A stretch of DNA of 64,000 nucleotides from Desulfatiglandales bacterium (GCA_963666345.1 OY762721.1:736001-800000); one strand, 5' to 3'. Shown: positions 1-64,000, counted from the first letter of the stretch. Translations and numbers: made by a program. Notes: generated by a model not told the origin, from the sequence alone.

Positions 1-603
1 AAACTTTCCGAAAGGATACTGACAGGGGATCATTCATTCGGCCGGGGCTCGCAAAGAAAGATGATGACCGCCGTTTTCACCGACATAAGGGGTTTTTCAT
101 CCCTCACGGACAGTCTTGAACCGGAAGAGATCTCTCAGCTCTTAAACAATTACCTAACCGAAATGATCCGGGTGGTCCATCACTTTGACGGCACCCTCAA
201 CAAGATAATAGGGGACGGGATTCTGATATTTTTCGGTGATCCGATCCCCTTTAAAGACCACGCAGAAAGGGCCGTCAAGATGGCGATATCCATGCAGGAG
301 GAGACCGTCAAGCTCAAAGATGAGTGGCAGCGTTTCGGTCATGAACTGGCAGTGGGTATAGGAATAAATACAGGTTATATGACCGTCGGGAACATCGGCT
401 CTGACGCGCACCTTGACTATACGGTAATAGGAAACCAGGTGAACGTGGCTGCAAGGCTCGAGTCTTTGGCGGGACCGGGACAGATTCTCATCAGCCAGAG
501 GACATATTCAAGGGTTAGGGATCTGGTGGCGGTCGAGGAGATGGGAGAGATCACCGTAAAAGGCATCCATAACGACATAAAGACATACAGCGTGGTATGG
601 TGA
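1..603 (+). CDS. Class III adenylate/guanylate cyclase, C-terminal part (5' end outside window)
   Basis: Frame open from base 1; motifs FTDIRGFS, KIIGDGIL, GIGINTG, DYTVIGNQVNVAARLE, VKG. Confidence 0.93.
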   Translation, partial: KLSERILTGDHSFGRGSQRKMMTAVFTDIRGFSSLTDSLEPEEISQLLNNYLTEMIRVVHHFDGTLNKIIGDGILIFFGDPIPFKDHAERAVKMAISMQEETVKLKDEWQRFGHELAVGIGINTGYMTVGNIGSDAHLDYTVIGNQVNVAARLESLAGPGQILISQRTYSRVRDLVAVEEMGEITVKGIHNDIKTYSVVW

Positions 604-609
604 AAAAAA

Positions 610-661
610 AGGGTCAAGGGGATTAAAAGACATCACTTGATTCCTTGAATCCTTGGGCCCT
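610..661. repeat. Hairpin built of inverted 8-nt units (AGGATTCA family) between convergent genes
   Basis: gggtcaaggggatt ... tgattcct tgaatcct tgggccct; same unit as at 35455-35806. Confidence 0.55.
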
Positions 662-666
662 GCCTT

Positions 667-3186
667 TTAAAACAGATCATCCAGTTCCGAATACCCTCCC
701 CCTGGCATCCGGCCATGTTCCTTAAGGTAGCGCACTATAAGCTCGCTTTCCCTCTTTGAGTACATCCTGTCTTCCTCAAAATCAAAGAAGCGGGCATGTG
801 CGCCTTGCTCAAGCTCCCCAAGAAGACTTTTTCTTATCGTGGCTGTACCCTTTATGGCAATGACGTTCCTTTGTTCACTGTAGAGACGATAGACACCTTC
901 CCCTTGAGGACACCTCCCCACATTTTCTTTTGTAAAAGGCGTGACCTTTTCAGGCGGAAACTGGGCACGAGTGATACGGAGCCGCAGGTCGCAGTCAAGG
1001 CATCTTTTTGCCTCCCTTATCGCCTGATCGCGCCCTAGGCCCGGACATACCTCGTCAAAGCAGCAGCGCCTTTTTTCAGGTATTATCTTCGGGGCACTTT
1101 CCCGCGCAAGAGAGGCAAAACCCTCGATCTTTCCGATATGAGGCTCAGGCACGTCCCTGTCAAAAAGCACCTCATCAATCACTCCTTCACCTCCAAGTGC
1201 CCTGTCGATCGATTCGGCGGCCGTTCTTCCTGCTGAAACCGCATGAATAATGGAACCCGAACGGGTAAGATCTCCTCCCGCAAACACGCCCTTTAGACCT
1301 GTTTCAAGGGTTTTTTCATCGCAAACGAAAAGTCCTTCCCTGACCTCGATGGGGCGCGACTTTCCGGTAAAGGATAGATCAGGCACCTGGCCCGCGGCAA
1401 TGATGATCCGCTCCCCGTAGATGGTCTTTGCCGTATCGCCGAACAGGGGATTAAAGAGGCCTTTTTCATTAAAAACCGACACGCACTTTACAAGCATAAG
1501 CCCGATAATCTTTTCACCGGCCGTCAAAAGCCTTTGAGGCCCCAGACGGTTCATGATAGCTATTCCCTCATCAAGTGCGGCTTCTATCTCCCGCCTGCCT
1601 GCGGGCATCTTATCCCGCTTTTCAAGGCAGACCATTATCACCCTTTCAGCCCCCAGCCGCACGGCCGTGCGGGCCGCATCCACGGCCACGTTTCCCCCTC
1701 CTATCACTATTACCGAATCCTTCAGTTCAGGGGAACTTCCGATTGAAACCCTTTTAAGGAAATCCACCCCGAAAAGGATATCCTTATGATCCGATCCCTC
1801 AAAGGGGATATGGCGGCTTAGCTGCGCGCCTAAAGCCAGGAAGGCTGCGTCAAATCCCTCCCCTTTAAGGTCTTCAATGCTGAAGTCTTTTCCAACGACC
1901 GTACCGGGCATAAAATCGATACCAAGGCCCATTATCTTCCTTATCTCCCTTTCAAGGAGATCCCGAGGCAGCCTGAAACGTGGGATCCCGTATCGCATCA
2001 TGCCGCCCGGCCTGTCATGGGCATCAAACATGGTTATCGCGTGGCCAAGCCTTCTGAGATAAAAGGCGGCAGTGAGTCCTGCAGGACCCGCCCCCACAAC
2101 AGCCACCCTTTTTCCTGTTTCATCCCTTTGGATGGTTTTTTTCTTCCACAGCCCCTTTTCATTATCCGCGGCAAATCTTTTAAGGGCGCATATGGCTATT
2201 GGTTCGTCTATCTCGCCCCTCCTGCACGCATCCTCGCATGGAGCCGTGCATACCCTTCCGAGGATACCGGGAAACGGGACCTTTTCCCTTATTACCGCAT
2301 GAGCCTCATCCTCTCTTCCTTCGGCAATAAGCCTTATGTAGCCGGGGATATCAATATGCGCGGGACATGCCGCCCTGCATGGGACAAGGTCATCATCCCT
2401 TTTCCCCGGCCTTACGGCCTTATCCATGAGCGCTCCTGTGGGGCAGACCTCGACACAGGCGGTGCAGAACCTGCACCCGGATTCCTCAAGTGTAGGGGAA
2501 AGGGTGCCTACCCTGATCTTGCCCTTTTTATCAAAGACAAACCCTAGGGCCCCCACACCCCTGAGATCATTACAGGCCCTCACGCATCTCAGGCAACCTA
2601 TGCACAAGTTGTAATCGCGCGCAAAAAGTGGGTCTTTCTCTACCACCGGCAGATCTGTCGGCACCCATCTGGGGGTCTCAGGAAGTATGCCTATAAAATT
2701 TGCAACCGCCTCGAGTTCACAGCTCCCGAAAAGGGTGCAGCACCTCTCGTTTTGAGGCACGTCTAAAGAGCACTGTGTCATGCTGCATCCTTCCTGCTGC
2801 GCGCAGGTAAGGCAGGCGTGCCTGTGCCCGGAAAGGATCGGGACAAGCCTTTTACGTCTTTCTGCCTTTACCAGCTCGGTATCGGTTCTTACGACCATCC
2901 CCTCCATTACCGGTGTTGCGCAGGACCTCACAAGCTCATCTTCACCTTCAACCTCCACCAGGCAGAGCATGCAGCCTTCAGCCCTTTTTTCAGGAAATGC
3001 GTTTTCTATCCTGACATCTCCCTGATATACGGCGGATGCAGGTTCCATCCCCTCAGCCTTCGGCAGATCAGGATGTGAGCAGAGGCAAGGTACGTATATC
3101 CCGGCCATGCGCGCGGCCTCAAGCACGCTCGTTTCCTCCTCGGCCTTAATATCAAAGCCGTCTATTGTGAGATTCACCTTGGTCAT
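667..3186 (-). CDS. BzdV-like multidomain Fe-S flavoprotein (NuoG-type 2Fe-2S/4Fe-4S + GltD-type NAD(P)H oxidoreductase + small C-terminal domain)
   Basis: N-terminal PCLCSHP..GCMLC..C; HRHACLTC; CxxCxxC ferredoxin motifs; PCRAACP; GAGPAG; GGGNVAVD; located directly downstream of bzdQ. Confidence 0.85.
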   Translation of the reverse strand: MTKVNLTIDGFDIKAEEETSVLEAARMAGIYVPCLCSHPDLPKAEGMEPASAVYQGDVRIENAFPEKRAEGCMLCLVEVEGEDELVRSCATPVMEGMVVRTDTELVKAERRKRLVPILSGHRHACLTCAQQEGCSMTQCSLDVPQNERCCTLFGSCELEAVANFIGILPETPRWVPTDLPVVEKDPLFARDYNLCIGCLRCVRACNDLRGVGALGFVFDKKGKIRVGTLSPTLEESGCRFCTACVEVCPTGALMDKAVRPGKRDDDLVPCRAACPAHIDIPGYIRLIAEGREDEAHAVIREKVPFPGILGRVCTAPCEDACRRGEIDEPIAICALKRFAADNEKGLWKKKTIQRDETGKRVAVVGAGPAGLTAAFYLRRLGHAITMFDAHDRPGGMMRYGIPRFRLPRDLLEREIRKIMGLGIDFMPGTVVGKDFSIEDLKGEGFDAAFLALGAQLSRHIPFEGSDHKDILFGVDFLKRVSIGSSPELKDSVIVIGGGNVAVDAARTAVRLGAERVIMVCLEKRDKMPAGRREIEAALDEGIAIMNRLGPQRLLTAGEKIIGLMLVKCVSVFNEKGLFNPLFGDTAKTIYGERIIIAAGQVPDLSFTGKSRPIEVREGLFVCDEKTLETGLKGVFAGGDLTRSGSIIHAVSAGRTAAESIDRALGGEGVIDEVLFDRDVPEPHIGKIEGFASLARESAPKIIPEKRRCCFDEVCPGLGRDQAIREAKRCLDCDLRLRITRAQFPPEKVTPFTKENVGRCPQGEGVYRLYSEQRNVIAIKGTATIRKSLLGELEQGAHARFFDFEEDRMYSKRESELIVRYLKEHGRMPGGGYSELDDLF

Positions 3187-3192
3187 GGATAT

Positions 3193-4098
3193 TTATCCGG
3201 CAGAAAGAATTTTTCTTTTTTTCTTTTTCCCCTTCTTCGCAAGGGCGTACGCGAACAGGGCCGCCCCCACGGCACCTGCGATCTGGGGGTCCCACTCGCT
3301 CTTCAAGCGCCCTAATTTAAGCAAAGGCATGAGCCTGTCCATAACGCCCCTGTTTTTTGCCATCCCGCCTGTCACGGCAAACTCCGGAACTACCCCCAGC
3401 CGCTCCAGAAGGGAGAAGATCCGCTCGGACGTAGCCCGGCAGTACGCGGCAAGGACCGGTTCTTTTGCCCACCCCTTCCTTAAAAGCCCCGCAGCCTCTG
3501 ATTTTGCGTATACCACGCAGGTATTGGTCACGGCATCCGGCTCTTCACCTTCATATTGAAAGGATCTTTCCCCCACCTCCGTAACCGGTATCTCCAGAAG
3601 ATCGGCAAATACCTCCATGCCACGGCCTGTACCGGCTGCGCACTTGTCGTTCATGAGGAAATTTGACACCTTTCCCTTTTCATCGCACAGTATCGCCTTT
3701 ATGTCCTGCCCCCCCACGTCGAGTACCGTGCGTACCTGAGGGCCGTACATGAAATTGGCGCCCCTTGCGTGACATGCGATCTCGGTGATCGTTCGATCGG
3801 CCGCAGGCACATTCACGCGTCCGTAGCCTGTGCCCACACAGTAGCCGATCCTTTCTTCAGGAATGGCTGCTGCCTCAAGCGCAAATTTAAGGGCATTACT
3901 GCCGCTTTCCGCACTGTCAAAACCGGTCGCCATGTTCGAATAGGCAAGAATCTCCCCGTCCGCCATGATCACGGCCTGAGAGCTGACAGAGCCTACATCT
4001 ACTCCTGCGCTTATAAACCGGGCATCCTTCCATTTGATATCCCCGCTTTTCCAGATGCAATCCTTTAATCCGGCCGATTCCTGTTTTTTCTTCGCCAT
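3193..4098 (-). CDS. bzdQ: Benzoyl-CoA reductase (bzd-type) subunit Q, ASKHA ATPase electron-activation subunit
   Basis: WKDARFISAGVDVGSVSSQAVIM, GTGYGRVNV, TEIACHARGA, DVGGQD, NDKCAAGTGRG. Confidence 0.85.
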   Translation of the reverse strand: MAKKKQESAGLKDCIWKSGDIKWKDARFISAGVDVGSVSSQAVIMADGEILAYSNMATGFDSAESGSNALKFALEAAAIPEERIGYCVGTGYGRVNVPAADRTITEIACHARGANFMYGPQVRTVLDVGGQDIKAILCDEKGKVSNFLMNDKCAAGTGRGMEVFADLLEIPVTEVGERSFQYEGEEPDAVTNTCVVYAKSEAAGLLRKGWAKEPVLAAYCRATSERIFSLLERLGVVPEFAVTGGMAKNRGVMDRLMPLLKLGRLKSEWDPQIAGAVGAALFAYALAKKGKKKKRKILSAG

Positions 4099-4182
4099 TT
4101 ACATCTCCTTAAGATACACAAGCCTTGGTGCACTCGCTTAAGGGTGTTCAAATATGGACTCACGAATTGGTGTCTTAAATGC

Positions 4183-4965
4183 TCACATCCCTTCCGCGGC
4201 CAGAAGGGCCGCGCCAACTGCCGCGCCGAATTGGGGATTATCAGGGATATAAATCTTTTCGACCTTAAGCGCCCGCCTTACCGCCTCAACAATTGCCGGA
4301 TTGAATGCCACACCGCCCAGCATGACAACGTCTTCACTCACACCCACCCTCAGTATCATGGACACGATTCGAGCAGCCACCGCCTCATGCACCGCCCGGC
4401 TGATGTCCTCCCTAGCAGTACCGGCATGAATAAGCCCAACCACCTCTGATTCTGCAAAGACCGCGCACTGGGCGTTCATGGCAATTCCCCTGTCCGATTG
4501 AAGGGCCAGAGGCCCCATCTCCCCAAGGGGTATCTCAAGGATGCGGGCCATGTCTTCTATAAAAGTCCCCGTGCCTGCCGCACATCTTTCGTTTATCTCG
4601 GAATCTATCACATTTCCCTTCTGGTCGATCCTGACCGCCCTTCCCTCTTCAGCCCCCACATCAATCACGGTTCCCGCGTCAGCGAAGAAGTATCCGCCTC
4701 CCCTTGAAACGGCCCTGATATCGTCAAGCGGGCTGTCGGCTGTCCTGATAAAATCTTTCCCTGAGCCTGTGCCTCCGATCCTCTCTATCTCCTGTCTTGT
4801 TACGCCTGCGTCTTCAAGCGCACTCTCAAAAGACTCATAAATCGCCTTTTCCTGATCAAAACCCGTCAGCACGGAGCCCCTGCCGATAACCGAGCCATCC
4901 TTCATGATGACGGTCTTTGTATTCCTGGCGCCGCAATCGATTCCCGCAGTTATCATCTCTACCAT
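4183..4965 (-). CDS. BzdP-like CoA-substrate-specific activase (ASKHA ATPase); start 4965 or 4956
   Basis: ITAGIDCGA, IDVGAEEGRA, NERCAAGTG, NAQCAVFAESE; tandem with bzdQ. Confidence 0.85.
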   Translation of the reverse strand: MVEMITAGIDCGARNTKTVIMKDGSVIGRGSVLTGFDQEKAIYESFESALEDAGVTRQEIERIGGTGSGKDFIRTADSPLDDIRAVSRGGGYFFADAGTVIDVGAEEGRAVRIDQKGNVIDSEINERCAAGTGTFIEDMARILEIPLGEMGPLALQSDRGIAMNAQCAVFAESEVVGLIHAGTAREDISRAVHEAVAARIVSMILRVGVSEDVVMLGGVAFNPAIVEAVRRALKVEKIYIPDNPQFGAAVGAALLAAEGM

Positions 4966-4977
4966 CCCTTTCAGGCA

Positions 4978-5139
4978 AATTTGACGGTCTCGTAAAAAGT
5001 CCAACTGCTGCGTTATGCTTCATCTTTCGTTATTGCGACGTACCGTGAGTACGTCTCATTCCTCAAGATTTGCAAGCCTTGCATTTGGGCCTTTTTACTT
5101 TGCCGTCCCAAGTATGACTTTTTACGAATTCATCAAATT
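4978..5139. repeat. Non-coding MITE-like element with ~24-bp imperfect terminal inverted repeats
   Basis: Left aatttgacggtctcgtaaaaagtc; right gactttttacgaattcatcaaatt; single-end remnant gatgcgttcgtaaaaagtcaa near 56816. Confidence 0.7.
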
Positions 5140-5524
5140 CATTCCCTGTATCTTTATACCGCATATCTTTACTATTTTATTCCTATAATATCAATCAACC
5201 ATATTGCCGATCAATAAGCCCTTTTTATTTTGCTATTGTTATTTATGCCTCGATATCATAATCTATCAGAACTGTCGGATAATATTATGCTTGCCGGTAA
5301 TTGTGGCGGGGCAAAACCTTTAACACTTGATCCATGAGACGAAGATTGGGATCCGCTCGGATTTTTTTAATTTTCCATTATCTGTCAGGTGGAAAATGCA
5401 ATGTAAACTTTTTCATATTTCATATTTTAATATGTCAATATAAGGAGTTATTTCCATTCTATAGAAACAATACATGCAAAACTTTCCTTATATTGGTGCT
5501 GTTGGGCCAAAGAGAGGCAGCAAA

Positions 5525-6064
5525 TTGAAGACATTGTGGGGTACACGCGAGGCCGCAATAGCCGAACTCTCAACGGCAATGAAAGATGAAGCGGACCTTG
5601 TCGAGGATACGTTCAGGGTTATTGACAAAATCATAGTGCGCTTCGATTCCCGCCAGGCGGAGGATTCTTACGCCCGCGCCTGTGGCTTCACCTTGGCGAA
5701 AGCACGTAATCTTGCGCTTGGCTGCTTCAGTCTCGTTCTTGACGGCCTCGGGCAGGAAGCAGAAGCTCTTATGCGTCCCCTGCTCGAGGCTCACGAACTA
5801 CTCGTATATTTCCGGCTTGAGCCCTCTGGAGTCGACCGTGCGCTCCAAGGGCGCCTGCCTCCCGCCGGCAAGATAGCCAAACGGATCAAGGGACAATACC
5901 ACGATTTCAGAAAACACCTTAACGAGCATGCCTCTCATTTTGGCTTCAGTACATATTCGCTTAGACACATACTCGACGGTAAAGAGCTCAAAATCCGGAA
6001 GGTCCAGCCCATGCTTCCGTTGGTTCTGCGGCGCAACGTAAAAACTGGTCAAGTCTGCCTTTGA
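5525..6064 (+). pseudogene. Probable integron-cassette-derived helical protein, apparently 3'-truncated
   Basis: GTTGGGC core-like site at 5501, GAGAGG RBS, TTG start; GC-rich relative to flanks; R-x-x-x-E helix motif (MRPLLE); composition changes near 6037. Confidence 0.45.
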
Positions 6065-6245
6065 CCTTTGGCCCCTTTTCACACACCACCGCAACATCAG
6101 CTCCGGCTTTGTCTTAGCCTGGCATTCTGGTTGATATATTCAATATATTAACCTGATTCATCCTGATACGCATTTTATATATTTCTTTTGAATCAGATTT
6201 CGTCTGTGTTACGATCAGGTGATATTACGAACGAAATCCTCTCAT

Positions 6246-6323
6246 GGCTACAGGACTCACATACATGGGACTTTCACCCCATAAGCCCTTCGGCCTTGGG
6301 CCAGGGGCCGAAGGGTTCACGCC
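6246..6323 (-). mobile_element. Remnant of the 5' region of a group IIC intron, interrupted by a 30-nt hairpin
   Basis: Minus strand reads ggcgtgaa[hairpin 6286-6315]cttatggggtgaaagtcccatg, resembling the IIC intron 5' segment. Confidence 0.55.
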
Positions 6324-6374
6324 AGCAAGATTTTATCTTGAGTGAATCATTTCATGGAAAGAGAGGTTTTTATT

Positions 6375-6887
6375 ATGCCTGTTTTGAAATTCTATACGAA
6401 CAAATTATTATTATCCGCCCTTGTTCTTTTTATGACCTCTTTTGGCTTGCCGGTTCTGGCTAGCTCCGAGGTACAATCTTCTGATGGAGCGACCATATAT
6501 GTCTCCATCTATTCTAATGTTTACTCCGGCCCCAAGAAGGTACCATTTCAACTGGCAGCGATGTTAAGCATTCGCAACACGGATCCCAAATACCCTATTA
6601 CGGTTTTGAAGGCAGACTATTATGATAACAATGGGAGGATGATCGAAAGATATATTGAAAAGCATATTGAATTGGGACCACTGACCTCTACGTATTTCTA
6701 TGTTAAGGAATACGATGAGAGAGGTGGACCTGGAGCCAATTTTATTGTCAAATGGTGTTCCGCCAATAAAGTGAACAAACCAATCATTGAAGGAATAATG
6801 CTGGGATTAACATCCGGACAAGGGTTGTCCTTTATCTGCCCCGGGCAACCGATAAAAGAGCATGGCAGCCGGAACCCGGTTAAATGA
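6375..6887 (+). CDS. DUF3124 domain exported protein
   Basis: Signal peptide; IYVSIYSNVY, LSIRNTD, ADYYD, GGPGANFIVKW, PIIE motifs; GAGAGG RBS. Confidence 0.85.
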   Translation: MPVLKFYTNKLLLSALVLFMTSFGLPVLASSEVQSSDGATIYVSIYSNVYSGPKKVPFQLAAMLSIRNTDPKYPITVLKADYYDNNGRMIERYIEKHIELGPLTSTYFYVKEYDERGGPGANFIVKWCSANKVNKPIIEGIMLGLTSGQGLSFICPGQPIKEHGSRNPVK

Positions 6888-6901
6888 ATCAGCCACTTAC
6901 T

Positions 6902-6992
6902 CCGGTAGCCGGGAGTATTACCCCCCAGCCCCCGCAACACCCGGCATGCGGGTCTCCTTCGGCAGGCTCAGGACAAACTCGCCCGGGCGTAC
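6902..6992 (-). mobile_element. Collapsed group IIC intron (5' end or domain V fused to domains V/VI) with a REP-like insertion
   Basis: Minus strand gtacgcccgg-gcg[insert]gacccgcatgccgggtgttgcgggggctggggggtaatactcccggctaccgg matches IIC D5/D6 pattern; no RT ORF. Confidence 0.7.
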
Positions 6993-7058
6993 CACAAAGC
7001 ACTGCACAAGGATTTCTCAAATCTACACATCTTCGAAACCGGTGAGATTGAGTTGAGG
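6993..7058 (+). other. Degenerate integron attC-like site
   Basis: cacaaagcactgcac ... ccggtgagattgagttgagg: L-box-like actgcac/ggtgag and a GTTRRR-like end, abutting the intron end. Confidence 0.4.
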
Positions 7059-7134
7059 ACAAAAAAGCACCCCATGATTAAACAGCTGAGATGCTTTTTT
7101 GATTCGTAACGCTGTGTGCGTTGAACCCGGTTAC

Positions 7135-8760
7135 TTAAGCGGCTTCACGGATCAGGGTCTCCCTGGTTTCCGCAACTTCCGTGCTCTCGATATACTCGTC
7201 AAAAGTCATAAGCCGGTCGATGACGCCGCCGGGGGTGATCTCGATAATCCGGTTTACCACTGTATTCACGAACTCTCGGTCATGGGAGGTAAAAAGGATA
7301 ACCTCTTGAAATTTCAGCAGGCTGTCATTTAAGGACGTGATCGATTCCAGATCAAGGTGATTGGTCGGTTCATCCAGCATCAGGACATTGGATTCCGAAA
7401 GCATCATCCTTGAAAGCATGCAGCGAACCCTTTCCCCGCCTGAGAGCACGTCGATCTTTTTCTTGGCATCATCCCCTGAAAAAAGCATACGACCCAGGAA
7501 GGTCCTGGCGAAACTTTCGCCCTCCGTGGGGGGCGCGAACTGCAGTAACCACTCGATAAGGGTTTTTTCGCCCTTGAAATACACGCTGTGTTCCTTGGGA
7601 AAATAGGATGGGGTAATGGTGACGCCCCAGGAAAACGTGCCGCTGTCCGGTTTTATCTCACCGGCCAAGATCCGGAAAAGGGTTGTCTTGGCAAGGCTGT
7701 TTTTACCCATAAAAGCGATCTTATCCCCGTTGTTTACTATAAAACTTATATTGTTCAGTACCTTCTCGCCATCTATGGTTTTGGTGAGTCCCTTTACCTC
7801 CAGGATCACTTTACCGCAGGGCCGTTCCGGCTTAAAGGATATAAAGGGATACTTTCTCGACGATACGGGCATGTCCTCGATGGTGAGTTTCTCCAGGAGT
7901 TTCTTCCGCGAGGTTGCCTGCTTTGATTTGGAGGCATTGGAACTGAACCGCCGTATAAAAGACTTCAGTTCATCGGCCCTGTTCGCGATTTTCTTGTTAT
8001 CCGCCTGTTTCTGTCTCAGATGCAGCCGGCTGGCCTGGTACCAAAAATCATAGTTGCCCATGTACACCGAGATTTTGCCAAAATCGATGTCTGCGATATG
8101 AGTGCACGCCTGGTTCATGAAATGACGGTCGTGTGATACCACGATGACCGTATTCTGAAACCTGTAAAGAAACTCCTCAAGCCAGGCAATTGACTTGATG
8201 TCAAGATTGTTGGTGGGCTCGTCAAGGAGCAGGACGTCCGGGTTTCCGAACAGGGCCTGGGCAAGGAGCACCCGGACCTTTTCCCCTCCCTCAAGTTCCC
8301 TCATCTTTTTGAGGTGCATCTCTTTGCTAATTCCCAGGCTGTTTAAAAGGACCGCGGCTTCAGTATCCGCCTCATATCCGTTCATCTCTCCAAATTCGGC
8401 CTCAAGCTCACCTGACTTGATTCCGTCTTCTTCGGAAAAATCGGGCTTGGCATAAAGCGCCTCCCTTTCCGTCATAATTTTATACAATTTTTCATGGCCC
8501 ATGATCACCGTGTTTAATACTGCCTCCTCGTCAAAGGCAAAGTGGTCCTGCCTTAAAACCGCAATTCGCTCTCTGGGTCCCACTGAAACTGCCCCCGAGT
8601 CCGGTTCGATATCCCCGGCAAGGATCTTAAGAAACGTGGACTTTCCCGCGCCGTTGGCGCCGATGAGTCCATAGCAGTTGCCCGGTGCAAATTTTATATT
8701 GACATCTTTAAACAAAACCCTCTTTCCGTAGGAGAGGGTGACGTTGGTTGCACAAATCAT
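7135..8760 (-). CDS. ABC-F family ATPase (YbiT/YkpA-like)
   Basis: Two ABC domains (GANGAGKST, LDEPTNNLD; LSGGE, LDEPTNHLD), no transmembrane segments. Confidence 0.93.
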   Translation of the reverse strand: MICATNVTLSYGKRVLFKDVNIKFAPGNCYGLIGANGAGKSTFLKILAGDIEPDSGAVSVGPRERIAVLRQDHFAFDEEAVLNTVIMGHEKLYKIMTEREALYAKPDFSEEDGIKSGELEAEFGEMNGYEADTEAAVLLNSLGISKEMHLKKMRELEGGEKVRVLLAQALFGNPDVLLLDEPTNNLDIKSIAWLEEFLYRFQNTVIVVSHDRHFMNQACTHIADIDFGKISVYMGNYDFWYQASRLHLRQKQADNKKIANRADELKSFIRRFSSNASKSKQATSRKKLLEKLTIEDMPVSSRKYPFISFKPERPCGKVILEVKGLTKTIDGEKVLNNISFIVNNGDKIAFMGKNSLAKTTLFRILAGEIKPDSGTFSWGVTITPSYFPKEHSVYFKGEKTLIEWLLQFAPPTEGESFARTFLGRMLFSGDDAKKKIDVLSGGERVRCMLSRMMLSESNVLMLDEPTNHLDLESITSLNDSLLKFQEVILFTSHDREFVNTVVNRIIEITPGGVIDRLMTFDEYIESTEVAETRETLIREAA

Positions 8761-9028
8761 TTTTTTCCCCTTTTCATTAAATAAAAAACCACAGGAATGG
8801 CTCCTGTGGTTTGAAGTAAGGCGGTATCCTATCATCTTTGGAAATTAAAGGGAATCTTTTTTTCTCAGGCCCTAAAAGGCAAAGCGGTCACAGCTGCCTT
8901 TGGCTCTTGCCCCCTCTCACGAGCCACCCCTCAAAGCAGCAGGGATTCCCGGCTGAAAGCACCTGCAGACTTGAAACGTGAGTTGTTTATGGACTATATT
9001 AAGTTATGTTTATAAAGGGAGTATTCTC

Positions 9029-9454
9029 ATGAAAAGGGATCAGATAATCAGGATCATTCAGAAAAGGCTCGCGCTTGATGCTTCCGAGTTCCATGCGATT
9101 GAAAATAATCCCAGATTTCAGCGCCTGTTCGACAACGCCCTTGCCGCCTCCAGGTACAGGCTGGTGGCAGAGGTAATCGAATCCAGGGGCTGCCATTCGG
9201 GCCATACCGTGGGGCAGAGGATCATTTTTGATTCCACGGGAAATCTCCTTACCCGGGAGGCACCCGAGCGCGTCTGCTCATTTCTTTTGCCCAATCTGCT
9301 CCTTCTGGTAAACGTCTTTTTTGAAAACCTCATGAGCGGAAGGGACCCTAACGAGGTGATCTTCAACCGCACCGGCTGTTTCGACGTAGGTCCCGCCCGC
9401 GGCGGATGGGGCCATGTGGTAATGGAAATGAGGGCCGTAAAACAGGAGACTTAA
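9029..9454 (+). CDS. Hypothetical Cys/His-containing small protein
   Basis: AAGGGAG RBS; GCHSGH..G, VC, GCFDVG..GGWG; co-oriented upstream of fdhD. Confidence 0.7.
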   Translation: MKRDQIIRIIQKRLALDASEFHAIENNPRFQRLFDNALAASRYRLVAEVIESRGCHSGHTVGQRIIFDSTGNLLTREAPERVCSFLLPNLLLLVNVFFENLMSGRDPNEVIFNRTGCFDVGPARGGWGHVVMEMRAVKQET

Positions 9455-9496
9455 AGTGCGAGCATATCGGAACCGGAAGGGACGGAAACATCCCTC

Positions 9497-10291
9497 ATGA
9501 AGACCTATGACATAATCCGTTGTGAGGACGGGCTAAGCCGCAGATGCGATCATGAGCTGATTCAGGAAGAGCCCCTTTTGATCCGTGTTGACGGCTCTTC
9601 CTATTCGGTTATCATGCGGACGCCGGGTGAAGAGATACCCCATGCAGCCGGTTTCTGTCTCGGTGAAGGGCTTGTGGATGACCGGAGTGATTTTGCGGCA
9701 ATAGGCTTCTGTGAGGATCTCGACCCGAATGTAGTGGATGTCGGACTCACACCTGAAAGAAGGGAAAAGGCCCATGACATGCTCAATCGAAGGGGCTTTA
9801 TAAGCCAGACAAGCTGCGGCATCTGCGGAAAAGAGATGTTGAAGGACCTGTACCAGATCCTGACGCCCATAGAAGAGGATACCAAAATCGAGCTTGGCAG
9901 GGTCTTTGCCTGTATTGACATGCTTTCGAAAAATCAGATCTATTACCACAAGACCCGGGGCTGCCATGCCGCGATGCTCTTGGATTCCCGTTTTGACACA
10001 TTGTCTTTTGCCGAAGATGTCGGCAGGCATAACGCCCTGGACAAGGCAATCGGGAAGCTCGTACTTGGTGGAGTTCTGCCGGATGCCTCAGTTCTGATTC
10101 TATCTTCCAGGATAAGTTACGAACTGGTGCAGAAGGCGGCCCGGGCCCGCCTGCCCGTTATAGTAGGCCTGTCCCGGCCTACGGCCCTTGCCGTTGAAAT
10201 GGGCCGGTCTCTTAATATGACCCTGGCATGCACTGCAAAGGATTCCGAGCTGATAATTTTTTGTGGAGAAAAACGGATTATAAGAAAATAG
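9497..10291 (+). CDS. fdhD: Mo/W-cofactor sulfurtransferase FdhD
   Basis: EEPL, MRTPG, SCGICG, EDVGRHNALDKAIG, SSRISYELVQK. Confidence 0.93.
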   Translation: MKTYDIIRCEDGLSRRCDHELIQEEPLLIRVDGSSYSVIMRTPGEEIPHAAGFCLGEGLVDDRSDFAAIGFCEDLDPNVVDVGLTPERREKAHDMLNRRGFISQTSCGICGKEMLKDLYQILTPIEEDTKIELGRVFACIDMLSKNQIYYHKTRGCHAAMLLDSRFDTLSFAEDVGRHNALDKAIGKLVLGGVLPDASVLILSSRISYELVQKAARARLPVIVGLSRPTALAVEMGRSLNMTLACTAKDSELIIFCGEKRIIRK

Positions 10292-10293
10292 TA

Positions 10294-10884
10294 TTAAGTT
10301 GAAGGAAAATAAAGCGCCCTGGTTAAAACATAGGCTGCCTGCAGGGCCTCTGTAGGGCAAAGCGGAAAGCATTCCTTGCAGTCCCAGCACTCCTTGGCCG
10401 CTATCTCCGGGATGAAATTTATTTCTTTTCTCGTTCCTCTGTCTACAAATCCGACAGCGAACTTCTTTTTTACCTCTGCGCAGTATCTTACACAGAGACC
10501 GCAATGGATGCAAAATGAGGCCTCTTTTTCAAAACGGTCTTTGTCTGCTCCATACTCTTTAGCCAGCTCCTTCAATTCAAAGGCATCCGGCGCGTGAGCC
10601 AGCAGCAGCTCCAGGATTAATTTTCGAATTCTATCCACCTTCTCGGATCTGGTTCTCACTATCAGATCCTGTTCCACCGGAAAAAGGCAGGAAGCAACGA
10701 GCCTTGTCCGGCCGCCGATTTCCGCCTCTACCGTGCAGATCCGGCAACCCCCGTAAGGCTCCAGTTTCTCGTGGTGGCAAAGTGTCGGGATAAATATACC
10801 CACACTTTGTGCCGCCTCCAAAATGGTCATTCCTTGGGTGGCTTTGACCTTTTTTCCATCAATCTTTAAAAGAATTTCACTCAT
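10294..10884 (-). CDS. bamI: Class II benzoyl-CoA reductase subunit BamI (NuoG-like Fe-S)
   Basis: IPTLCHH..GGCRIC..SC; CIHCGLC; CWDCKECFPLCP; last gene of the bam operon. Confidence 0.85.
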   Translation of the reverse strand: MSEILLKIDGKKVKATQGMTILEAAQSVGIFIPTLCHHEKLEPYGGCRICTVEAEIGGRTRLVASCLFPVEQDLIVRTRSEKVDRIRKLILELLLAHAPDAFELKELAKEYGADKDRFEKEASFCIHCGLCVRYCAEVKKKFAVGFVDRGTRKEINFIPEIAAKECWDCKECFPLCPTEALQAAYVLTRALYFPST

Positions 10885-12809
10885 TTTTGTTTACTCTTTC
10901 TGGCTATGGTTCTTTCCTCTTCAGGGATAGAAGGCGGTACAGGCTCGCCGGAAATCTTTTTAACCGCAGAAAAACGAGACGGGCAGACTTCAAAGCAGGT
11001 TCCGCACTTTGTGCATTTGTCCTGGTCGATTACATGGATCATATTCTTGCCTCCGATAATGGCCCCGGCAGGGCACTTCCTGCCGCAGATCATACAGGCC
11101 AGGCACTTATCCGGATCAATATGAAACGAGATCAGCTCCTTGCACGAAAGAGCCGGGCACCGCTTCTCCTTGATGTGCGCCTCATACTCTTCTCTGAAGT
11201 AGCGCAATGTGCTTAAAAACGGGTTGGCCGCACTCTTTCCCAGGGCACAAAGGGAGGCCTCGCTCAGCAGTTCGGCTAACTCCTCCAAGAGCTCGATATC
11301 GCCCTCCCTTCCCTTTCCCAGGGTGATATTGGTGAGGATCTTGAGCATCTGCCTCATGCCTTCACGGCACGGCACGCATTTACCGCACGATTCATCGGTG
11401 AGGAAGTCAAGGAAGTACCTTGACACATCAACCATGCAGGTATCTTCATCCATTATAATCATCCCACCTGAGCCCATCATTGAACCGGCCTTGGTGAGTT
11501 CATCGAAACCGACTTCCAAATCCAGCAGTTCCTCAGGGATACATCCTCCGGACGGCCCTCCGGTCTGCACCGCCTTGAATCTCTTTCCCCCTGGGATTCC
11601 ACCTCCTATCTTGTAGATAATATCTCTCAGGGTAGTGCCCATGGGTACTTCCACAAGGCCTGTATTGGTTATCTTACCGACCAGGGAGAAGATCTTCGTG
11701 CCCTTGCTTTTTTCGGTTCCGAATTGATTAAACCAGTCAGCGCCTTTATTGATGATAAGCGGCACATTGGCCCATGTCTCGACATTGTTCAAAACGCTCG
11801 GTTTATCCCACAGGCCCTTGACGTTTGAGCGGATATACTTGGGTCTGGGCTCTCCGGCCCTGCCTTCCAAAGCAGTCATCAGGGCGGTGGATTCACCGCA
11901 GACGAAGGCGCCGGCCCCCTGGTGCACTTTGACGATGAAATCAAAGCCTGAGCCGAGGATGTTTTCCCCGAGAAAGCCATACTCCTCGGCATTCCGGATA
12001 GCGAGGTTCACATTTTCAACCGCTAAGGGATATTCCTGTCGAACATAGATATAGCCCTCGTGGGAGCCGATGGCATAGGCGCCTATGGTCAACCCCTCCA
12101 GGATTGAATGAGGATTTCCCTCAAGAAGGCTCCTGTCCATATAAGCACCCGGGTCCCCTTCGTCCGCGTTGACGATCACATATTTTGTTTCATCAGGGGC
12201 ATCGCGGGATCCCTCCCACTTTCTCCCTGCGGGAAAGCCGCCGCCGCCCCTGCCTCGCAGGTTGGATTTCTTGACTTCCTCAACCACCTCCTCCGAGGTC
12301 ATCTCAGACAGGACCCTGGCCAATGCGGAATACCCTCCGATTGCCAGATAGTCATCAATGCTCTTGGGATCGATATTACCGTTTGAGCCGAAAACAAGCC
12401 GTTTCTGGTTCTTGTAAAAGGGGATTTCAGATTCATGAACTATCTTTTCATTGGTTTCGGGGTCGGTATAGAGCAACCGCTCTATGACCTTCTTTTCTTT
12501 TATGGTCTGGGAGACGATTTCAGGGACATCCTCAGGCTTTATTTGCAGGTAGCATATTTCCTCAGGGTGAATAACGATAATAGGACCCCTCTCACAAAAA
12601 CCATGGCAACCGGTCTTCCTGATTTCGACCTCATCACTTAAGCCCTGTTTCTTTATCTCCTCTTCAAGACTCCGGGCCACATCACTGCTGCCGGAGGCAT
12701 GGCAGGCAGATCCGGAACAGAGTGTAATACAGGGCTTATTCGGGTCTCTTTTCGACAATATGCCCTTTCTTAATTCTTCCAATTCAGAGGGCGAATTTAA
12801 CCGTGGCAT
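10881..12809 (-). CDS. bamH: BamH (NuoF-like NADH/FMN-binding subunit)
   Basis: LRGRGGGGFP, NADEGDPGA, GAGAFVCGE, ESCGKCVPCREG, C-terminal 2x[4Fe-4S]. Confidence 0.88.
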   Translation of the reverse strand: MPRLNSPSELEELRKGILSKRDPNKPCITLCSGSACHASGSSDVARSLEEEIKKQGLSDEVEIRKTGCHGFCERGPIIVIHPEEICYLQIKPEDVPEIVSQTIKEKKVIERLLYTDPETNEKIVHESEIPFYKNQKRLVFGSNGNIDPKSIDDYLAIGGYSALARVLSEMTSEEVVEEVKKSNLRGRGGGGFPAGRKWEGSRDAPDETKYVIVNADEGDPGAYMDRSLLEGNPHSILEGLTIGAYAIGSHEGYIYVRQEYPLAVENVNLAIRNAEEYGFLGENILGSGFDFIVKVHQGAGAFVCGESTALMTALEGRAGEPRPKYIRSNVKGLWDKPSVLNNVETWANVPLIINKGADWFNQFGTEKSKGTKIFSLVGKITNTGLVEVPMGTTLRDIIYKIGGGIPGGKRFKAVQTGGPSGGCIPEELLDLEVGFDELTKAGSMMGSGGMIIMDEDTCMVDVSRYFLDFLTDESCGKCVPCREGMRQMLKILTNITLGKGREGDIELLEELAELLSEASLCALGKSAANPFLSTLRYFREEYEAHIKEKRCPALSCKELISFHIDPDKCLACMICGRKCPAGAIIGGKNMIHVIDQDKCTKCGTCFEVCPSRFSAVKKISGEPVPPSIPEEERTIARKSKQK

Positions 12810-12818
12810 AATTTTACC

Positions 12819-13271
12819 TTATTCGTAGTTTTTTAAAACACCCGCCGTCCCGGCCGGAGTCATCTTACCATGAGTCTTACCGTCGATTTCCATCACCGGT
12901 CCCAAAGCGCAGCAGCCGAGGCAGTTAACGGTCTCCAGGCTGAATTTTAAATCCAGGTCCGTTTCACCCGGTTTAATTCCTGTCAGTTCCTGCATTGCGT
13001 CGAGCACACGCGGCGCCCCTCGAACATGACAGGCGGTGCCCATACAGATGTGAATCTCATGACGTCCCTTCGGAACCAGGCTGAAGGCCTTGTAAAAGGT
13101 AGCGATATGCTGTATCCGGGTTAAAGGGACCTCAAGTTTTTCGCTGACCCTGTCTAATGCCTCCTTGGGAAGCCAGTGATTTTCACTCTGAATGTCCAGT
13201 AATACCTGAATAAGGGAACTGGCTTCGCCTTTATGTTTGTCAATAATCTGATCGATTCTGCCGTTATCCAT
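12819..13271 (-). CDS. bamG: BamG (NuoE-like 2Fe-2S subunit)
   Basis: ATFY, CMGTACHVRGA, CLGCCALGP. Confidence 0.88.
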   Translation of the reverse strand: MDNGRIDQIIDKHKGEASSLIQVLLDIQSENHWLPKEALDRVSEKLEVPLTRIQHIATFYKAFSLVPKGRHEIHICMGTACHVRGAPRVLDAMQELTGIKPGETDLDLKFSLETVNCLGCCALGPVMEIDGKTHGKMTPAGTAGVLKNYE

Positions 13272-13300
13272 GGTCGCAGTCCTTATCCTCATCTTTCACC

Positions 13301-14068
13301 CTAGGCCAGGGCAAAACGTTTTCCGCCTTCATCGTACCTGACAAATCCCTGTCTTGAGGAACTGTTCATGTGTCTTGATACTTCAGATGGGTTCAGTCCC
13401 AGAATTTCAGAGATTTCTCCCGTTGAAAGGGGTTTTTCCCTGAGTAGCGACAAAATCTGGCTTATTGCCAGTTTTTCCGCGATTAATTCATTAAACAACC
13501 TGTCTAGCTCGTCACCGCCGAAAAATTTTCTATAGGTCTCTTTCGATTTGACAGGAACTCTCAGTCTCTCCCTTTCCACCAGTTTGATGTAAGGGACCAA
13601 CCTATTAACCGCTTCAAGTTTAAACCTTAACCCGTTTTCATCTATCCCTTCGCTCGTGCCGAGCGGCCCCAGTTCCTTGATTTTTCTTCCAAAATCGCTG
13701 ACAACCTCCGTAAACAGGATCCCGTCACCGGAAGACATAAATTCAATCCTTAACCGTTCAGGGTTAAGGCCTATCTGTTCCATTATTTTTCTGCATAAGA
13801 GCACCATGCCCAATGCATCGTAATTTCCCTGAGTAATGTAATTACATTCATTAAGACGGCAGCCGCCTATAAACACCCCGTCCATTCCGTTCAAAAAGGC
13901 CCGGATTACAAATGCCATGTCAACCCTGCCGGAACACATGACACGAATAAGCCTGGTCTCGGTCGTATATTGTAGCCTGGAAACTCCAGCCATATCAGCA
14001 GCGCCGTAAGCTCACCAATGGCATACGAAACCTAATATCCTGGGTTTAAATTTGGCTCCTGCGCTCAT
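13301..14068 (-). CDS. bamF: BamF (MvhD-like 2Fe-2S selenoprotein) with C-terminal winged-HTH-like extension; UGA at 14014-14012 read as Sec
   Basis: MSAGAKFKPRILGFVCHW-UGA-AYGAADMAG continuous with RVMCSGRVD, GC; hairpin CTGGA-GTT-TCCAG downstream of the UGA. Confidence 0.9.
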
Positions 14069-14201
14069 GTGTTTTCACCTCTTTTATTGCTCATTGAAAA
14101 ACAAAGGCTGTCAGACCTTTATCAAAGACAGTACGCCTTGCACCCTGTCCCTTGAGCCTGTTAATCAGTCCTCACCCAAAATTATCCTTTTACGGATTCG
14201 C

Positions 14202-14281
14202 GCTTTCAGCAGTCAGATTTCAGCGATCAGCAAAAAATGCATATCGACTAATTGGGCTGAGTGCTGATAGCTGATAGCTGG
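14202..14281. repeat. Inverted array of 7-nt units (TCAGC/GCTGA cores, 4 per arm, some imperfect) inside the bam operon
   Basis: tttcagc agtcaga tttcagc gatcagc ... gctgagt gctgata gctgata gctggac. Confidence 0.65.
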
Positions 14282-14322
14282 ACGTCCCATCCTGAAATCT
14301 CTGATTTCCGGATGGGCGTTAA

Positions 14323-17300
14323 TTACACATCTCCAACAGCGGCATCCATTTGACGAATAATCTCCTCATCTGAAACCGCCGCATCGATCTGGCTGAAGAT
14401 TTCATCATTGGTAAAGTGCTTTAGAAAAATGGCGTTTGTCGGGCACTTGGCGTTGCACACACCATCTCCTTTACAGAGAACGGGATTAACCCACGCCTTT
14501 CTGCCTTGAGTTGTATCACGAAACTCTATGGCGCCGTAGGAACAAGCCGTAATACATGCCCCGCACGATACGCAATCATCCTCCCTTACCTCGCAGACGG
14601 AACCGGAGGCAGTGACTGAATCCTGTGAGAGAAGGGCAATGGCGCGCCCGGCAGCCCCATAGGACTGGTTAATAGCCTCAGATATATGTTTGGGGTAGTG
14701 GGCTGTTCCACACAGAAAGACACCTTCCGTGGCAAAATCAACAGGTCTTAATTTGACATGGGCTTCCTTGAAAAAACCATCCGGCCCTAGAGTGACCTTG
14801 AACAGTTCAGATACTTCTTTGCTTTTCTTTGAAGGAATAACCGCTGCAGATAAAACAAGATAATCCGCTTCAACAGCCAGCTTCCGGCCTAAGATCGGAT
14901 CAGTTACAGCCACCCTTAAAACCGGCCCTCCCTCTCCCTCGGCAGGCTCCACCTCGGGCTTGTCATCCGGCTCATAACGGATAAACTTCACATCCTTTTC
15001 CGAGGCTTCACGGTAATAATCCTCCATTAGCCCGTACGTTCTCATATCCCGAAACAGGACATAGATATCCATGCCGGGGTTTATTTCCTTCAATTTCAAG
15101 GCGTTCTTTACGGCCTGGCTGCAACATACCCTGGCGCAATAATTTCTCTCTTCATTTCTGCAGCCTACACATTGAATCATCACGACAGTTTGTGCATTAA
15201 CCAGTTTTTCGTTTTCTTCGAAGATCTGTTCCTCCAGCTCCAGCTGGGTCATGACCCTTTCATCTTCATCATAAAGGTATTCAGTGGGTCTGTATTCATC
15301 AGCACCAACAGCAATGACGGCCGCCCCATGTTTTATCTCAGTTAGACCTCTTTCCGATTTTACCCTGGTTACGAAGTTCCCGACATAACCGGCAGCATCC
15401 GTAATAGAGCTATTAAGGTATACATGTATCAAGGGATGCTGATAAACCTTCCGTACAAGATCACGTAAATATGCCTGAACATCCAGCCCTTCCAGGGTGT
15501 AATGGATCCTTCTTGCTATTCCCCCTAAGTCCGACTCCTTTTCCACCAAGTAAACCTCATGCCCCTGCCTGGCTATGGACAGAGCACAATTCATGCCGGC
15601 GATACCTCCCCCCACCACTAACGCGGTCTTGTTTACCGGCAGATCAATTTCCTGCAAAGATTCCAGATGGCACGCTCGAGCTGTTCCCATTCGTACCAGA
15701 TCCTTTGCCTTTTGGGTGGACTCTTCAGGTTCTTTGGAGTGGACCCAGGAGTTATGCTCCCTGATATTAGTCATTTCCAGAAGATATTGATTGATTCCCG
15801 CTTCCCGGACGGTGTCCCGGAACAGCGGTTCAAGTGTCCTCGGACTGCAGGCGGCGACAACCACTCGATTAAGCCCTTTTTCCTTTGCAATATCTGCTAT
15901 TTCTTTGGCGGAATTGGTGGTACATGAAAAGAGCTGCTCCTGAGCGTAGGCAACATTAGGCAGGGTCAAGGCATAGTCAACCACGGAAGTAACATCCACC
16001 ACCCTCCCGATATTGGCGCCGCAATGACACACAAAAACTCCTACCCTCGGCTTTTCTTCTGACACATCCCTTTCAGCGGGATATATCCTTTCCTGTGTCA
16101 GTTTCCCCCTTCTGTAGTCGAGGATCTCACCACACTGGGATCCGGCTCCGCTGGCCGTAATGACGGACTCGGGGATGTCCAGCGGGCCCTGAAAGGCTCC
16201 GCTCACAAAAATTCCCGGACAGGATGTCTCAATCGGATTAACGGGATTGGTTTTACAGAAGTTGTGAGAAGTAAGCTCTATTTTGAACATTTCCGCCAGC
16301 TCATTATGATCGGCAGGAGGATTTAATCCGACAGACAACACCACCAGATCGAATTCTTCCTCTTTTACCCCCTCGTCGGAAGTAGCATATCTTAGGGTCA
16401 CATTCCTGGTTCCGGGGATCTCTTTTCCTATTGATACGTAGCTTCTTACAAACCTGACGCCCGGCAGATCAGCGGCCCGTTGATAATATGTCTCAAAGTC
16501 CTTGCCATGGGAACGAATATCGTTGTGGAATATGGTACAGTCCACATCAGGATAATGATCTTTCGTCAAAAGCACCTGTTTCTGGGTATAGGTGCAACAT
16601 ACGGCCGAACAATAGCTGTTATCCCCCTCGGTAACCCGTCTTGAACCTACGCATTGGATCCATGCTATCTTATGGGGATGTTTATCGTCTGAAGGCCTCC
16701 TTACCTCACCCTCATATGGTCCGGTCGCAGACAGTAACCGTTCAAAGTCAAGACTGGTTACCACGTTCGGCATCGTTCGATAGCCATACTCATCGTTCAC
16801 CCCGGGATCAAACGGCTCAAAGCCCGGAGACAGGAGTATCGCTCCTACCTTTACTTCCATCTTTTCCGGCTGCTGGCTGAAATCTATGGCGCCGTTCTCA
16901 CAAACCGCTTCACAAATACGGCATTTCTTCTCTTTAAGATAGAGACAGTTTTCATCTATATAGCTGATAAGAGGAACTGCTATGGAAAAGTATATATGGA
17001 CGGCCTTATTCGTGGACAATTCCTGATTATACGGATCAGGAATCAAAACCGGGCAGTATTCGGCACAGGTGGCACAGCCGGTACACTTATCCTCGATAAT
17101 GTATCTGGGCTTTTTTATCAGGGTTACCCTGAAATCACCCTTTTGCCCTTCTACGTCTTCAACTTCCGTATAGGTCAGTATTTCGATATTTGCATGACGG
17201 TCGGCCTCGACCATTTTGGGTGCAAGTATTCATGTGGAGCACTCATTGGTGGGGAACGTCTTGTCAAGCTGACCCATATGGCCGCCGACCGACGGTCCCT

Positions 17301-17445
17301 TCTCGATCAAATAGACCTTAAAACCGGCAGTGGCAAGATCAAGAGAGGCCTGAATCCCGCTGATCCCTCCTCCCACAACCATTACGTCTGCAAAATTACC
17401 TGATCCAAGACCTTTACGAAGCTGTTCAATTTGTTCTTTTCCCAC
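14323..17445 (-). CDS. bamE: BamE (HdrA-like flavoprotein), selenoprotein; UGA at 17232-17230 read as Sec (joins two ORF-track fragments)
   Basis: [31 protein letters not shown] in frame; 7-bp hairpin ATGGTCG-AGGC-CGACCGT 15 nt downstream; CVGSR..YCSAVCC; duplicated HdrA domains. Confidence 0.92.
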
Positions 17446-17520
17446 GTCCGTCCGCCTTTATCAGATTTAAAGACCCTAAAAATCATCCGTATCCGGAATT
17501 AACCCGTTTCATGATAAGCG

Positions 17521-18672
17521 CTAAATCACTTCCTGAACGATTTCGGTTATGTCCTTGATCTCTATTTTTTCGTCCACACCCATGGTGATTCTGCTGTCTT
17601 CAAACATGGTAATACAGTATGGGCAGGCCGTAGCCAGCACCTCAGCCCCCACGCCCATGGCCTGCTCTATTCTGAGGTCGGAGAATCTTTCACCCTTTTT
17701 AGTCTCCATCCAGACCCTGCCGCCTCCCCCTCCGCAGCAGAGGCTGTCCGCCCGGGAGTCAGGCATCTCATTCAGCTCCAGACCGGGTATCTTCTTCAAG
17801 ACCTCCCTCGGCTCGTCATATATGCCGTTATGCCGACCCAGGTAACAGGGATCATGATAGGTGATTTTTTTGGCGTACTCCTTGTTAAGCTCAAGCCTTC
17901 CCTCATTAATAAGCTCAAACAGGTATTGAGATATATGAATCACCTCAAAATTCACCATAAATTGGGGATATTCGTTTTTAAAGGTATGATAACAGTGAGG
18001 AGAATTAACAAGTATTCTTTTTACCCCATTATCGACAAACGTTTTGATATTTTCCTTAGCCAAACGTTTAAACAGTTCTTCATCACCGGTCTTGCGGATA
18101 CTTTCTCCACAGCAGTTCTCCTGTTCACCTAATATCCCGAAATCCACCCCTGCCCGTTTTAGGATATCGGCTGTGGCCTGAGCCACTTTTTTCAACCTCG
18201 GGTCATAGCTGGGATAACAGCCGGGGAAATATAACACTTCCATTTCGTCGGTAAATTTTTTTACGGAAATGCCTTTTGCCCAATCGCCCCTCATTTTGCG
18301 TTCTTCACCAAAGGGATTTCCTTCACCCGTGAGGCCTCCGACCGCAGTACGGAAAGGCTTTACAGAGTCCGGGAAAACGCCGTATTCCGTGGCTATTCTG
18401 CGTAAGGCTATCCCGGATTCTATCTGCTGTACGTCCCTGGGACACTGCTGAGGGCATCTTCCGCAGGTCGTACAAAGCCACATATCTTCATTCTCTATTT
18501 CAGTAAAACCGAACACAGCCTGCCGGACCAGCTTGCGCATGCTGAAGGTTCTAACCCTGTTCCATGGACAAACCGTATCACATAATCCGCATTGAAAGCA
18601 TCTCTTGAAGGCGTCTCCGCCGCTTTCCTTTATAACATCGACGATCTCTTTGTAATCGGCTACATTCTCCAC
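17521..18672 (-). CDS. bamD: BamD (HdrC/HdrB-like, CCG domains)
   Basis: CFQCGLC, CTTCGRC, NCCG, YHDPCYLGR, CCGGGGG, ACPYC. Confidence 0.88.
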   Translation of the reverse strand: MENVADYKEIVDVIKESGGDAFKRCFQCGLCDTVCPWNRVRTFSMRKLVRQAVFGFTEIENEDMWLCTTCGRCPQQCPRDVQQIESGIALRRIATEYGVFPDSVKPFRTAVGGLTGEGNPFGEERKMRGDWAKGISVKKFTDEMEVLYFPGCYPSYDPRLKKVAQATADILKRAGVDFGILGEQENCCGESIRKTGDEELFKRLAKENIKTFVDNGVKRILVNSPHCYHTFKNEYPQFMVNFEVIHISQYLFELINEGRLELNKEYAKKITYHDPCYLGRHNGIYDEPREVLKKIPGLELNEMPDSRADSLCCGGGGGRVWMETKKGERFSDLRIEQAMGVGAEVLATACPYCITMFEDSRITMGVDEKIEIKDITEIVQEVI

Positions 18673-18697
18673 GCTCTTTCTCTTTCGCCTTGATGTT

Positions 18698-19237
18698 TCA
18701 GCCCTGCTTTGCCTCGCTCATTCTGGCAATGGTATCCATTATCTTGTCCAATCCATATTTGTCCGCCAGCGATTCCAGCCCTATCTCCAGTTCCTCCAGG
18801 GGCTCATCTTCTTCCACTTCCTCTTCCCTTTCTTCGTAAGTAAGAGCATCGGTTATGCACCACTTAACGCACAGCGGCTCATCCTCGCCTTCGCACATAT
18901 CGCATTTCAGGGGGAGACCGGAATCGGGTTCCTTGAAAAGATCCCTGGACGGGCAGGAAGCCCTGCAGAAGGCACACTCTTCATACTCTTTTCCGTCAAT
19001 CACATATCTGTCTCTTCCCATGCATTCGGAGGGAGTATACTCACCCGCGTAAACAGGGATATAGACATCTCTGAGGGGATCGCGAATCACCCTGATGCGG
19101 GATCTGGCCGGATTATTGCTGCTGTATTTCGGTTCAGAGTGAAAGGCTGAGCAGATGACCTCACAGGCCCGGCAACCGTTGCATAAATCAGCATCAATTT
19201 TAATCGTCTTAATGATTTTCTTTTTTTTCTCGACCAT
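18698..19237 (-). CDS. bamC: BamC (4Fe-4S electron transfer subunit)
   Basis: CNGCRACEVICSAFH, ECAFCRASCP, PLKCDMC; immediately downstream of bamB. Confidence 0.9.
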   Translation of the reverse strand: MVEKKKKIIKTIKIDADLCNGCRACEVICSAFHSEPKYSSNNPARSRIRVIRDPLRDVYIPVYAGEYTPSECMGRDRYVIDGKEYEECAFCRASCPSRDLFKEPDSGLPLKCDMCEGEDEPLCVKWCITDALTYEEREEEVEEDEPLEELEIGLESLADKYGLDKIMDTIARMSEAKQG

Positions 19238-19258
19238 GACGGCTACCACCTCTTCACT

Positions 19259-21265
19259 TTAGTTGTTCTCTTCTTCCGCATTAGTCCCTTTGGAAGGCTC
19301 ATCTTCACTATCCGTCAAAATCCCCCTCTCTGCAAAATCTTTGCTCACGTAATCCAATCCCAGCTCATGCAGAGACTCTCTGGTAGGGATACCCTCGTTG
19401 TTCCAACCCCTGAACCTGTAATAGGTATCCAGGAGTTCCTTTTCAAGTTCCGGAAATCTTTTCTTCCAGTGGTCCTCCGGAGGCTTCTCATCTTTTCTTC
19501 TCATGCCTCTTCGTATATTAACGGCCCTCACCAAAGTCCGGTATCTTCTGGCCGCCTGTGTCAGCTTGTCCTCATCCATATCGATCCCGGCCCCTGCCGA
19601 GATAAATTTCGGGTAATTGTGTATATGATAAGGGGGTTTAAGCGGAAATGACGATAAACCGGCGCACATGCCGAGCGCGTCATCGATGTAGTGCATCCTC
19701 TCCTGCCAGTCGACGATATCGCAGCACATCTCAACCGTCGGGTAATAGGGGATGGAGTTTTCTCCGCGCATTTCCCAGTCCACAAAGTACTGTTTAAATT
19801 TTTCATCCGGAACATGGTGCCAGTCCTTTACAAACTCTTCCCTGTGCTCTCTTTTGGGAAAAGGCGCCTGGGGGAACTGCCCTTCAATCTGGGTGATGTT
19901 TATCTTCTCGCCGGTGCAATACATCAGGAAATATATGGGATTCAGCATTGACAGTTTAAGAGGCAGCTGCTCATGCTTCTTTATGTTGTTATGGGCATAT
20001 TCCTCCGCGCCCTTGCCGATCTGTCGGGCCGCCCAGTAGGTACCATTTGCCAGGACATCTCCTATCCCTTCCCGCCGGACAATCCGGTCGAGCAGCCAGT
20101 AAAATCTTCCTTTGTTATCGGAGGGCATCCCGGGAAAATCATCATCCGTTAAGATGCCGTTTTCGTAAAGTTCAAGGGCGAATGCCATCACCTGCGGGGT
20201 TGAGTATCCGTCCACACCATATTCCGTAGCACTTTGGGCGATACCCAGACCGAATTCCAGGTCTGCGAAGGCCGCCATGGTATAGGTCAGCTTGGAGAAA
20301 CATTTCATCATGTATGTTGGAATTCCCGGCATGGAGATGGTTGCCCCGCATTTCATCGGACAATTGTAGCAGCTGACCAGCCTCCTCCGCGAGTTTTCAA
20401 GTGTCTCCATCCATTGAGCTGCGATTTCCTCATTCCAAAAATCTTTTCTGCGCACACGGGAATTGCCCCACATGAAATTCTCGGTGTGCCATTTCTCGTC
20501 ATGGACCTTCATCTCCTGCGGTGAGCCAAGCCCGGCCAAAATGGGCATTACCCCCGGAATAGGTCTTTCGTTTCTCCATTTGATATATTCCAGCACCTCG
20601 CTGCACAGTTCCATGAATTCAGCAGGCCGTGCGACATTGATGTCCCTTGTCCCCCGAACGGCTATAGCCTTTAACCCTTTGTCTCCCATAACCGCGCCTA
20701 TGCCCCCCCGGCTGGCACTGGACCTGCCCTGCTCGATGGAAGCGAAATAGACCCTGTTTTCACCGGCCAGGCCGATAGCCGCCACCTGCGCCTTCGGCTC
20801 ATTCAACTCCTGACGAATAAGTTCTTCAGTTTCAAGAGCGCCTTTTCCCTTCAGATGGGAGGCATCGCGTATTTCCACCTTGTCATTGTTTATCCACAAA
20901 TAAACCAGTTCGGGGGACTTGCCGCGAATGACCACCTTGTCGTAACCGGCATATTTCAACTCAGGCGCCCAAAACCCCCCCATCATTGAAAATGCCATTA
21001 ACTTGGTCTGAGGTGAAATGGTGGAAACAATGGTACGATTACAACCGGTAGCGGGTGTGCCGCACAGAAGACCGGCGCTGAATATTAACAGATTATCAGG
21101 AGAAAAGGGTTCAACTTCAGGGGGAACCCTGTCCCACAATATCTTGGCGTTCGTACCCAGGCCCCCCAGATAAAGTTCGGTATCTCTCGGGTCGGTTTCT
21201 TCCCTCTCAATGCTTCCCCGGGACAGATCAATCTCCAGATTAAACCCTGTCTCTGCGTACCTCAT
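19259..21265 (-). CDS. bamB: BamB, tungsten-pterin catalytic subunit of class II benzoyl-CoA reductase
   Basis: AOR-family fold with Bam-type GSPQEM..DEKWHTENFMWGN, SCYNCPMKC, MMKCFSKLTY, ITQIEGQFP. Confidence 0.92.
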   Translation of the reverse strand: MRYAETGFNLEIDLSRGSIEREETDPRDTELYLGGLGTNAKILWDRVPPEVEPFSPDNLLIFSAGLLCGTPATGCNRTIVSTISPQTKLMAFSMMGGFWAPELKYAGYDKVVIRGKSPELVYLWINNDKVEIRDASHLKGKGALETEELIRQELNEPKAQVAAIGLAGENRVYFASIEQGRSSASRGGIGAVMGDKGLKAIAVRGTRDINVARPAEFMELCSEVLEYIKWRNERPIPGVMPILAGLGSPQEMKVHDEKWHTENFMWGNSRVRRKDFWNEEIAAQWMETLENSRRRLVSCYNCPMKCGATISMPGIPTYMMKCFSKLTYTMAAFADLEFGLGIAQSATEYGVDGYSTPQVMAFALELYENGILTDDDFPGMPSDNKGRFYWLLDRIVRREGIGDVLANGTYWAARQIGKGAEEYAHNNIKKHEQLPLKLSMLNPIYFLMYCTGEKINITQIEGQFPQAPFPKREHREEFVKDWHHVPDEKFKQYFVDWEMRGENSIPYYPTVEMCCDIVDWQERMHYIDDALGMCAGLSSFPLKPPYHIHNYPKFISAGAGIDMDEDKLTQAARRYRTLVRAVNIRRGMRRKDEKPPEDHWKKRFPELEKELLDTYYRFRGWNNEGIPTRESLHELGLDYVSKDFAERGILTDSEDEPSKGTNAEEENN

Positions 21266-21406
21266 TTTTTTCCCCTTCTGGCTGACCCGAATCCGCAGAC
21301 AGCCCTTCCCTTAATCACGGATTGCAGGCACTTAACAAAAAACTGTCTTCACCACTCAAAACTTCAATAGACCGCAAATAACACATACTCAGAGGATCCC
21401 GGAAAA

Positions 21407-21859
21407 TCAGTGGTCCAGGTCCCTGCTGAGGTTTATGAAGTTGCTCCTGTCAAATCCAAGGGTCTTGAAAAAGGACAGGAGATCCGCCGAATCCCACCTT
21501 ACAGAGGTAAAGATCCTGCTTATGCCCTGCTCACCGCATACCCTGAAGATCTCTTCAGCAAGCTTCACGCCTATACCCTGTCCCATGAATCCGGGTGACA
21601 CACCCATGGTGGCGATCCACGCACTTTTTTCAAGCCCGAATCCGCCGTTCAGCAGGTAGGTAATCATAAATCCGGCGATCTTTCCGTCTATCTCGGCCAC
21701 AAAACTCAAATTCCGGCTGTCTATCTCCTGATCTTCTATTAAATGACCGAAATCTATATCAACAGTGGACTTTGTGATGGTGGACTGAATGTCGGCAACA
21801 GCCGCCGCATCTTTGCTATCGATTCTTCTTACAACTAAAGATCCCTTTTCAAGCCCCAT
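21407..21859 (-). CDS. GNAT-family acetyltransferase-fold protein
   Basis: SFVAEIDG, MGVSPGFMGQGIG, FFKTLGF. Confidence 0.88.
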   Translation of the reverse strand: MGLEKGSLVVRRIDSKDAAAVADIQSTITKSTVDIDFGHLIEDQEIDSRNLSFVAEIDGKIAGFMITYLLNGGFGLEKSAWIATMGVSPGFMGQGIGVKLAEEIFRVCGEQGISRIFTSVRWDSADLLSFFKTLGFDRSNFINLSRDLDH

Positions 21860-21880
21860 ACCGGCCTTTCCAAAAAGCCA

Positions 21881-22072
21881 TTAGTCAATCCTTATTATTT
21901 TGACACGGCAACCCACCCAGTCGGGCGGCAAATATACCCGCCCGCTGTTACCGCTCAGCCTTACAACCTTCTCGAGCATTTCTTCACCATAGACCTCGAA
22001 TTTCACCTTTCTTTGCCCTCCTTCAGAGTCCTGAGGCTGCCCGGGCTTTGATTTTTTTTTATCAGCCATCAT
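21881..22072 (-). CDS. Small DUF2080-like protein
   Basis: KVKFEVYGEEMLEKVVRLSGNSGRVYLPPDWVGCRVKIIR. Confidence 0.75.
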   Translation of the reverse strand: MMADKKKSKPGQPQDSEGGQRKVKFEVYGEEMLEKVVRLSGNSGRVYLPPDWVGCRVKIIRID

Positions 22073-22162
22073 TCTCACATTTGTTTTCTGTCCTGGGCCG
22101 AATAAAAGGCCCTAATATATTGTTATAGTTGCTTTTAATTTCCACTTAGGTACCATTTCAGC

Positions 22163-22208
22163 AACTACAAATTAACTACAATCTAGCTATAAAGTAACTA
22201 TATGTCAA
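22163..22208 (-). promoter_or_regulatory. Sigma70 promoter (TTGACA-17-TAGATT) overlapped by four 11-bp-periodic direct repeats
   Basis: -35 at 22208-22203, -10 at 22185-22180; repeats aactacaa 22163, aactacaa 22174, agctataa 22185, aactatat 22196. Confidence 0.75.
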
Positions 22209-22532
22209 GGAAAAAACAGGCCTCTCGGCATGTCCTTACCATGTGCCTCTAAGGTAAAAATAGGGAAGATTTCGGGAGAAGATATTGTGAATGGTTATTA
22301 AAATTATATCAAAGGATGGAGCCTGTCTTTAATAAAATACCAGATCCCTTTTCCGCCGACAGAATCCTGAAGATCAAGAGGAACCTCTATCCTGAAGCAG
22401 TATGCATATGGTGTTCTGATTTGATATGACGGTGAAGAAATAGATTAAATTGATCCGGGCATCAACCCGCCTCCTTGTACCCAAAGTGAGTAAGTATTGG
22501 GTGTAAGGGATGGATTCAATCGGGTAGGCAAT

Positions 22533-22562
22533 AAAAAAACCCACCGTTTCCGGTGGGTTATT
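22533..22562 (-). terminator. Rho-independent terminator just beyond the att repeat (probably the original tRNA terminator)
   Basis: aaaaaaacccaccg-tttc-cggtgggtt hairpin with U-tract on the minus strand. Confidence 0.65.
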
Positions 22563-23184
22563 ATTTTTCTGGTGCGAAGGCGAGAGCCACATAGAAAGAC
22601 TTAAAGTATTGGAATTAATGTTAAATGTAAGTGCTTTAAGGGGTGGTAAGTTTAATATACCCGCTTTTGTACCCGCTTTTTACGGGAGTGAGTCGAGATA
22701 GTTCTTTCAGTTACTATTATTTAAAATGTTAAGTTTAAAGTTCAAACTTATTGTTTTTTATATGCCTTGTTCCTTACATATTTTTCTAAATAATTTAAAG
22801 TGCACACTTTATATTGTAGAATATCTCCGTATGGTTTTTTTGGCTACTTCAATAAATGATTTTTCGCCATGATATTCAAGGTTCCAGCACTATCTGAAGA
22901 CCTGTAATCAATAGCAGTTACATACAATTAGCGCTATACGTGAATATGTCAGACGTATCTAAGGTTTTCTGGCCAGCGGATACCCTTAGGGTTCTATAAG
23001 CTATCTCAAGGCGACCCGGTGAAAAATCGATCTCATAGAAAAATCTTTTACTTTGTTACCTCTTTCGTTAAAATACGATTCTGTCAATAGGCGTTGAAAA
23101 TTGACCCATCATCGGCGTCCAAAATTGACCCACCCCTGAGAAAAAAATATGGTTAAATAGTTGAGTAGTTGATCCCTTCTTTAT

Positions 23185-23916
23185 CTATGAAGCTGCGTGT
23201 TTCATTCTCCAGCTTTCGTTACCTGTTTCTATAATTTCACAATGATGAGTCAATCGATCAAGCATGGCCGTAGTCATCTTTTTATCTCCAAAGACTTGGG
23301 GCCATTCACCGAAGGTCAAGTTGGTGGTAATCACTATGGATGTCTGTTCGTAGAGTTTTGATATAAGATGAAAGAGCAGTTGACTGCCGTTTTTGGAAAA
23401 AGGCAGATAACCCAGTTCATCGAGGACCACAAGATCAAATCGAAGTAGTCTTGCTGTGATTTTGCCGGCCAATCCAATCATTTTTTCCTGCTCAAGCTCA
23501 TTTGCCAGATCCACCAGGTTATAAAACTTGCACTTCCTGCCATTCCTTATGGCCTGGGCCGCTATAGTTATGGCTAAATGGGTTTTGCCCGTACCGGTGC
23601 CACCTACAAAAATCAGGTTGATATGTTCGGCTATAAAATCACCCTGATAAATAGACCTAATCTGGGCTTCATCAACACAGGCCCCGTTAAAATCAAAGCC
23701 ATCGATATCTTTAAGGACAGGAAACCTGGCCTGTCCCATACGATATCGGATACTCCTTATATATCTTTCGGCAGCTTCAGCCTTGAGCAGTTCCAGGATT
23801 ACCTTTTCAGGAGTTGAATGGGTCTTGCGTCCATTGGAGACAACTTCATCATAAATGGACTGCATACCCCGCAACTTTAGTTTTTCCATATGGTCCATGA
23901 TATCATTGCGCAGCAT
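23185..23916 (-). CDS. istB: IS21 helper ATPase IstB
   Basis: [33 protein letters not shown]. Confidence 0.95.
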
Positions 23917-25420
23917 GGTATCCCTCCCTTACCAAACGTTCATAGCGGTGGCAGTCTGCTATGGGCTCTTGCTTGAGAATCAGATGGGAGGGGATACCCA
24001 AATCAGGCGTGCAATCCTGATCCTGATCCCTGTTTAAAAGATTGAGAACCACCTCTTTACTTACGGCCCTGATCTCTAGGGCCTCCTTACAGGCTTTACT
24101 TACAGCCTCAAGTCCGTAGAAAGGAACAGCATTTAGAATGGCCACAAACTGACGGTCCCAGTCGGAAAAACGGTTTTGAAGCCCATTAAGGACGCCTTGC
24201 ACAGGATGAGGAAGTTGCCAGTCTTTAAAGGGTGCTCCATTACGGAGAGCCCCGGGCTTACGTTCAAGGACCGGGACATAATGCCAGGGATTAAAAATAG
24301 TCTTGTTCTTTCCAAAATGCCTATCATGCTCTCCTACGATACAACCGTTATTTACTATCACTATCCGATCGGCATATACTCTCATATAGACCGCTTTACC
24401 CACCTGGCTGCAATTAACGCTGTATCGGTTCCGGTCATAGGTTACAAGTGAGCTGGGGGTAACCCTGGCTGGACGTTGTGCATATCCATCAAAGGGAGGT
24501 GGTAGATTTATCAGATAGGGTCTCTCTTCACTGTAGACCTGCCAAACCGTCTTATCAGATATTGTTGGATGCTTACGGGTCTTTGCCCAGGTGATGCATT
24601 GTTCTCTAAGCAGCTCGTTTAGGTGTGTGAAATCCCTGGCCTTGATTCGGGGAGTGAAAAATCTCCTTCTGACCACACCTACCTGGTTTTCCACCTGACC
24701 CTTTTCCCAGCCTGCAGCAGGGGTGCAGCTTACCGGTTCAAATAAATAATGGGAACACAGTTGGCTGAAGCGGCTGTTGAACTGTCTTTCCCTTCCTCCC
24801 AGGATCTTGTTAACCACTGTTTTGAGATTGTCATATATGCCTTTACGGCAAACTCCTCCAAAAAACTCAAAGGCCCTGATATGGGCATCAAACACCATCT
24901 CCTGGGTCTCTCTGGGGTAGGCAATACAAAGGAAGTAGCGGCTGTGACATAACCTTATATGTGCGACCTTTGCCTTTACTCTGCTTCCGTCCAGATCTAC
25001 CCACTCATGACTCCAGTCAAACTGAAAGGCTTCTGCAGGATCAAATACCAAAGGTATAAATACCTCCTTTGGCAAGCTCCTTTGATCCTGGTGCCATCTT
25101 TGAACATATCTCCTTACGCTGTCATAGCCACCTTCGTAGCCGTTGAGTTGCAGCTCTTCAAAAAGTATCTGGGCTGTCCTGCGCAGTTTTCTGGGCAGTT
25201 TCTCATCTTCTTCCAGAAAGCCTTTCAGCATGTCTATAAACGGTCCTAGCTTGGGTCTCGGCTGGTTGCTTCGTTCGTACTGAAAAGATGTTTCTCCGCT
25301 CCTTATCGCCTTTTTTACTGTATTTTTGCTAAGGCGCAGATCCTTCGCTGTCTGACGTATGGATTTGCCATCTCTGAGAACAGCTAATCGTATCTTACGG
25401 ATTGTTTCCACTGTGAGCAT
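23903..25420 (-). CDS. istA: IS21 transposase IstA
   Basis: N-terminal [35 protein letters not shown]. Confidence 0.95.
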
Positions 25421-25534
25421 CCCTTTCCGCCTCCTTCTACCATAGTCACAGCAGAATAGAAGGCTTTCAGGGGTGGGTCAATTTTGGACGCCGATTCGCC
25501 CTATAGGTGGGTCATTTTTGCATGCCGATTCACA

Positions 25535-26278
25535 GCTATTTCGATATTTAATATATTTTTCATCAAATCTATCTTGAAGCTGATATATCACTCCATCTTT
25601 GTCTTCAACACAGGCACCGTCCAATCCAACAAGGGTTACTTCCGGGCCTCCTGTTAGCATTTGAAATCCATGTTCAATGTCTATATTTTCAGTGCCTAAC
25701 ATAGGTAAATCCCATACACCATCAATGCTTGTTACGTTCCCCTTAAAACTCATTGTGGAAGGGGGTACTTTACCATCATATTTCTCTGATTCTTCACGTA
25801 TGTGGATGATAGCGGCTTCGATCATATCAGTGATAATATTAGTTTGTTCTTCAGGAGAATGCTTTTTCAATAATCTACTTTTCAACTCTTCATCGTGTCC
25901 CAACCGCTGTGGCCCGTTCTCATTAATCAACTCATCATCTTTTAAGTAAAAACCAATATCGTGCCCAGGAAAATGGACAGCTATCATCCCGTCACTCCTT
26001 CCACGCGTTTCCGCCGTTTGCCAAGATGCCATTTTTCTAAATTTTGTCTCCCACTCCTCAAAAGGAAGGAATTTTTCACCACGTTTGGCATGAGCATGAT
26101 TCACGAAGTTTACTGACAATTTCAGGTGTCTGTCCAGGGCAAGGCGTAATACATCGGATTCATTAACTTCCTCGCCGAACATAATTGATAAATATTTCGC
26201 GGCTTCTGGTATTGTTAGCCAGTTTTTCAACTGAAAAAGTTTACTTTTTCTGAGTGATTTAATGTCGTCCATATTCAC
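25535..26278 (-). pseudogene. Island hypothetical protein (integrase-adjacent), 3'-truncated by IS21
   Basis: LKNWLTIPEAAKYLS HTH-like start; reading frame runs into the IS21 terminal IR and stops at 25478. Confidence 0.7.
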
Positions 26279-26290
26279 TTACCTTTCAAT

Positions 26291-27529
26291 TTATATGCCT
26301 GCTACTTTACCAAAAGGAATAATCTTTGCGCCGGACTCCAATTGTTGAAGTTTATCTGCCCACCACTGCATTAATTTTTTTCGTTGTTCAATATAATCGC
26401 TCCGATGGTATGCTGCCCTTACTCGGTTGCGTTCTTCATGGGCCAGGGCCTTTTCTATAACGTCACCATCAAAGCCGGACTCATTTGCAATTGTTGAAAA
26501 GGTTGCTCTGAATCCATGAACGGTTGCTTGTGAGTGGTATCCTATCCGATAAAGGGCATAAAGCATTGTGTTTTCTGATAGTTGCTTACTGCCTTGCCTT
26601 ATCCCAGGAAAAAGAAATCCATCTTTCCCCCATAACTTGCCAGCCCTTTCAATTATTGAAAGAGCTTGTTTTGACAATGGAACGGTGTGTGGTTTGTCCA
26701 TCTTCATCCTAGTTGCTGGAATTTTCCAAAGTTTGTTTTCAAGGTCAATCTCATTCCAGGTCGCCCCTCTTACTTCCCCGCTTCTGGAGGCCGTAAGAAT
26801 AGTGAATTGCAATGCAAGTTTGGTGGTGATATGGATATCCCCATAAGATAAATCATGCAAAAACTTAGGCAGATCATCAATGGTGAGAGCGGCCCTGTGA
26901 GTCACTTTTCTACTTTTTAAAACTCCACGCATCTCGCCTGCCGGGTTGTAGGTGGCTTTACCTGTCTGTACTGCGTATCTAAAAATAGCCGTAATTCTTT
27001 GCAGTACCTTGGAAGCTATCTCCAGTGTGCCCCGCTTTTCAATTGGTTTAATTACTTTTAAAATTGTAGGTGGAGTGATTGTGTCTACTGGAAGATCACC
27101 GATGATGGGAAATACGTTCTTACGTAACGAATTAAGCACCGCGGAGGCATGGTTATTACTCCAGCGTTCCTCTTGTTGAGTAATCCACTCTAATGCAACA
27201 AATTCAAAGGTGTTCTTGTTGATTTGTTTTTCTGCTTCTGCTTTGGCAATTTCGGCCTGTCTCTTTTCTTTTCGGGTATGAGCTGGATTTTTACCTTTCT
27301 TGACTATTTCACGGGCCTCTTGCCTCTTAATTCTAGACGTTTCAAGGCTCATCGAAGGATATTCGCCCAGAACAACAGTCGATTCTTTATCTGCCAGCTT
27401 GAACCTATATCGCCACGTTCTTTTCCCGCTTGTGGAAACATGGAGATATAGACCTTTGCCGTCACTGAGTTTATAAGGCTTGTTTTTGGGTTTGGCGTTT
27501 CGAACCGCTACGGCACTAAGCTTTGACAT
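26291..27529 (-). CDS. P4-type tyrosine integrase
   Basis: KPYKLSDGKGLYL arm-binding domain; catalytic R (SRSGE), K, HGFR, LAH, AAY. Confidence 0.95.
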   Translation of the reverse strand: MSKLSAVAVRNAKPKNKPYKLSDGKGLYLHVSTSGKRTWRYRFKLADKESTVVLGEYPSMSLETSRIKRQEAREIVKKGKNPAHTRKEKRQAEIAKAEAEKQINKNTFEFVALEWITQQEERWSNNHASAVLNSLRKNVFPIIGDLPVDTITPPTILKVIKPIEKRGTLEIASKVLQRITAIFRYAVQTGKATYNPAGEMRGVLKSRKVTHRAALTIDDLPKFLHDLSYGDIHITTKLALQFTILTASRSGEVRGATWNEIDLENKLWKIPATRMKMDKPHTVPLSKQALSIIERAGKLWGKDGFLFPGIRQGSKQLSENTMLYALYRIGYHSQATVHGFRATFSTIANESGFDGDVIEKALAHEERNRVRAAYHRSDYIEQRKKLMQWWADKLQQLESGAKIIPFGKVAGI

Positions 27530-27718
27530 TTTGAACCTCCATAAAATGGGTACAAAATAATGGGGGTATGTGGGTGCAAATGTTTGTACCCCCTTTTGTA
27601 CCCGCTTATTTTTAGGAAGTCAATGGAAAGTCTAGGAACACTTTGGATAACAAAAAACCCGCAAATCATTTCTGATCGCGGGTTCCATGTAAACTTAGGA
27701 CATTTTTAGACTAAAAAA

Positions 27719-27805
27719 TGGTGCCGAAGGCGAGACTCGAACTCGCACGGACCTACGCCCACTAGACCCTGAACCTAGCGCGTCTACCAGTTCCGCCACT
27801 TCGGC
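27719..27805 (-). tRNA. tRNA-Leu(CAG)
   Basis: GCCGAAGTGGCGGAACTGGTAGACGCGCTAGGTTCAGGGTCTAG..GTTCGAGTCTCGCCTTCGGCACCA; long variable arm; encoded CCA. Confidence 0.97.
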
Positions 27806-27966
27806 ATGAAAAAGGGTTGAAATACTAGGGGTGAAGATTATATTAGTGCACAAGGCTTGTCAACAGGTTAATTATGTTATAAAAGACCGACGATTACAGT
27901 TGACGGCCTGGAAGTTAAATAATCATATTTTGGGACTATTTTTCAGCCTTTGGAGTGCATATTATA

Positions 27967-28902
27967 ATGAAAACAATCTTTTCTCTGGACGAAATAGAAA
28001 AACCACTCAAAAACCCCGTGCTCACCATAGGCAATTTCGACGGCGTTCATCTTGGCCATCTGGCGCTCTTTGAAAAGGTAAAGGAAAGGGCAGCCAAGCT
28101 GAAAGGCCAGTCCGCGGTAATGACATTTCAGCCCCATCCAATCAAGGTAATGAAACCCGGTAACGGCCCGCCCCTTATTACACCGACCAGACAAAAGCTG
28201 AGCCTCATAGAAAAATCAGGAATAGACATAATATTCTGCATCCCCTTCACCAAACAGTTTGCAGCTATCACGGCGCGGCAGTTTATTGAGGATATCCTAA
28301 TAGCCAGGATAGGGATCAAGGAAATCATCGTAGGATATGATTATACCTTCGGAAACAGAAGAGAAGGCGACATTGAATATCTGAGGAAGGCCGGGGACCA
28401 TCTCGGTTTTACGGTGCATGAGGTTAAACCCGTTCAGATCGACCATACCCTGGTCTCAAGCACCTCTATCAGAAATCTTATCAGGGAAGGCGAGCTCAGG
28501 AAAGCGGAAAAACTCCTTGGAAGAAAATACCAGATAAGCGGCACTGTAGTGAAGGGTAAAAACAGGGGCGCCAGGCTGCTGGGATTTCCTACGGCAAATC
28601 TCAGGCTGGCGGATGAACTGACACCCAGACCGGGGGTATACGCGGTAAAGGTCCATCTCGATAACCGGGTATATGACGGGGTTACGAACATCGGATATAA
28701 CCCCACCTTCGGAAACGGGCAGTTTTCCGTTGAAACCCACCTGCTTGATTTCTCGGAAGATCTTCTTGAAAAGGATATCCGGGTTGATTTTATTGAAAGG
28801 CTTAGAAGCGAGAAGGGCTTTGACACACTGGAACAGCTTTCATCGCAGATAGCAAAGGATGTTCTGAGGGCACGGGAAAAACTGGCCGCTGAAGATATAT
28901 GA
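27967..28902 (+). CDS. ribF: Bifunctional riboflavin kinase/FAD synthetase
   Basis: TIGNFDGVHLGH, VSSTSIR, GFPTANL, GYNPTF, ETHLLDF. Confidence 0.96.
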   Translation: MKTIFSLDEIEKPLKNPVLTIGNFDGVHLGHLALFEKVKERAAKLKGQSAVMTFQPHPIKVMKPGNGPPLITPTRQKLSLIEKSGIDIIFCIPFTKQFAAITARQFIEDILIARIGIKEIIVGYDYTFGNRREGDIEYLRKAGDHLGFTVHEVKPVQIDHTLVSSTSIRNLIREGELRKAEKLLGRKYQISGTVVKGKNRGARLLGFPTANLRLADELTPRPGVYAVKVHLDNRVYDGVTNIGYNPTFGNGQFSVETHLLDFSEDLLEKDIRVDFIERLRSEKGFDTLEQLSSQIAKDVLRAREKLAAEDI

Positions 28903-28927
28903 GGTTCCAAAAAGGATTTTCCCGGGG

Positions 28928-29422
28928 CTAAGCCGGGTGTTCCCTCATGCGAAGCTTATCCGCGAATTGTTTATCCCTGTAGGATACAACGGTTACCGGG
29001 GAACGCCTGAAAATCTTTTCCGCCACGGATCCCAGCAGCACCTGTTCAAGGTCTGTCCGGCCTTTAGGTCCCATGACTATCATATCGACCTGCTCTTCCT
29101 TTATTATCTTAAGCAACTGTTCCATAGGATTTCCGATTTTAATCAGGGTCTTCATCCTTTCAAAGGGAAAGGAGGAGGCCTTTAGAATTTTTTCGATCGA
29201 GCCCTTTCTTCCCAGTTCTACACTCGAAATATAATGATCTCCATCAACGTTGTAACCCATATCGCTTACAACCCTGACAGCTTCAACGTCCCTGTTGTTG
29301 ATAATATTGGCAACTATCATATCTGCACCCAGGCCTTCGGCCAGGGAGGCAGCAAAATCAAAAACACCCTGGGAATATTCACCCAGACCGAGGGCGACCA
29401 AAATTTTTTCTGTCTTTTTCAT
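28928..29422 (-). CDS. Universal stress protein (UspA family)
   Basis: KILVA, DMIVMGPKGRT, LGSVAEKIFR. Confidence 0.9.
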   Translation of the reverse strand: MKKTEKILVALGLGEYSQGVFDFAASLAEGLGADMIVANIINNRDVEAVRVVSDMGYNVDGDHYISSVELGRKGSIEKILKASSFPFERMKTLIKIGNPMEQLLKIIKEEQVDMIVMGPKGRTDLEQVLLGSVAEKIFRRSPVTVVSYRDKQFADKLRMREHPA

Positions 29423-29493
29423 CGGAGCTATGCCTCTAAAATAAAAGATACCTTTCCAGAGTTAAGACACTGGGTTTAGTTACACCATGAGAT

Positions 29494-31791
29494 CTAGCCT
29501 CCAGCTTCCTTTTTTTTCCGACGCTTCATCTGATATATATAAAGGCCTATAAATGCGGCGGCGCCTATTACCTGTAGCATCCTTCTGTTAAGCACAACAA
29601 GGTCGTCGAATGCGCCGGGACGAAACATTATAACGCAGAGAAAACCCAAAAAGATTCGCTCTCCCCAATTGCATAAATCGGCAAAATAACCTTGGACGGC
29701 CGATGCAAAAGAGAACATGGCAAGTACTGAAACAAAAAAGATCCATATAATACTGAACCAGTGATCTATCCATATCGGCGCACCCTCGGCATCCACACCG
29801 CTCATCATCAAAAGTTCAATATTTAACAGGAATACAAAAGGCAGGATGGCGGTTCTCATGTCATAGGTGAAGCCCTGTATGCCTGTCTTGATGGGATCCG
29901 ATTTCGCGATAGCCGCCGCCGCATAGGCGGCAAGGCCTACAGGAGGGGTATCATCCGCAAGTATGCCGAAATAGAAGACAAAAAGATGTGCCGCAAGAAC
30001 CGGAAACACGAGGCCCGCATCGCCCCCCAGTTTAACAATTACAGGCGCGGTTAGAGATGCCATCATAATATAATTGGCCGTAGTTGGAAGTCCCATACCG
30101 AGGAACATGCTTGTAATGGCGGTCAACACAAGGGCCACATATATATTGCCCATGGAGATCTTATCTATCACCATGATGAAACGTCCGGCCAAGCCCGTAG
30201 AAGTTACAACTCCAACTATGATACCGGCTGTTGCAGTCGCAACACCAACAGAGACCATGTTACGGGCGCCGGTGACAAGACTTGAGCATATTTCCTTAAC
30301 CCCAAGCCAGGTCTCTGCAAAAAGGAGTGAAAAAAGATCCTCTCTGCCTGTAAGGGTGCCCTTACTTTTGGCCACCCCCAGGCTGACCCATACCTTTATC
30401 GGTCTCTGGAGCAACATCACGACTCCCATTGTTTCAAGGGCCAGCATACATGAGGTAATGGCTGAACGTCTCAATACCACCAGATACATGATTAGAACTA
30501 CTACGGGTATCAGATAATGGGCACCCCTCAGAAATGTCAGGAAAAATGGCGGAAGCTCGGATTTGGGAACCCTCTTCAATCCCAGTTTCATCGATTCCAG
30601 ATGAACCACGAAAAGCAACGCGATATATGAAACGACTGCAGGGATGAAGGCCGCACGGACGACATCTATATATGGAATTCCTATGGTCTCCGCCATTATA
30701 AAGGCTGCTGCTCCCATGATTGGGGGCATTAACTGGCCGTTTGTAGAAGCGGCTACCTCAACCGCAGCAGCTTTGTAATCCGGGAGTCCCACCTTTTTCA
30801 TGAGAGGGATAGTAAAAGTTCCCGTTGTGACGGTGTTGGCAATGGAAGAACCTGATACAAGACCGTTCATTCCCGATGCAAGGACCGCCGCCTTTGCAGG
30901 ACCTCCCCTGAATCTGCCCATCAACGAAAAGGCAACATCAATGAAATATTTTCCCGCACCAGCCTTTTCAAGAAGTGCCCCGAAAAGAACAAAGAGAAAA
31001 ACGAACTCCGCAGATACCTTTAGCGGTACCCCGAATACTCCGTCTGTTGCGATATATTGTGAAGACATTACAAGAATTACGCTATCCGCGCTGTGCCGAA
31101 GGAATTCCGGCATGTGACTACCAAGCAGATTGTATGCCAGAAAGACGCTTGCAATTATCGGAAGTGCAGGCCCGAGGCATCTCCTTGCAGCCTCAAGGAG
31201 AACCAGGATCATGGCAACACCCAGCCACATCTCATAGTTTTCGGGGATCCCTCCTCGCATTATTATGTCTTCATAATTAAACCAGATATAAAGGGCAAGA
31301 CAGGCTCCGACTGCTGCAAAAATCCAGTCGTAAATCGGAACATAAGCCCTGATAGATCTTTTTGATTCGGAGGGTGGAAAAATCTCCTGGAATATACTTA
31401 CCAAGAAGAAAGGTTTGCTTTCCTTATATGCGGGGAATGTCAGAAAGACAAGGGCCATGGCAAACCCCAGATGCCAGGACCTGGCCATGAAAGAATCCAA
31501 CCGGAAATCAATGGTAAAGGCAAAAGGAGTTTCAAAGACAAGTTTAAAACCTGAAGGGCTCTGCGCGTAGAAAAGCTGAAAACAGGACCAGATGAAACAG
31601 AGCGCGATTATCACCCCCGAAGCTATGCGACCCTGGGGTTCGCGTGGTCCCGTTTCGGCCATGGCCAAAATTTTGCTGGCAGTATCCTCTCCATTTTTTT
31701 CCTCGCCAGAGCCTTCATTTTTCTCTTCAGTCAAATCCTTTTCGGTTTCCGGATTTCTCTCTGCCATATCCTTTTCGCTCATGGCGTTCAT
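29494..31791 (-). CDS. TAXI-type TRAP fused permease (4TM/12TM)
   Basis: GGPAKAAV, SGSSIANTVTTG, GQLMPPIMGAAAF, GMGLPTTANY, TPPVGLAA. Confidence 0.93.
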   Translation of the reverse strand: MNAMSEKDMAERNPETEKDLTEEKNEGSGEEKNGEDTASKILAMAETGPREPQGRIASGVIIALCFIWSCFQLFYAQSPSGFKLVFETPFAFTIDFRLDSFMARSWHLGFAMALVFLTFPAYKESKPFFLVSIFQEIFPPSESKRSIRAYVPIYDWIFAAVGACLALYIWFNYEDIIMRGGIPENYEMWLGVAMILVLLEAARRCLGPALPIIASVFLAYNLLGSHMPEFLRHSADSVILVMSSQYIATDGVFGVPLKVSAEFVFLFVLFGALLEKAGAGKYFIDVAFSLMGRFRGGPAKAAVLASGMNGLVSGSSIANTVTTGTFTIPLMKKVGLPDYKAAAVEVAASTNGQLMPPIMGAAAFIMAETIGIPYIDVVRAAFIPAVVSYIALLFVVHLESMKLGLKRVPKSELPPFFLTFLRGAHYLIPVVVLIMYLVVLRRSAITSCMLALETMGVVMLLQRPIKVWVSLGVAKSKGTLTGREDLFSLLFAETWLGVKEICSSLVTGARNMVSVGVATATAGIIVGVVTSTGLAGRFIMVIDKISMGNIYVALVLTAITSMFLGMGLPTTANYIMMASLTAPVIVKLGGDAGLVFPVLAAHLFVFYFGILADDTPPVGLAAYAAAAIAKSDPIKTGIQGFTYDMRTAILPFVFLLNIELLMMSGVDAEGAPIWIDHWFSIIWIFFVSVLAMFSFASAVQGYFADLCNWGERIFLGFLCVIMFRPGAFDDLVVLNRRMLQVIGAAAFIGLYIYQMKRRKKKEAGG

Positions 31792-31840
31792 CTACCTCCG
31801 AATAGCAGTCGATATCTCTCCAGGGGCCAGTTTTAATAAT

Positions 31841-31872
31841 AAAAAAGGCGGAATCCCGCAGGATTCCGCCTT
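31841..31872 (-). terminator. Strong hairpin after the TAXI receptor gene
   Basis: aaggcggaatcc-cgca-ggattccgcctt with U-tract on the minus strand. Confidence 0.75.
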
Positions 31873-31882
31873 GCAAAGGCAA

Positions 31883-32854
31883 TTACTTCCAACCCTTTTC
31901 CTTGTAATACTTGAGTGCTCCGGGATGGAGAGGTGCTGTCAACCCCTCGAGCATAGCCTTTGGATCAAGGGTCCTGAACGCGGCGTGAGTGCCCTTGAGC
32001 TCCTCGAGGTTCTCGAACATAACCTTACAGTAATCATAGACCGTCTGCTTTGAGGCGCTGGCACTGGCTACCACGGTCGCCTTTACTGCAAATGTCTCGG
32101 TTTCATGATCGATACCCTTGTAGGAACCTGCAGGGATCTTAGCCATAACATAATAGGGTTTGCTGGCAACATATTTCCTGATTGCATCGGAATTGATGCT
32201 GACCAAGTCCGCGGCAACTGAAGTGGCCGGCTCCTCAATGGCCGATGAGCCCAGTCCCACGCTGTAGAAGAAGGCATCTATCTTTCTGTCGATCAGGGCA
32301 CGGGAGGCCTCGCTCTGCTGCATACCTTCAGCCTTTATGTCCTTGTCCTTGTCGATTCCGTAGATATCCAGTACTGCCAGGGCCAGCCCCCTCTGTCCTG
32401 ATCCCGGGTTGCCGACATTGACTGTCTTTCCCTTAAGATCCATTACGGATTTAATCCCGGCATCCTTTCGGGTCATAAGATAGAGGTACTCCGGGTGCAT
32501 GGAAAAGACGCTGCGGATATTCTCTTTTTTCTTGCCATCCCATTCACCTTCGCCCTTCCAGGCCTGGGAATTACGGTCAGACTGGCAAACGCCGAAATCC
32601 AGAAGGCCGCGGTCCACTGCATTGATGTTAAATACCGAACCAAGCGCAGGCCTGCCAACGGCGTTATACTTATCGCCAGCATACTTGTTCATGAGAGTGG
32701 CGGTCTGGAGAGCTACCTGATAATATACCCCTGTCACAGAACCACCTCCGATCAGGATATCCTGCTTCGCCTGTGCCTGCTGAGGTGCGCCCAGAGCAAG
32801 AAATACCATCATGGCCACCATAAGGGTTGCAAAAAATGCTTTTCTAAGTTCCAT
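31883..32854 (-). CDS. TAXI family TRAP solute-binding protein
   Basis: Signal peptide; TGVYY, GSVFNI, QSD, GNPGSGQR, PLHPGALKYYKE. Confidence 0.93.
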   Translation of the reverse strand: MELRKAFFATLMVAMMVFLALGAPQQAQAKQDILIGGGSVTGVYYQVALQTATLMNKYAGDKYNAVGRPALGSVFNINAVDRGLLDFGVCQSDRNSQAWKGEGEWDGKKKENIRSVFSMHPEYLYLMTRKDAGIKSVMDLKGKTVNVGNPGSGQRGLALAVLDIYGIDKDKDIKAEGMQQSEASRALIDRKIDAFFYSVGLGSSAIEEPATSVAADLVSINSDAIRKYVASKPYYVMAKIPAGSYKGIDHETETFAVKATVVASASASKQTVYDYCKVMFENLEELKGTHAAFRTLDPKAMLEGLTAPLHPGALKYYKEKGWK

Positions 32855-33280
32855 AAGTTGCCTCCTTTCGATTTTCCTTCTTATTAAGTTATTGTTATTA
32901 GCTGCACTAACGTCGTTAGACACCTTTTTAAGAAGTTGAATCCTGCCAGGCGTTAACCCAATTCCCAGATAAAAGTAGATTGAGATTCATTATTCACATA
33001 GAAGACGGAATGTATTACGTTAAACAAATATGAAAAGAAATTCAATACTAAAAAGGTAAGTATATAGAAATCAGGTTTATTTGTCGAATAGTATTTCACC
33101 TTCCCCGGCAAAGCAAAGGGCCTAGTACCGGGTCCCTTGGCTGAAAGGTTTTTTTGATTAAAAACAGGATATTTTTACAAATAACGGCCATTTTGACTTT
33201 ACATTTTGAATTACAGGTGTTTAGACTGATTTGGTTGTCGTTGTTTAACGGCATTTCTACTTAAAAGGAGGTCCATTTCT

Positions 33281-35407
33281 ATGGACATTTCACTTGAAAA
33301 GGTTTTCAATCCGAATTCGATCGCGGTCATAGGCGCCTCAGAGGTGGCGGGAAAGGCCTCCGAGAGAAGGACCAGGAGTCTTCTTGAAGGAGGCTACAAG
33401 GGAGAGGTCTACCTCATAAATCCGAAAAGATCGGAGCTTTTCGGCAGAAAGGCCTATCCCAGGCTGACGGAAATCGACGCCGAGGTTGACCTGGTAATGA
33501 TAGTCGTGTCGCCCAGATTTCTTGTCTCTGCGGTTCAAGACAGTGTAAAGATGGGAGCAAAGGGCATAATTATCATAACCGCGGGGCTTGGAGAGACAGG
33601 AGATACCGGAAAAGACATTGAGAAGAAAATCATGGAAGAGGCATCCGGAACAGGCACCTTTGTCATAGGCCCCAACTGCAGCGGGATGTTCAGTGCTGCA
33701 GCAAGCATGAACATGCTGGGTGTGCCGGGTATCGACAAGGGGCCTATCTCGGTGCTCGCCCAGAGCGGAAACGTAATCGATTCCCTTACGCACTACGCCA
33801 GGATGAGGGGAACAGGGTTCAGCAAGATAGTAAGCGTCGGTAATGCCATAGGCGTCAACTTTCATGACTACATAGATTATCTAAAGGAAGACCCGGACAC
33901 GAAGGTGATAATGGCCTATCTCGAGGGCATTAAAGAGGGAGACAGGCTTGTGCGGGCGGTGAGGGGAACAGGAAAACCTGTGATAGCCTTAAAGGTCGGC
34001 CGATCAAAGGCAGGAGCAAGAGCGGCTGCATCTCACACAGGCTCCCTTGCGGGAGATGACGCAATCGTGGAGGCCGCCTTCAGACAGGCCGGTATTATAA
34101 GGGCCACAAACGTCGACCAGCTCTTTGATATGGCGGAGTCTTTCAGTACCTGCCCTATTCCCACCGGAAACAGAGTGGCCATACTTTCAGAGGGCGGAGG
34201 CGATAACTCCATAGCGGCCGACAACGCGGAGACACACGGCATGGAAGTCCCGGTGCTGTCACAGGAGACCCAGGAAAGTCTCAAGCCCTTCCTGCTTGAA
34301 GGGATGTCGGCGGCAAATCCTATTGATTACGGGGGCACGGCCGAAGAAAATCCCGAAATGATAAATGAATGTGTAAATGTCTGCATGGCGGACGAAAATG
34401 TGGATGGAATATTCCTGACCGGCTTTTTCGGCGGATTCAGGGACATCATAGCGCCACATGTGGGAGAGCTTGAGGAGAAGACCTCGGAGCAACTTGCAGG
34501 GCTGGTAAAGAAATACCAAAAACCCCTTTTCCTTCATACAAGTTACGCGGGAGAACCGATAAGATCCCTTGAGATTCTGAAATCAGCCGGCATACCGGTG
34601 ATGGAGTCATCGGAGCGCGCCACACAGTGCCTCAGCGCACTTATGAGATTTTCTCTTTATCGTCAAAAATATAGAGATATTGATACCTCTTCTTTGAAAC
34701 CTGAAAAGAGGCCGGGCGTCAAGGTCATTTTTGACAAGGTCAGGAATGAAAAAAGGACTAATCTTCTGGAGACCGAATCAAGGGGGCTGTTGAAAGCGTA
34801 TGGAATTCAACTTCCTGAGGCGGTCCTGGCACGCACGAGAAAAGAGGCGATTGATGCGGCAGAAATCATGAACCGCCCTGTTGCCATGAAAATAGTCTGC
34901 CCGGATATAATACACAAATCGGACGCAGGCGGAATCAGGCTCAACCTCAGGACTCAGGCCGAGGTTAAAGAGGCCTTTGACGAAATAATGGATGCCGCAT
35001 GCGGACAAACGGCAAGGGACCGCATAGAGGGCGAGCTCATATCTCCCATGGCGGAAAAGGGTCAGGAGTGCATAATAGGCATGATAAGGGACCGGCAGTT
35101 CGGACCCGTAATCATGTTCGGCCTCGGCGGTATATTTGTCGAGGTACTCAAGGACGTCTCATTCAGGGTCGCCCCCCTTGCAGAAGTTGATATCGATGAC
35201 ATGATAAAGGAGATAAAGGGCTACAGGCTCCTGACAGGCGTAAGGGGTGAAACACCAAAGGATGTGGATGCCTTGAAGGATATAATTTCAAAGATATCCG
35301 AGATATCGGCGAACAACCCGGAGATCATGGAAATAGACCTGAATCCGGTGATAGTTCATGAAAAAGGGGCGTCCATTGTGGACTCAAGGGTGATTCTCTC
35401 CAGATAA
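33281..35407 (+). CDS. ADP-forming acyl-CoA synthetase (acetate--CoA ligase family, fused alpha/beta)
   Basis: SIAVIGAS, GPNCSG, QSG, ASHTGSLAG, NPID, HKSDAGG, FGPVIMFGLGG, DLNP. Confidence 0.92.
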   Translation: MDISLEKVFNPNSIAVIGASEVAGKASERRTRSLLEGGYKGEVYLINPKRSELFGRKAYPRLTEIDAEVDLVMIVVSPRFLVSAVQDSVKMGAKGIIIITAGLGETGDTGKDIEKKIMEEASGTGTFVIGPNCSGMFSAAASMNMLGVPGIDKGPISVLAQSGNVIDSLTHYARMRGTGFSKIVSVGNAIGVNFHDYIDYLKEDPDTKVIMAYLEGIKEGDRLVRAVRGTGKPVIALKVGRSKAGARAAASHTGSLAGDDAIVEAAFRQAGIIRATNVDQLFDMAESFSTCPIPTGNRVAILSEGGGDNSIAADNAETHGMEVPVLSQETQESLKPFLLEGMSAANPIDYGGTAEENPEMINECVNVCMADENVDGIFLTGFFGGFRDIIAPHVGELEEKTSEQLAGLVKKYQKPLFLHTSYAGEPIRSLEILKSAGIPVMESSERATQCLSALMRFSLYRQKYRDIDTSSLKPEKRPGVKVIFDKVRNEKRTNLLETESRGLLKAYGIQLPEAVLARTRKEAIDAAEIMNRPVAMKIVCPDIIHKSDAGGIRLNLRTQAEVKEAFDEIMDAACGQTARDRIEGELISPMAEKGQECIIGMIRDRQFGPVIMFGLGGIFVEVLKDVSFRVAPLAEVDIDDMIKEIKGYRLLTGVRGETPKDVDALKDIISKISEISANNPEIMEIDLNPVIVHEKGASIVDSRVILSR

Positions 35408-35454
35408 AACGATTACTATTATAGGATCATCTCCAAAAGAGTTGATCTAAATGA

Positions 35455-35806
35455 AGGATTCGAGGGGTCAAGGGTTCGAGGATTCGATTGAAATGCTTAA
35501 AAATTATAAAGAGTTAAACATTCGGCAAAAATCGTATACGCTTTGACCTCCCGAATCAGAAGATCCGCTGTTTCCATACCATCGAATATCGCCTAAGGGT
35601 ATGTGCGATTTCTCTATATTGCAGATGGTTCAGTCTGTGAATTGGAAACCCGGGCCATGATATCAGCTAACTTGGGTTATGTGGAAAAACAGAGGCCTCA
35701 GGAATTAGGAGGGGAAATCGGGGATGCCGAGACAATGCTGAAAGCGATGATCAAATCCTTGGAAACCAAACCCTTGAATCCTTGAATCCTGGAACCCTTG
35801 GACCCT
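35455..35806 (+). pseudogene. Decayed four-helix-bundle (IVP/S23-like) gene bracketed by inverted arrays of 8-nt repeats
   Basis: MLKNYKEL..QKSY* / RRSAVSIPSNIA*GY / RFLYIADGSVCELET..LGY; arms aggattcg-aggggtca-agggttcg-aggattcg and tgaatcct-tgaatcct-ggaaccct-tggaccct. Confidence 0.85.
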
Positions 35807-35850
35807 TTCTCCCAACTAATTGGGAGAAGAACCCTATTATGGAGGGAAAA

Positions 35851-36615
35851 ATGGATTTTGAGTGCATCATTTACGAAAAGGATAACGGCATCGCGACAAT
35901 CAAACTGAACAGGCCCAGTGTCCTGAACGCGATGAACAGGCAGCTCTGGATAGACCTTCAGGCCGCACTCGAAGACGCAAGAAATGACGCTCAGATAAGG
36001 GTGGTCATAATAACAGGTGAAGGCAGGGCATTTTCAACGGGAGCGGATCTGAAGGATTCCAGGGACAGGAGCATGGAGGACTACAGGGCCTACCTGGTGG
36101 AACTTCAGGAGGCCTCAAGAAAGATCATCCGCTTTGAAAAGCCTACCATTGCCGCCATAAACGGTTACGCGCTCGGCTCAGGCTACGAACTGGCCCTTGC
36201 CTGCGATATCAGGATTGCGGCCGAGGAGGCACAGATCGGCTCCCCTGAGGCCAGGGTTACCTCTTCGGTTACGGGTGGAGCTATGAGACTGGTACAGGAT
36301 CTCATAGGACCGGGCAAGGCCAGGGAACTGCTCTTTACCGCCCGATACATAGACGGCAGGGAGGCGGAGAGGATAGGCCTTGTCAACAGCGCGGTCCCCC
36401 TTGAAAAACTTATGAATGAAGCCTATGCCATGGCTGACAAAATATCGGAAAATTCCGCCTTTTCCATCAAGATGATCAAGCGGGGTCTCATAATGGCACG
36501 CGGAGAGGTGAGTCTTGAAGCGCTCATGGACTATGAGGTTGAGGCATGCCTTGCCTGTGTGTCGACAAAAGAAAGGCAGGACTCGCTAAAGGATTTCGAG
36601 GAGAGAAAAAAATAA
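35851..36615 (+). CDS. Enoyl-CoA hydratase/isomerase family protein
   Basis: LNRP..LNA, AFSTGADL, IAAINGYALGSGYELALACD; GGAGGG RBS. Confidence 0.92.
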   Translation: MDFECIIYEKDNGIATIKLNRPSVLNAMNRQLWIDLQAALEDARNDAQIRVVIITGEGRAFSTGADLKDSRDRSMEDYRAYLVELQEASRKIIRFEKPTIAAINGYALGSGYELALACDIRIAAEEAQIGSPEARVTSSVTGGAMRLVQDLIGPGKARELLFTARYIDGREAERIGLVNSAVPLEKLMNEAYAMADKISENSAFSIKMIKRGLIMARGEVSLEALMDYEVEACLACVSTKERQDSLKDFEERKK

Positions 36616-36635
36616 AACCATTTGAGGATCTTGAT

Positions 36636-36842
36636 ATGGCCGGGGTACCAGAGGAAAAAAGGAAGGAAGTAATTATCAACAGGGAATGGTGCAAGGGGTG
36701 CGGCATATGCGTCAGCTTCTGTCCCAAGGAGGTGCTGGAGCTTGACGAGGAAGACAAGGCGAAATGGGCGCATCCGGAAAACTGCATTTCATGCGGTCTT
36801 TGCGAACTGAGATGCCCTGATCTTGCAATCGAGCTTAGGTAA
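36636..36842 (+). CDS. 2-oxoacid:ferredoxin oxidoreductase delta subunit (2x[4Fe-4S])
   Basis: CKGCGICVSFCP, CISCGLCELRCPDLAI. Confidence 0.9.
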   Translation: MAGVPEEKRKEVIINREWCKGCGICVSFCPKEVLELDEEDKAKWAHPENCISCGLCELRCPDLAIELR

Positions 36843-36853
36843 AGGAGACAAAG

Positions 36854-38002
36854 GTGAAGCCCAACATACGATTCATCCAGGGAAACGAGGCCATCACGGA
36901 GGGAGCCCTTTACGCGGGGCTCAAATTTTACGGGGGATACCCCATAACGCCCTCGACGGAGATCGCCGAGATCCTATCCGAAAGGCTTCCGGCCCTGGGC
37001 GGAAAATTCATCCAGATGGAGGATGAAATCTCCTCCATGTGTGCCATTATAGGCGCGTCGCTTACCGGCCTTAAGGTGATGACTGCGACAAGCGGACCTG
37101 GTTTTTCTCTGATGCAGGAGGCCATAGGCTATGCGGTTATGGCTGAGGTGCCTACCGTTGTCGTCAATGTTCAAAGGGGCGGCCCGAGCACAGGGCTTCC
37201 GACCTCCGTTGCCCAGGGAGATGTCATGCAGGCCAGGTGGGGTACTCACGGGGAACATTCCATCATAACCCTTACAGCGTCAAACCTGCAGGATGCGTTT
37301 TTCATAACCGTTGAGGCCTTTAACCTTTCAGAGACATTCAGGACACCTGTCATACTCCTGTTCGACGAAGTCTTGGCACATATGCGTGAAAAGGTGACCA
37401 TCCCCAAGCCCGGCGATATCGAGGTAGTCGACCGCTTAAGGACATCAGTGCCTGAAGGAACGGACTACCATCCCTACCTGACCAGGGAGGACGGGAGACT
37501 GCCCATGAGCGACTTCGGAGGAGTGCATCGGTATAATGTAACGGGCCTGGTTCATGACATGTGGGGTTTTCCCAGCACCGACCCGCTTGTTGCCTACGAA
37601 CTCATTCACCACCTGGTAGACAAGCTGGAGCACAGGGCCGATGACATAGCCTTTTACAAGGGATACTTTCTTAATGACGCGGACATCCTTCTTATCTCTT
37701 ACGGAAGCGCCGCCAGGAGCGCCCTTCACATGGTGGAGGCCCGGCGCCAGCGAGGAGAAAAGGTCGGGCTGCTTGAGCTTCAGAGCCTCTGGCCCTTTCC
37801 CAAGGACACCGTAAGACAGAAATGCGAGGGTCGAAGCCATATACTTGTGGTGGAAATGAATATGGGACAGATCTGCCAGGAGGTAAAAAAGGCGGTCACG
37901 GAGCCTGAGAAGGTCTTTCTGGCCAATCGGATAGACGGGGTAACAATCGCGCCTGTGGACATACTGAGGGTGCTGAATCTGATTCAGGGAAAAGGGGTTT
38001 AA
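36854..38002 (+). CDS. 2-oxoacid:ferredoxin oxidoreductase alpha subunit (KorA-like)
   Basis: GYPITPSTE, QMEDEI, TATSGPG, QRGGPSTGLPT, VEMN. Confidence 0.93.
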   Translation: MKPNIRFIQGNEAITEGALYAGLKFYGGYPITPSTEIAEILSERLPALGGKFIQMEDEISSMCAIIGASLTGLKVMTATSGPGFSLMQEAIGYAVMAEVPTVVVNVQRGGPSTGLPTSVAQGDVMQARWGTHGEHSIITLTASNLQDAFFITVEAFNLSETFRTPVILLFDEVLAHMREKVTIPKPGDIEVVDRLRTSVPEGTDYHPYLTREDGRLPMSDFGGVHRYNVTGLVHDMWGFPSTDPLVAYELIHHLVDKLEHRADDIAFYKGYFLNDADILLISYGSAARSALHMVEARRQRGEKVGLLELQSLWPFPKDTVRQKCEGRSHILVVEMNMGQICQEVKKAVTEPEKVFLANRIDGVTIAPVDILRVLNLIQGKGV

Positions 38003-38004
38003 GG

Positions 38005-38802
38005 ATGGCTGTAAGCGAATATATCAGAAGACGTTTTTTTCCTCACCTCTGGTGCCCCGGGTGCGGGCACGGTATCGTCATGGCAAACATGATCAGGGCT
38101 ATCGAAGAACTGGGGTTGAAAAAAAACGATGTGGTGGTGGTCTCCGGAATCGGCTGCTCATCAAGAATGCCGGGATACCTGGACTTTCACACTATGCACA
38201 CGCTCCATGGGAGGGCACTGGCCTTTGCGATGGGGGTCAAGATGGGAAGACCCGAGCTCAAAGTGATAGTCCCGATGGGAGACGGGGACGCACTTGCAAT
38301 CGGGGGAAACCACCTTATCCATGCGGCGAGGAGAAATGTGGATTTAACCGCCGTTATCATGAACAACAGCATTTACGGCATGACGGGTGGGCAGTTTTCC
38401 CCTCTTACTCCATTTGGGAAAAAGGCCACAACCGCAGTGACAGGAACCATTGATCACGCCTTCGATATAGTCAAACTTGCCAGCGGCGCAGGGGCCTCCT
38501 TTGTTGCAAGGACATCGACATACCATGTAAAGGAGCTTGCAAAGATTCTGAAAAAGGCCATTACCCATAAAGGGTTTTCCGTGGTCGAGGTAATGTCTCA
38601 ATGTCCCACATATTTCGGAAGAAAGAACCGGCAGGGAAGCGCCTCCGACATGATGAAATCATACAAGGACGGAACCGCTCCGATAGGGTCGAAAAAGAGC
38701 AAGGAGCATCCTGAACTTATCGAAAGGGGCATATTCGTGGAAGAAGAGCGCCCCGAATATGTAGACAGCTATCTTGAACTGGTAAAGGAATGCGAGGTCT
38801 GA
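38005..38802 (+). CDS. 2-oxoacid:ferredoxin oxidoreductase beta subunit (KorB-like)
   Basis: WCPGCG, SGIGCS, HGR, GDGD..IGGNH, YGMTGGQ. Confidence 0.93.
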   Translation: MAVSEYIRRRFFPHLWCPGCGHGIVMANMIRAIEELGLKKNDVVVVSGIGCSSRMPGYLDFHTMHTLHGRALAFAMGVKMGRPELKVIVPMGDGDALAIGGNHLIHAARRNVDLTAVIMNNSIYGMTGGQFSPLTPFGKKATTAVTGTIDHAFDIVKLASGAGASFVARTSTYHVKELAKILKKAITHKGFSVVEVMSQCPTYFGRKNRQGSASDMMKSYKDGTAPIGSKKSKEHPELIERGIFVEEERPEYVDSYLELVKECEV

Positions 38803-38900
38803 AACGGGATATCAAAGGCAAAAGCGGGCGAACGTCTTCTTTCATTCCCGCAACGGAAAATCAAATACCGGTTTAACACCTGATATTGAGGTAGATTAAA

Positions 38901-39449
38901 ATGGATATCATTGGAACCAGGATAGTCTTCAGCGGCTCCGGAGGACAGGGGGTTATAACGGCAGCCATAATACTTGCCGAGGCGGCGGTGATTCACGAGG
39001 GGCTGAATGCTGTTCAGACCCAGTCATACGGGCCTGAGGCCCGAGGCGGCGCCACAAGGGCGGACATCATAATCTCCAAACACCCGGTAAGGCATCCGAA
39101 GGTCATAAACCCTCATCAACTGGTCTGTCTCACCCAGGAGGCATATAACAAATTTTCCCATATCGTAAGACCCGGGGGCATCCTGATCACCGACAGCGGT
39201 CTGGTCAAATCGGCTAAGAAGGTGGATGCGCGTCAGGTGGAACTGCCCATATATGCGAAAGTGATGGAAAAAATCGGCAAACCGATTGTATTTAATATAT
39301 GCATGCTGGGGGCATTTGTTGAGATTACCGGTATAGTAAGGGGAGAATCGGTCATAAAGGTACTGAGTGAAAAGATACCTTCCGGTTTTATAGATTTGAA
39401 CAAAAAGGCCTTTAAGCTCGGCTCAGAGCTTGTAAGGCAAAACATTTAG
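38901..39449 (+). CDS. 2-oxoacid:ferredoxin oxidoreductase gamma subunit
   Basis: GSGGQG, QSYGPEARGG, NICMLGA. Confidence 0.93.
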   Translation: MDIIGTRIVFSGSGGQGVITAAIILAEAAVIHEGLNAVQTQSYGPEARGGATRADIIISKHPVRHPKVINPHQLVCLTQEAYNKFSHIVRPGGILITDSGLVKSAKKVDARQVELPIYAKVMEKIGKPIVFNICMLGAFVEITGIVRGESVIKVLSEKIPSGFIDLNKKAFKLGSELVRQNI

Positions 39450-39608
39450 ACATCATTTATCTTCGATCTAATAGCCTCCCCAGGAACAGCAGCGGATCTG
39501 AGTCCTGGGGGGGATTTTTTATTCTTTATAAATTTCAGGTTATGCTGACAAACGCCGTTTACCTTCTCAGGCATTTCCGCCTTCAGGATTTATCCGGCAA
39601 AAGGAAAA

Positions 39609-40592
39609 ATGGATTTCATCCGACCGTCAAAGGATTTTCTGGTAAAACTTTCCAGGGATTGGGCAGGGACATGCCTGACCCTGTTCAGGGTAATGATACC
39701 TGTCATAATCATAGTCAAGGCCCTTAAGGAACTGAATCTAATAAGATATCTCACATTCTTCCTCGATCCCGTCATGGAACTTATAGGTCTTCCCGGTGAG
39801 ATGGGGATAGTCTGGGCCACTGCCATGGTAGACACCATATACGGTTCCATCATAGTATTGCTGTCTCTTAACGGCGGGACAATGCTTACAACCGCTCAGG
39901 TGACCATACTGGCCACGGTCGTACTGGTGGCTCACAGCCTCCCTGTAGAGCTGAAGATTGCCCAGAAATCAGGTCCCAAGCTGCCCTTTCAGGCCATATG
40001 CAGGCTGGGGTGCGCCTTTTTTATCGGATGGTTTTTAAACAGATTTTACTCTTATTTCGACCTGTTGCAGAATCCTTCAGTCAACCTGCTTAAACGCGAA
40101 ATCGCCTCAATTTCCGAAAAGGAATCGACCCTTGAGTGGGCACTTGGACAGGCCCGGACCTTGATATACATATCCATAGTAATCTTCGCCCTTCTGGGAT
40201 TCATGAGGATCCTTCAGAAAATAAAGGTGATCGATATGGTCAACAGGCTCCTCAGGCCCATCCTCAGGATAATCGGTATAGGACCCAAGGCGTCCACCAT
40301 TACAATCTTCGGTCTTTCGCTCGGCATCACATACGGAGGGGGGCTGATAATTCATGAGGCAAGAAACGGACATGTGAAAAAGGAGGACGTCTTTTTTTCT
40401 TTGACCCTCATGGGGATATCCCACAGTCTCATCGAAGACACACTGTTGATGGTAATGATAGGCGGGGATCTCTCCGGTATCCTATGGGCAAGGCTGATCT
40501 TCTCCCTTGTTTTTGTGTCTATCCTGGTGAGGACGGCGGCGCGCCTGCCGAGATCATTCTGTGAAAGGTATTTCTGGGGGGACCCCAGATAA
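39609..40592 (+). CDS. Nucleoside-recognition (Gate) domain membrane protein
   Basis: Multi-TM; GLPG, HSLPVE, YGGGLI, HSLIEDT. Confidence 0.75.
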   Translation: MDFIRPSKDFLVKLSRDWAGTCLTLFRVMIPVIIIVKALKELNLIRYLTFFLDPVMELIGLPGEMGIVWATAMVDTIYGSIIVLLSLNGGTMLTTAQVTILATVVLVAHSLPVELKIAQKSGPKLPFQAICRLGCAFFIGWFLNRFYSYFDLLQNPSVNLLKREIASISEKESTLEWALGQARTLIYISIVIFALLGFMRILQKIKVIDMVNRLLRPILRIIGIGPKASTITIFGLSLGITYGGGLIIHEARNGHVKKEDVFFSLTLMGISHSLIEDTLLMVMIGGDLSGILWARLIFSLVFVSILVRTAARLPRSFCERYFWGDPR

Positions 40593-40615
40593 AACCAGGA
40601 AACAGGACACAAATC

Positions 40616-41851
40616 CTACAGCCGGTAAACGGTCGGTTTTCCCTCTACATCTATGTCGATGCCTATAAAATCACCGGTCCTGAAGCCGTGCAATCTGAAA
40701 TCCTTTATGACCTCTTCATCTCTGTGCTCGAACCAGTATACCGCCCAGAGCGGGTTGCGGACAGTATCTATTCCGTAGGCATCGTGGCTGCACATGTTAA
40801 AGGTAATGTTTTGTCTTGCTATAAAGGTGTCTGATTCGGCGAGAAAGTAATCGATCTTATATGCGGCCTCCCTGAGTGCCCTTGACAGTGTCTTCTGCTG
40901 CTCAGGGGTATCGTCGAGATAATGATTCGCCACCTGGTAGAGATCGTCCGGCACCTCTATTGAAAGGCCCAGCACACCGAAACGCTCGTACCTCAAAGCG
41001 AAGTTTTCAAGCTCCTTTTCATAATCGGTTATGGTCTTCAGAACATCTTCAACCGTGGGCGCATCGCCTTCCGCTCCCAGGATCATATCCTCGCACCTGC
41101 TTATAACGTTTATATAGAAGGCGTGATTGTCCATCACGTAGATAGGCCTTTCACGGTAGTTCCTGCGCTTTCGTATCCTCTTCAACCCGTCAAGCCTTAT
41201 TGAACGCTCGCTTTCCTTCATTTCCAGCGTTTCGATGCTTGATATGTCCTTTGCCTGCACAACGTATATATCACCGTCTTCCGAGACTATAAATTCGATC
41301 TCGCATCTGAAACCGAGGAAATCCTGTATATCCTCCGACATCTGGAGAAGGCGTCTGTCATGAGGGGTCCGGGTGATGAACGGCTGGCCTTTCACCTTGT
41401 GGTTCCTGTCCTGACAGTACCCGAATTCCCAACTGTCACCCAGCATCTTTGCCATGACGCTTCTTCCCTCGATAAAGGGCATGACAATGACCCCCATCTC
41501 TTCAAGATCCAATTCAGGGGCATTGCTGAATCTCTGCTGGCGCATTACGGAAAGCCTGTTTGTCGACCCGGCAAAACTTATTATCCTCTTACGGGCGTAT
41601 ACTATCCCCCCGGTGTCCGCATATGTTTCAAGGGAATCAAAGGTACCCCCCTTAAAATATTCCTCACTGGGATGACCGCTTCTTGCGATGACCTTATAAC
41701 TCTCGGCACACTTGCTGAGAAAGCCTTCCAGTCTGTCAAATCTTTCTTCCCTGAAATCTTCGGCAGGGACATATATAAAATCCGGGACATTGAATTTCCC
41801 TTGCCTTAGTCTCTCAAGAAGTCTCGCCTTTTCCGGTAGATGCAATTCCAT
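40616..41851 (-). CDS. Hypothetical protein with PEP-synthase/PPDK-like ATP-grasp N-terminal domain
   Basis: EKA..L..FNVP, IARS, GGTFDS, EIEF..IYVVQAK; C-terminal half unrecognised. Confidence 0.6.
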   Translation of the reverse strand: MELHLPEKARLLERLRQGKFNVPDFIYVPAEDFREERFDRLEGFLSKCAESYKVIARSGHPSEEYFKGGTFDSLETYADTGGIVYARKRIISFAGSTNRLSVMRQQRFSNAPELDLEEMGVIVMPFIEGRSVMAKMLGDSWEFGYCQDRNHKVKGQPFITRTPHDRRLLQMSEDIQDFLGFRCEIEFIVSEDGDIYVVQAKDISSIETLEMKESERSIRLDGLKRIRKRRNYRERPIYVMDNHAFYINVISRCEDMILGAEGDAPTVEDVLKTITDYEKELENFALRYERFGVLGLSIEVPDDLYQVANHYLDDTPEQQKTLSRALREAAYKIDYFLAESDTFIARQNITFNMCSHDAYGIDTVRNPLWAVYWFEHRDEEVIKDFRLHGFRTGDFIGIDIDVEGKPTVYRL

Positions 41852-42157
41852 TTCTCCTTACACGTTATTCATTCGGAAATAATAGATCCGTGAACAGGGT
41901 ATCCAGGGACCGGCCGAAATATTTCAAAACGGACCCGGGGTAGACCTTACAAAAATAAATAATCATCACTATTATGTCACAGCCTGTTATCCTCCCCAGA
42001 AACATTATGTATTTTTTGTAATAATTCAAGCCCCTGAACAGGCACTCCGGTTAGAGAACCCTTTTTTATATTGCATGAGACTCTTAACTGTTTATTTTAT
42101 AATATTGAGAAAATTTATATCTCCGAGTTTCACCTCTCTTCGCTAAAGGTTCCTTAA

Positions 42158-43192
42158 ATGCATAAAGGCCCCTCTATTAATAATGCAACGGCATATAAGA
42201 CGACCGATATTGTCCTTTCCGGGGATATCGGAGGGACAAAGACAAACCTGGCCCTGTTTTCAAGGGGAAAAACAAGACCTGTGCTTAAGTTTTTTCAAAC
42301 CTATCCCAGCAGGAAATATTTATCCCTTGAAAAAATTATAGAGGAATTTCTTCCGGTTAACCCCCGATCTTTAGCCATGGCCTGTCTTGGTATTGCAGGG
42401 CCGGTGATGGACGGAAAGGTAAAAACAACGAATCTTCCATGGGAGATCTCCGAGACCAGGATCATGGAAAAGTTCGGCTTCGGCAAGGCCAAACTCATAA
42501 ATGACCTGACCGCGACCGCTCTGTCCGTCCCGCTTCTGAAACATAAGGATACGGTTTATCTTAACAGGGTCAGGGCGTCAAAAAACGGCAATATCGTTGT
42601 CCTGGCCCCCGGCACCGGCACGGGAGTGGCTTTTCTCTTTAATGACAACGGCCGATACGAAGCATTACCCTCCGAGGGAGGACACGCGGACCTTGCCTCC
42701 CTTACTCAAAACCAGGATGATCTTATAAGATATCTGAGAAATCGATATGGCCGCGTAAGCATGGAAAGAGTCATTTCAGGCAACGGTCTTATCAACATCT
42801 ACGACTGGCTGAAAGAAACAGGACGTTTCAGAGAGCCTGAGGCCTTAAAAGAGCTTCTTGAAAATGGAGACCCTGCAGAGATTATTTCAAAAAACGCCAT
42901 TGACAACAGATATGCCATATGCACCGAAGCCTTGAGGGAATTTGTCTCCATCCTGGGTGCCGCAGCCGGGAATCTCGCCCTTACGGTAATGGCATTGGGA
43001 GGTGTCTATCTGGGTGGGGGCATACCGCCCAAGATCATCCCAGCGCTTTCACAGGGCGCCTTCATGGAATCCTTTGAATATAAGGGTCGTTTCAGTGGAC
43101 TGATGAAGAAAATACCCGTACGGATAATCGTAAACAACAGGGCCGCCCTTTACGGAGCAGCCTGCAGGGCCCTTGAACTTACAGGTTCATGA
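42158..43192 (+). CDS. glk: Glucokinase
   Basis: GDIGGTKT, AGPV, TNLPW, IND, PGTGTG, SEGGH, ERVISG, GGVYLGGGI. Confidence 0.93.
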   Translation: MHKGPSINNATAYKTTDIVLSGDIGGTKTNLALFSRGKTRPVLKFFQTYPSRKYLSLEKIIEEFLPVNPRSLAMACLGIAGPVMDGKVKTTNLPWEISETRIMEKFGFGKAKLINDLTATALSVPLLKHKDTVYLNRVRASKNGNIVVLAPGTGTGVAFLFNDNGRYEALPSEGGHADLASLTQNQDDLIRYLRNRYGRVSMERVISGNGLINIYDWLKETGRFREPEALKELLENGDPAEIISKNAIDNRYAICTEALREFVSILGAAAGNLALTVMALGGVYLGGGIPPKIIPALSQGAFMESFEYKGRFSGLMKKIPVRIIVNNRAALYGAACRALELTGS

Positions 43193-43229
43193 TTATAATG
43201 AACGCTTATATCAACCATAGGAGGTAATT

Positions 43230-43862
43230 ATGGATTTCAAGGATGTTGTCACCGGGAGGCGGGCGGTCAATTTTTTCGACACGAAAAAGGAAGTGCCTGA
43301 AGAGCTTTTGAGGAAGATGGTGGATCTGGCCTCCAAGGCGCCATCGAGCTTCAATCTGCAACCCTGGAGCATTATCGTCCTGAGGAAACAGGATGAAAAG
43401 ATGAGACTCAGAAAGCATGCCTGGGACCAGCCCAAGGTTAGTGAAGCACCTGTGGTCCTGATATTGCTTGCTGACAGAAACGGATGGCGGGAGGGGCATC
43501 CCTTTGTGGAGAAAAATTTCGGCGAGATGGTAAAGGCGGGCAGCATGAAACAGGAGCAGAGGGACTGGTTCCTGAATGCCTGCAGGGCTCTATACGGTGA
43601 AAACCCTGAAAAGCAGCAGGCCTTTGCCTGTAAAAATACCGCATTTTTCGCCATGTCCCTCATGTTCGCGGCCAAGCACCTGGGACTGGACACTCATCCC
43701 ATGGACGGATTCGACCACGATGCGGTAAGAGATGAGTTCGATATCCCTCAAAACTACTGGATACCCCTTCTTCTGGCCGTGGGATACTTTGACGATACCA
43801 AGTCGCTTCATCCTCCCAAATGGAGGAAGGGGTTTGACGAGATAGTTGTAAGATTCGATTGA
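43230..43862 (+). CDS. Nitroreductase family protein
   Basis: RRAVNFFD, APSSFNLQPW, GLDTHPMDGFD. Confidence 0.92.
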   Translation: MDFKDVVTGRRAVNFFDTKKEVPEELLRKMVDLASKAPSSFNLQPWSIIVLRKQDEKMRLRKHAWDQPKVSEAPVVLILLADRNGWREGHPFVEKNFGEMVKAGSMKQEQRDWFLNACRALYGENPEKQQAFACKNTAFFAMSLMFAAKHLGLDTHPMDGFDHDAVRDEFDIPQNYWIPLLLAVGYFDDTKSLHPPKWRKGFDEIVVRFD

Positions 43863-44024
43863 GGCGAGATAAACCGCTGACAACTCTTTTACATTGTACA
43901 TTACGTGTTTTTTTTATTTATATTACAATAATTAAAGCAATCCCGCTGAAGCGGGACAGGCGATGCCTTGATGGTGGATCAGGGCTTGTGCGAAAAGGAA
44001 TAACCCCAGACAGGAGGAAAAGAT

Positions 44025-44816
44025 ATGAGTGCCGGAATAAGTTATTTTTTGACGACTTATGGTTTAAAGGTGATAGGTGCGATCATCATACTGATTCTAG
44101 GTAGAGTCGCGGCGGGAATGGGTAAAAACATCATCGAAAAAATGCTCAGAAAATCCAAGCAGGACGATGCCTTAACCTCTTTTATCGGAAGCATTGTCTA
44201 CATCCTTATCCTCACGTTTGCCGTTATTGCGGCCCTTGCAAAGTTCGGGATCCAGACCGCATCATTCGTGGCGGTCCTGGGCGCGGTAGGTTTTGCCGTC
44301 GGATTTGCGCTTCAGGGCTCCCTTTCAAATTTCGCAGCAGGAGTCATGATCCTCATATTCAGGCCTTTCAGGCTGGGGGATTTTGTGACTGCGGGAGGTG
44401 TAACAGGCGCGGTAAAGGAGATAGGAATATTTACCACCATCTTTAATACCCCGGATAATGTAAAGGTAATCGTGCCGAACGGAAAACTGTTCGGTGATGT
44501 CATCAAAAACTTTTCCTCTTATGACACCAGAAGGATAGATCTGGTTATAGGTATCGGATATGGATCGGACATAGGTAAGGCTATCGAAGTGATCAAAAAG
44601 GTCTTTGATGAGAACGACCAGGTATTGGCGGATCCCGCGCCCCAGATCGCCGTATCGGAACTGGCCGATTCAAGCATCAATCTCGTTGTCAGGCCCTGGG
44701 TCAATAACGCAAATTACTGGCCCAGCAGGTTCGAATTGACCAGGAAGATAAAAGAGGCCCTTGATCAAAACGGCATAGAGATACCATTTCCTCAAATGGT
44801 TGTGCATAAGGATTGA
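44025..44816 (+). CDS. mscS: Small-conductance mechanosensitive channel
   Basis: GFAVGFALQGSLSNFAAG, RPFRLGD, PN, IEIPFPQ. Confidence 0.93.
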   Translation: MSAGISYFLTTYGLKVIGAIIILILGRVAAGMGKNIIEKMLRKSKQDDALTSFIGSIVYILILTFAVIAALAKFGIQTASFVAVLGAVGFAVGFALQGSLSNFAAGVMILIFRPFRLGDFVTAGGVTGAVKEIGIFTTIFNTPDNVKVIVPNGKLFGDVIKNFSSYDTRRIDLVIGIGYGSDIGKAIEVIKKVFDENDQVLADPAPQIAVSELADSSINLVVRPWVNNANYWPSRFELTRKIKEALDQNGIEIPFPQMVVHKD

Positions 44817-44836
44817 AGGGAACCTTTCAGATAACC

Positions 44837-45391
44837 ATGTGCCGGATAAAATCCAAAAAAAAAGGACGCTGCCTCTTCGCTTTGACCTCTCCGCTCCTTT
44901 TCATGTTTTTCTTTTGTTCACTCGCTTATCCCGGCGGTCCTGTGAATAATGAAAAAAGGCACAGGAAGATTCTCAAGATGTATTCGCAATACAAGGATCG
45001 ATCCTTTCCATCCGTATATGATCTTTCCCCTGAACAGGTGTTCAAGATAATGAAAAGGCTTGAGGTTGTCTTTTTGGATATTAGAGGATCTGAAGAGCAG
45101 GCCGTTTCAATGATAAAGGGGGCTATTACCGAGGCCCAATTTTTTGACGAGCTGGATTCATACAAAAACCGGACAGTTATAGCCTACTGCACCATCAGCT
45201 ACAGGAGCGGCATACTTGTGGAAAAATTAGGGAAAAAGGGAATTCACATCATAAACCTGAGAGGGGGGTTGCTTGCCTGGGTACATGCAGGCGGCAGGCT
45301 GCACAAAAACGGAAAAGAGGTCAAAAAGCTGCACGTCTACGGCAGGAAATGGGATCTGGCGCCTGCCGGATATGAAAGCCTGATGTTCTAG
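44837..45391 (+). CDS. Exported rhodanese-like protein (start uncertain)
   Basis: Hydrophobic N-terminus; LDIR..E..VSMIKGA, YCTISYRS, NLRGGLLAW. Confidence 0.82.
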   Translation: MCRIKSKKKGRCLFALTSPLLFMFFFCSLAYPGGPVNNEKRHRKILKMYSQYKDRSFPSVYDLSPEQVFKIMKRLEVVFLDIRGSEEQAVSMIKGAITEAQFFDELDSYKNRTVIAYCTISYRSGILVEKLGKKGIHIINLRGGLLAWVHAGGRLHKNGKEVKKLHVYGRKWDLAPAGYESLMF

Positions 45392-45396
45392 GATTT

Positions 45397-46067
45397 CTAT
45401 CCGGGGCCCCTTCTGCCGTAATAGTCTTTATAGTATGCCATGCCGCAGGCTTTTGCCCTCAGGTTGTTTAAATGACTTATCAGTATATTTTCCGTTCCAC
45501 CGGTCTTGAACTTCATGCCCATCGCGCCCCCCCTGCGGCGAAACGGTTTGCGTTCAAGGCGGAGATAATCCGGCTGACAGCGCCCCTGTCCAGGGAACAC
45601 TCGGCATGCAATATGACGATTGCGCCCCCTTTTGCCCTTTTGGTCCCTTCTGCAATCTGAAGCCCTCTTCCCTTCGGGCCTTCAATAATATTGACATCGT
45701 ATCCGGCCGCCTTTCCGAGCGTGCCGTCCCTTGAGCCCCCGTCCCAGAGGTACCTGGAATAATCATCCTCAAGAACAGGAGTGGAGCCTATAAGGGAAAG
45801 CCTCATTATCAGGCCTAAAAAAAGGATCAGAATATGACCGCGAAAACTTATTGGTAAGTCCTTGTGGCGGAAAATGAAGAAAAGATACATCCCTGCCGCC
45901 GTGATCATTATGGCGATTGCCTCAAGTATCGGCTTTTCAAGGTCCTCCGTATCATATGCAAATGCACCTGAGATAAATGAAAAAGTGCACATGCAGACGC
46001 ACAGCCCGGTGCCTGCAAGTAACAAAAAGGCGGGCAGTATCTTGTCGTTTTGGGTGTTCTTTTTCAA
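45397..46067 (-). pseudogene. Chimeric glycosyltransferase remnant (membrane GT N-terminus fused to a GT2/TIGR04283-like fragment, frameshifted)
   Basis: LEDDYSRYLWDG joined to GSRDGT..GRGLQ..ILHAE..AAGGA, then frameshift into MGMKF..LNNLRA. Confidence 0.65.
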
Positions 46068-46503
46068 AACACACTCCGTTTACGCAATAGGCGCGGAGGG
46101 TTCAGGCAAAGGCTGAAAATAGGGGCCTGTTTTTTATGGACAGGGACAATTTTAAAACCTATCTGAAAAAGCCTTGTTTTTCTCAGATTTAATTGCAGGA
46201 CAGTCTTAAAGGACCCGAGGGGTCAGGGATTCAGGGGTTTATTTGACCCACTTATTCTGCCCGATGCATTTCAACCGCCAGGCATATGATCCGGAAGTAT
46301 AACGCGACTTTCTATTTTTGGCCAAATCATATCAAACACAATATACTTAACGGCCTTTTGCTCGACTTTTCTTTCGAAGGTCCGGCTTTTTATTGGTGAT
46401 TTTCATTAAAACAGGTTATAGCAGACAGCATTAACAGCTATAGCCAGGCCCGAACATTCGGAGCACTAAAGATCTACCAACCTAAATTAATAAGAACATT
46501 ATA

Positions 46504-47079
46504 ATGGCAAAGGATAGATACAGTAATTTTGATGAATTAAGAAAATATGAGACACTTCATAAGGACTATAGGATCTCCACCAGCGACCTGGGGTCCGACA
46601 TAACCATTATAGCTCCTCATGGAGGAAAAATCGAGCCAAGGACATCGGACATTGCAAGGGAAGCGGCAAAAGGCAGATATAATTTTTATTCCTTTGAAGG
46701 TATAAAAGGCGTGAATAATGGATCGCTTCATATAACCAGCCACAATTTTGATGAGCCTGAGGCCCTCGAATTGTTATCCAGATCAAGTTCGGTTATTGCA
46801 ATCCATGCCTGTACCGGCAACGAGTCTCTGGTCTATCTGGGAGGCCTTGACAAAGAGCTGGAGGCGATCATAGCTGAAGAATTGGAAGACAGGGGAATAG
46901 ATATCTCAAAAGGGCATACCGGGTATAAGGGATTGCGCCCTGAAAATATCTGCAATCGCTCCGCGACAAACAAAGGGGTTCAGCTTGAAATAACCCGTGA
47001 CCTCAGAGATGACCCTCAAAAGGTCCACCTCATTTGTGAGGCGATACGGGCTGCCTTGGCCAAAATATCCCGAGATTAA
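46504..47079 (+). CDS. Poly-gamma-glutamate hydrolase family protein (DUF867/YjqB-like)
   Basis: DRYSNF, APHGGKIEP.TS, LHITSHNFDEP, IH, NICNR, GVQLEI. Confidence 0.85.
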   Translation: MAKDRYSNFDELRKYETLHKDYRISTSDLGSDITIIAPHGGKIEPRTSDIAREAAKGRYNFYSFEGIKGVNNGSLHITSHNFDEPEALELLSRSSSVIAIHACTGNESLVYLGGLDKELEAIIAEELEDRGIDISKGHTGYKGLRPENICNRSATNKGVQLEITRDLRDDPQKVHLICEAIRAALAKISRD

Positions 47080-47236
47080 TAAATATACTAACCTGTTAAT
47101 ATAAGAGGATATGAAACAGACGGCAAGGGATCTACAATTTCCACATCAGGCAATTGTATTTCCTGAAAGTTATCAGGCATGAGGCCTGTTTATCCGTTCA
47201 GGCCTCATGCCCAACATTAAAAGAGGAGGTTCAAGT

Positions 47237-48199
47237 ATGGTCCAAGAAATTACAGCACAGGAACTTAACACCGAACAATTCATAGAGGAAAAGGTCAAGG
47301 CGGTCAAGGAGGCCGCAGGGGAAACAACCGCGATAAACGCCCTTTCAGGAGGGGTTGACTCTTCCGTCGTGACAATGCTGGGGCACCTCGCACTTGGCAA
47401 TAAGCTAAGGACAGTTATTATCGAAAATGGCCTGATGCGCCAGGGAGAGCCTGAGCGGGTCTTGGAGCTTTTTCAAAATCTTGGTGTCGCAGTTGAGATA
47501 GTGGACGCACGCAAGGAGTTCTTCTCCGCCCTTGAGGGAATCACAGACCCTGAACAGAAACGCGAGGCGGTCACTCAGACCTTTTATAAAGAGATATTCG
47601 GCCGCATCGTCAGGGAAAGCGGGGCAAAGTGTCTTTTGCAGGGAACCATCCTTACCGATATCGACGAGACCGTCGCGGGAATCAAGCGTCAGCACAATGT
47701 GTTTGCGCAGCTCGGCATCGACCCGCAGGCAACCTTCGGCTACCGGATAATCGAGCCGCTCATTCAGCTCAGAAAGGACGGGGTCAGAAAGGTTGGAAAG
47801 GCCGTGGGGCTGCCTGACGAACTCTTTGATCGTATTCCCTTTCCCGGGCCTGCACTGGCAGCGCGTGTCATAGGGGCAATTACCCCTGAACGCCTGGACA
47901 CGGTCCGCAAGGCGACCGTTATAGTGGAAACATACCTGAAGGATACCTCTGCGTTCCAGTACATGGCGATCCTTCATGAAGACCGCGTGACAGGGATGCG
48001 GGATCACAAGCGGGACTTCGGCCAGCAGATTGAGATTCGCTGCTGGGACAGTGTGGACGCCAGGACGGCAACGCCGACAAGACTGCCTTATGACATGCTT
48101 GAGAATATGGCAGGCGATATTATAGACAGCGTCCCGGGTATCGTCAGCGTCACTTACAACATAGCCTCCAAGCCCCCCTCTACGATAGAGGCGATCTAG
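47237..48199 (+). CDS. Stand-alone GMP synthase ATP-pyrophosphatase (B) subunit-like protein
   Basis: ALSGGVDSSV, DPEQKR, LLQGT, IKRQHNV, PFPGPALA.R, KPPSTIE; no GATase domain; GAGGAGG RBS. Confidence 0.85.
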   Translation: MVQEITAQELNTEQFIEEKVKAVKEAAGETTAINALSGGVDSSVVTMLGHLALGNKLRTVIIENGLMRQGEPERVLELFQNLGVAVEIVDARKEFFSALEGITDPEQKREAVTQTFYKEIFGRIVRESGAKCLLQGTILTDIDETVAGIKRQHNVFAQLGIDPQATFGYRIIEPLIQLRKDGVRKVGKAVGLPDELFDRIPFPGPALAARVIGAITPERLDTVRKATVIVETYLKDTSAFQYMAILHEDRVTGMRDHKRDFGQQIEIRCWDSVDARTATPTRLPYDMLENMAGDIIDSVPGIVSVTYNIASKPPSTIEAI

Positions 48200-48379
48200 C
48201 GACGATTTGCAGACACGGGAAAGCTCTCACCTTTATTCATGCCTATTGGATATAAGGTTCAGCCGAACTTATCTATATTACTTCCTGCCGGTGCCGGACA
48301 GGAACAAAAACCAAGGCACCGGCAGGCCTCAGCATAAGAAACAGCAGGCCCTGTCGCACAGACTACTTTCCTGCCATCC

Positions 48380-48703
48380 GTCTCAAGGCGTCGGCGATAT
48401 GCCCGGCCGAAGCCATGTTTATCGAACAAGTATCTCTGCGTTGTCACTTCGCCGAAGCGGTCAGGGACCCCCCAGCCGCTTGAGCCAGCGTGGTTGATCT
48501 GCACTAAGGGCCTCGCACGCCGCACTGCCAAAGCCTCCTACCGTATTCCGGTTTTCAACCGTAACCACCCCGCCTGTCTTTGAAGCCGATTTAGCACAAG
48601 GGTTTCCAACGTCAAAAGGCTTTACCGAGCTGTAATGGATTAATTCTACGCTGATGTTCTCCGCCTCCGGTTTTCTTGCCGCATCAAAAGAAAATTTCGT
48701 CAT
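48380..48703 (-). pseudogene. Frameshifted transketolase C-terminal-domain fragment
   Basis: SSVKPFD..VVTVEN..GGFGSA..LKRLG / GVPDRFGEV in two frames; no N-terminal part. Confidence 0.7.
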
Positions 48704-48790
48704 ATATCCGGTTGAAAACAGGCCTCAGCCCCAGCCCGTTTACGCCCGCTTGAGACCAATTGGACAGGGCCTGACAGATATGACAAATAA

Positions 48791-48806
48791 ATGAAACCCA
48801 TTTCAT
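48791..48806. promoter_or_regulatory. Auxiliary LacI-type operator
   Basis: atgaaacccatttcat, 14/16 match to the site at 49039. Confidence 0.6.
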
Positions 48807-49038
48807 TTAAAGAAGTCCTTTTCCATAAAGCATAAAAACACAGACCACAAACAAATTTAAAAAAACATTTTGCCTTTATTTTAAAATCAGGGGCATATGA
48901 ATCATAGAGAAATTAACACCTTATAAATACTATGCTTTTTATGTCAAATCAGACATAAAAGATCTTTTAGCATAAAAAAATGCAATGGAAATATTTTTTC
49001 CCAAAAAGATCTTGACACTGAAAAATATTTAAATAATT

Positions 49039-49054
49039 ATGAAACCGGTTTCAT
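49039..49054. promoter_or_regulatory. LacI-type operator (perfect palindrome) downstream of TTGACA at 49012
   Basis: atgaaaccggtttcat with central CG, upstream of the LacI gene. Confidence 0.8.
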
Positions 49055-49120
49055 TAAGTTATCGGACTGTTCATATTTTGCCTTTAATCAAACACCTTAA
49101 CGACTAGAGAGGTGTTAGCC

Positions 49121-50137
49121 GTGGCAATCACCATAACAGAGCTAAGCAAGATCACCGGAGTAAGTCGTTCGACCATCTCCAGGGTCTTGAACAGGCCCCA
49201 CCTGGTAAAACAAGAAACACGCGATCGTGTCCTCAAGGCATTAAAGGACAACAATTACGTCTACAATGCCCTGGCAGGGGGATTGACAAAGAGAAAGACA
49301 GCAACGATCGCAGTCATCCTTCCAACAATTACCAATCCGGTCTTCGCGCTTTCCACAAAAGGTATTCAGGACAAGGCACAAAAACGGGGTTATTCGATAC
49401 TGCTGGGAAGCACGAATTACTCAGGAAAATCGGAATTCAAGCTCTTGACGTTATTTCATGAGAAAAGAATTGATGGAATAGTGTTCACAGGAACCCCCTT
49501 GAGCAAAGAATCGATAGAAATGACCTCACGCTTTGAAATTCCATATGTCATCACCTGGGAAAAATCTGATGAACAGGGTGTTTCCTATGTGGCATTTGAT
49601 AACAAAAAATGCGGTTTCAACGTCACCGAATACCTGATTTCTCTGGGACACAGGCATATAGGCATGATCGCGGGAAAATTCAGTGAGACATCCAGGGCCA
49701 GCAAACGCTGGTTGGGGTATAAAGAGGCCCTCAGCATGAATAGCATCAATTATGACGAAAGTATCGTCATTCAAAAGGGTTACTCAGTGACAAACGGCAA
49801 GGAAGCCGCCGGAAGGCTGCTTCGTGCGCCCGAACGACCCACAGCCATTGTTTGCGCAAACGACATCCTAGCCATAGGTGCCATGGCGGCGGCCAAAGAA
49901 ATGGGCTTAAAGGTCGGGGTAGACGTTTCGATAACCGGATTTGACGATCTTGAGGTTTCCGAAGCTCTTAATCCGTCCCTTACCACTTTTAAAATTCCTG
50001 CATACCGTATGGGGAAAATAGCCGCCCAGGTACTTATTGAAACTATTGAAGGGGAAATCAATGAGCCCCAGCAATACTTGCTGGAACCCAGTCTGGTCAT
50101 TAGAGATTCAACCGGGCAAGCCAAAGAAGTCGAATAG
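49121..50137 (+). CDS. LacI-family regulator (HpsR-like by context)
   Basis: GVSRSTISRVLN HTH; NDILAIG, SITGFDD, PSLTT. Confidence 0.93.
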   Translation: MAITITELSKITGVSRSTISRVLNRPHLVKQETRDRVLKALKDNNYVYNALAGGLTKRKTATIAVILPTITNPVFALSTKGIQDKAQKRGYSILLGSTNYSGKSEFKLLTLFHEKRIDGIVFTGTPLSKESIEMTSRFEIPYVITWEKSDEQGVSYVAFDNKKCGFNVTEYLISLGHRHIGMIAGKFSETSRASKRWLGYKEALSMNSINYDESIVIQKGYSVTNGKEAAGRLLRAPERPTAIVCANDILAIGAMAAAKEMGLKVGVDVSITGFDDLEVSEALNPSLTTFKIPAYRMGKIAAQVLIETIEGEINEPQQYLLEPSLVIRDSTGQAKEVE

Positions 50138-50271
50138 CTTTAAGCAGTAAGGTGTAGCAGAAGACCCAAAAGAGCAGTCAAGGAAACGCAACGTCAAAAA
50201 ATCAAAACCTATGGCATGAATGGAAAAAGCAGGAACAAATAGCTTTTAACCCTAACCAAAAGAGGAACGAC

Positions 50272-50535
50272 ATGGAAGAAAATAGCAGAAGCCAAAAACA
50301 TGAAAAGGCGGTTCGAATGGCGTCCATCATCTGTATCTTTCTTTTTTCACTGTACTTTGTGAATGTCTTTGTTGGAAAGGCGGCGACAGTTTATGGATGG
50401 AAGATTTTCCAGCTTGGTAATGTAGGGGAATTTCTGCTTTTGGTGGCTGCATCGATTTTTCTAGTTGTTGTCGCTCTTTATCGCGAGGCAATGGCAAATG
50501 ACAAAAATCAACGTAACAGCAACGAGGAGGTGTAA
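50272..50535 (+). CDS. Small two-TM membrane protein preceding the TRAP genes
   Basis: GAGGA RBS; two hydrophobic helices, VGEFLLL; stop 2 nt before the next start. Confidence 0.7.
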   Translation: MEENSRSQKHEKAVRMASIICIFLFSLYFVNVFVGKAATVYGWKIFQLGNVGEFLLLVAASIFLVVVALYREAMANDKNQRNSNEEV

Positions 50536-50537
50536 TC

Positions 50538-51695
50538 ATGCCTGATGACAAAAAAGAAGCTAGGGAACTGAAATCGGAAGAAAGACGCCGTTTCATGGAG
50601 CTGACAGCCAAGTTCGGATTCACGGCTGCAGTCCTTGCAATGACAACGGGAGTTCTGGGATCGCGTGAGGCATCTGCGGCGATAGGGAAGGAAGAGAAAG
50701 AGAGGCAGAAAGCCGCTAAGCACACGATGAATATCGCCACGGCCTACATTATCGGTGCATCGCGAAGCTACCCTATCATGCAGTTGGACATGAAAGAGAA
50801 CGTCCAGAACATGACCAGGGGCGATGTTTATGTAAAATTGGCCCCAGGCGGCCAGCTCGGTGCCGGCAGCACCCTGGCCCAAAAGGTTCAGGCAGGGACC
50901 ATTCAGGCCGCACAGCATTCCATTTCCAATTTCGCACCCTTCGCTCCGGCCGTTGATCTTATCAACATCCCTTACTGGTGTGGTGAGAATCAGAAATTCA
51001 TGAATCTGGTTACTTCTGAAACATGGAAAAAAGAAATAGAAGCAAAAGTGGCGGCCAGGGGGTTCAAAGTTCTCATGTATGTATGCATAGACCCACGCAC
51101 CGTGGCCATCCGAAAAGGCATTAAAGGCCCCATTAAAACCCCTGACCAGATGAAAGGCATCAAGTTCCGCGTTCCCGGCTCCAAGCTTCTTCAGCTGTTC
51201 TATAAGCTTGTCGGCGCCAACCCCACTCCGGTCGCATGGGGTGAAACAGCCTCCGCAATCAAGCAGGGTGTTGCAGACGCCCTCGATCCATCGGTGGAAG
51301 CTCTCTATGTCTTTGGTTTCAAGGACATCCTTTCCTATGTCACCTTTAACGCTGCGGTGCCTGACTCACAGGTTTATTCCTGCAACCTGAAGTGGCTTGA
51401 GAGCCTGCCCACAAAAGTGCGCGAGGGAGTCGAATTTGCAGGCGAAGTGACAATGAGGCAGAACCTGGCCAAAGTGCCTGCGGCCCGGGCTTTTGCCATG
51501 GCAGAGCTTGCCAAGTCCGGAGTCGAATTTTATGTCCCCACTGCGGAAGAAAAAAAGCAATGGGTTGAAAAGGCCGGGGCACAACTCCCCGCCTGGGACG
51601 ACATCAAAAAGGAACTGGCAGGATCGCTCAGCCTCTTTGATAGACTGCTGGAAGCGGCCAATACGCCCGGTAATTTCTATGTCCACGACGTGTGA
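50538..51695 (+). CDS. Tat-exported TRAP substrate-binding protein, HpsK-like (DHPS uptake)
   Basis: RRRFM twin-arginine signal; ATAYIIGASRSYPIMQLD, KLAPGGQLGAG resemble roseobacter HpsK (from recall); suyAB context. Confidence 0.8.
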   Translation: MPDDKKEARELKSEERRRFMELTAKFGFTAAVLAMTTGVLGSREASAAIGKEEKERQKAAKHTMNIATAYIIGASRSYPIMQLDMKENVQNMTRGDVYVKLAPGGQLGAGSTLAQKVQAGTIQAAQHSISNFAPFAPAVDLINIPYWCGENQKFMNLVTSETWKKEIEAKVAARGFKVLMYVCIDPRTVAIRKGIKGPIKTPDQMKGIKFRVPGSKLLQLFYKLVGANPTPVAWGETASAIKQGVADALDPSVEALYVFGFKDILSYVTFNAAVPDSQVYSCNLKWLESLPTKVREGVEFAGEVTMRQNLAKVPAARAFAMAELAKSGVEFYVPTAEEKKQWVEKAGAQLPAWDDIKKELAGSLSLFDRLLEAANTPGNFYVHDV

Positions 51696-51769
51696 TTAAA
51701 ATGATGCGTCCAGCGGCGTATGATCCTTTATTGCTGCTGGACGCAAAACACAAACGGGGAGAATGTTAC

Positions 51770-52291
51770 ATGAACATGTCACAGGTTTTGAGGACAATCG
51801 ACAAGGAGGGTGAAAGGTATTTACTCCTGCCCCTCTATGCCTTGATCGTCATAGTAATTTTTAGCGAGGTGATGCGCAGATTTGTCCTGAGCTATTCTTC
51901 CATATGGGCGGAAGAAGTGGCCCGATATGCCTTCATATACGTATCGTGGATCGGCGCCTCGGCAGCCATACGGGAACGGGCGCACATCAGGATTGATGTG
52001 ATATTTCAATTTGTCTCCGAGCGGGGCAAGGGAATTATCTTTATTTTCGGAGATATTGTCACCCTTGCCCTAGCGGTGACGGCATTTTACTGGTCCCTCC
52101 ACCCGGTTTTCACCTCACTCCATTTTGATTCGGTTACGCACGGCTTGAGAATCAGCCAGGCATGGTTTCTCGCTGCTGTACCCTTGGGGTTCGCGATGAT
52201 GACGATCCGCCTTATCCAATCCATCATAAGGGACGTATCCGATGTGAGGGCGAAAAGACCCGTATTCAAGGGCCAAAAGCTATTTGATTAG
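51770..52291 (+). CDS. TRAP small permease DctQ (HpsL-like)
   Basis: WAEEVARY, HIRID; 4 TM. Confidence 0.9.
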   Translation: MNMSQVLRTIDKEGERYLLLPLYALIVIVIFSEVMRRFVLSYSSIWAEEVARYAFIYVSWIGASAAIRERAHIRIDVIFQFVSERGKGIIFIFGDIVTLALAVTAFYWSLHPVFTSLHFDSVTHGLRISQAWFLAAVPLGFAMMTIRLIQSIIRDVSDVRAKRPVFKGQKLFD

Positions 52292-52302
52292 GAGGTGACA
52301 CA

Positions 52303-53616
52303 GTGCTGCAACAATATTTGATGCATCAACAGGATCTCACCCTCGGATGGGACTTTTATTTACCTTTGATTGCGATGGTTGTTCTTATTGCACTGGCCGC
52401 CAGGATCTGGGTGGTGGTTGGTGTAGGCTCGCTGGCAATGCTCCTGGCAACCGGCGTATTGCCCCCCACACTGATGGGCGAAGCCCTGTTCGACGGAATA
52501 GACTCCTTTGCGCTGATCGCGGTTCCCCTCTTCATCCTAACCGGAGACGTGCTGGTTCGAACGGGCCTGTCGAACAAGCTCCTTGATGTGGCGGAGGCGA
52601 CCATGGGCGCCCAGCGTTCAGGGTTGGGTACTTCTACGGTCTTGGGGTGCGGATTTTTTGCATGCATTTCCGGCTCCGACGCGGCGGATGCCGCAGCGAT
52701 CGGACGGATTACAATCCATCGCCTTGAGGAAAAAGGGTACCCCAAACCTTATGCCTGCGCCCTTGTTGCGGCAGGTGCATGCACAGGGATTCTTATTCCA
52801 CCTTCAATTTCCTACATCATAATCGGGCTGGTTTTAGGAATTTCAGCTTCCACCCTGTTTATGGCCGCAGCTATCCCTGGAGTATTAATTCTTTTGTCCA
52901 TCATGGTAACCAACGCAATAGTCAACCGCTTCAAAAGGTACGAAGATTCCAGTAGAGGCTTCAATTTCAAGTACTGGCTCAAGACCATATATGACGGCAA
53001 ATACGCACTGACTATTCCGATTATCATACTTGGGGGCATATACTCAGGCGTCTTCACTCCCACTGAGTCCGCTGCGGTAGCCGCAGCCATAACCATGATC
53101 ATCGGTTTTATCCAGAAAACCATCGGGCTGAAAGATATTCCCAAGATGCTGGAAACCTCAGCCAAGGTGAGCGGGGTGATTGTTCCCATCATTGCTATGT
53201 CCCTTCCCCTTGCACAGACCCTGGCCTCCCTGCAGGTGCCCCAGTATTTCGTGCATACCATGACTTCCCTCACGGAGAACCCCTACCTGATCATGCTGAT
53301 CATGCTGGGAGTTTTGATTATCGCCGGATGTATCATGGAGACCACGCCGAATATCGTGATCCTTGCACCTATTCTTTTGCCCCTGGCCCAGGAAATAGGC
53401 ATGGACGAGATTCATTTCTGTATCTTCTTTGTAACTGCATTGGGAATAGGGTTTATCACACCGCCGATGGGACTCAACCTGTTCGTGGTTTCGGGTGTTA
53501 CCCGTACGCCGGTTCTGTCCATCTCCCGTTATGCGGTGTACTTTGTAATCACCATGTTGATAGTGGAAATTATCATCATGACCGTGCCGTGGATTTCGCT
53601 GTGGCTGATACGCTGA
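52303..53616 (+). CDS. TRAP large permease DctM (HpsM-like)
   Basis: AVPLFILTG, ISGS, ILIPPSI, FTPTESAA, TPPMGLNL. Confidence 0.92.
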   Translation: MLQQYLMHQQDLTLGWDFYLPLIAMVVLIALAARIWVVVGVGSLAMLLATGVLPPTLMGEALFDGIDSFALIAVPLFILTGDVLVRTGLSNKLLDVAEATMGAQRSGLGTSTVLGCGFFACISGSDAADAAAIGRITIHRLEEKGYPKPYACALVAAGACTGILIPPSISYIIIGLVLGISASTLFMAAAIPGVLILLSIMVTNAIVNRFKRYEDSSRGFNFKYWLKTIYDGKYALTIPIIILGGIYSGVFTPTESAAVAAAITMIIGFIQKTIGLKDIPKMLETSAKVSGVIVPIIAMSLPLAQTLASLQVPQYFVHTMTSLTENPYLIMLIMLGVLIIAGCIMETTPNIVILAPILLPLAQEIGMDEIHFCIFFVTALGIGFITPPMGLNLFVVSGVTRTPVLSISRYAVYFVITMLIVEIIIMTVPWISLWLIR

Positions 53617-53666
53617 TGGTTGAAAAATAAACAGATAACTAAAATTAATAACAGGAGAAAAGAAAA

Positions 53667-55547
53667 ATGCCATACGGATATAACGGACGCATACTGCATG
53701 TAAACTTAAGCAAAGGCAAATGGGAGATAGAGGAGCCTGATGAGACCTTTTACAGGGCCTATGTAGGGGGATCAAATTTTGCGGGCTATTATCTGTTAAA
53801 GCATATTAAACCGGGCATAGATCCTCTGTCAGATGAAAATGTCCTTGTCTTTGCATGCAGTGCGGTCACAGGGGCCCCCCTTTCAGGATTCAGCAGGTAC
53901 ACGGTAGCGGCCAAGTCACCGCTGACAGGGGGCTTTGGTGAATCAGAGGCTGGAGGCTACTTCGGCCCTGAGCTCAAATTTGCAGGCTTTGACGCCATCG
54001 TTATAACCGGTAAGGCTCAAGGCCCGGTATACCTATGGATAAAAGACGGGGAGGTGGAGATACGGGACGCATCTCGTCTGTGGGGAAAGGACAACTGGGT
54101 TACCCTTGAGAAGATCTGCGAGGAAAATGAAGACAAGAGGATAAGGGTTGCCTCCATAGGTCCGGCAGGTGAGAGAATGATCCCGTTTGCCAATGTCCAG
54201 AACGACCTGGAGCATTTTAACGGCCGCACCGGCATGGGGGCCGTCATGGGCTCCAAGAACCTCAAGGCAGTAGCTGTGAGGGGAAAGAAGAAGATGGAGA
54301 TGGCGGATCCTGACAAGGTAAAGGAGTTTGCCAAATGGCATGTCAGCTTCCTTAAAAAGCATCCGCCCGCAGTGGGTCTGAGCAAATTCGGAACGACCGG
54401 ACTGGTAAAGCCTCTTAATGATTCAGGCATACTTCCCACCAGGAATTTCAAGGAAGGTGTATTTGAGGGGGCGGACAAGATCGATGCCGATGCCTACCAG
54501 AAGGAGATTTTCCATTCTTCGGGCACCTGCTACGCCTGTGCCGTGAGGTGCAAGAGAAGGGTTGAATCGGACAGCGAGAAATACCCGCTTGACAAACGTT
54601 TCGGCGGCCCTGAATACGAGACCCTTGCATCGCTTGGCTCCCTTATCGGAAACGACAACCTGCTGGCGATAGCGCGCGGAAACCAGATCTGCAACCTTAT
54701 GGGCATGGATACGATCTCGGCGGGATGTGCCATAGCCTTTGCAATGGAGTGCTTTGAAAACGGAGTGCTTACGGAAGAAGACACCGGAGGCAGGGCCATA
54801 CCCTTTGGAGACGGGGATGCAATGATCTGGTTGCTTGAGGAGATCGTTAATCAGAGGGGGATAGGCAAGGTTCTTTCTAAGGGGGTAAAGAGGGCGGCAG
54901 AGGAGATCGGCAGGGGAGCCGAGAAGTATGCCCTTCACATAAAGGGTCAGGAGATGGCCTGTCATGACGGAAGGGGTAAGACCGGTATGGCCATGGGATT
55001 TGCGCTTTCCCCTACGGGCGCGGATCATGTGGAAACGCCCCATGACTCAGCCTTTGCAGCAAGCCCGGGGAACCTGATGCCGCTGGGGATGCTTGAACCG
55101 ATCGACCCCTTTGCCGTTGATGAGTCCAAGGTAAGGTTCTTTGTGCTCGGACAGAAGGCATGGGGACTCAATAACTGCTACGGGTTGTGTAATTTTGCCT
55201 CTGTTCCGCTTCATGGGAATACATTTCCAAAGCTTGTAGAGGCTATAACCGCAATAACGGGATGGGATACCAGCCTCCTTGAGATATTCAAGGTGGCTGA
55301 AAGATCAAATGTAATGGCCAGGATCTTTAATAACAGGGAAGGCTTCGGCCCTGAGGACGACAGGCTGGTGAACCGCTGGCACGAACAGATGCCTGCTGGT
55401 CCGATCAAGGGGCAGTATATCGATAAACAGGATTTTAGAAAGGCCATTGATCTGTACTATGAGATGTCGGGCTGGGATGAGGATGGAAGGCCTAAAAGGT
55501 CAAAACTGATCGAGCTCAACCTGGAATGGCTCATGGAAGATAATTGA
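53667..55547 (+). CDS. W/Mo-dependent aldehyde:ferredoxin oxidoreductase (AOR family)
   Basis: KSPLTG, GFDAI, IGPAGE, GRTGMGAVMGSKNLKA, CYACAVRC, GPEYET, GMDTIS. Confidence 0.92.
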   Translation: MPYGYNGRILHVNLSKGKWEIEEPDETFYRAYVGGSNFAGYYLLKHIKPGIDPLSDENVLVFACSAVTGAPLSGFSRYTVAAKSPLTGGFGESEAGGYFGPELKFAGFDAIVITGKAQGPVYLWIKDGEVEIRDASRLWGKDNWVTLEKICEENEDKRIRVASIGPAGERMIPFANVQNDLEHFNGRTGMGAVMGSKNLKAVAVRGKKKMEMADPDKVKEFAKWHVSFLKKHPPAVGLSKFGTTGLVKPLNDSGILPTRNFKEGVFEGADKIDADAYQKEIFHSSGTCYACAVRCKRRVESDSEKYPLDKRFGGPEYETLASLGSLIGNDNLLAIARGNQICNLMGMDTISAGCAIAFAMECFENGVLTEEDTGGRAIPFGDGDAMIWLLEEIVNQRGIGKVLSKGVKRAAEEIGRGAEKYALHIKGQEMACHDGRGKTGMAMGFALSPTGADHVETPHDSAFAASPGNLMPLGMLEPIDPFAVDESKVRFFVLGQKAWGLNNCYGLCNFASVPLHGNTFPKLVEAITAITGWDTSLLEIFKVAERSNVMARIFNNREGFGPEDDRLVNRWHEQMPAGPIKGQYIDKQDFRKAIDLYYEMSGWDEDGRPKRSKLIELNLEWLMEDN

Positions 55548-55600
55548 TCGGAGTCTGAATCAGTAAAGATAAACGAATAAAACACAAGGGAGGAACAGAT

Positions 55601-56461
55601 ATGTTATTCGGAATTGTTGGAGTCGGAAATATGGGAGGCGGCATTGCCAGAAACCTTATCAGGGCCGGGAAAGATCTACTTATCTATGACATAAATGAAG
55701 AGGCCGCGGCGAAGGTGGCTGAAACAGGACCGACAGGCAAGGTTGCCAAAGGCGTAGATGAATTGGCCGCAGCAGATGTCGTCTTCACAAGCCTTCCCCT
55801 TCCCCAGCATATTGAAGGTGTAATGCTCGGGGATGACGGACTGTTAAACAAGATGAAGAAGGGCTCCACCTATATAGAGGTAAGCACTATCGATCCCAAG
55901 TCAGCCAGAAAACTTTCTGATGCCTGCGATGAAAAAGGGATAGATTTTCTGGAATGTCCTCTGGGCAAGACACCTGCGGCAACGGAAAAGGCGGAAGAAC
56001 CCATCTTTGTAGGCGGAAAAAAAGAGGTATTTGAAAAAATGAAGGACCTGCTCGACATACTAGGATCTGATGCCTACTACATGGGAGAGGTGGAGGCATC
56101 AAGCGCCTTCAAACTCATAAGCAACATGATAGGGATGACCAACCTAGCCGTGCTCGCAGAAGGAATCAGGATCGGAGAAAAGGCCGGCATCGACAAGAAG
56201 ATGCTCATAGAACTTCTGGACGATACAGGCGCCAAGAGCTTCCAGATGGATGTAAGAGGCCCCTGGATAGTTAATGGGGACTTCCAGAATCGCTTCGGAC
56301 TCGATCTCGCCTTAAAGGATGTCAGGCTTGGCTGTGAAATGGCCGACGCCTGGGGAAACGATGCAACTACCATGAAGGTGGCCCTCGACTATTTCAAGAA
56401 GGCAAGTTCCGAAGGCCTAGGAAAAGATGACTGTAACGCGATCTATAAGATAATCAAATAG
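55601..56461 (+). CDS. 3-hydroxyisobutyrate dehydrogenase-family oxidoreductase (candidate DHPS dehydrogenase/sulfolactaldehyde reductase)
   Basis: GIVGVGNMG, STI, PLGKTP, KLISN, KDVRL; context. Confidence 0.85.
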   Translation: MLFGIVGVGNMGGGIARNLIRAGKDLLIYDINEEAAAKVAETGPTGKVAKGVDELAAADVVFTSLPLPQHIEGVMLGDDGLLNKMKKGSTYIEVSTIDPKSARKLSDACDEKGIDFLECPLGKTPAATEKAEEPIFVGGKKEVFEKMKDLLDILGSDAYYMGEVEASSAFKLISNMIGMTNLAVLAEGIRIGEKAGIDKKMLIELLDDTGAKSFQMDVRGPWIVNGDFQNRFGLDLALKDVRLGCEMADAWGNDATTMKVALDYFKKASSEGLGKDDCNAIYKIIK

Positions 56462-56573
56462 TATTATTGCACGAATCTGTTTTTCGATCGTCAGGAAAAA
56501 CGCGTCAGAGTCATACAGTTTGCAAAGGCCTTCCCCGGAATCGTCGGCCTGTATCTCGAATCCGGACATACCC

Positions 56574-56709
56574 GCCCGATATTAGGCTTTGAAACTTAAC
56601 CCAAGCCTAATATTGGGCATTTACTTAATCCTCTTTATCATCTATATTGTATAAGGACATAAAATACAGGATGTTAAGGAAAGCAGGCTCAACTGGCATG
56701 AATGTTGCC
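56574..56709 (+). promoter_or_regulatory. Sigma54 promoter with paired palindromic upstream sites, upstream of suyAB
   Basis: gcccgatattaggc (56574) and gcctaatattgggc (56605); TGGCATGAATGTTGC at 56694. Confidence 0.7.
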
Positions 56710-56963
56710 TTTCAATTTATCCGTAAGCATATATTGCCGGTGAGCAATGGTATAAATTTTACTTGGTTTTGCGTTCAGCGACTTTTTAATTAAGACATTG
56801 TTTATATCCAAGGTCGATGCGTTCGTAAAAAGTCAAATTTCGACTACTTATGATAGATACCGCAGTTTCCATATCGAAACAGATAGCAGGTATCCGGTAG
56901 TATTGTGTAAGATTTTATTTTTATCAATCCAAGCAAACACTAACAATTAATGGAGGAGAAAAA

Positions 56964-57242
56964 ATGACGGATTTTTTGATTCATGAAAAGGCTGACACCG
57001 TAGGTGTGGCCACTGTTGACATCAAGGCCGGTGAAACGGCTGAGGGTCTTTACATGGACACCCAGGAAAAAATCACAAAAAAGGCGCTTCAGGACATACC
57101 TCTTGGCCACAAGATCGCACTGAGGGACCACAAGGTGGACGAAGGCGTGATCAAATACGGTCATGACATCGGCAGGGTGGTTGCCGACTTCAAGGATGGA
57201 GAACATGTCCACATTCACAATCTGAAGACCAGGAGGTGGTAA
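56964..57242 (+). CDS. suyA: Sulfolactate sulfo-lyase small subunit (SAF domain)
   Basis: [41 protein letters not shown]. Confidence 0.85.
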
Positions 57243-57244
57243 GA

Positions 57245-58408
57245 ATGAGTAATCGTAAAGTATTAGGGTATCGAAGAGAAAACGGTCGCGTCGGGATCCG
57301 CAACCATGTCGCAATTCTTCCCCTGGACGATCTGTCCAATGCGGCATGCGAGGCGGTGGCAAACAATATAAAGGGAACCAGGGCACTGCCCCACCCATAC
57401 GGCAGGCTGCAGTTCGGTGAGGATCTTGAGCTGTTTTTCCGCACAATGATAGGCACCGGCTCAAACCCCAATGTAGCTGCCGTCGTTGTAATAGGCATAG
57501 AACCTGAATGGACGAACAGGATAGTGGAAGGAATAAGAAAGACCGGAAAGCCTGCCGAAGGCTTTTCAATTGAGCGTACCGGCGATATCGGCACCATTGC
57601 AAAGGCATCCTGGAAGGCCAAAGAATTCGTCCACTGGGCCTCCGAGCTGAGAAGAGAGGAAGTAGACCTGTCCGAGATCTGGGTATCGGTAAAGTGCGGA
57701 GAGTCCGACACTACTTCAGGCCTCGCATCCAACCCTACGGTTGGAAACGCGATCGACAAGCTGGTGGAAATGGGCGCAACCTGCTCCTTCGGGGAGACCT
57801 CCGAGATCACCGGCGCAGAGGATGTGTGCCAGGCAAGGGCAGCCACGCCGGAGCTTGGTGAGGCCTTCATGAAGATTTGGAACGACTATAATGATTTCAT
57901 AAACGAAAACAAGACGGACGACCTCTCAGGCTCCCAGCCCACCAAGGGAAACATCAGGGGCGGGCTGACCACGATCGAAGAAAAAGCCTTCGGAAACCTC
58001 CAGAAGATCGGCAAGAAGTCCAACTACGTAGGGGTTCTTGGGCCGGCAGAGGCACCAACAGGCCCAGGCCTCTGGTTTATGGACACCTCATCGGCGGCGG
58101 CCGAGGCGGTCACCCTCTGGATGGCGGCAGGCTTCGTATGCCATTTCTTCCCCACCGGTCAGGGTAATATCATCGGCAACCCGATTGAGCCGGTGATCAA
58201 GCTTTCAGCCAATCCGCTGACGGTTTCCACCATGGTCGAGCATATCGATTATGACTGCTCAGGCATACTTCGCGGTGAGATGACACTGGATGAATCCGGG
58301 GATAACCTGCTTAACATGCTTGAGAGGACCTGTAACGGCAGAAGAACTTCTCAGGAGGTACTGGGACATTTCGAATACGTGCTCACCAAACTGTACAGAA
58401 GCGCGTAA
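57245..58408 (+). CDS. suyB: Sulfolactate sulfo-lyase large subunit (UxaA family)
   Basis: [62 protein letters not shown]; ends LTKLYRSA. Confidence 0.88.
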
Positions 58409-58612
58409 GATCTATCTGTTTAGACAATGCGGGGGAATTTCTCCCGCATTGAAACTGAAGCATCGCCTCTCGTCACCTCCTGTCTGCATATGAGTTATGG
58501 TAAGGGTTAAGTTACACGGTTTACAAGATGCCTTGCATCATGGGCCGGTGCGGGATCTGTTATTGAAAAATATATACCTGTAATTGTAAGGGAGGGGATA
58601 ACCGACCAGGAT

Positions 58613-59323
58613 CTAGAAACTGTCGATATCCCATGCATTTTTCAGGTCATCGTAGACGCTTGCGAGATGAAGTTCCATGGCTCTTTTGGCACCCTGTACG
58701 TCATGCTCGCGGATTGCATCAATGGTTGCCTTATGCTGGCGTGCAGACTCAAGTATCCTGCCCGGAATCGAGTGCGTATGCTTGCTGAATGCGGCAAGAT
58801 AGGTAAGGAGGCTCTGCATCAGATCTACTATTATTGTATTTTTTGATATCCTGGCGACACATAGATGAAACTTCCGGTCCAGTTCACCGAACCTGACAAG
58901 GTTGTTTTCCTCCAGCAATATCTTATTTGTTTCTTCGGCAAGAAGGTTCAACTCAGTGATATCCGATTCCTCGCAATTCGCTGCAGCCCATCCGGCAGTG
59001 GAGGTTTCCAGCACTTCTCTAACCTGAAACAGATTCTTGGCCAGATGGCGATTCAGAGTAAGGAGACTTGAAAGCTGACGTGCAACCGTTTCCCCGTTGA
59101 CATCAGCGACAAAGATTCCTGATCGATGCTTTACCTGTAAAATTCCCAGCCCGTTCAAAGTGTTTACAGCATCACGAATAACAGTGCGACTTATATTGAA
59201 ATCGGTCGCCATCTTCCTCTCAGGGGGAAGCCTGTCGCCAGCCTTTAACCGGTGCTGAATTATGTATTTCTCTATTCTACCTACTGCCTGATCTTTGAGG
59301 GACCTTGTTTTTTCCGTGGGCAT
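58613..59323 (-). CDS. GntR/FadR-family regulator
   Basis: GDRLPPER, SRTVIRDA wHTH; FCD domain D..FH, H..H. Confidence 0.93.
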   Translation of the reverse strand: MPTEKTRSLKDQAVGRIEKYIIQHRLKAGDRLPPERKMATDFNISRTVIRDAVNTLNGLGILQVKHRSGIFVADVNGETVARQLSSLLTLNRHLAKNLFQVREVLETSTAGWAAANCEESDITELNLLAEETNKILLEENNLVRFGELDRKFHLCVARISKNTIIVDLMQSLLTYLAAFSKHTHSIPGRILESARQHKATIDAIREHDVQGAKRAMELHLASVYDDLKNAWDIDSF

Positions 59324-59620
59324 GGTTTTCTCGCAAATGAAATATTGAATCGATTTTTATCGTCTCTAAGGTACGCCGTATAGTTAGCAGAAGATAGTGC
59401 ACCCCGCATTTTCTAGACCAACTGAGCTTACACATTCTGTCTATTTTGGTATACCGCATAGGGCTAGCAGCAAGTTTCTTCACTGTCAAGTCGGTTTTAC
59501 GGAATCTTCTGTTTCAACAGGCTGATTTTATTGTCTTCATGCTCCTTTAATAGTACAACTAATTGAAAATACTATTCAATATAATACGATATAAAATTTT
59601 ATGTTTGGCACCATTTTCAC

Positions 59621-59682
59621 TTGACATGCATACCTGCAGTCTGTAAAGAATATTCATTGGTAATACCATTTTGGTAGCACCA
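59621..59682 (+). promoter_or_regulatory. Promoter (TTGACA) with two tandem FadR-type TGGT-N3-ACCA boxes
   Basis: tggtaatacca 59658-59668 and tggtagcacca 59672-59682, between the divergent GntR and sulfatase-like genes. Confidence 0.7.
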
Positions 59683-59752
59683 GATATTTATTTTAGATAA
59701 AGAGATCTTTTACAACCAAAAACATTATTTTATTTCGGGGGGAATAGATACA

Positions 59753-61294
59753 ATGCGTGTTATTCTTATTATATCAGATACCTTTAGGTATGATTTATTG
59801 GCAAAAGAGGGGAAAATGGCCGCCAGCACCCCGGAATTGGATCAACTTATCGAGGATTCGGTGTTTTTCGAACGTCATTACGCCGGAAGCTTCCCCACTG
59901 TTCCGCACCGGTTCGACATGTACACCGGGACATGCGGATTTCCTTACAGGGGATGGGAGATACTCGGACCTAAGGATATTACCCTTGGCGAAATTCTTAT
60001 GGACCACGGCTATATCACGCAACTTATTGCGGATACGGCCAACCTGCTGCGGCGCGGGATGAACTATGATCGCGGCTATCTGGGCTATTATCTTACACGC
60101 GGCCAGGAACGGGATATATACCTCACAAAAATGAACCGCCCTATTGAGTATGTTATTCCTCTTGCCAAGTCTCGCCACACAACCTACTTTCGCGACCACG
60201 CCCAGGTGGATATAGCCAGATGGATCAATGATGAGTGGCTGTGGGAAGAAGACCGCTTTGCGGCACGCACGTGTCAGGTGGCGGGGCGATGGCTTGAATC
60301 AAACTACAAGGAGGAGAACTTCTTTCTGCACCTTGACATGTTTGATCCACATGAGCCGTGGGATCCACCGGAATACTTTGTCGCAAAATATGCCGACCCT
60401 GAATATAAAGGCACACCCATGATGTATCCGAATTACGGCCCGGCCGATATATTTACCGAGGCTGAAATAGACAACATGTCGGCCCACTACAAGGCGGAAG
60501 CTGAAATGACCAGCAAGTGGATAGGCAATGTGATCCGTAAGATAAAAGATGTGGGCATATATGATGAAAGCCTTATCATTTTTGCTAGTGATCACGGCCT
60601 GTACCTGGGCGAGCATAATAGAACCGGTAAGCTTAACATCTCCAAAGATGACAAACGTGGGCCCTGGCCGCTCTATGAAGAGCTGATTCGCGTCCCGTTG
60701 GCCATAAAGATGCCGGGTAACAAACTGGCGGGGAAAAGAATAACTGAGATAGTGCAGCCCGTTGATCTGCTGCCGACTATTCTCGATATTGCAGGCATAT
60801 CGACTGATCAGAAGCTGCCGGCAAAAGCGCTTCTGCCTGATCGCGAAATCATAATGGAAAATCCCGGGATAATCCTAGGCCGCGAGAAAGGCCTGAATCC
60901 CCTTGACGGAAAATCTCTTGTTCCTCTCATGGAAAATGACGCGATTTCATGGGACCGCAGATACGCCTTTTCATCTCAGAAGGTTGGAAGGGTAGGAGGA
61001 CAGACATCAGGGCCTATGCCTGTGCTGCCTGAAGCAGAAGATACAGTAAACTGGATTACCGTTACAGGCAAGCAGCATGCACTGGTAATCGGAGGAAAGC
61101 GGGATGACCTCCCCGAGCTTTACGACCTTGAAAGTGACGGGCGGCAGGCAAATAATATCTTTTCCGAAAAAAGAGAACTTGCCCAGGAGATGGCTGGTGC
61201 CCTCTTCACCTATCTTGAACAGAACAACGTTGAAAGCGACCTTATAGATATTTATCGCACAAGGCTCGATATAGGTGACAAAACCGATGCCTAG
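59753..61294 (+). CDS. Sulfatase-like alkaline-phosphatase-superfamily hydrolase with Thr at the nucleophile position
   Basis: ISDTFRYD, SFPTVPHR..TG, FDPHEPWDPP, SDHG, VDLLPTILD, ELYDL. Confidence 0.85.
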   Translation: MRVILIISDTFRYDLLAKEGKMAASTPELDQLIEDSVFFERHYAGSFPTVPHRFDMYTGTCGFPYRGWEILGPKDITLGEILMDHGYITQLIADTANLLRRGMNYDRGYLGYYLTRGQERDIYLTKMNRPIEYVIPLAKSRHTTYFRDHAQVDIARWINDEWLWEEDRFAARTCQVAGRWLESNYKEENFFLHLDMFDPHEPWDPPEYFVAKYADPEYKGTPMMYPNYGPADIFTEAEIDNMSAHYKAEAEMTSKWIGNVIRKIKDVGIYDESLIIFASDHGLYLGEHNRTGKLNISKDDKRGPWPLYEELIRVPLAIKMPGNKLAGKRITEIVQPVDLLPTILDIAGISTDQKLPAKALLPDREIIMENPGIILGREKGLNPLDGKSLVPLMENDAISWDRRYAFSSQKVGRVGGQTSGPMPVLPEAEDTVNWITVTGKQHALVIGGKRDDLPELYDLESDGRQANNIFSEKRELAQEMAGALFTYLEQNNVESDLIDIYRTRLDIGDKTDA

Positions 61295-61406
61295 GGCGTA
61301 AATACAATCAACTGACAGCGATTAATCGTTGATTACGGCCCTCGTAATAACCACATAATTCATGAAAAATGACACCAGCTCATGATTTTACATGTGAAAA
61401 ACTGAC

Positions 61407-61539
61407 GCCCAATAATAGGCACCCGGACGGGTCATTGCCTATTATTGGGCTTTCTTTTCGGTTGTTTATCTGGTATCAAAACAAAAGATATACAATCACG
61501 CACATTTGCAAAGAAGTAGAATCTGGCACGTAAATTGCT
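61407..61539 (+). promoter_or_regulatory. Sigma54 promoter with paired palindromic upstream sites, upstream of the larA homologue
   Basis: gcccaataataggc (61407) and gcctattattgggc (61437); TGGCACGTAAATTGC at 61524. Confidence 0.75.
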
Positions 61540-61582
61540 GTATGTATTTTAGAAAAATTTTTTTTTGAAAGAGGCCTTTTTG

Positions 61583-62872
61583 ATGGATGTCGAGCTAAAA
61601 TATGGGAAGGGGTCCAGATTGATCAAGATCCCTTCAAAGGCTAAGGTGACCATGCTGAACCCTGCTACCCTTCCTGCATTGGGAAATATTTCAGGGTCAC
61701 TTGATTCGGCCTTGTCCTCCCCGGTAGAACGGCCCGCTCTAGTGGACTATCTTTCGGAAAAAAGGCCCAAAACCATTTCCATTGCCATTTCCGACGAAAG
61801 CAGACCGGTACCGGTCAAAGCCATCATCCCTTCACTCCTCAAGCATCTCTATAAAGCGCTTCCCGGCCTAAAGCCTTCTGACGTGACGATTGTGATAGGA
61901 GGTGGCCTGCATCCGCCCCCCGATAAAGCGGGTATAGAGAGGATCATCCCCTCTTCTCTGACCCAGGGTTGCAGAGTGACGGCACATGATGCCATCTCCT
62001 CGAAAGTCAGCGATTTCGGAGTAACTACGCGCGGAACCCCGGTACGCATAAATCGGGAATTGGCAACTGGTGACTGCAAGATCTCCATCGGCCTCATAGA
62101 CCCCCATCAGTTCGTCGGTTTTACAGGGGGCGCAAAGGGTGTGGTAATAGGCTGTGCCGCCGCGGAAACCATCGAACATAATCACAAGCTCATGTATGAA
62201 GACAACGCCCAGGTCGGCAGGCTGGAGGGCAACCCCGTAAGGGAGGACCTGAATGAGGCGGGGGACCGGGTGGGGATAGATTATGCGATAAATGTGGTGC
62301 TTAACGGGGATAAAAAGGCTGTTGAACTTTTTTGCGGAGAGCCGAAAGCGGTGCTTAAAAAGGGAGCTGCCGTATGTGCCTCCCTGTACGGGGTAGGGAT
62401 AAAGAAAAAGTTTGATATGGTTATTGCGTCATGTGGGGGTTTTCCAAAGGATATCTGTCTGTATCAGGCCCAGAAGGGGCTAAATCTTGCTTCACATGCC
62501 GTTAGGGAAGGTGGGAAAATCCTGCTTCTGGCCGCCTCTTCTCAGGGAGTGGGAGATGACGTTTATTTGGACTATGTCTCGCGCTTTGCAACTCCCCGGG
62601 AGGTTCTTGATGACTTTGCCGAAAGTGGATTCAAGATGGGCGCTCACAAGGCATATCTGTTCGGAAGGACCCTTGCCAGTTATGATGTTGCGGTGGCCTC
62701 CGAGCTCGATGCCGATGTTCTGAGGACCTGCCAGCTCAAGGCCGTAGCCCCTGACTCTACCATTGAGAAATGGGTCAGGGATTTCGAGGGGCGCCCGCGC
62801 GTCGCGGTCGTCCCCAATGCAAATACAACCTATTTTTACCAGGAAGGACTTGAAATAAAGGGGCAAAAATAA
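61583..62872 (+). CDS. LarA-family nickel-pincer hydroxyacid racemase
   Basis: SDESRP, GGLH, PHQFVGFTGGAK, NH, LYQAQKG. Confidence 0.9.
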   Translation: MDVELKYGKGSRLIKIPSKAKVTMLNPATLPALGNISGSLDSALSSPVERPALVDYLSEKRPKTISIAISDESRPVPVKAIIPSLLKHLYKALPGLKPSDVTIVIGGGLHPPPDKAGIERIIPSSLTQGCRVTAHDAISSKVSDFGVTTRGTPVRINRELATGDCKISIGLIDPHQFVGFTGGAKGVVIGCAAAETIEHNHKLMYEDNAQVGRLEGNPVREDLNEAGDRVGIDYAINVVLNGDKKAVELFCGEPKAVLKKGAAVCASLYGVGIKKKFDMVIASCGGFPKDICLYQAQKGLNLASHAVREGGKILLLAASSQGVGDDVYLDYVSRFATPREVLDDFAESGFKMGAHKAYLFGRTLASYDVAVASELDADVLRTCQLKAVAPDSTIEKWVRDFEGRPRVAVVPNANTTYFYQEGLEIKGQK

Positions 62873-63150
62873 GACGGGAGGCCAAAAGGTTTCATCGAAG
62901 TTTGAGCAGGCTTTCAAGAATGAACAATCGAGAAAGAACCGGCTCTTAACTGCCGATTCTTCTAAATCGATGAGGCGAATACCAGAGGCATGAGTTTCTG
63001 CTCACCAGGCCTATCGGGAATGCACAATAATCTTTGGTCCTTACCCGGTTTTTCGGATAAGATTCGGTTTGTAAAGGGGTGCATCTACAATTTAACAGGA
63101 ACGGCTGAGCACTCCGCAGCTTTTCCACTGACGTAAGGAGGCTAGTTACA

Positions 63151-64000
63151 ATGAAAAAAGCATTATTTACTATCTTTGTTTTTCTTTGCGTGTGTGCCTT
63201 CACCATGCCGGCAATGGCGGCAGACAAGTATCCTTCAAGGCCTATAACCTACCAGGTGGCATTTCCTCCCGGCGGCCAATCAGACCTTGAAGCACGAAGG
63301 CAGCAGCCCTACCTGGAAAAAATTCTTGGACAAAAGGTCATTATTCAGTACAAACCGGGCGGAGGGGGATCCATCTGCTGGGCTGATCTTGTAAAACAGA
63401 AACCGGACGGTTATTTCGTAGCCGGTTTTAACGTTCCCCACATTGTCCTTCAGCCACTTGCTCGCGGCAACGCCGGATATGAAACCGATCAGCTTACCCC
63501 TATCGCCATCTTTCAGGCTACCGCGCTGGGTCTTGCCGTAATGAAAGATTCCCGTTTCAAGACGATTAAGGACCTGGTGGAATTCGCTAAAAAGCACCCC
63601 GGTGAAGTCGTTGCGGGTGGTTCGGGCACATGGTCGGGTCCCCACCTGGCATTTCTGCAGTTCTGCACACTTGCCGGCATCGAGATGACCTGGATTCCTT
63701 ATAAAGGGGCAGCCCCGGGGGTAGCCGCATTCCTTGGCAAGCATATTGAGATTACCCTTGCCAATTCCAATGACCTTGTATCTCATAAGGATAAGATTCG
63801 TGTACTTGCAATGGGCACGGAGGAACGCTTCAAACACTTTCCCGACACACCCACTTTTCAGGAGCTGGGCTATGACATGACCGCCAGTGTTGACCGCGGC
63901 TTGGCCGGACCTCCGGGGTTTCCCGAGGAAGCGGTCAAAGTCCTTGAAAAGGCATGCCTTGATATCGCCTCAAAGCCAGAGGTGGTTGCAGCCCTTGAAC
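63151..64000 (+). CDS. Tripartite tricarboxylate transporter binding protein (TctC/Bug), runs off the window end
   Basis: AAGGAGG RBS; signal peptide; YPSRPI..VAFPPGGQSD, KPGGGG, PDGY, IPYKG, PDTPTFQELGY. Confidence 0.92.
   Translation, partial: MKKALFTIFVFLCVCAFTMPAMAADKYPSRPITYQVAFPPGGQSDLEARRQQPYLEKILGQKVIIQYKPGGGGSICWADLVKQKPDGYFVAGFNVPHIVLQPLARGNAGYETDQLTPIAIFQATALGLAVMKDSRFKTIKDLVEFAKKHPGEVVAGGSGTWSGPHLAFLQFCTLAGIEMTWIPYKGAAPGVAAFLGKHIEITLANSNDLVSHKDKIRVLAMGTEERFKHFPDTPTFQELGYDMTASVDRGLAGPPGFPEEAVKVLEKACLDIASKPEVVAALE

Follow-up and report, generated by a model that had tools for sequence, protein, structure and literature searches.

We interpreted this locus as two modules that together serve respiration of the sulfonate group of DHPS (2,3-dihydroxypropanesulfonate), an abundant organosulfonate, in which an aldehyde:ferredoxin oxidoreductase (AOR) is, with moderate confidence, the aldehyde-oxidizing step. 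Module 1 (49112-56461) would be a LacI-controlled unit for DHPS uptake and oxidation. An HpsKLM-type TRAP transporter, its binding protein identified by homology and ligand residues, would import DHPS; a DhpA-like enzyme of the HIBADH family would oxidize it with NAD+ to 3-sulfolactaldehyde; and the adjacent stand-alone AOR would convert the latter to 3-sulfolactate, with the electrons going to ferredoxin. Module 2 (suyAB, larAH and tctCA) would be under sigma-54 and a GAF-domain activator. Here a TTT transporter would import free sulfolactate, a LarAH5-type nickel-pincer enzyme would interconvert (S)- and (R)-sulfolactate, and SuyAB would split (R)-sulfolactate into pyruvate and sulfite, which would then be reduced by dissimilatory sulfite reductase.

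ORF listing and Pfam/NCBIfam scans of the window (the whole 64,000-nt stretch analyzed) placed nine genes, all on the + strand, at 49112-58408: LacI, a 2-TM ORF, TRAP, AOR, HIBADH and SAF/UxaA lyase genes. This bore out the gene set of the initial annotation. The genes were co-oriented as described there, but the dehydrogenase gene and suyA were separated by a non-coding stretch of some 500 bp (56462-56963). This suggested that suyAB is probably a transcription unit of its own. The co-occurrence of these genes was seen in about 20 further loci, and the arrangement was therefore not due to chance.

The LacI-family regulator (49112..50137, +; Pfam LacI and Peripla_BP_3) is the probable repressor of the DHPS uptake and oxidation operon. 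Its orthologues (50-54% identity) preceded AOR-dhpA in L136, L137 and L138 and AOR in L141, and L018 also held one (53%). The next ORF (50272..50535, +) encoded a small membrane protein of 87 aa with two hydrophobic helices in the translation. Conserved copies (35-47% identity) lay immediately 5' of the TRAP binding-protein orthologue in L011, L013, L015, L017, L019 and L043; the Pfam and NCBIfam scans assigned no family to the protein. Metatranscriptome contigs from four runs of one study were 95-100% identical to parts of the locus, which records presence in RNA libraries and is not proof of transcription.

The TRAP genes were hpsK (50538..51695, +; DctP-type substrate-binding protein), hpsL (51692..52291, +; small permease, Pfam DctQ, 104 bits) and hpsM (52303..53616, +; large permease, Pfam DctM 314 bits, TIGR00786 335 bits). 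HpsK matched PDB 24GC-24GF (517 bits, E 2e-154), which is the crystallized Ruegeria pomeroyi HpsK (RpHpsK; Barber 2026, PMC13335735), and was roughly three-quarters identical to this type by a count on the alignment. All seven published ligand residues were matched (Y78, S128, N131, R187, R211, D276 and Q278), including the two arginines, the Ser and the Asn that hold the sulfonate. On these sequence grounds DHPS was well supported as the substrate of the locus. In the available part of the same paper, the RpHpsK-type cluster is described with HpsNOP neighborhoods from the alpha, beta and gamma classes of Proteobacteria, not from anaerobes.

The lyase genes were suyA (56964..57242, +; SAF small subunit of sulfolactate sulfo-lyase, a weak match to Pfam SAF) and suyB (57236..58408, +; large subunit of (2R)-sulfolactate sulfo-lyase, GD_AH, UxaA family; GD_AH_C 279 bits, GD_AH_second 117 bits). 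SuyB homologues are 387 aa long, so the true start is probably three codons downstream of 57236. SuyA was 47-77% identical to the small ORF before suyB in related loci. Among the matches listed, SuyB was 82-89% identical to its nearest non-identical proteins (a shorter entry matched at 95% across 95% of the query), and many of the relatives listed carried the JGI name (2R)-sulfolactate sulfo-lyase subunit beta. The ligand residues of HpsK, the DhpA-like dehydrogenase and this identity of SuyAB to the JGI-named enzyme upheld the route from DHPS through sulfolactate to pyruvate and sulfite given in the initial annotation.

It is very improbable that the locus serves instead a non-sulfonated diol or hydroxy acid (e.g. 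glycerate, tartronate semialdehyde or a sugar acid) with a UxaA-type dehydratase. NCBIfam gave sub-threshold matches to 2-hydroxy-3-oxopropionate reductase (163 vs 397 bits) and galactarate dehydratase (145 vs 731 bits), and the genome contained a paralogous ALDH-HIBADH-SAF/UxaA cluster. However, SuyB was only 36% identical to its paralogue there, the sulfonate-holding residues were conserved in HpsK, and the same enzymes were paired with two unrelated types of DHPS-binding protein. The transporter in the AOR-dhpA locus L007 was of the unrelated B. wadsworthia HpsK type (384 bits to 24GG/24GH), as in L022 and L004, and that in L005, L033, L136 and L138 was an NMT1/SsuA-type ABC system. This suggested that three types of DHPS or sulfonate importers were recruited to one enzyme pair.

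The DhpA-like dehydrogenase (55601..56461, +; HIBADH family, 286 aa, NAD_binding_2 and NAD_binding_11) scored 405 bits against PDB 9K2J and fell under every NCBIfam equivalog cut-off. From its family, its context and the characterized enzyme of Desulfovibrio sp. DF1, it would be an NAD-dependent DHPS dehydrogenase. We considered it quite unlikely that the pair handles sulfolactaldehyde from a sulfosugar pathway, with the dehydrogenase as a YihU-like reductase and the AOR as the oxidizing branch, or with the AOR reversed as a ferredoxin-driven sulfolactate reductase. YihU (PDB 6SM7) gave only 92 bits with the dehydrogenase, the binding protein of the importer matched a DHPS-binding protein, and no sulfoglycolytic aldolase, kinase or isomerase was found near the cluster within the window. 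On the other hand, the genes that came after AOR-dhpA in L004 encoded a class II aldolase and a kinase of the PFK family, the pair also faced a split transketolase and an RpiB-like isomerase, and a PfkB kinase came after AOR in L014. AORs can, moreover, reduce acids.

The AOR (53667..55547, +; tungsten-type family, 626 aa; AFOR_N 258 bits, AFOR_C 416 bits) aligned over its full length with the P. furiosus AOR 1AOR (412 bits). Conserved features were the cluster-binding cysteines C288, C291, C295 and C508 and the counterparts of E313/H448; in the two pterin-binding DxxGL(C/D) motifs, Asn stood where each motif of 1AOR starts with Asp. The clade of this AOR differed from its nearest relatives at 31 positions, such as Arg376 in place of Ile/Leu/Val. 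The two Pfam domains, the CxxCxxxC...C ligands and the catalytic Glu/His were common to the P. furiosus and bacterial AORs (8C0Z, 9MQX), and adjoining genes for extra subunits were absent here as in P. furiosus. Unlike them, this AOR was embedded in a dedicated catabolic operon.

AOR phylogeny and neighborhood analysis, the check proposed initially, showed the AOR to be specifically tied to a DhpA-like gene across many genomes. In the 21 loci with an AOR of at least 61% identity, a DhpA-like gene (60-76% identity) was present in 17, suyB in 12 and an ALDH in only 2. With AORs of at most 55% identity (58 loci), only L033 had dhpA/suyB-type genes. The order varied (AOR-dhpA, dhpA-AOR, or TRAP genes in between), which suggested that the linkage was kept through rearrangements. 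The core clade of the AOR tree (24 tips, SH-aLRT 100) was dhpA-linked in 18 tips; an adjoining dhpA was lacking in the other 6 and in 7 of 10 AORs of the sister subclade. The linkage label was clustered on the tree (7 changes needed, against 19.4 on average after shuffling; none of 500 shuffles reached so low a number). In an independent sample of 400 genomes, DhpA of at least 63% identity occurred in four; AOR was directly adjacent in three, and the fourth ended at a contig edge. Among the 17 genomes with SuyB in the phylum sample, none had AOR or dhpA near suyAB, and the three sample genomes that carried LacI-AOR-dhpA lacked SuyB at E<=1e-80.

In the closed 4.16-Mb genome, Pfam Aldedh found only two genes, both far from the locus: an MMSDH-like gene beside its own HIBADH in another cluster, and ProA. 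An SSADH-type (SlaB-like) ALDH was not found in the closed genome. From this and the conserved gene linkage, the AOR is rather probably a sulfolactaldehyde:ferredoxin oxidoreductase, as first supposed; AORs, however, are often broad-range enzymes. The idea itself is already in print (Burrichter et al. 2018, PMC6278857). According to the available text of that paper, the AOR of strain DF1 is DHPS-inducible and co-encoded with dhpA and slaB, and was put forward as a second enzyme that might oxidize sulfolactaldehyde; its role remained unclear. The recombinant DF1 enzyme, made in E. coli, is reported there to lack activity on sulfolactaldehyde, lactaldehyde, acetaldehyde and any aldehyde tried. 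In the literature as available, this was the only published activity test of a clade member.

The initial statement that ALDH and HpsN genes are absent here was true of the window, but an HpsN-like gene was present elsewhere in the genome. This second HisD-family gene (C1:3660860) scored 412 bits to PDB 8V35, a sulfopropanediol 3-dehydrogenase, vs 255 to histidinol dehydrogenase; with the (R)-DHPS dehydrogenase 8WWE it gave 377 bits. The enzyme could take (R)-DHPS directly to sulfolactate, and the AOR thus need not be the sole route from DHPS to sulfolactate.

This bears on a possible but less likely reading: that the AOR is not the pathway dehydrogenase, the main oxidation being done by the four-electron HpsN-like enzyme at 3.66 Mb or by another, with the AOR as a broad-range scavenger of leaked aldehyde or a one-enantiomer enzyme. 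In two other genomes (L112 and L114), hpsN-SDR lay directly 3' of suyAB. The inactivity of the recombinant DF1 AOR would fit this reading, as would the coexistence of AOR and SSADH-type ALDH in L017, L019, L033 and, in the available text of PMC6278857, DF1; one may not simply stand in for the other. Against it, the HpsN-like gene belonged to another cluster under separate regulation, where it was accompanied by an SDR, LacI, a sulfatase and a dedicated TTT transporter, and HpsN homologues of sulfate reducers also serve as L-cysteinolate dehydrogenase (Liu et al. 2025, PMC12814064, in the part available). Lasting adjacency to dhpA across several rearrangements and three transporter types is not expected of a scavenger. 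Furthermore, oxidation by DhpA alone ends at the aldehyde (PMC6278857, available text), so an operon with dhpA and no aldehyde-oxidizing enzyme would make little sense. Energy conservation through reduced ferredoxin, also put forward initially, stayed conjectural: no RnfC above the cut-off was found (161 bits, cut-off 246).

The initial account left out the downstream half of the system, namely LarAH5, the TTT transporter and the sigma-54 control. Beyond suyB came a GntR/FCD regulator gene (58613..59323, -; Pfam GntR and FCD) and a sulfatase-family gene (59753..61294, +; Pfam Sulfatase, 101 bits), the latter missing where larAH and suyAB occur together in other genomes. They were followed by larAH (61565..62872, +; LarA superfamily of 2-hydroxyacid racemases, Pfam Lar_N and LarA_C) and tctC (63151..64000, +, extending past the window end; TTT-family binding protein, Pfam TctC, 132 bits). 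TctA was next after tctC (L094:1181-2731), and a GAF/sigma-54 activator gene lay at L094:3206-4753 (- strand).

Upstream of suyA, paired 14-bp near-palindromes GCCCGATATTAGGC and GCCTAATATTGGGC (56574..56618), a putative enhancer for the sigma-54 activator, were followed 76 nt 3' by a -24/-12-like element TGGCATGAATGTTGCC (56694..56709, +) with two mismatches to TGGCACN5TTGCW, GG and GC being kept. The geometry was as at larAH, where a second putative site pair (GCCCAATAATAGGC twice, inverted; 61407..61450) preceded a predicted promoter TGGCACGTAAATTGCT (61524..61539, +), the sole 0-mismatch match in the 64-kb window. Elements with one mismatch were found 5' of larAH in six of seven related loci. 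The 14-bp site occurred only seven times in the whole genome, five of them inside C1:792574-803907, and RpoN was present (433 bits). The 14-bp upstream site and, by prediction, sigma-54 promoters are shared by suyAB and by larAH with the TTT transporter.

LarAH passed the NCBIfam LarAH5 equivalog model NF052595 (542 bits, cut-off 462) and gave 236 bits with Mar2 (PDB 6D6Z). In 9 of 11 related loci, larAH was immediately 5' of suyAB. Its tie by position and shared sigma-54 control to suyAB and the TTT transporter indicated 3-sulfolactate, the sulfonate analogue of malate, as the substrate. LarAH is probably a nickel-pincer sulfolactate racemase, and sulfolactate uptake is proposed for the tctC/TTT transporter. 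LarB, LarC and LarE genes were present in the genome, as was DsrA (574 bits). For the Desulfitobacterium hafniense LarAH5/Mar1 'malate racemase' the KM for L-malate is 55 mM, and malate as its native substrate was doubted by the authors (Desguin et al. 2020, PMC7583248); a text search of the two LarA papers did not find the string 'sulfo'. In contrast to Mar1, larAH here was wired to suyAB and the TTT transporter.

The system shared with DF1, as far as the available text describes it (PMC6278857), an anaerobic sulfite-respiring host, a HIBADH-family DHPS dehydrogenase, a split SuyAB and an AOR co-encoded with dhpA. Orthology to DF1 was indirect, through the AOR of a Desulfovibrio locus of the same gene content (L033), which fell in the clade of this AOR. 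DF1 has an SSADH-type SlaB, absent from the cluster and closed genome here, SsuA/TauT-type ABC uptake instead of HpsK-type TRAP, and suyAB on another contig instead of at the same locus. The LarAH racemase, TTT transporter and sigma-54 control were attached here. The HpsKLM-HpsNOP-SuyAB system of Cupriavidus pinatubonensis and Ruegeria pomeroyi (PMC13335735, PMC12814064) has the sulfolactate product and the SuyAB lyase in common, but HpsN, HpsO and HpsP were not in this locus. The oxidation here would proceed in two stages, two electrons passing to NAD in the first and, as proposed, ferredoxin being the acceptor in the second, and the inversion is proposed at sulfolactate (LarAH) rather than at DHPS (HpsO/HpsP).

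Denger & Cook are said to have described in 2010, in Chromohalobacter salexigens, a sulfolactate racemase system of two NAD(P)-dependent dehydrogenases, SlcC/ComC, acting via sulfopyruvate, with SlcHFG (TTT) uptake. The supply of (R)-sulfolactate to SuyAB and TTT-family sulfolactate uptake would reportedly be common to both, whereas a single nickel-pincer enzyme would, as proposed, carry out the racemization here in place of two dehydrogenases.

In this proposal, a ferredoxin-linked AOR occupies the place of the usual NAD-dependent aldehyde dehydrogenase. If the AOR step does yield reduced ferredoxin, DHPS oxidation would be less wasteful than by an all-NAD route.

Nine co-oriented reading frames were found at 49112-58408 by ORF listing and by Pfam and NCBIfam searches, which confirmed the cluster described in the initial annotation. 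The first encoded a LacI-family regulator. It was followed by an 87-aa ORF (50272-50535) with two hydrophobic helices and no family match in Pfam or NCBIfam, and by the DctP, DctQ and DctM parts of a TRAP transporter (hpsKLM). The aldehyde:ferredoxin oxidoreductase (AOR; 626 aa, 53667-55547) matched AFOR_N (258 bits) and AFOR_C (416 bits) over the full lengths of both Pfam profiles. The next gene, dhpA-like (55601-56461), encoded a 286-aa HIBADH-family dehydrogenase with Pfam matches to NAD_binding_2 (116 bits) and NAD_binding_11 (72 bits), which reached no NCBIfam equivalog cut-off. The last two genes, suyA (56964-57242) and suyB (57236-58408), encoded a SAF-domain small subunit and a UxaA-family large subunit (Pfam), and overlapped at 57236-57242. 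The gaps between hpsM and the AOR gene (50 nt) and between the AOR and dehydrogenase genes (53 nt) were consistent with a single operon. About 500 bp of non-coding DNA lay between the dehydrogenase gene and suyA.

The small 2-TM protein encoded at 50272-50535 was conserved immediately 5' of the R. pomeroyi-type hpsK in six further loci. Between suyB and larAH (61565-62872), a GntR/FCD regulator gene on the opposite strand and a sulfatase gene (Pfam) occupied 58613-61294. In other genomes larAH and suyAB were contiguous, and these two genes formed an insertion here. A tctC gene crossed the end of the window, and was followed in the genome by a TctA gene and a divergent GAF/sigma-54 activator gene. 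When 48000-64000 was compared with Rfam (E up to 0.1), the one match was sub-threshold (BjrC68, 25 bits against 39) and was discounted as chance; no riboswitch was detected in the 500-bp gap before suyA. Scans for sigma-70 promoters (23, against 16.2 +/- 3.9 in shuffles) and for terminators (17, against 14.6 +/- 3.5) did not rise above the shuffled sequences.

Few organosulfur compounds are as abundant as 2,3-dihydroxypropanesulfonate (DHPS) and the sugar from which it derives, sulfoquinovose, and the anaerobic breakdown of both leads to sulfide in sediments and guts. The assignment of the locus to DHPS was well supported by the binding protein, the SuyAB match and the three types of importer found in related loci. 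The binding protein matched PDB entries 24GC-24GF with 517 bits (E 2e-154). These are structures of Ruegeria pomeroyi HpsK, which bound both DHPS enantiomers at 5-9 nM (Barber et al. 2026, PMC13335735). All seven DHPS-contacting residues of the R. pomeroyi protein (Y75, S125, N128, R184, R207, D272 and Q274) were kept in the window protein, as Y78, S128, N131, R187, R211, D276 and Q278 (alignment and script). Four orthologues in related loci had the full set as well; a fifth orthologue was cut by a contig end. As judged from the sequence, the identification of this protein as a DHPS-binding HpsK is well supported.

Among the matches listed, the nearest non-identical proteins were 82-89% identical to SuyB, and one shorter entry showed 95% identity at 95% query coverage. 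The JGI name (2R)-sulfolactate sulfo-lyase subunit beta is attached to many of these relatives; such names are annotations, not assays. SuyB was only 36% identical to the UxaA paralogue of its own genome, and reached 145 bits with the NCBIfam galactarate dehydratase model, for which the cut-off is 731. DsrA was present in the genome (574 bits), so the sulfite released could be respired.

In the alignment with 1AOR, the AOR kept C288, C291 and C295 (CYAC..C) and C508, and the Glu of GPEYE and the His of GADH were also conserved. Following the 1AOR literature, we take the cysteines to be the [4Fe-4S] ligands and the Glu and His to be catalytic. At N343 and N503, Asn replaced the first Asp of both pterin-binding DxxGL(C/D) motifs relative to the P. 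furiosus AOR. A total of 31 clade-specific AOR positions was found.

A scan for AOR in one genome per species gave 79 loci, on which the window proteins were placed by tblastn (>50% coverage, E<1e-6). At the 21 loci with an AOR of at least 61% identity, the dehydrogenase was found in 17 (60-76% identity), suyB in 12 and an ALDH in two. One of the four loci lacking the dehydrogenase was a 2.7-kb contig. Among the 58 loci with an AOR of 55% identity or less, only L033, from a Desulfovibrio, contained the dehydrogenase and suyB genes. This locus encoded SuyAB, the dehydrogenase, an ABC transporter, a cupin, the AOR and a GabD/SSADH-type ALDH (741 bits), a gene content like that of Desulfovibrio sp. 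DF1. The window dehydrogenase was 62% identical to the HIBADH of L033, and matched PDB 9K2J with 405 bits. Gene order differed among the loci, so the pairing of AOR and dehydrogenase has outlasted rearrangements. HIBADH homologues of 45-46% identity in four genomes lay beside a glycyl-radical enzyme cluster, and were excluded from the DhpA count.

The dehydrogenase was also used as a query against a second, independent set of 400 further genomes from this phylum. Homologues of at least 63% identity were present in four genomes, and in three of them the AOR gene was directly adjacent and preceded by a LacI orthologue (50-54% identical to that of the window). In the fourth, the dehydrogenase gene was 212 nt from a contig end.

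The AOR phylogeny, which the initial annotation had proposed as a check together with the gene neighborhood, gave a similar picture. In a maximum-likelihood tree of 89 AORs, the window protein fell in a clade of 22 (SH-aLRT 100), of which 18 were linked to the dehydrogenase. In a tree of 105 AORs, enlarged by those of the phylum sample, there were 18 linked tips in a core clade of 24 and three in a sister subclade of 10. The smallest clade containing all linked AORs had 42 tips, 21 of them linked (support 92). The linkage label required seven changes on the tree, against a mean of 19.4 when shuffled, and none of 500 shuffles was as low. The AOR-dehydrogenase link is strong, not universal.

LacI-AOR-dhpA trios were seen in L136, L137 and L138, loci from genomes G173, G142 and G290 of the phylum sample, respectively. 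An NMT1/SsuA-type ABC system followed the trio in L136 and L138, while L137, a 5.1-kb contig, ended too early. No SuyB was detected at E<=1e-80 in the three genomes, and the G290 dhpA copy was interrupted by two stop codons. In the metagenome-assembled contig of L004 (3399-10716), genes for a class II aldolase and a PFK-family kinase came after AOR and dhpA, and the pair faced genes for an RpiB-like isomerase and the C-terminal subunit of a transketolase. Such an arrangement suggests a sulfosugar pathway supplying the same AOR-dhpA pair.

Importers of three types accompanied the pair. The R. pomeroyi HpsK type was present in the window and in L011, L013, L017, L019 and L043; a matching DctM was seen in L012, and only the small upstream ORF before the contig end in L015. 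The B. wadsworthia HpsK type, an unrelated, S-DHPS-selective TRAP binding protein, adjoined the pair in L007, L022 and L004, and the L007 protein matched 24GG/24GH with 384 bits. NMT1/SsuA-type ABC systems, the importer type reported for DF1 (PMC6278857), were found at L005, L033, L136 and L138. That three importer types converge on one enzyme pair is the strongest reason to assign the pair to DHPS and its aldehyde.

DhpA, SlaB and SuyAB were established in DF1 by Burrichter et al. (2018, PMC6278857). They also found that an AOR, encoded together with dhpA and slaB, was inducible by DHPS. When produced in E. coli, it was inactive on sulfolactaldehyde, lactaldehyde and acetaldehyde, and its role 'remained unclear'. 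This is the sole published assay of a relative, and it was negative for all substrates. Among the papers listed by full-text searches on AOR with sulfolactaldehyde or DHPS, this was the only relevant one, judged by title and abstract. A proteome study of D. hafniense (PMC9888536) was set aside, as its 'DHPS' is dihydropteroate synthase.

The all-NAD pathway of DF1 has an SSADH/GabD-type SlaB, whereas neither the window nor the rest of the genome encoded one. As the initial annotation stated, the window contained no ALDH and no HpsN. In the closed genome (one contig, C1, 96.7% complete), no SSADH-type, SlaB-like gene was found, and only two ALDH-family genes were present. These encoded ProA and an MMSDH-like enzyme, which reached 396 bits against a cut-off of 448.

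The MMSDH-like gene lay in a cluster at 4143-16162 of L092, a stretch of the same genome (C1:3.91 Mb), with a logic parallel to that of the window locus. This cluster encoded a TAXI-type TRAP transporter, its own HIBADH (28% identical to that of the window), an AcnX-like pair, a second SAF/UxaA pair (36% identical to SuyB) and a distant LarA-like protein.

A route through HpsN may bypass the AOR. A second HisD-family gene was found 2.9 Mb off, in a cluster at 7739-16557 of L091, another stretch of this genome (C1:3.66 Mb). Its product reached 412 bits with 8V35 (sulfopropanediol 3-dehydrogenase) and 377 with 8WWE ((R)-DHPS dehydrogenase), against 255 with histidinol dehydrogenase. The HpsN-type pathway has its HisD-family dehydrogenase within the DHPS locus; in contrast, the window locus lacked one. 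Such HpsN homologues in sulfate reducers also oxidize L-cysteinolate (Liu et al. 2025, PMC12814064), and the substrate of this cluster may be DHPS, cysteinolate or a sulfate ester. Its other genes encoded a LacI regulator, TctC-TctB-TctA, an SDR, a hydroxyacyl-CoA-dehydrogenase-like protein and a second sulfatase.

Gene context points to a tungsten-type sulfolactaldehyde:ferredoxin oxidoreductase, which would stand in place of the NAD-dependent SlaB. With moderate confidence, we favor the AOR as the sulfolactaldehyde-oxidizing enzyme. This part of the initial annotation stood as the best available explanation; the concept itself is not new, and had been raised in 2018 (PMC6278857). What is new here are the clusters without SlaB, the closed genome without a SlaB-type gene, and the breadth of the AOR-dhpA linkage. 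A search of the genome with the RnfC profile gave no match over the cut-off.

A second AOR-family gene (19259-21265) was located in the window within a set on the minus strand (10294-21265), with HdrA-like, CCG/HdrB-like, MvhD-like and NuoE/F-like genes. Further away, at 3193-5004, lay two genes for BcrAD/BadFG ATPases. Together these resemble the genes for a benzoyl-CoA reductase of the class II (Bam) type. IS21-type istA/istB and a phage-type integrase gene (23185-27529) separated the Bam-like cluster from the rest of the window.

The larAH product contained Lar_N and LarA_C (Pfam), and reached 542 bits with the NCBIfam LarAH5 'malate racemase' model (cut-off 462). The pincer-cofactor genes in the genome were all over their cut-offs (LarC, 459 bits; LarB, 297; LarE-family, 294). 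LarAH (55-68% identical) directly preceded suyAB in nine of the 11 related loci with DNA upstream of suyA. In the phylum sample, SuyB of at least 65% identity occurred in 17 of the 400 genomes. Within the stretches fetched around these 17, LarAH was found in seven, a homologue of the activator in 10 and a TTT transporter in eight, and AOR, dhpA and a SlaB-type ALDH in none. LarAH of at least 46% identity was present in nine genomes, lying within 12 kb of suyAB in seven; the other two had no SuyB.

The two gene groups also shared putative regulatory elements. The sequence TGGCACGTAAATTGCT at 61524-61539 was the sole perfect sigma-54 -24/-12 match within the 64-kb window, and a related element lay before suyA, at 56694. 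A loose sigma-54 pattern (two mismatches) was not enriched (26 matches, 29 expected); only the perfect match, and the one with the same upstream-site geometry, were used. In both cases, two 14-bp near-palindromes, GCCCAATAWTAGGC, 30-31 bp apart, were located 74-76 nt 5' of the element. There were seven such 14-bp sites genome-wide, five of them within 11.3 kb spanning suyA and the activator gene, while the reversed control pattern gave two. One-mismatch sigma-54 elements were found upstream of larAH in six of seven related loci, and rpoN was present in the genome. From these motifs, suyAB and larAH-tctCA are predicted to form a regulon with shared sigma-54 promoters and paired sites (56574-56709; 61407-62872).

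The activator, identified by NCBIfam matches, was encoded at 3206-4753 of L094, a stretch of the same genome; in L007 and L015 this type consisted of GAF, Sigma54_activat and HTH_8 domains (Pfam). The fifth site, at L094:4895, lay between the activator gene and a pair of ThiS/MoaD-like and MoeB-like genes (5127-6224). This placement might link pterin-cofactor sulfur transfer to the regulon.

For LarAH5/Mar1, a KM of 55 mM for malate has been reported, and the authors doubt that malate is the native substrate (Desguin et al. 2020, PMC7583248). The string 'sulfo' is absent from that paper and from its 2024 follow-up (PMC11770544). A literature search for a LarA-type sulfolactate racemase gave false hits only among the papers listed; the supplementary tables of Barber 2026 and Desguin 2020 may already show such neighborhoods. 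HpsN converts (R)-DHPS to (R)-sulfolactate (PMC12814064), so the stereo-descriptor is unchanged on oxidation. The main DHPS enantiomer formed in sulfoglycolysis is (S)-DHPS (Barber 2026, PMC13335735). Together with a lyase named as (2R)-specific, this implies the need for a racemase at the level of sulfolactate. From gene context, this enzyme is probably the LarAH5 'malate racemase' homologue. As a nickel-pincer racemase, it would convert the (S)-sulfolactate that arises from (S)-DHPS of sulfoglycolysis to the (R)-form cleaved by SuyAB, and its true substrate would be 3-sulfolactate, not malate.

At the thresholds used, SuyB, the AOR, LarAH and the dehydrogenase were found in none of the six same-family genomes of the sample, and the binding protein was closest to an alphaproteobacterial one. 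On both counts, the locus was probably acquired horizontally. In four marine-sediment metatranscriptome runs from one study, contigs matched parts of most of the locus genes at 95-100% identity, and one spanned the hpsM/AOR junction. A contig at the AOR/dhpA junction was discounted, as it had only 19 letters on the AOR side. These matches mark presence in RNA libraries only.

The locus is best regarded as a variant of the known oxidative route for DHPS, to which a probable nickel-pincer sulfolactate racemase is added, an element unpublished as far as the literature searches reached. Only tentatively can it be read as an undescribed DHPS pathway of several Thermodesulfobacteriota lineages, combining a dedicated tungsten-type sulfolactaldehyde:ferredoxin oxidoreductase with a LarAH5 sulfolactate racemase.

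If the AOR oxidizes sulfolactaldehyde, the DHPS-induced AOR of DF1 would be explained, and the AOR family would gain a sulfonated substrate. One NADH and reduced ferredoxin would replace two NADH, and sulfonate respiration would be predicted to depend on tungsten. The link between LarAH5 and suyAB offers a testable native substrate for a group whose malate assignment its discoverers doubted; if this is sulfolactate, the native substrate of the LarAH5 group would be named. Such a racemase would also provide a path from sulfoglycolytic (S)-DHPS to the (R)-specific lyase that does not require SlcC/ComC. The 14-bp site and the sigma-54 promoters would serve as a regulon marker for sulfolactate genes in other genomes.

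Follow-up and report, generated by a model that had tools for sequence, protein, structure and literature searches.

The window analysed here is a stretch of 64,000 nt from a Desulfatiglandales bacterium (GCA_963666345.1 OY762721.1:736001-800000), whose genome comprises 4,162,108 bases in one contig and is 96.7% complete. The genes and features considered, including one gene beyond the window end, are as follows.

50538..53616, plus strand: TRAP transporter genes dctP (50538-51695), dctQ (51692-52291) and dctM (52303-53616), candidate DHPS or sulfonate importer, in the upstream operon
53667..55547, plus strand: tungsten-type aldehyde:ferredoxin oxidoreductase (Pfam AFOR_N, AFOR_C), candidate for the sulfolactaldehyde-to-sulfolactate step
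55601..56461, plus strand: HIBADH-family dehydrogenase (Pfam NAD_binding_2, NAD_binding_11), candidate DHPS 3-dehydrogenase (DhpA-like)
56574..56618, no strand: putative upstream activator sites, pair 1 (56574-56587 and 56605-56618), from a pattern search, with the consensus seen in 50 of 52 related intergenic regions
56694..56708, plus strand: predicted sigma54 (-24/-12) promoter of suyAB, TGGCATGAATGTTGC, followed by a 256-nt leader
56964..57242, plus strand: suyA, small SAF-domain subunit of (2R)-sulfolactate sulfo-lyase (Pfam SAF)
57245..58408, plus strand: suyB, catalytic subunit (Pfam GD_AH_second, GD_AH_C)
58613..59323, minus strand: GntR/FCD regulator (Pfam)
59753..61294, plus strand: sulfatase-family gene (Pfam Sulfatase)
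61407..61450, no strand: putative upstream activator sites, pair 2 (61407-61420 and 61437-61450), whose 14-mers form a perfect inverted repeat, then TTTCTTTTC
61524..61538, plus strand: predicted sigma54 promoter of the larAH5-tct operon, TGGCACGTAAATTGC
61583..62872, plus strand: larAH5, nickel-pincer-nucleotide (NPN) 2-hydroxyacid racemase, candidate sulfolactate racemase (Pfam Lar_N, LarA_C)
63151..64000, running past the window end, plus strand: tctC, TTT-family solute-binding protein (Pfam TctC)
G000:C1:802205-803752, about 3.3 kb past the window end, convergent on the tct genes: bEBP gene with GAF-AAA+-HTH architecture (Sigma54_activat, GAF, HTH_8)

The suyAB and larAH5 loci are each preceded by a pair of 14-bp sites, GCCCGATATTAGGC at 56574 and GCCTAATATTGGGC at 56605 in pair 1 (start-to-start distance 31) and GCCCAATAATAGGC at 61407 and GCCTATTATTGGGC at 61437 in pair 2 (distance 30). 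The pairs end 76 and 74 bp before sigma54 boxes at 56694 and 61524, respectively, both of which have the -24 GG and -12 GC at the correct spacing. This arrangement had been described in an initial annotation of the DNA and was re-found by pattern search; the sites are real, although the palindrome GCCCAATATTGGGC describes them better than the motif then given, GCC-N8-GGC. TGGCAY-N5-TTGC has just these two matches in the 64-kb window, counting both strands. Across the genome, GCCYRWTAWTRGGC is found five times, namely at the four paired sites and at genome position 803894, and among 98 matches with up to three mismatches to GCCCAATATTGGGC the only pairs 14–60 bp apart are these two. A chance origin of the arrangement is excluded. 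The genome scan for the paired motif and sigma54 box that had been proposed earlier gave no further pairs, and it brought to light a bEBP candidate with a site of its own. The genome also encodes RpoN (432.8 bits; cut-off 277.35).

The fifth site lies 142 bp before the start of the bEBP gene, whose product has a Walker A motif at residue 228 and GAFTGA at residue 275. Its top NCBIfam matches are FhlA (369 bits against a cut-off of 830) and NifA, and the NCBIfam search reached no equivalog cut-off for it. We compared the locus with 80 related larAH5 loci, which are mostly MAGs from one phylum and are non-independent. Where at least 2 kb of upstream DNA was present, a divergent bEBP homologue was found within 3.5 kb of larAH5 in 50 of 66 loci. 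Of the 52 bEBP-larAH5 intergenic regions of these relatives, 50 contain the palindrome GCCCAATATTGGGC and 33 have at least two sites, with an inter-site spacing of 19 bp in 30 of those 33. Furthermore, 49 of 50 relatives have a GG-N10-TTGC box 71–79 nt beyond the final site, compared with a background of 0.015 per such window. The conserved operator points to the bEBP as the probable binder of the upstream sites. The earlier suggestion that one activator controls both loci is similarly supported, as far as sequence comparison can take it, by the nearby bEBP gene, the fifth site and the operator kept in relatives.

Another way of viewing the paired 14-mers is as mere hairpin terminators, or as a dispersed repeat, whose proximity to sigma54 boxes is meaningless; the initial annotation had itself raised this reading. 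Each pair is a hairpin-capable inverted repeat, because its 14-mers are mutual reverse complements (at 13 of 14 positions in pair 1 and 14 of 14 in pair 2), and strong RNA hairpins are predicted for both (minimum free energies of -26.7 and -31.7 kcal/mol; z -6.95 and -5.01). Both pairs start 113 nt past the stop codon of the preceding gene, and TTTCTTTTC, with a T-run, follows pair 2. However, neither the loop lengths (17 and 16 nt) nor the AT-rich stems are typical of a good terminator, and pair 1 has no T-run; the terminator scan lists only single self-folding 14-mers and not the full hairpins with 16–17-nt loops. Against a dispersed repeat, the genome holds only these pairs and the one site before the bEBP gene. 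In relatives the palindrome lies between divergent genes, where there is nothing to terminate, and a sigma54 box consistently follows it some 75 bp further on. The conserved operator largely refutes this reading, which we regard as very improbable, and a dual role in the host genome, as activator site and as terminator of the upstream genes, is possible.

SuyAB catalyses an Fe(II)-dependent reaction that converts (R)-sulfolactate to sulfite and pyruvate. The two genes in the window have the adjacent two-subunit layout, with the suyA stop codon at 57240-57242 followed by the suyB ATG at 57245 (the ORF listing gives an alternative upstream GTG at 57236). SuyB is identical to a 387-aa database protein, and JGI calls close relatives sulfolactate sulfo-lyase subunit beta. 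It is 62-68% identical to SuyB of Paracoccus and Cupriavidus, including SuyB of the hpsN-hpsO-suyAB cluster on a C. pinatubonensis plasmid (65.5%) and a Paracoccus SuyB adjoining GntR and sulfate-exporter genes (67%), compared with at most 39% identity to other plasmid-borne UxaA proteins. By orthology, the pair is predicted to be a (2R)-sulfolactate sulfo-lyase releasing sulfite and pyruvate from (R)-sulfolactate.

The larAH5 gene starts with ATG at 61583, in a frame open from a TTG at 61565, and its product contains PF09861 (3.7e-44) and PF21113 (8.5e-13). It scores 542 bits with NF052595 (‘malate racemase, LarAH5 family’; cut-off 462); its identification as a LarA homologue had been right, but this existing family name was overlooked. 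In a sample of 401 genomes of the phylum, NF052595 scores split cleanly, with 12 genomes at 523 or above and the next best at 411. Residues D77, R80, H116, H181, K191, H207 and K304 align with LarA D72, R75, H108, H174, K184, H200 and K298 (equivalences from the Mar2 alignment and PMC7583248), and these catalytic and cofactor positions are invariant in 12 aligned LarAH5 sequences. The best solved relative is Mar2/LarAH6 (PDB 6D6Z, 7S91; E 7.7e-69 over residues 8-427). A check for the cofactor genes, also proposed in the initial annotation, found larB (297.4 bits; cut-off 175), larC (211.9; 90) and larE (294.3; 150), all above cut-off and scattered across the genome. The host genome additionally holds a group-22 pair of LarA and UxaA-type proteins, and other such pairs exist.

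The co-occurrence of larA and suyAB, suggested as a check on their link, was assessed in the same 401 genomes with a SuyB threshold of E <= 1e-130. Twelve genomes have LarAH5 and 18 have SuyB; the two occur together in 8, against 0.54 expected under independence, and in all eight the genes lie within about 11 kb of each other. In the related loci, suyA or suyAB is directly downstream of larAH5 in 62 of 74, with SuyA homologues 49-84% identical, while SuyA or SuyB is found within 1.5 kb of none of 18 LarA loci that score below the cut-off. The association with COG2721, overlooked in the initial annotation, had been listed without interpretation by Desguin et al. 2020 (Table S1: group 5 neighbours, 100% COG2721, 26% TctC/TctA, 16% GAF-AAA-Fis regulator). 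Four of the 12 LarAH5 genomes in the phylum sample (G199, G233, G290 and G375) have no SuyB at this threshold, and suyAB is absent from the fetched DNA in seven of the 80 related loci, each with at least 900 bp downstream. In six of the SuyB-only genomes, no LarA gene and no SlcC/ComC gene lies near suyAB, so a linked racemase is not a requirement for SuyAB to work.

The wider neighbourhood includes genes suited to sulfonate metabolism. Past the window end, tctC is followed by tctA and tctB (Pfam TctA, TctB) and then by the convergent bEBP gene; TTT transporters SlcHFG are proposed as sulfolactate importers (PMC10507020). In the upstream operon, DctQ and DctM are assigned by Pfam and DctP is an NCBIfam TRAP substrate-binding protein, with homologues of at least 60% identity in 16 of the 80 related loci. 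The aldehyde:ferredoxin oxidoreductase has a homologue in 30 of these loci and the HIBADH-family dehydrogenase in 33, one or other of these DHPS-pathway genes being present in 35. The dehydrogenase matches the NCBIfam tartronate-semialdehyde/sulfolactaldehyde reductase families, all under cut-off. The GntR/FCD regulator and the sulfatase-family gene each have a homologue in 0 of the 80 loci, and both are probably intervening genes that are not part of the regulon.

To our knowledge, the SlcC/ComC dehydrogenase pair is the only described way of inverting sulfolactate. As stated in the initial annotation, slcC and comC are not found in the window; over the whole genome (96.7% complete, one contig) there are no matches to PF02615 (ComC), and the three matches to PF00389 are far off, at 0.43, 1.03 and 2.27 Mb. 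The HIBADH-family dehydrogenase was considered as SlcC and rejected, SlcC being PF00389 plus PF02826. The sampled genomes gave no sign that LarAH5 and the ComC family replace one another: intact Ldh_2 genes are present in 3 of the 8 that have LarAH5 together with SuyB, and in 5 of the 10 with SuyB only; one sampled genome (G207) has the order tctCA-suyAB-GntR-SlcC-ComC.

What the LarA homologue acts on can be explained in different ways. It might racemise malate or tartrate, handling C4 hydroxy-dicarboxylates imported by the TTT transporter, with the UxaA-type pair serving dicarboxylate catabolism (e.g. tartrate to oxaloacetate) or incidental. The family name says as much, TTT transporters carry carboxylates, and K362 falls at the position of the Mar2 lysine for which binding of the distal carboxylate has been proposed; in one genus, moreover, suyAB adjoins RraA-like, Na+:dicarboxylate symporter and class I fumarase genes. 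Malate racemisation and weak tartrate epimerisation are the only measured LarAH5 activities, and both come from Mar1 of Desulfitobacterium hafniense, the only characterised member. However, its KM for malate is 55 mM (Desguin et al. 2020, PMC7583248), because of which the Mar1 authors themselves doubt malate as the native substrate; its kcat/KM of 390 M-1 s-1 is about 1600-fold lower than the 630,000 of LarAH62, and the values for tartrate are lower still, at 2-14 M-1 s-1. Also against C4 dicarboxylates are the partner protein, whose identity is 62-68% with SuyB from validated clusters of Paracoccus and Cupriavidus but no more than 39% with other UxaA proteins, the DHPS-pathway genes in 35 of 80 loci, and an invariant HQF loop after the catalytic histidine in place of the HYK of Mar2. 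We consider this explanation unlikely.

It is quite unlikely, too, that LarAH5 inverts some other 2-hydroxy acid, sulfonated or otherwise substituted, that feeds or accompanies SuyAB, in which case the substrate of ‘SuyAB’ in this clade may be broader or different. The native substrate of LarAH5 is formally not established, and further LarA and UxaA-type pairs exist, including the group-22 pair of the host genome, but the encoded route from DHPS to pyruvate includes no 2-hydroxy carboxylic acid other than sulfolactate, SuyB falls inside a tight SuyB orthogroup, and the suyAB linkage is specific to the LarAH5 clade. The explanation that we consider probable is a sigma54 regulon that responds to sulfolactate and in which LarAH5 racemises sulfolactate in one step. 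This role, already put forward in the initial annotation as an activity not known to be described, draws support at the level of sequence from the LarAH5 clade, the suyAB linkage, the poor use of malate, larBCE and the lack of ComC; no description of such a racemase was found in the searched literature.

Few organosulfur compounds are as abundant as sulfoquinovose and its C3 products, DHPS and sulfolactate, which anaerobes in sediments and guts convert to H2S. Within the proposed regulon, the suyAB and larAH5 loci would be the two halves of one sulfolactate response in a dissimilatory sulfite/sulfate reducer; dsrA is present in the genome. The bEBP, probably sensing sulfolactate through its GAF domain, would bind the GCCCAATATTGGGC pairs about 75 bp upstream of the two -24/-12 promoters and turn on suyAB and larAH5-tctCAB. 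Sulfolactate would be imported by the TTT transporter or, alternatively, made in the cell from DHPS by way of the TRAP transporter, the HIBADH-type dehydrogenase and the aldehyde:ferredoxin oxidoreductase. In the literature, SuyAB is described as (R)-specific, taking (2R)-sulfolactate, and the natural, sulfoquinovose-derived forms of sulfolactate and DHPS as mainly (S). LarAH5, with NPN made by LarB, LarC and LarE, would convert the (S)- and (R)-forms of sulfolactate into each other in a single step, in which a hydride is transiently transferred and sulfopyruvate stays bound to the enzyme; SuyAB would then release pyruvate and sulfite, and Dsr would respire the sulfite.

A broader proposition, towards which we lean slightly, is that the entire LarAH5 clade consists of NPN-dependent one-step sulfolactate racemases under a dedicated sulfolactate-sensing GAF-type sigma54 activator binding GCCCAATATTGGGC, supplying (R)-specific SuyAB from sulfoquinovose-derived (S)-DHPS and (S)-sulfolactate in sulfite/sulfate-reducing anaerobes. 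If true, LarAH5 would represent the first case of an NPN enzyme with an organosulfonate substrate, extending nickel-pincer chemistry to sulfonates, and would provide the missing stereo-inverting step for anaerobes that feed (S)-DHPS or (S)-sulfolactate to SuyAB. It would also answer the native-substrate question left by the discoverers of Mar1, correct a ‘malate racemase’ annotation that is now spreading through genomes, and offer a clean marker gene for complete anaerobic mineralisation of sulfolactate and DHPS. The conserved operator and its activator represent a candidate sulfolactate sensor. The racemase activity can be tested directly, because Mar1 has already been cloned and NPN loading is established.

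Several known systems resemble parts of this one. The activator is like GAF-domain sigma54 activators of the FhlA and NifA type in combining GAF, AAA+ with GAFTGA and HTH_8 domains, and in having tandem palindromic sites about 75 bp from a -24/-12 promoter; its operator GCCCAATATTGGGC and presumed ligand are specific to the larAH5 group. The SlcC/ComC ‘sulfolactate racemase’ of Chromohalobacter salexigens, Taurinivorans muris and Paracoccus wurundjeri likewise converts (S)- to (R)-sulfolactate ahead of SuyAB and has a TTT transporter and suyAB as neighbours. That route uses two NAD(P)-dependent enzymes (PF00389 plus PF02826, and PF02615) and free sulfopyruvate, whereas the proposed LarAH5 route would need one NPN enzyme and no free intermediate. 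HpsO/HpsP of Cupriavidus pinatubonensis solve the same stereochemical mismatch before SuyAB, but with two dehydrogenases that invert DHPS, followed by HpsN, and no such genes are seen in the window.

The DHPS pathway of Desulfovibrio sp. DF1 (DhpA, SlaB, AOR, SuyAB) shares with the window an HIBADH-type DHPS dehydrogenase beside an AOR, and SuyAB feeding sulfite respiration. In DF1, proteomics showed that DHPS induces DhpA, AOR and SuyAB (Burrichter et al. 2018, PMC6278857); the AOR gene adjoins that of DhpA, and the recombinant AOR was inactive in the authors' assay. The pathway was worked out with racemic substrates, which left its stereochemistry open; no racemase was proposed, and ‘stereo’, ‘enantiomer’ and ‘chiral’ are absent from PMC6278857. 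Unlike DF1, the window cluster has no SlaB-type dehydrogenase, and it has TRAP and TTT transporters where DF1 has an ABC transporter.

Mar2, the malate racemase of Thermoanaerobacterium thermosaccharolyticum, aligns with the window protein at the D, R, two H, K, H, QK and GAHK lysine positions. It differs in the loop after the catalytic histidine (HYK, against HQF in all 12 aligned LarAH5), in having GGHK where the window protein has GGAK, and in its sub-millimolar malate KM and malic-enzyme context, with no suyAB nearby. A close counterpart is Mar1, which belongs to the same family, NF052595, with the same NPN-dependent fold and residues (PMC7583248; Urdiain-Arraiza et al. 2024, PMC11770544), and whose tabulated group 5 neighbours (COG2721, TctC/TctA, GAF-AAA-Fis) match the window context. 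Mar1 was assayed on carboxylates only, and ‘sulfo’ is absent from the main text of both papers. The difference proposed here is that the native substrate would be sulfolactate, the sulfonate analogue of malate, and PMC12890257 reports that D. hafniense, the source of Mar1, respires sulfolactate.

Two transcription units of this locus, one beginning with suyAB and the other with a LarA homologue (larAH5), each carry a pair of palindromic 14-bp candidate activator sites followed by a sigma54 promoter. The genes and control elements are arranged as follows (window positions).

49112-50137, LacI-family regulator gene, immediately upstream of the dctPQM-AOR-HIBADH operon
50538-53616, + strand, dctPQM, TRAP transporter
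53667-55547, + strand, tungsten-type aldehyde:ferredoxin oxidoreductase (AOR)
55601-56461, + strand, HIBADH-family dehydrogenase
site pair 1, sigma54 promoter (56694-56708) and a leader of 256 nt (56709-56963), preceding suyA
56964-57242, + strand, suyA
57245-58408, + strand, suyB
58613-59323, − strand, GntR/FCD regulator
59753-61294, + strand, sulfatase-family gene
site pair 2 and sigma54 promoter (61524-61538), preceding larAH5
61583-62872, + strand, LarA homologue (larAH5)
after larAH5, + strand, tctC, extending past the window end
beyond the window, tctA, tctB and a convergent gene for a sigma54 activator (bEBP)

A motif search placed the 14-mers at 56574, 56605, 61407 and 61437, where the initial annotation had them, with the same start-to-start spacings of 31 bp (pair 1) and 30 bp (pair 2) and with sigma54 boxes (56694 and 61524) 76 and 74 bp past the end of each second site. 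Both strands of the 64-kb window hold only these two matches to TGGCAY-N5-TTGC. The pattern GCCYRWTAWTRGGC has five matches in the whole genome (4,162,108 bases in one contig, of which the window is 736001-800000), namely the four window sites and one at 803894. The palindrome GCCCAATATTGGGC at up to three mismatches has 98 genome matches, which is not above base-composition expectation; both of its one-mismatch matches lie within the larAH5/suyAB locus, and a genome scan for pairs 14-60 bp apart returned just the two pairs that the initial annotation had described. The site pairs and sigma54 boxes are thus real and beyond chance, and the suyAB and larAH5 control regions have little common sequence apart from them. 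Pair 1 (56574) and pair 2 (61407) each begin exactly 113 nt past the preceding stop codon (56461 and 61294). An IHF site between sites and promoters was judged by eye, found unconvincing and dropped. Outside the window, a further strict sigma54 box, TGGCATATAAATTGCC, occurs at 805558 (L001:6558, in the stretch past the window end) with no 14-mer nearby; an operon of Fe-S, CCG-domain and pyridine-nucleotide-disulfide-oxidoreductase genes (L001:6815-12570) lies about 250 bp after it.

Relatives of the locus were collected by two routes: a 401-genome phylum sample was searched with the LarAH5 model, and 80 public contigs were found by alignment of 12 LarAH5 proteins. By query similarity these loci rank as the best 80 among 411 relatives; most are MAG contigs from one phylum, and some come from shared surveys. 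Of the best 80 of 411, 66 loci extend 2 kb or more upstream, and 50 of these have a divergent bEBP homologue (at least 50% identity) no further than 3.5 kb away. For homologues within 800 bp, the bEBP-larAH5 intergenic region of these best 80 contains at least one site (up to three mismatches to GCCCAATATTGGGC) in 50 of 52 cases and at least two in 33 of 52; the consensus was built from the window and six inspected loci, and L080, among the 52 regions, shares its contig with one of the six. Of the 50 site-bearing regions, 49 have a GG-N10-TTGC box 71-79 nt past their last site, against a background of 0.015 per such stretch, and mostly at 74-77 nt, which is the distance in the window. Within pairs, 30 of 33 relatives (best 80 of 411) have a spacing of 19 bp and this genome one of 30-31 bp; the two differ by about one helical turn, so the sites keep the same helix face.

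The activator gene beyond the window (802205-803752 of the genome, L001:3205-4752, minus strand) encodes a protein of 515 aa with GAF, sigma54-interaction and HTH_8 domains, a Walker A motif and GAFTGA, and is convergent with the tct genes; rpoN is present in the genome. NCBIfam gives no specific name for it, nor for SuyA, SuyB, TctC or TctA. The fifth site, at 803894, is 142 bp before the bEBP start codon, and the activator probably controls its own gene too. Over L001:4893-5405 this single site faces a small opposite-strand ThiS/MoaD-like frame and, with it, a ThiF-family gene (L001:5450-6223).

The sites within each pair are mutual reverse complements (13/14 positions in one pair, 14/14 in the other), which also allows hairpin formation, with RNA minimum free energies of -26.7 and -31.7 kcal/mol. 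In this genome the pairs may double as terminators for the preceding HIBADH and sulfatase genes, and pair 2 is followed by TTTCTTTTC. In the relatives the genes on either side of the sites are transcribed divergently, which rules out a terminator function there. The alternative raised in the initial annotation, a common terminator or repeat with no link to sigma54 promoters, is largely contradicted: the genome has no other pairs 14-60 bp apart, and the sites of the relatives examined are intergenic and at a nearly constant distance from sigma54 boxes.

Linkage of larAH5 to suyAB, which the initial annotation had proposed to follow across genomes, holds in most relatives: of the 74 loci with 400 bp or more of downstream DNA (best 80 of 411), 62 have suyA within 600 bp after larAH5 on the same strand. 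SuyA or SuyB is found anywhere in 68 of these best 80 of 411, and five of the 12 loci without them end within 300 bp of larAH5. The other seven have enough DNA and lack suyAB, which counts against LarAH5 as a sulfolactate racemase. AOR or HIBADH homologues occur in 35 and TctA in 49 of the same 80 (best of 411). Within the phylum sample, LarAH5 is above its cut-off in 12 of 401 genomes (scores of at least 523; next best 411) and SuyB is found at E <= 1e-130 in 18. Both are present in eight genomes, always within about 11 kb, with 0.54 expected under independence, an expectation given without a test as related genomes are not independent. No SuyA or SuyB lies within 1.5 kb at the best 18 sub-cut-off LarA loci. 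LarAH5 occurs without SuyB (E <= 1e-130) in four genomes (G199, G233, G290, G375), which also counts against the sulfolactate assignment.

The simplest history, judging from these arrangements, would be that rearrangement of an ancestral unit of bEBP and larAH5-suyAB gave the two transcription units of this genome, both of which kept sites and a promoter. Homologues of the intervening sulfatase and GntR genes are found in none of the 80 loci (best 80 of 411). The promoter is about 25-60 nt before larAH5 in relatives, compared with the 256-nt suyA leader in the window. A deleted-gene remnant in the leaders was rejected, since neither tblastn with locus proteins nor blastn against all fetched loci found one in the suyA leader (256 nt) or other intergenic stretches. 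Rfam reports nothing above threshold on 56400-63200, leader included; a BjrC68 sRNA match (25.4 bits against a threshold of 39, minus strand inside larA) was taken as chance. Contigs from metatranscriptomes (X10-X13, four marine-sediment runs of one study, at least 92% likeness) cover suyAB and the tctC start in 4/4 runs and, in two to three of them, parts of larA (61641-61923 and 62698-62958). These are relatives' sequences in RNA libraries with possible DNA carry-over, from which no level, start site or co-induction can be read, and they were not counted as evidence; the absence of cover at 58648-59663 (GntR) likewise carries no weight.

A 387-aa database protein matches the window SuyB with full identity, and many others are 82-95% identical to it, several of them JGI-named (2R)-sulfolactate sulfo-lyase subunit beta. 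Identities to 72,556 plasmid records are bimodal: 13 are at 62-68%, including Paracoccus, Cupriavidus pinatubonensis, Sinorhizobium mexicanum, Methylobacterium and Rhodococcus, and the others are below 60%, the best of those among the matches listed being 39%. The Cupriavidus match is within an hpsN-hpsO-MFS-dehydrogenase-suyAB cluster and that of Paracoccus versutus has a GntR gene on one side and a sulfate-exporter gene on the other. Because of this bimodality and these clusters, we take the window pair to be true SuyAB. LacI regulators also stand ahead of hpsN clusters in Cupriavidus and Paracoccus.

The window LarA homologue scores 542 bits (cut-off 462) against NCBIfam NF052595, 'nickel-dependent malate racemase, LarAH5 family', and its closest solved relative is Mar2 (6D6Z, E 7.7e-69). 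In the alignment, D77, R80, H116, H181, K191, H207, K304 and K362 (numbered from TTG 61565) match catalytic, cofactor-binding and distal-acid-binding residues, with equivalences from Desguin et al. 2020. LarC, LarB and LarE, a check named in the initial annotation, are encoded elsewhere in the genome, all above cut-offs. The described inversion route uses SlcC (PF00389 + PF02826) and ComC (PF02615) (PMC12421959, supplementary table). As claimed, neither gene is in the window: PF02615 has no match in the genome (96.7% complete) and PF00389 has three, none in the window, so that route, as described, cannot operate in this genome. The domains of SlcC rule out the HIBADH gene at 55601 as a hidden slcC. 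A complementary distribution of LarAH5 and ComC was not seen, as Ldh_2 occurs in 3/8 genomes with LarAH5 and SuyB versus 5/10 with SuyB only (401-genome sample); PF02615 is too broad as a ComC proxy.

Ten phylum-sample genomes have SuyB without LarAH5. In G012 (L126:6365-9141) and G091 (L128:6269-9128) an unclassified LarA homologue, 31% identical to that of the window and below every NCBIfam cut-off (best 199 bits versus 500), lies immediately upstream of suyAB and next to transaldolase and ROK genes, and may represent a second LarA lineage, independent of the first, that was recruited to sulfolactate within a sulfo-transaldolase cluster. G207 has the classical tctCA-suyAB-GntR-SlcC-ComC layout, another genome has suyAB on a 3.7-kb contig, and the remaining six have neither LarA nor SlcC/ComC genes near suyAB. 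In one genus (L129, L132, L133, L134, L135, from G146, G293, G343, G367, G391), suyAB is 68-70% identical and adjoins genes for RraA-like aldolase, Na+:dicarboxylate symporter, class I fumarase or enolase-superfamily proteins. In G146, G391, G079 and G293 an Ldh_2 gene and a different LarA homologue lie about 2-3 kb apart. The source genome itself has a second LarA and UxaA-type pair outside the window (3909892-3917161, L136), where a group-22 NPN isomerase (NF052515, 512 bits, cut-off 400) directly follows a UxaA-like dehydratase; upstream are an aldehyde dehydrogenase, a HIBADH-type dehydrogenase and an aconitase-X-like pair (DUF126).

Functional statements for this locus are drawn throughout from sequence and context. 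DHPS would enter via the TRAP system, and by analogy with Desulfovibrio sp. DF1 the HIBADH-type enzyme would convert it to sulfolactaldehyde and AOR would convert this to sulfolactate. The DF1 study (PMC6278857) reports that DhpA, the adjacent AOR and SuyAB are all DHPS-induced, and that recombinant AOR was inactive in the assay used. Sulfolactate may also enter via the TTT system, by analogy with SlcHFG, its proposed importer in PMC10507020. The (S)-forms are considered to predominate in natural DHPS and sulfolactate derived from sulfoquinovose, and SuyAB acts specifically on the (R)-form. LarAH5 would supply (R)-sulfolactate by the proton-coupled hydride transfer of its family, SuyAB would yield pyruvate and sulfite, and Dsr would reduce the sulfite; dsrA is present in the genome. 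The GAF-bEBP, acting on the paired palindromes, would switch on both transcription units and probably its own gene. The position of the LacI gene upstream of dctPQM-AOR-HIBADH suggests that DHPS genes and sulfolactate genes may answer to different regulators.

For Mar1 of Desulfitobacterium hafniense, the characterized LarAH5 enzyme, the KM for malate is 55 mM (Table 2) and the kcat/KM is 390 M-1 s-1, compared with 630,000 for LarAH62 (PMC7583248/PMC11770544), and 2-14 M-1 s-1 with tartrate (PMC11770544, Table 2). In a passage of PMC7583248, its authors consider that malate is perhaps not the native substrate and that genomic context is uninformative. Table S1 of Desguin et al. 2020 (PMC7583248) places group 5 with COG2721 'altronate dehydratase' (100%), TctC and TctA (26%) and a GAF-AAA-Fis regulator (16%); the string 'sulfo' is absent from that supplement and from the main text of PMC11770544. 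A passage in a 2026 review (PMC12890257) lists sulfolactate as an electron acceptor for D. hafniense DCB-2. In the literature searched, with subscription-only papers outside its scope, no single-enzyme sulfolactate racemase or nickel-pincer link to sulfolactate was found, and 'SL racemase' refers to the SlcC/ComC pair. The two residues after the catalytic histidine are Q-F in the window protein, invariant in 12 LarAH5 sequences, whereas Mar2 has Y-K. The enzyme family and promoter class are already known; the predicted substrate, pathway role and operator would be new.
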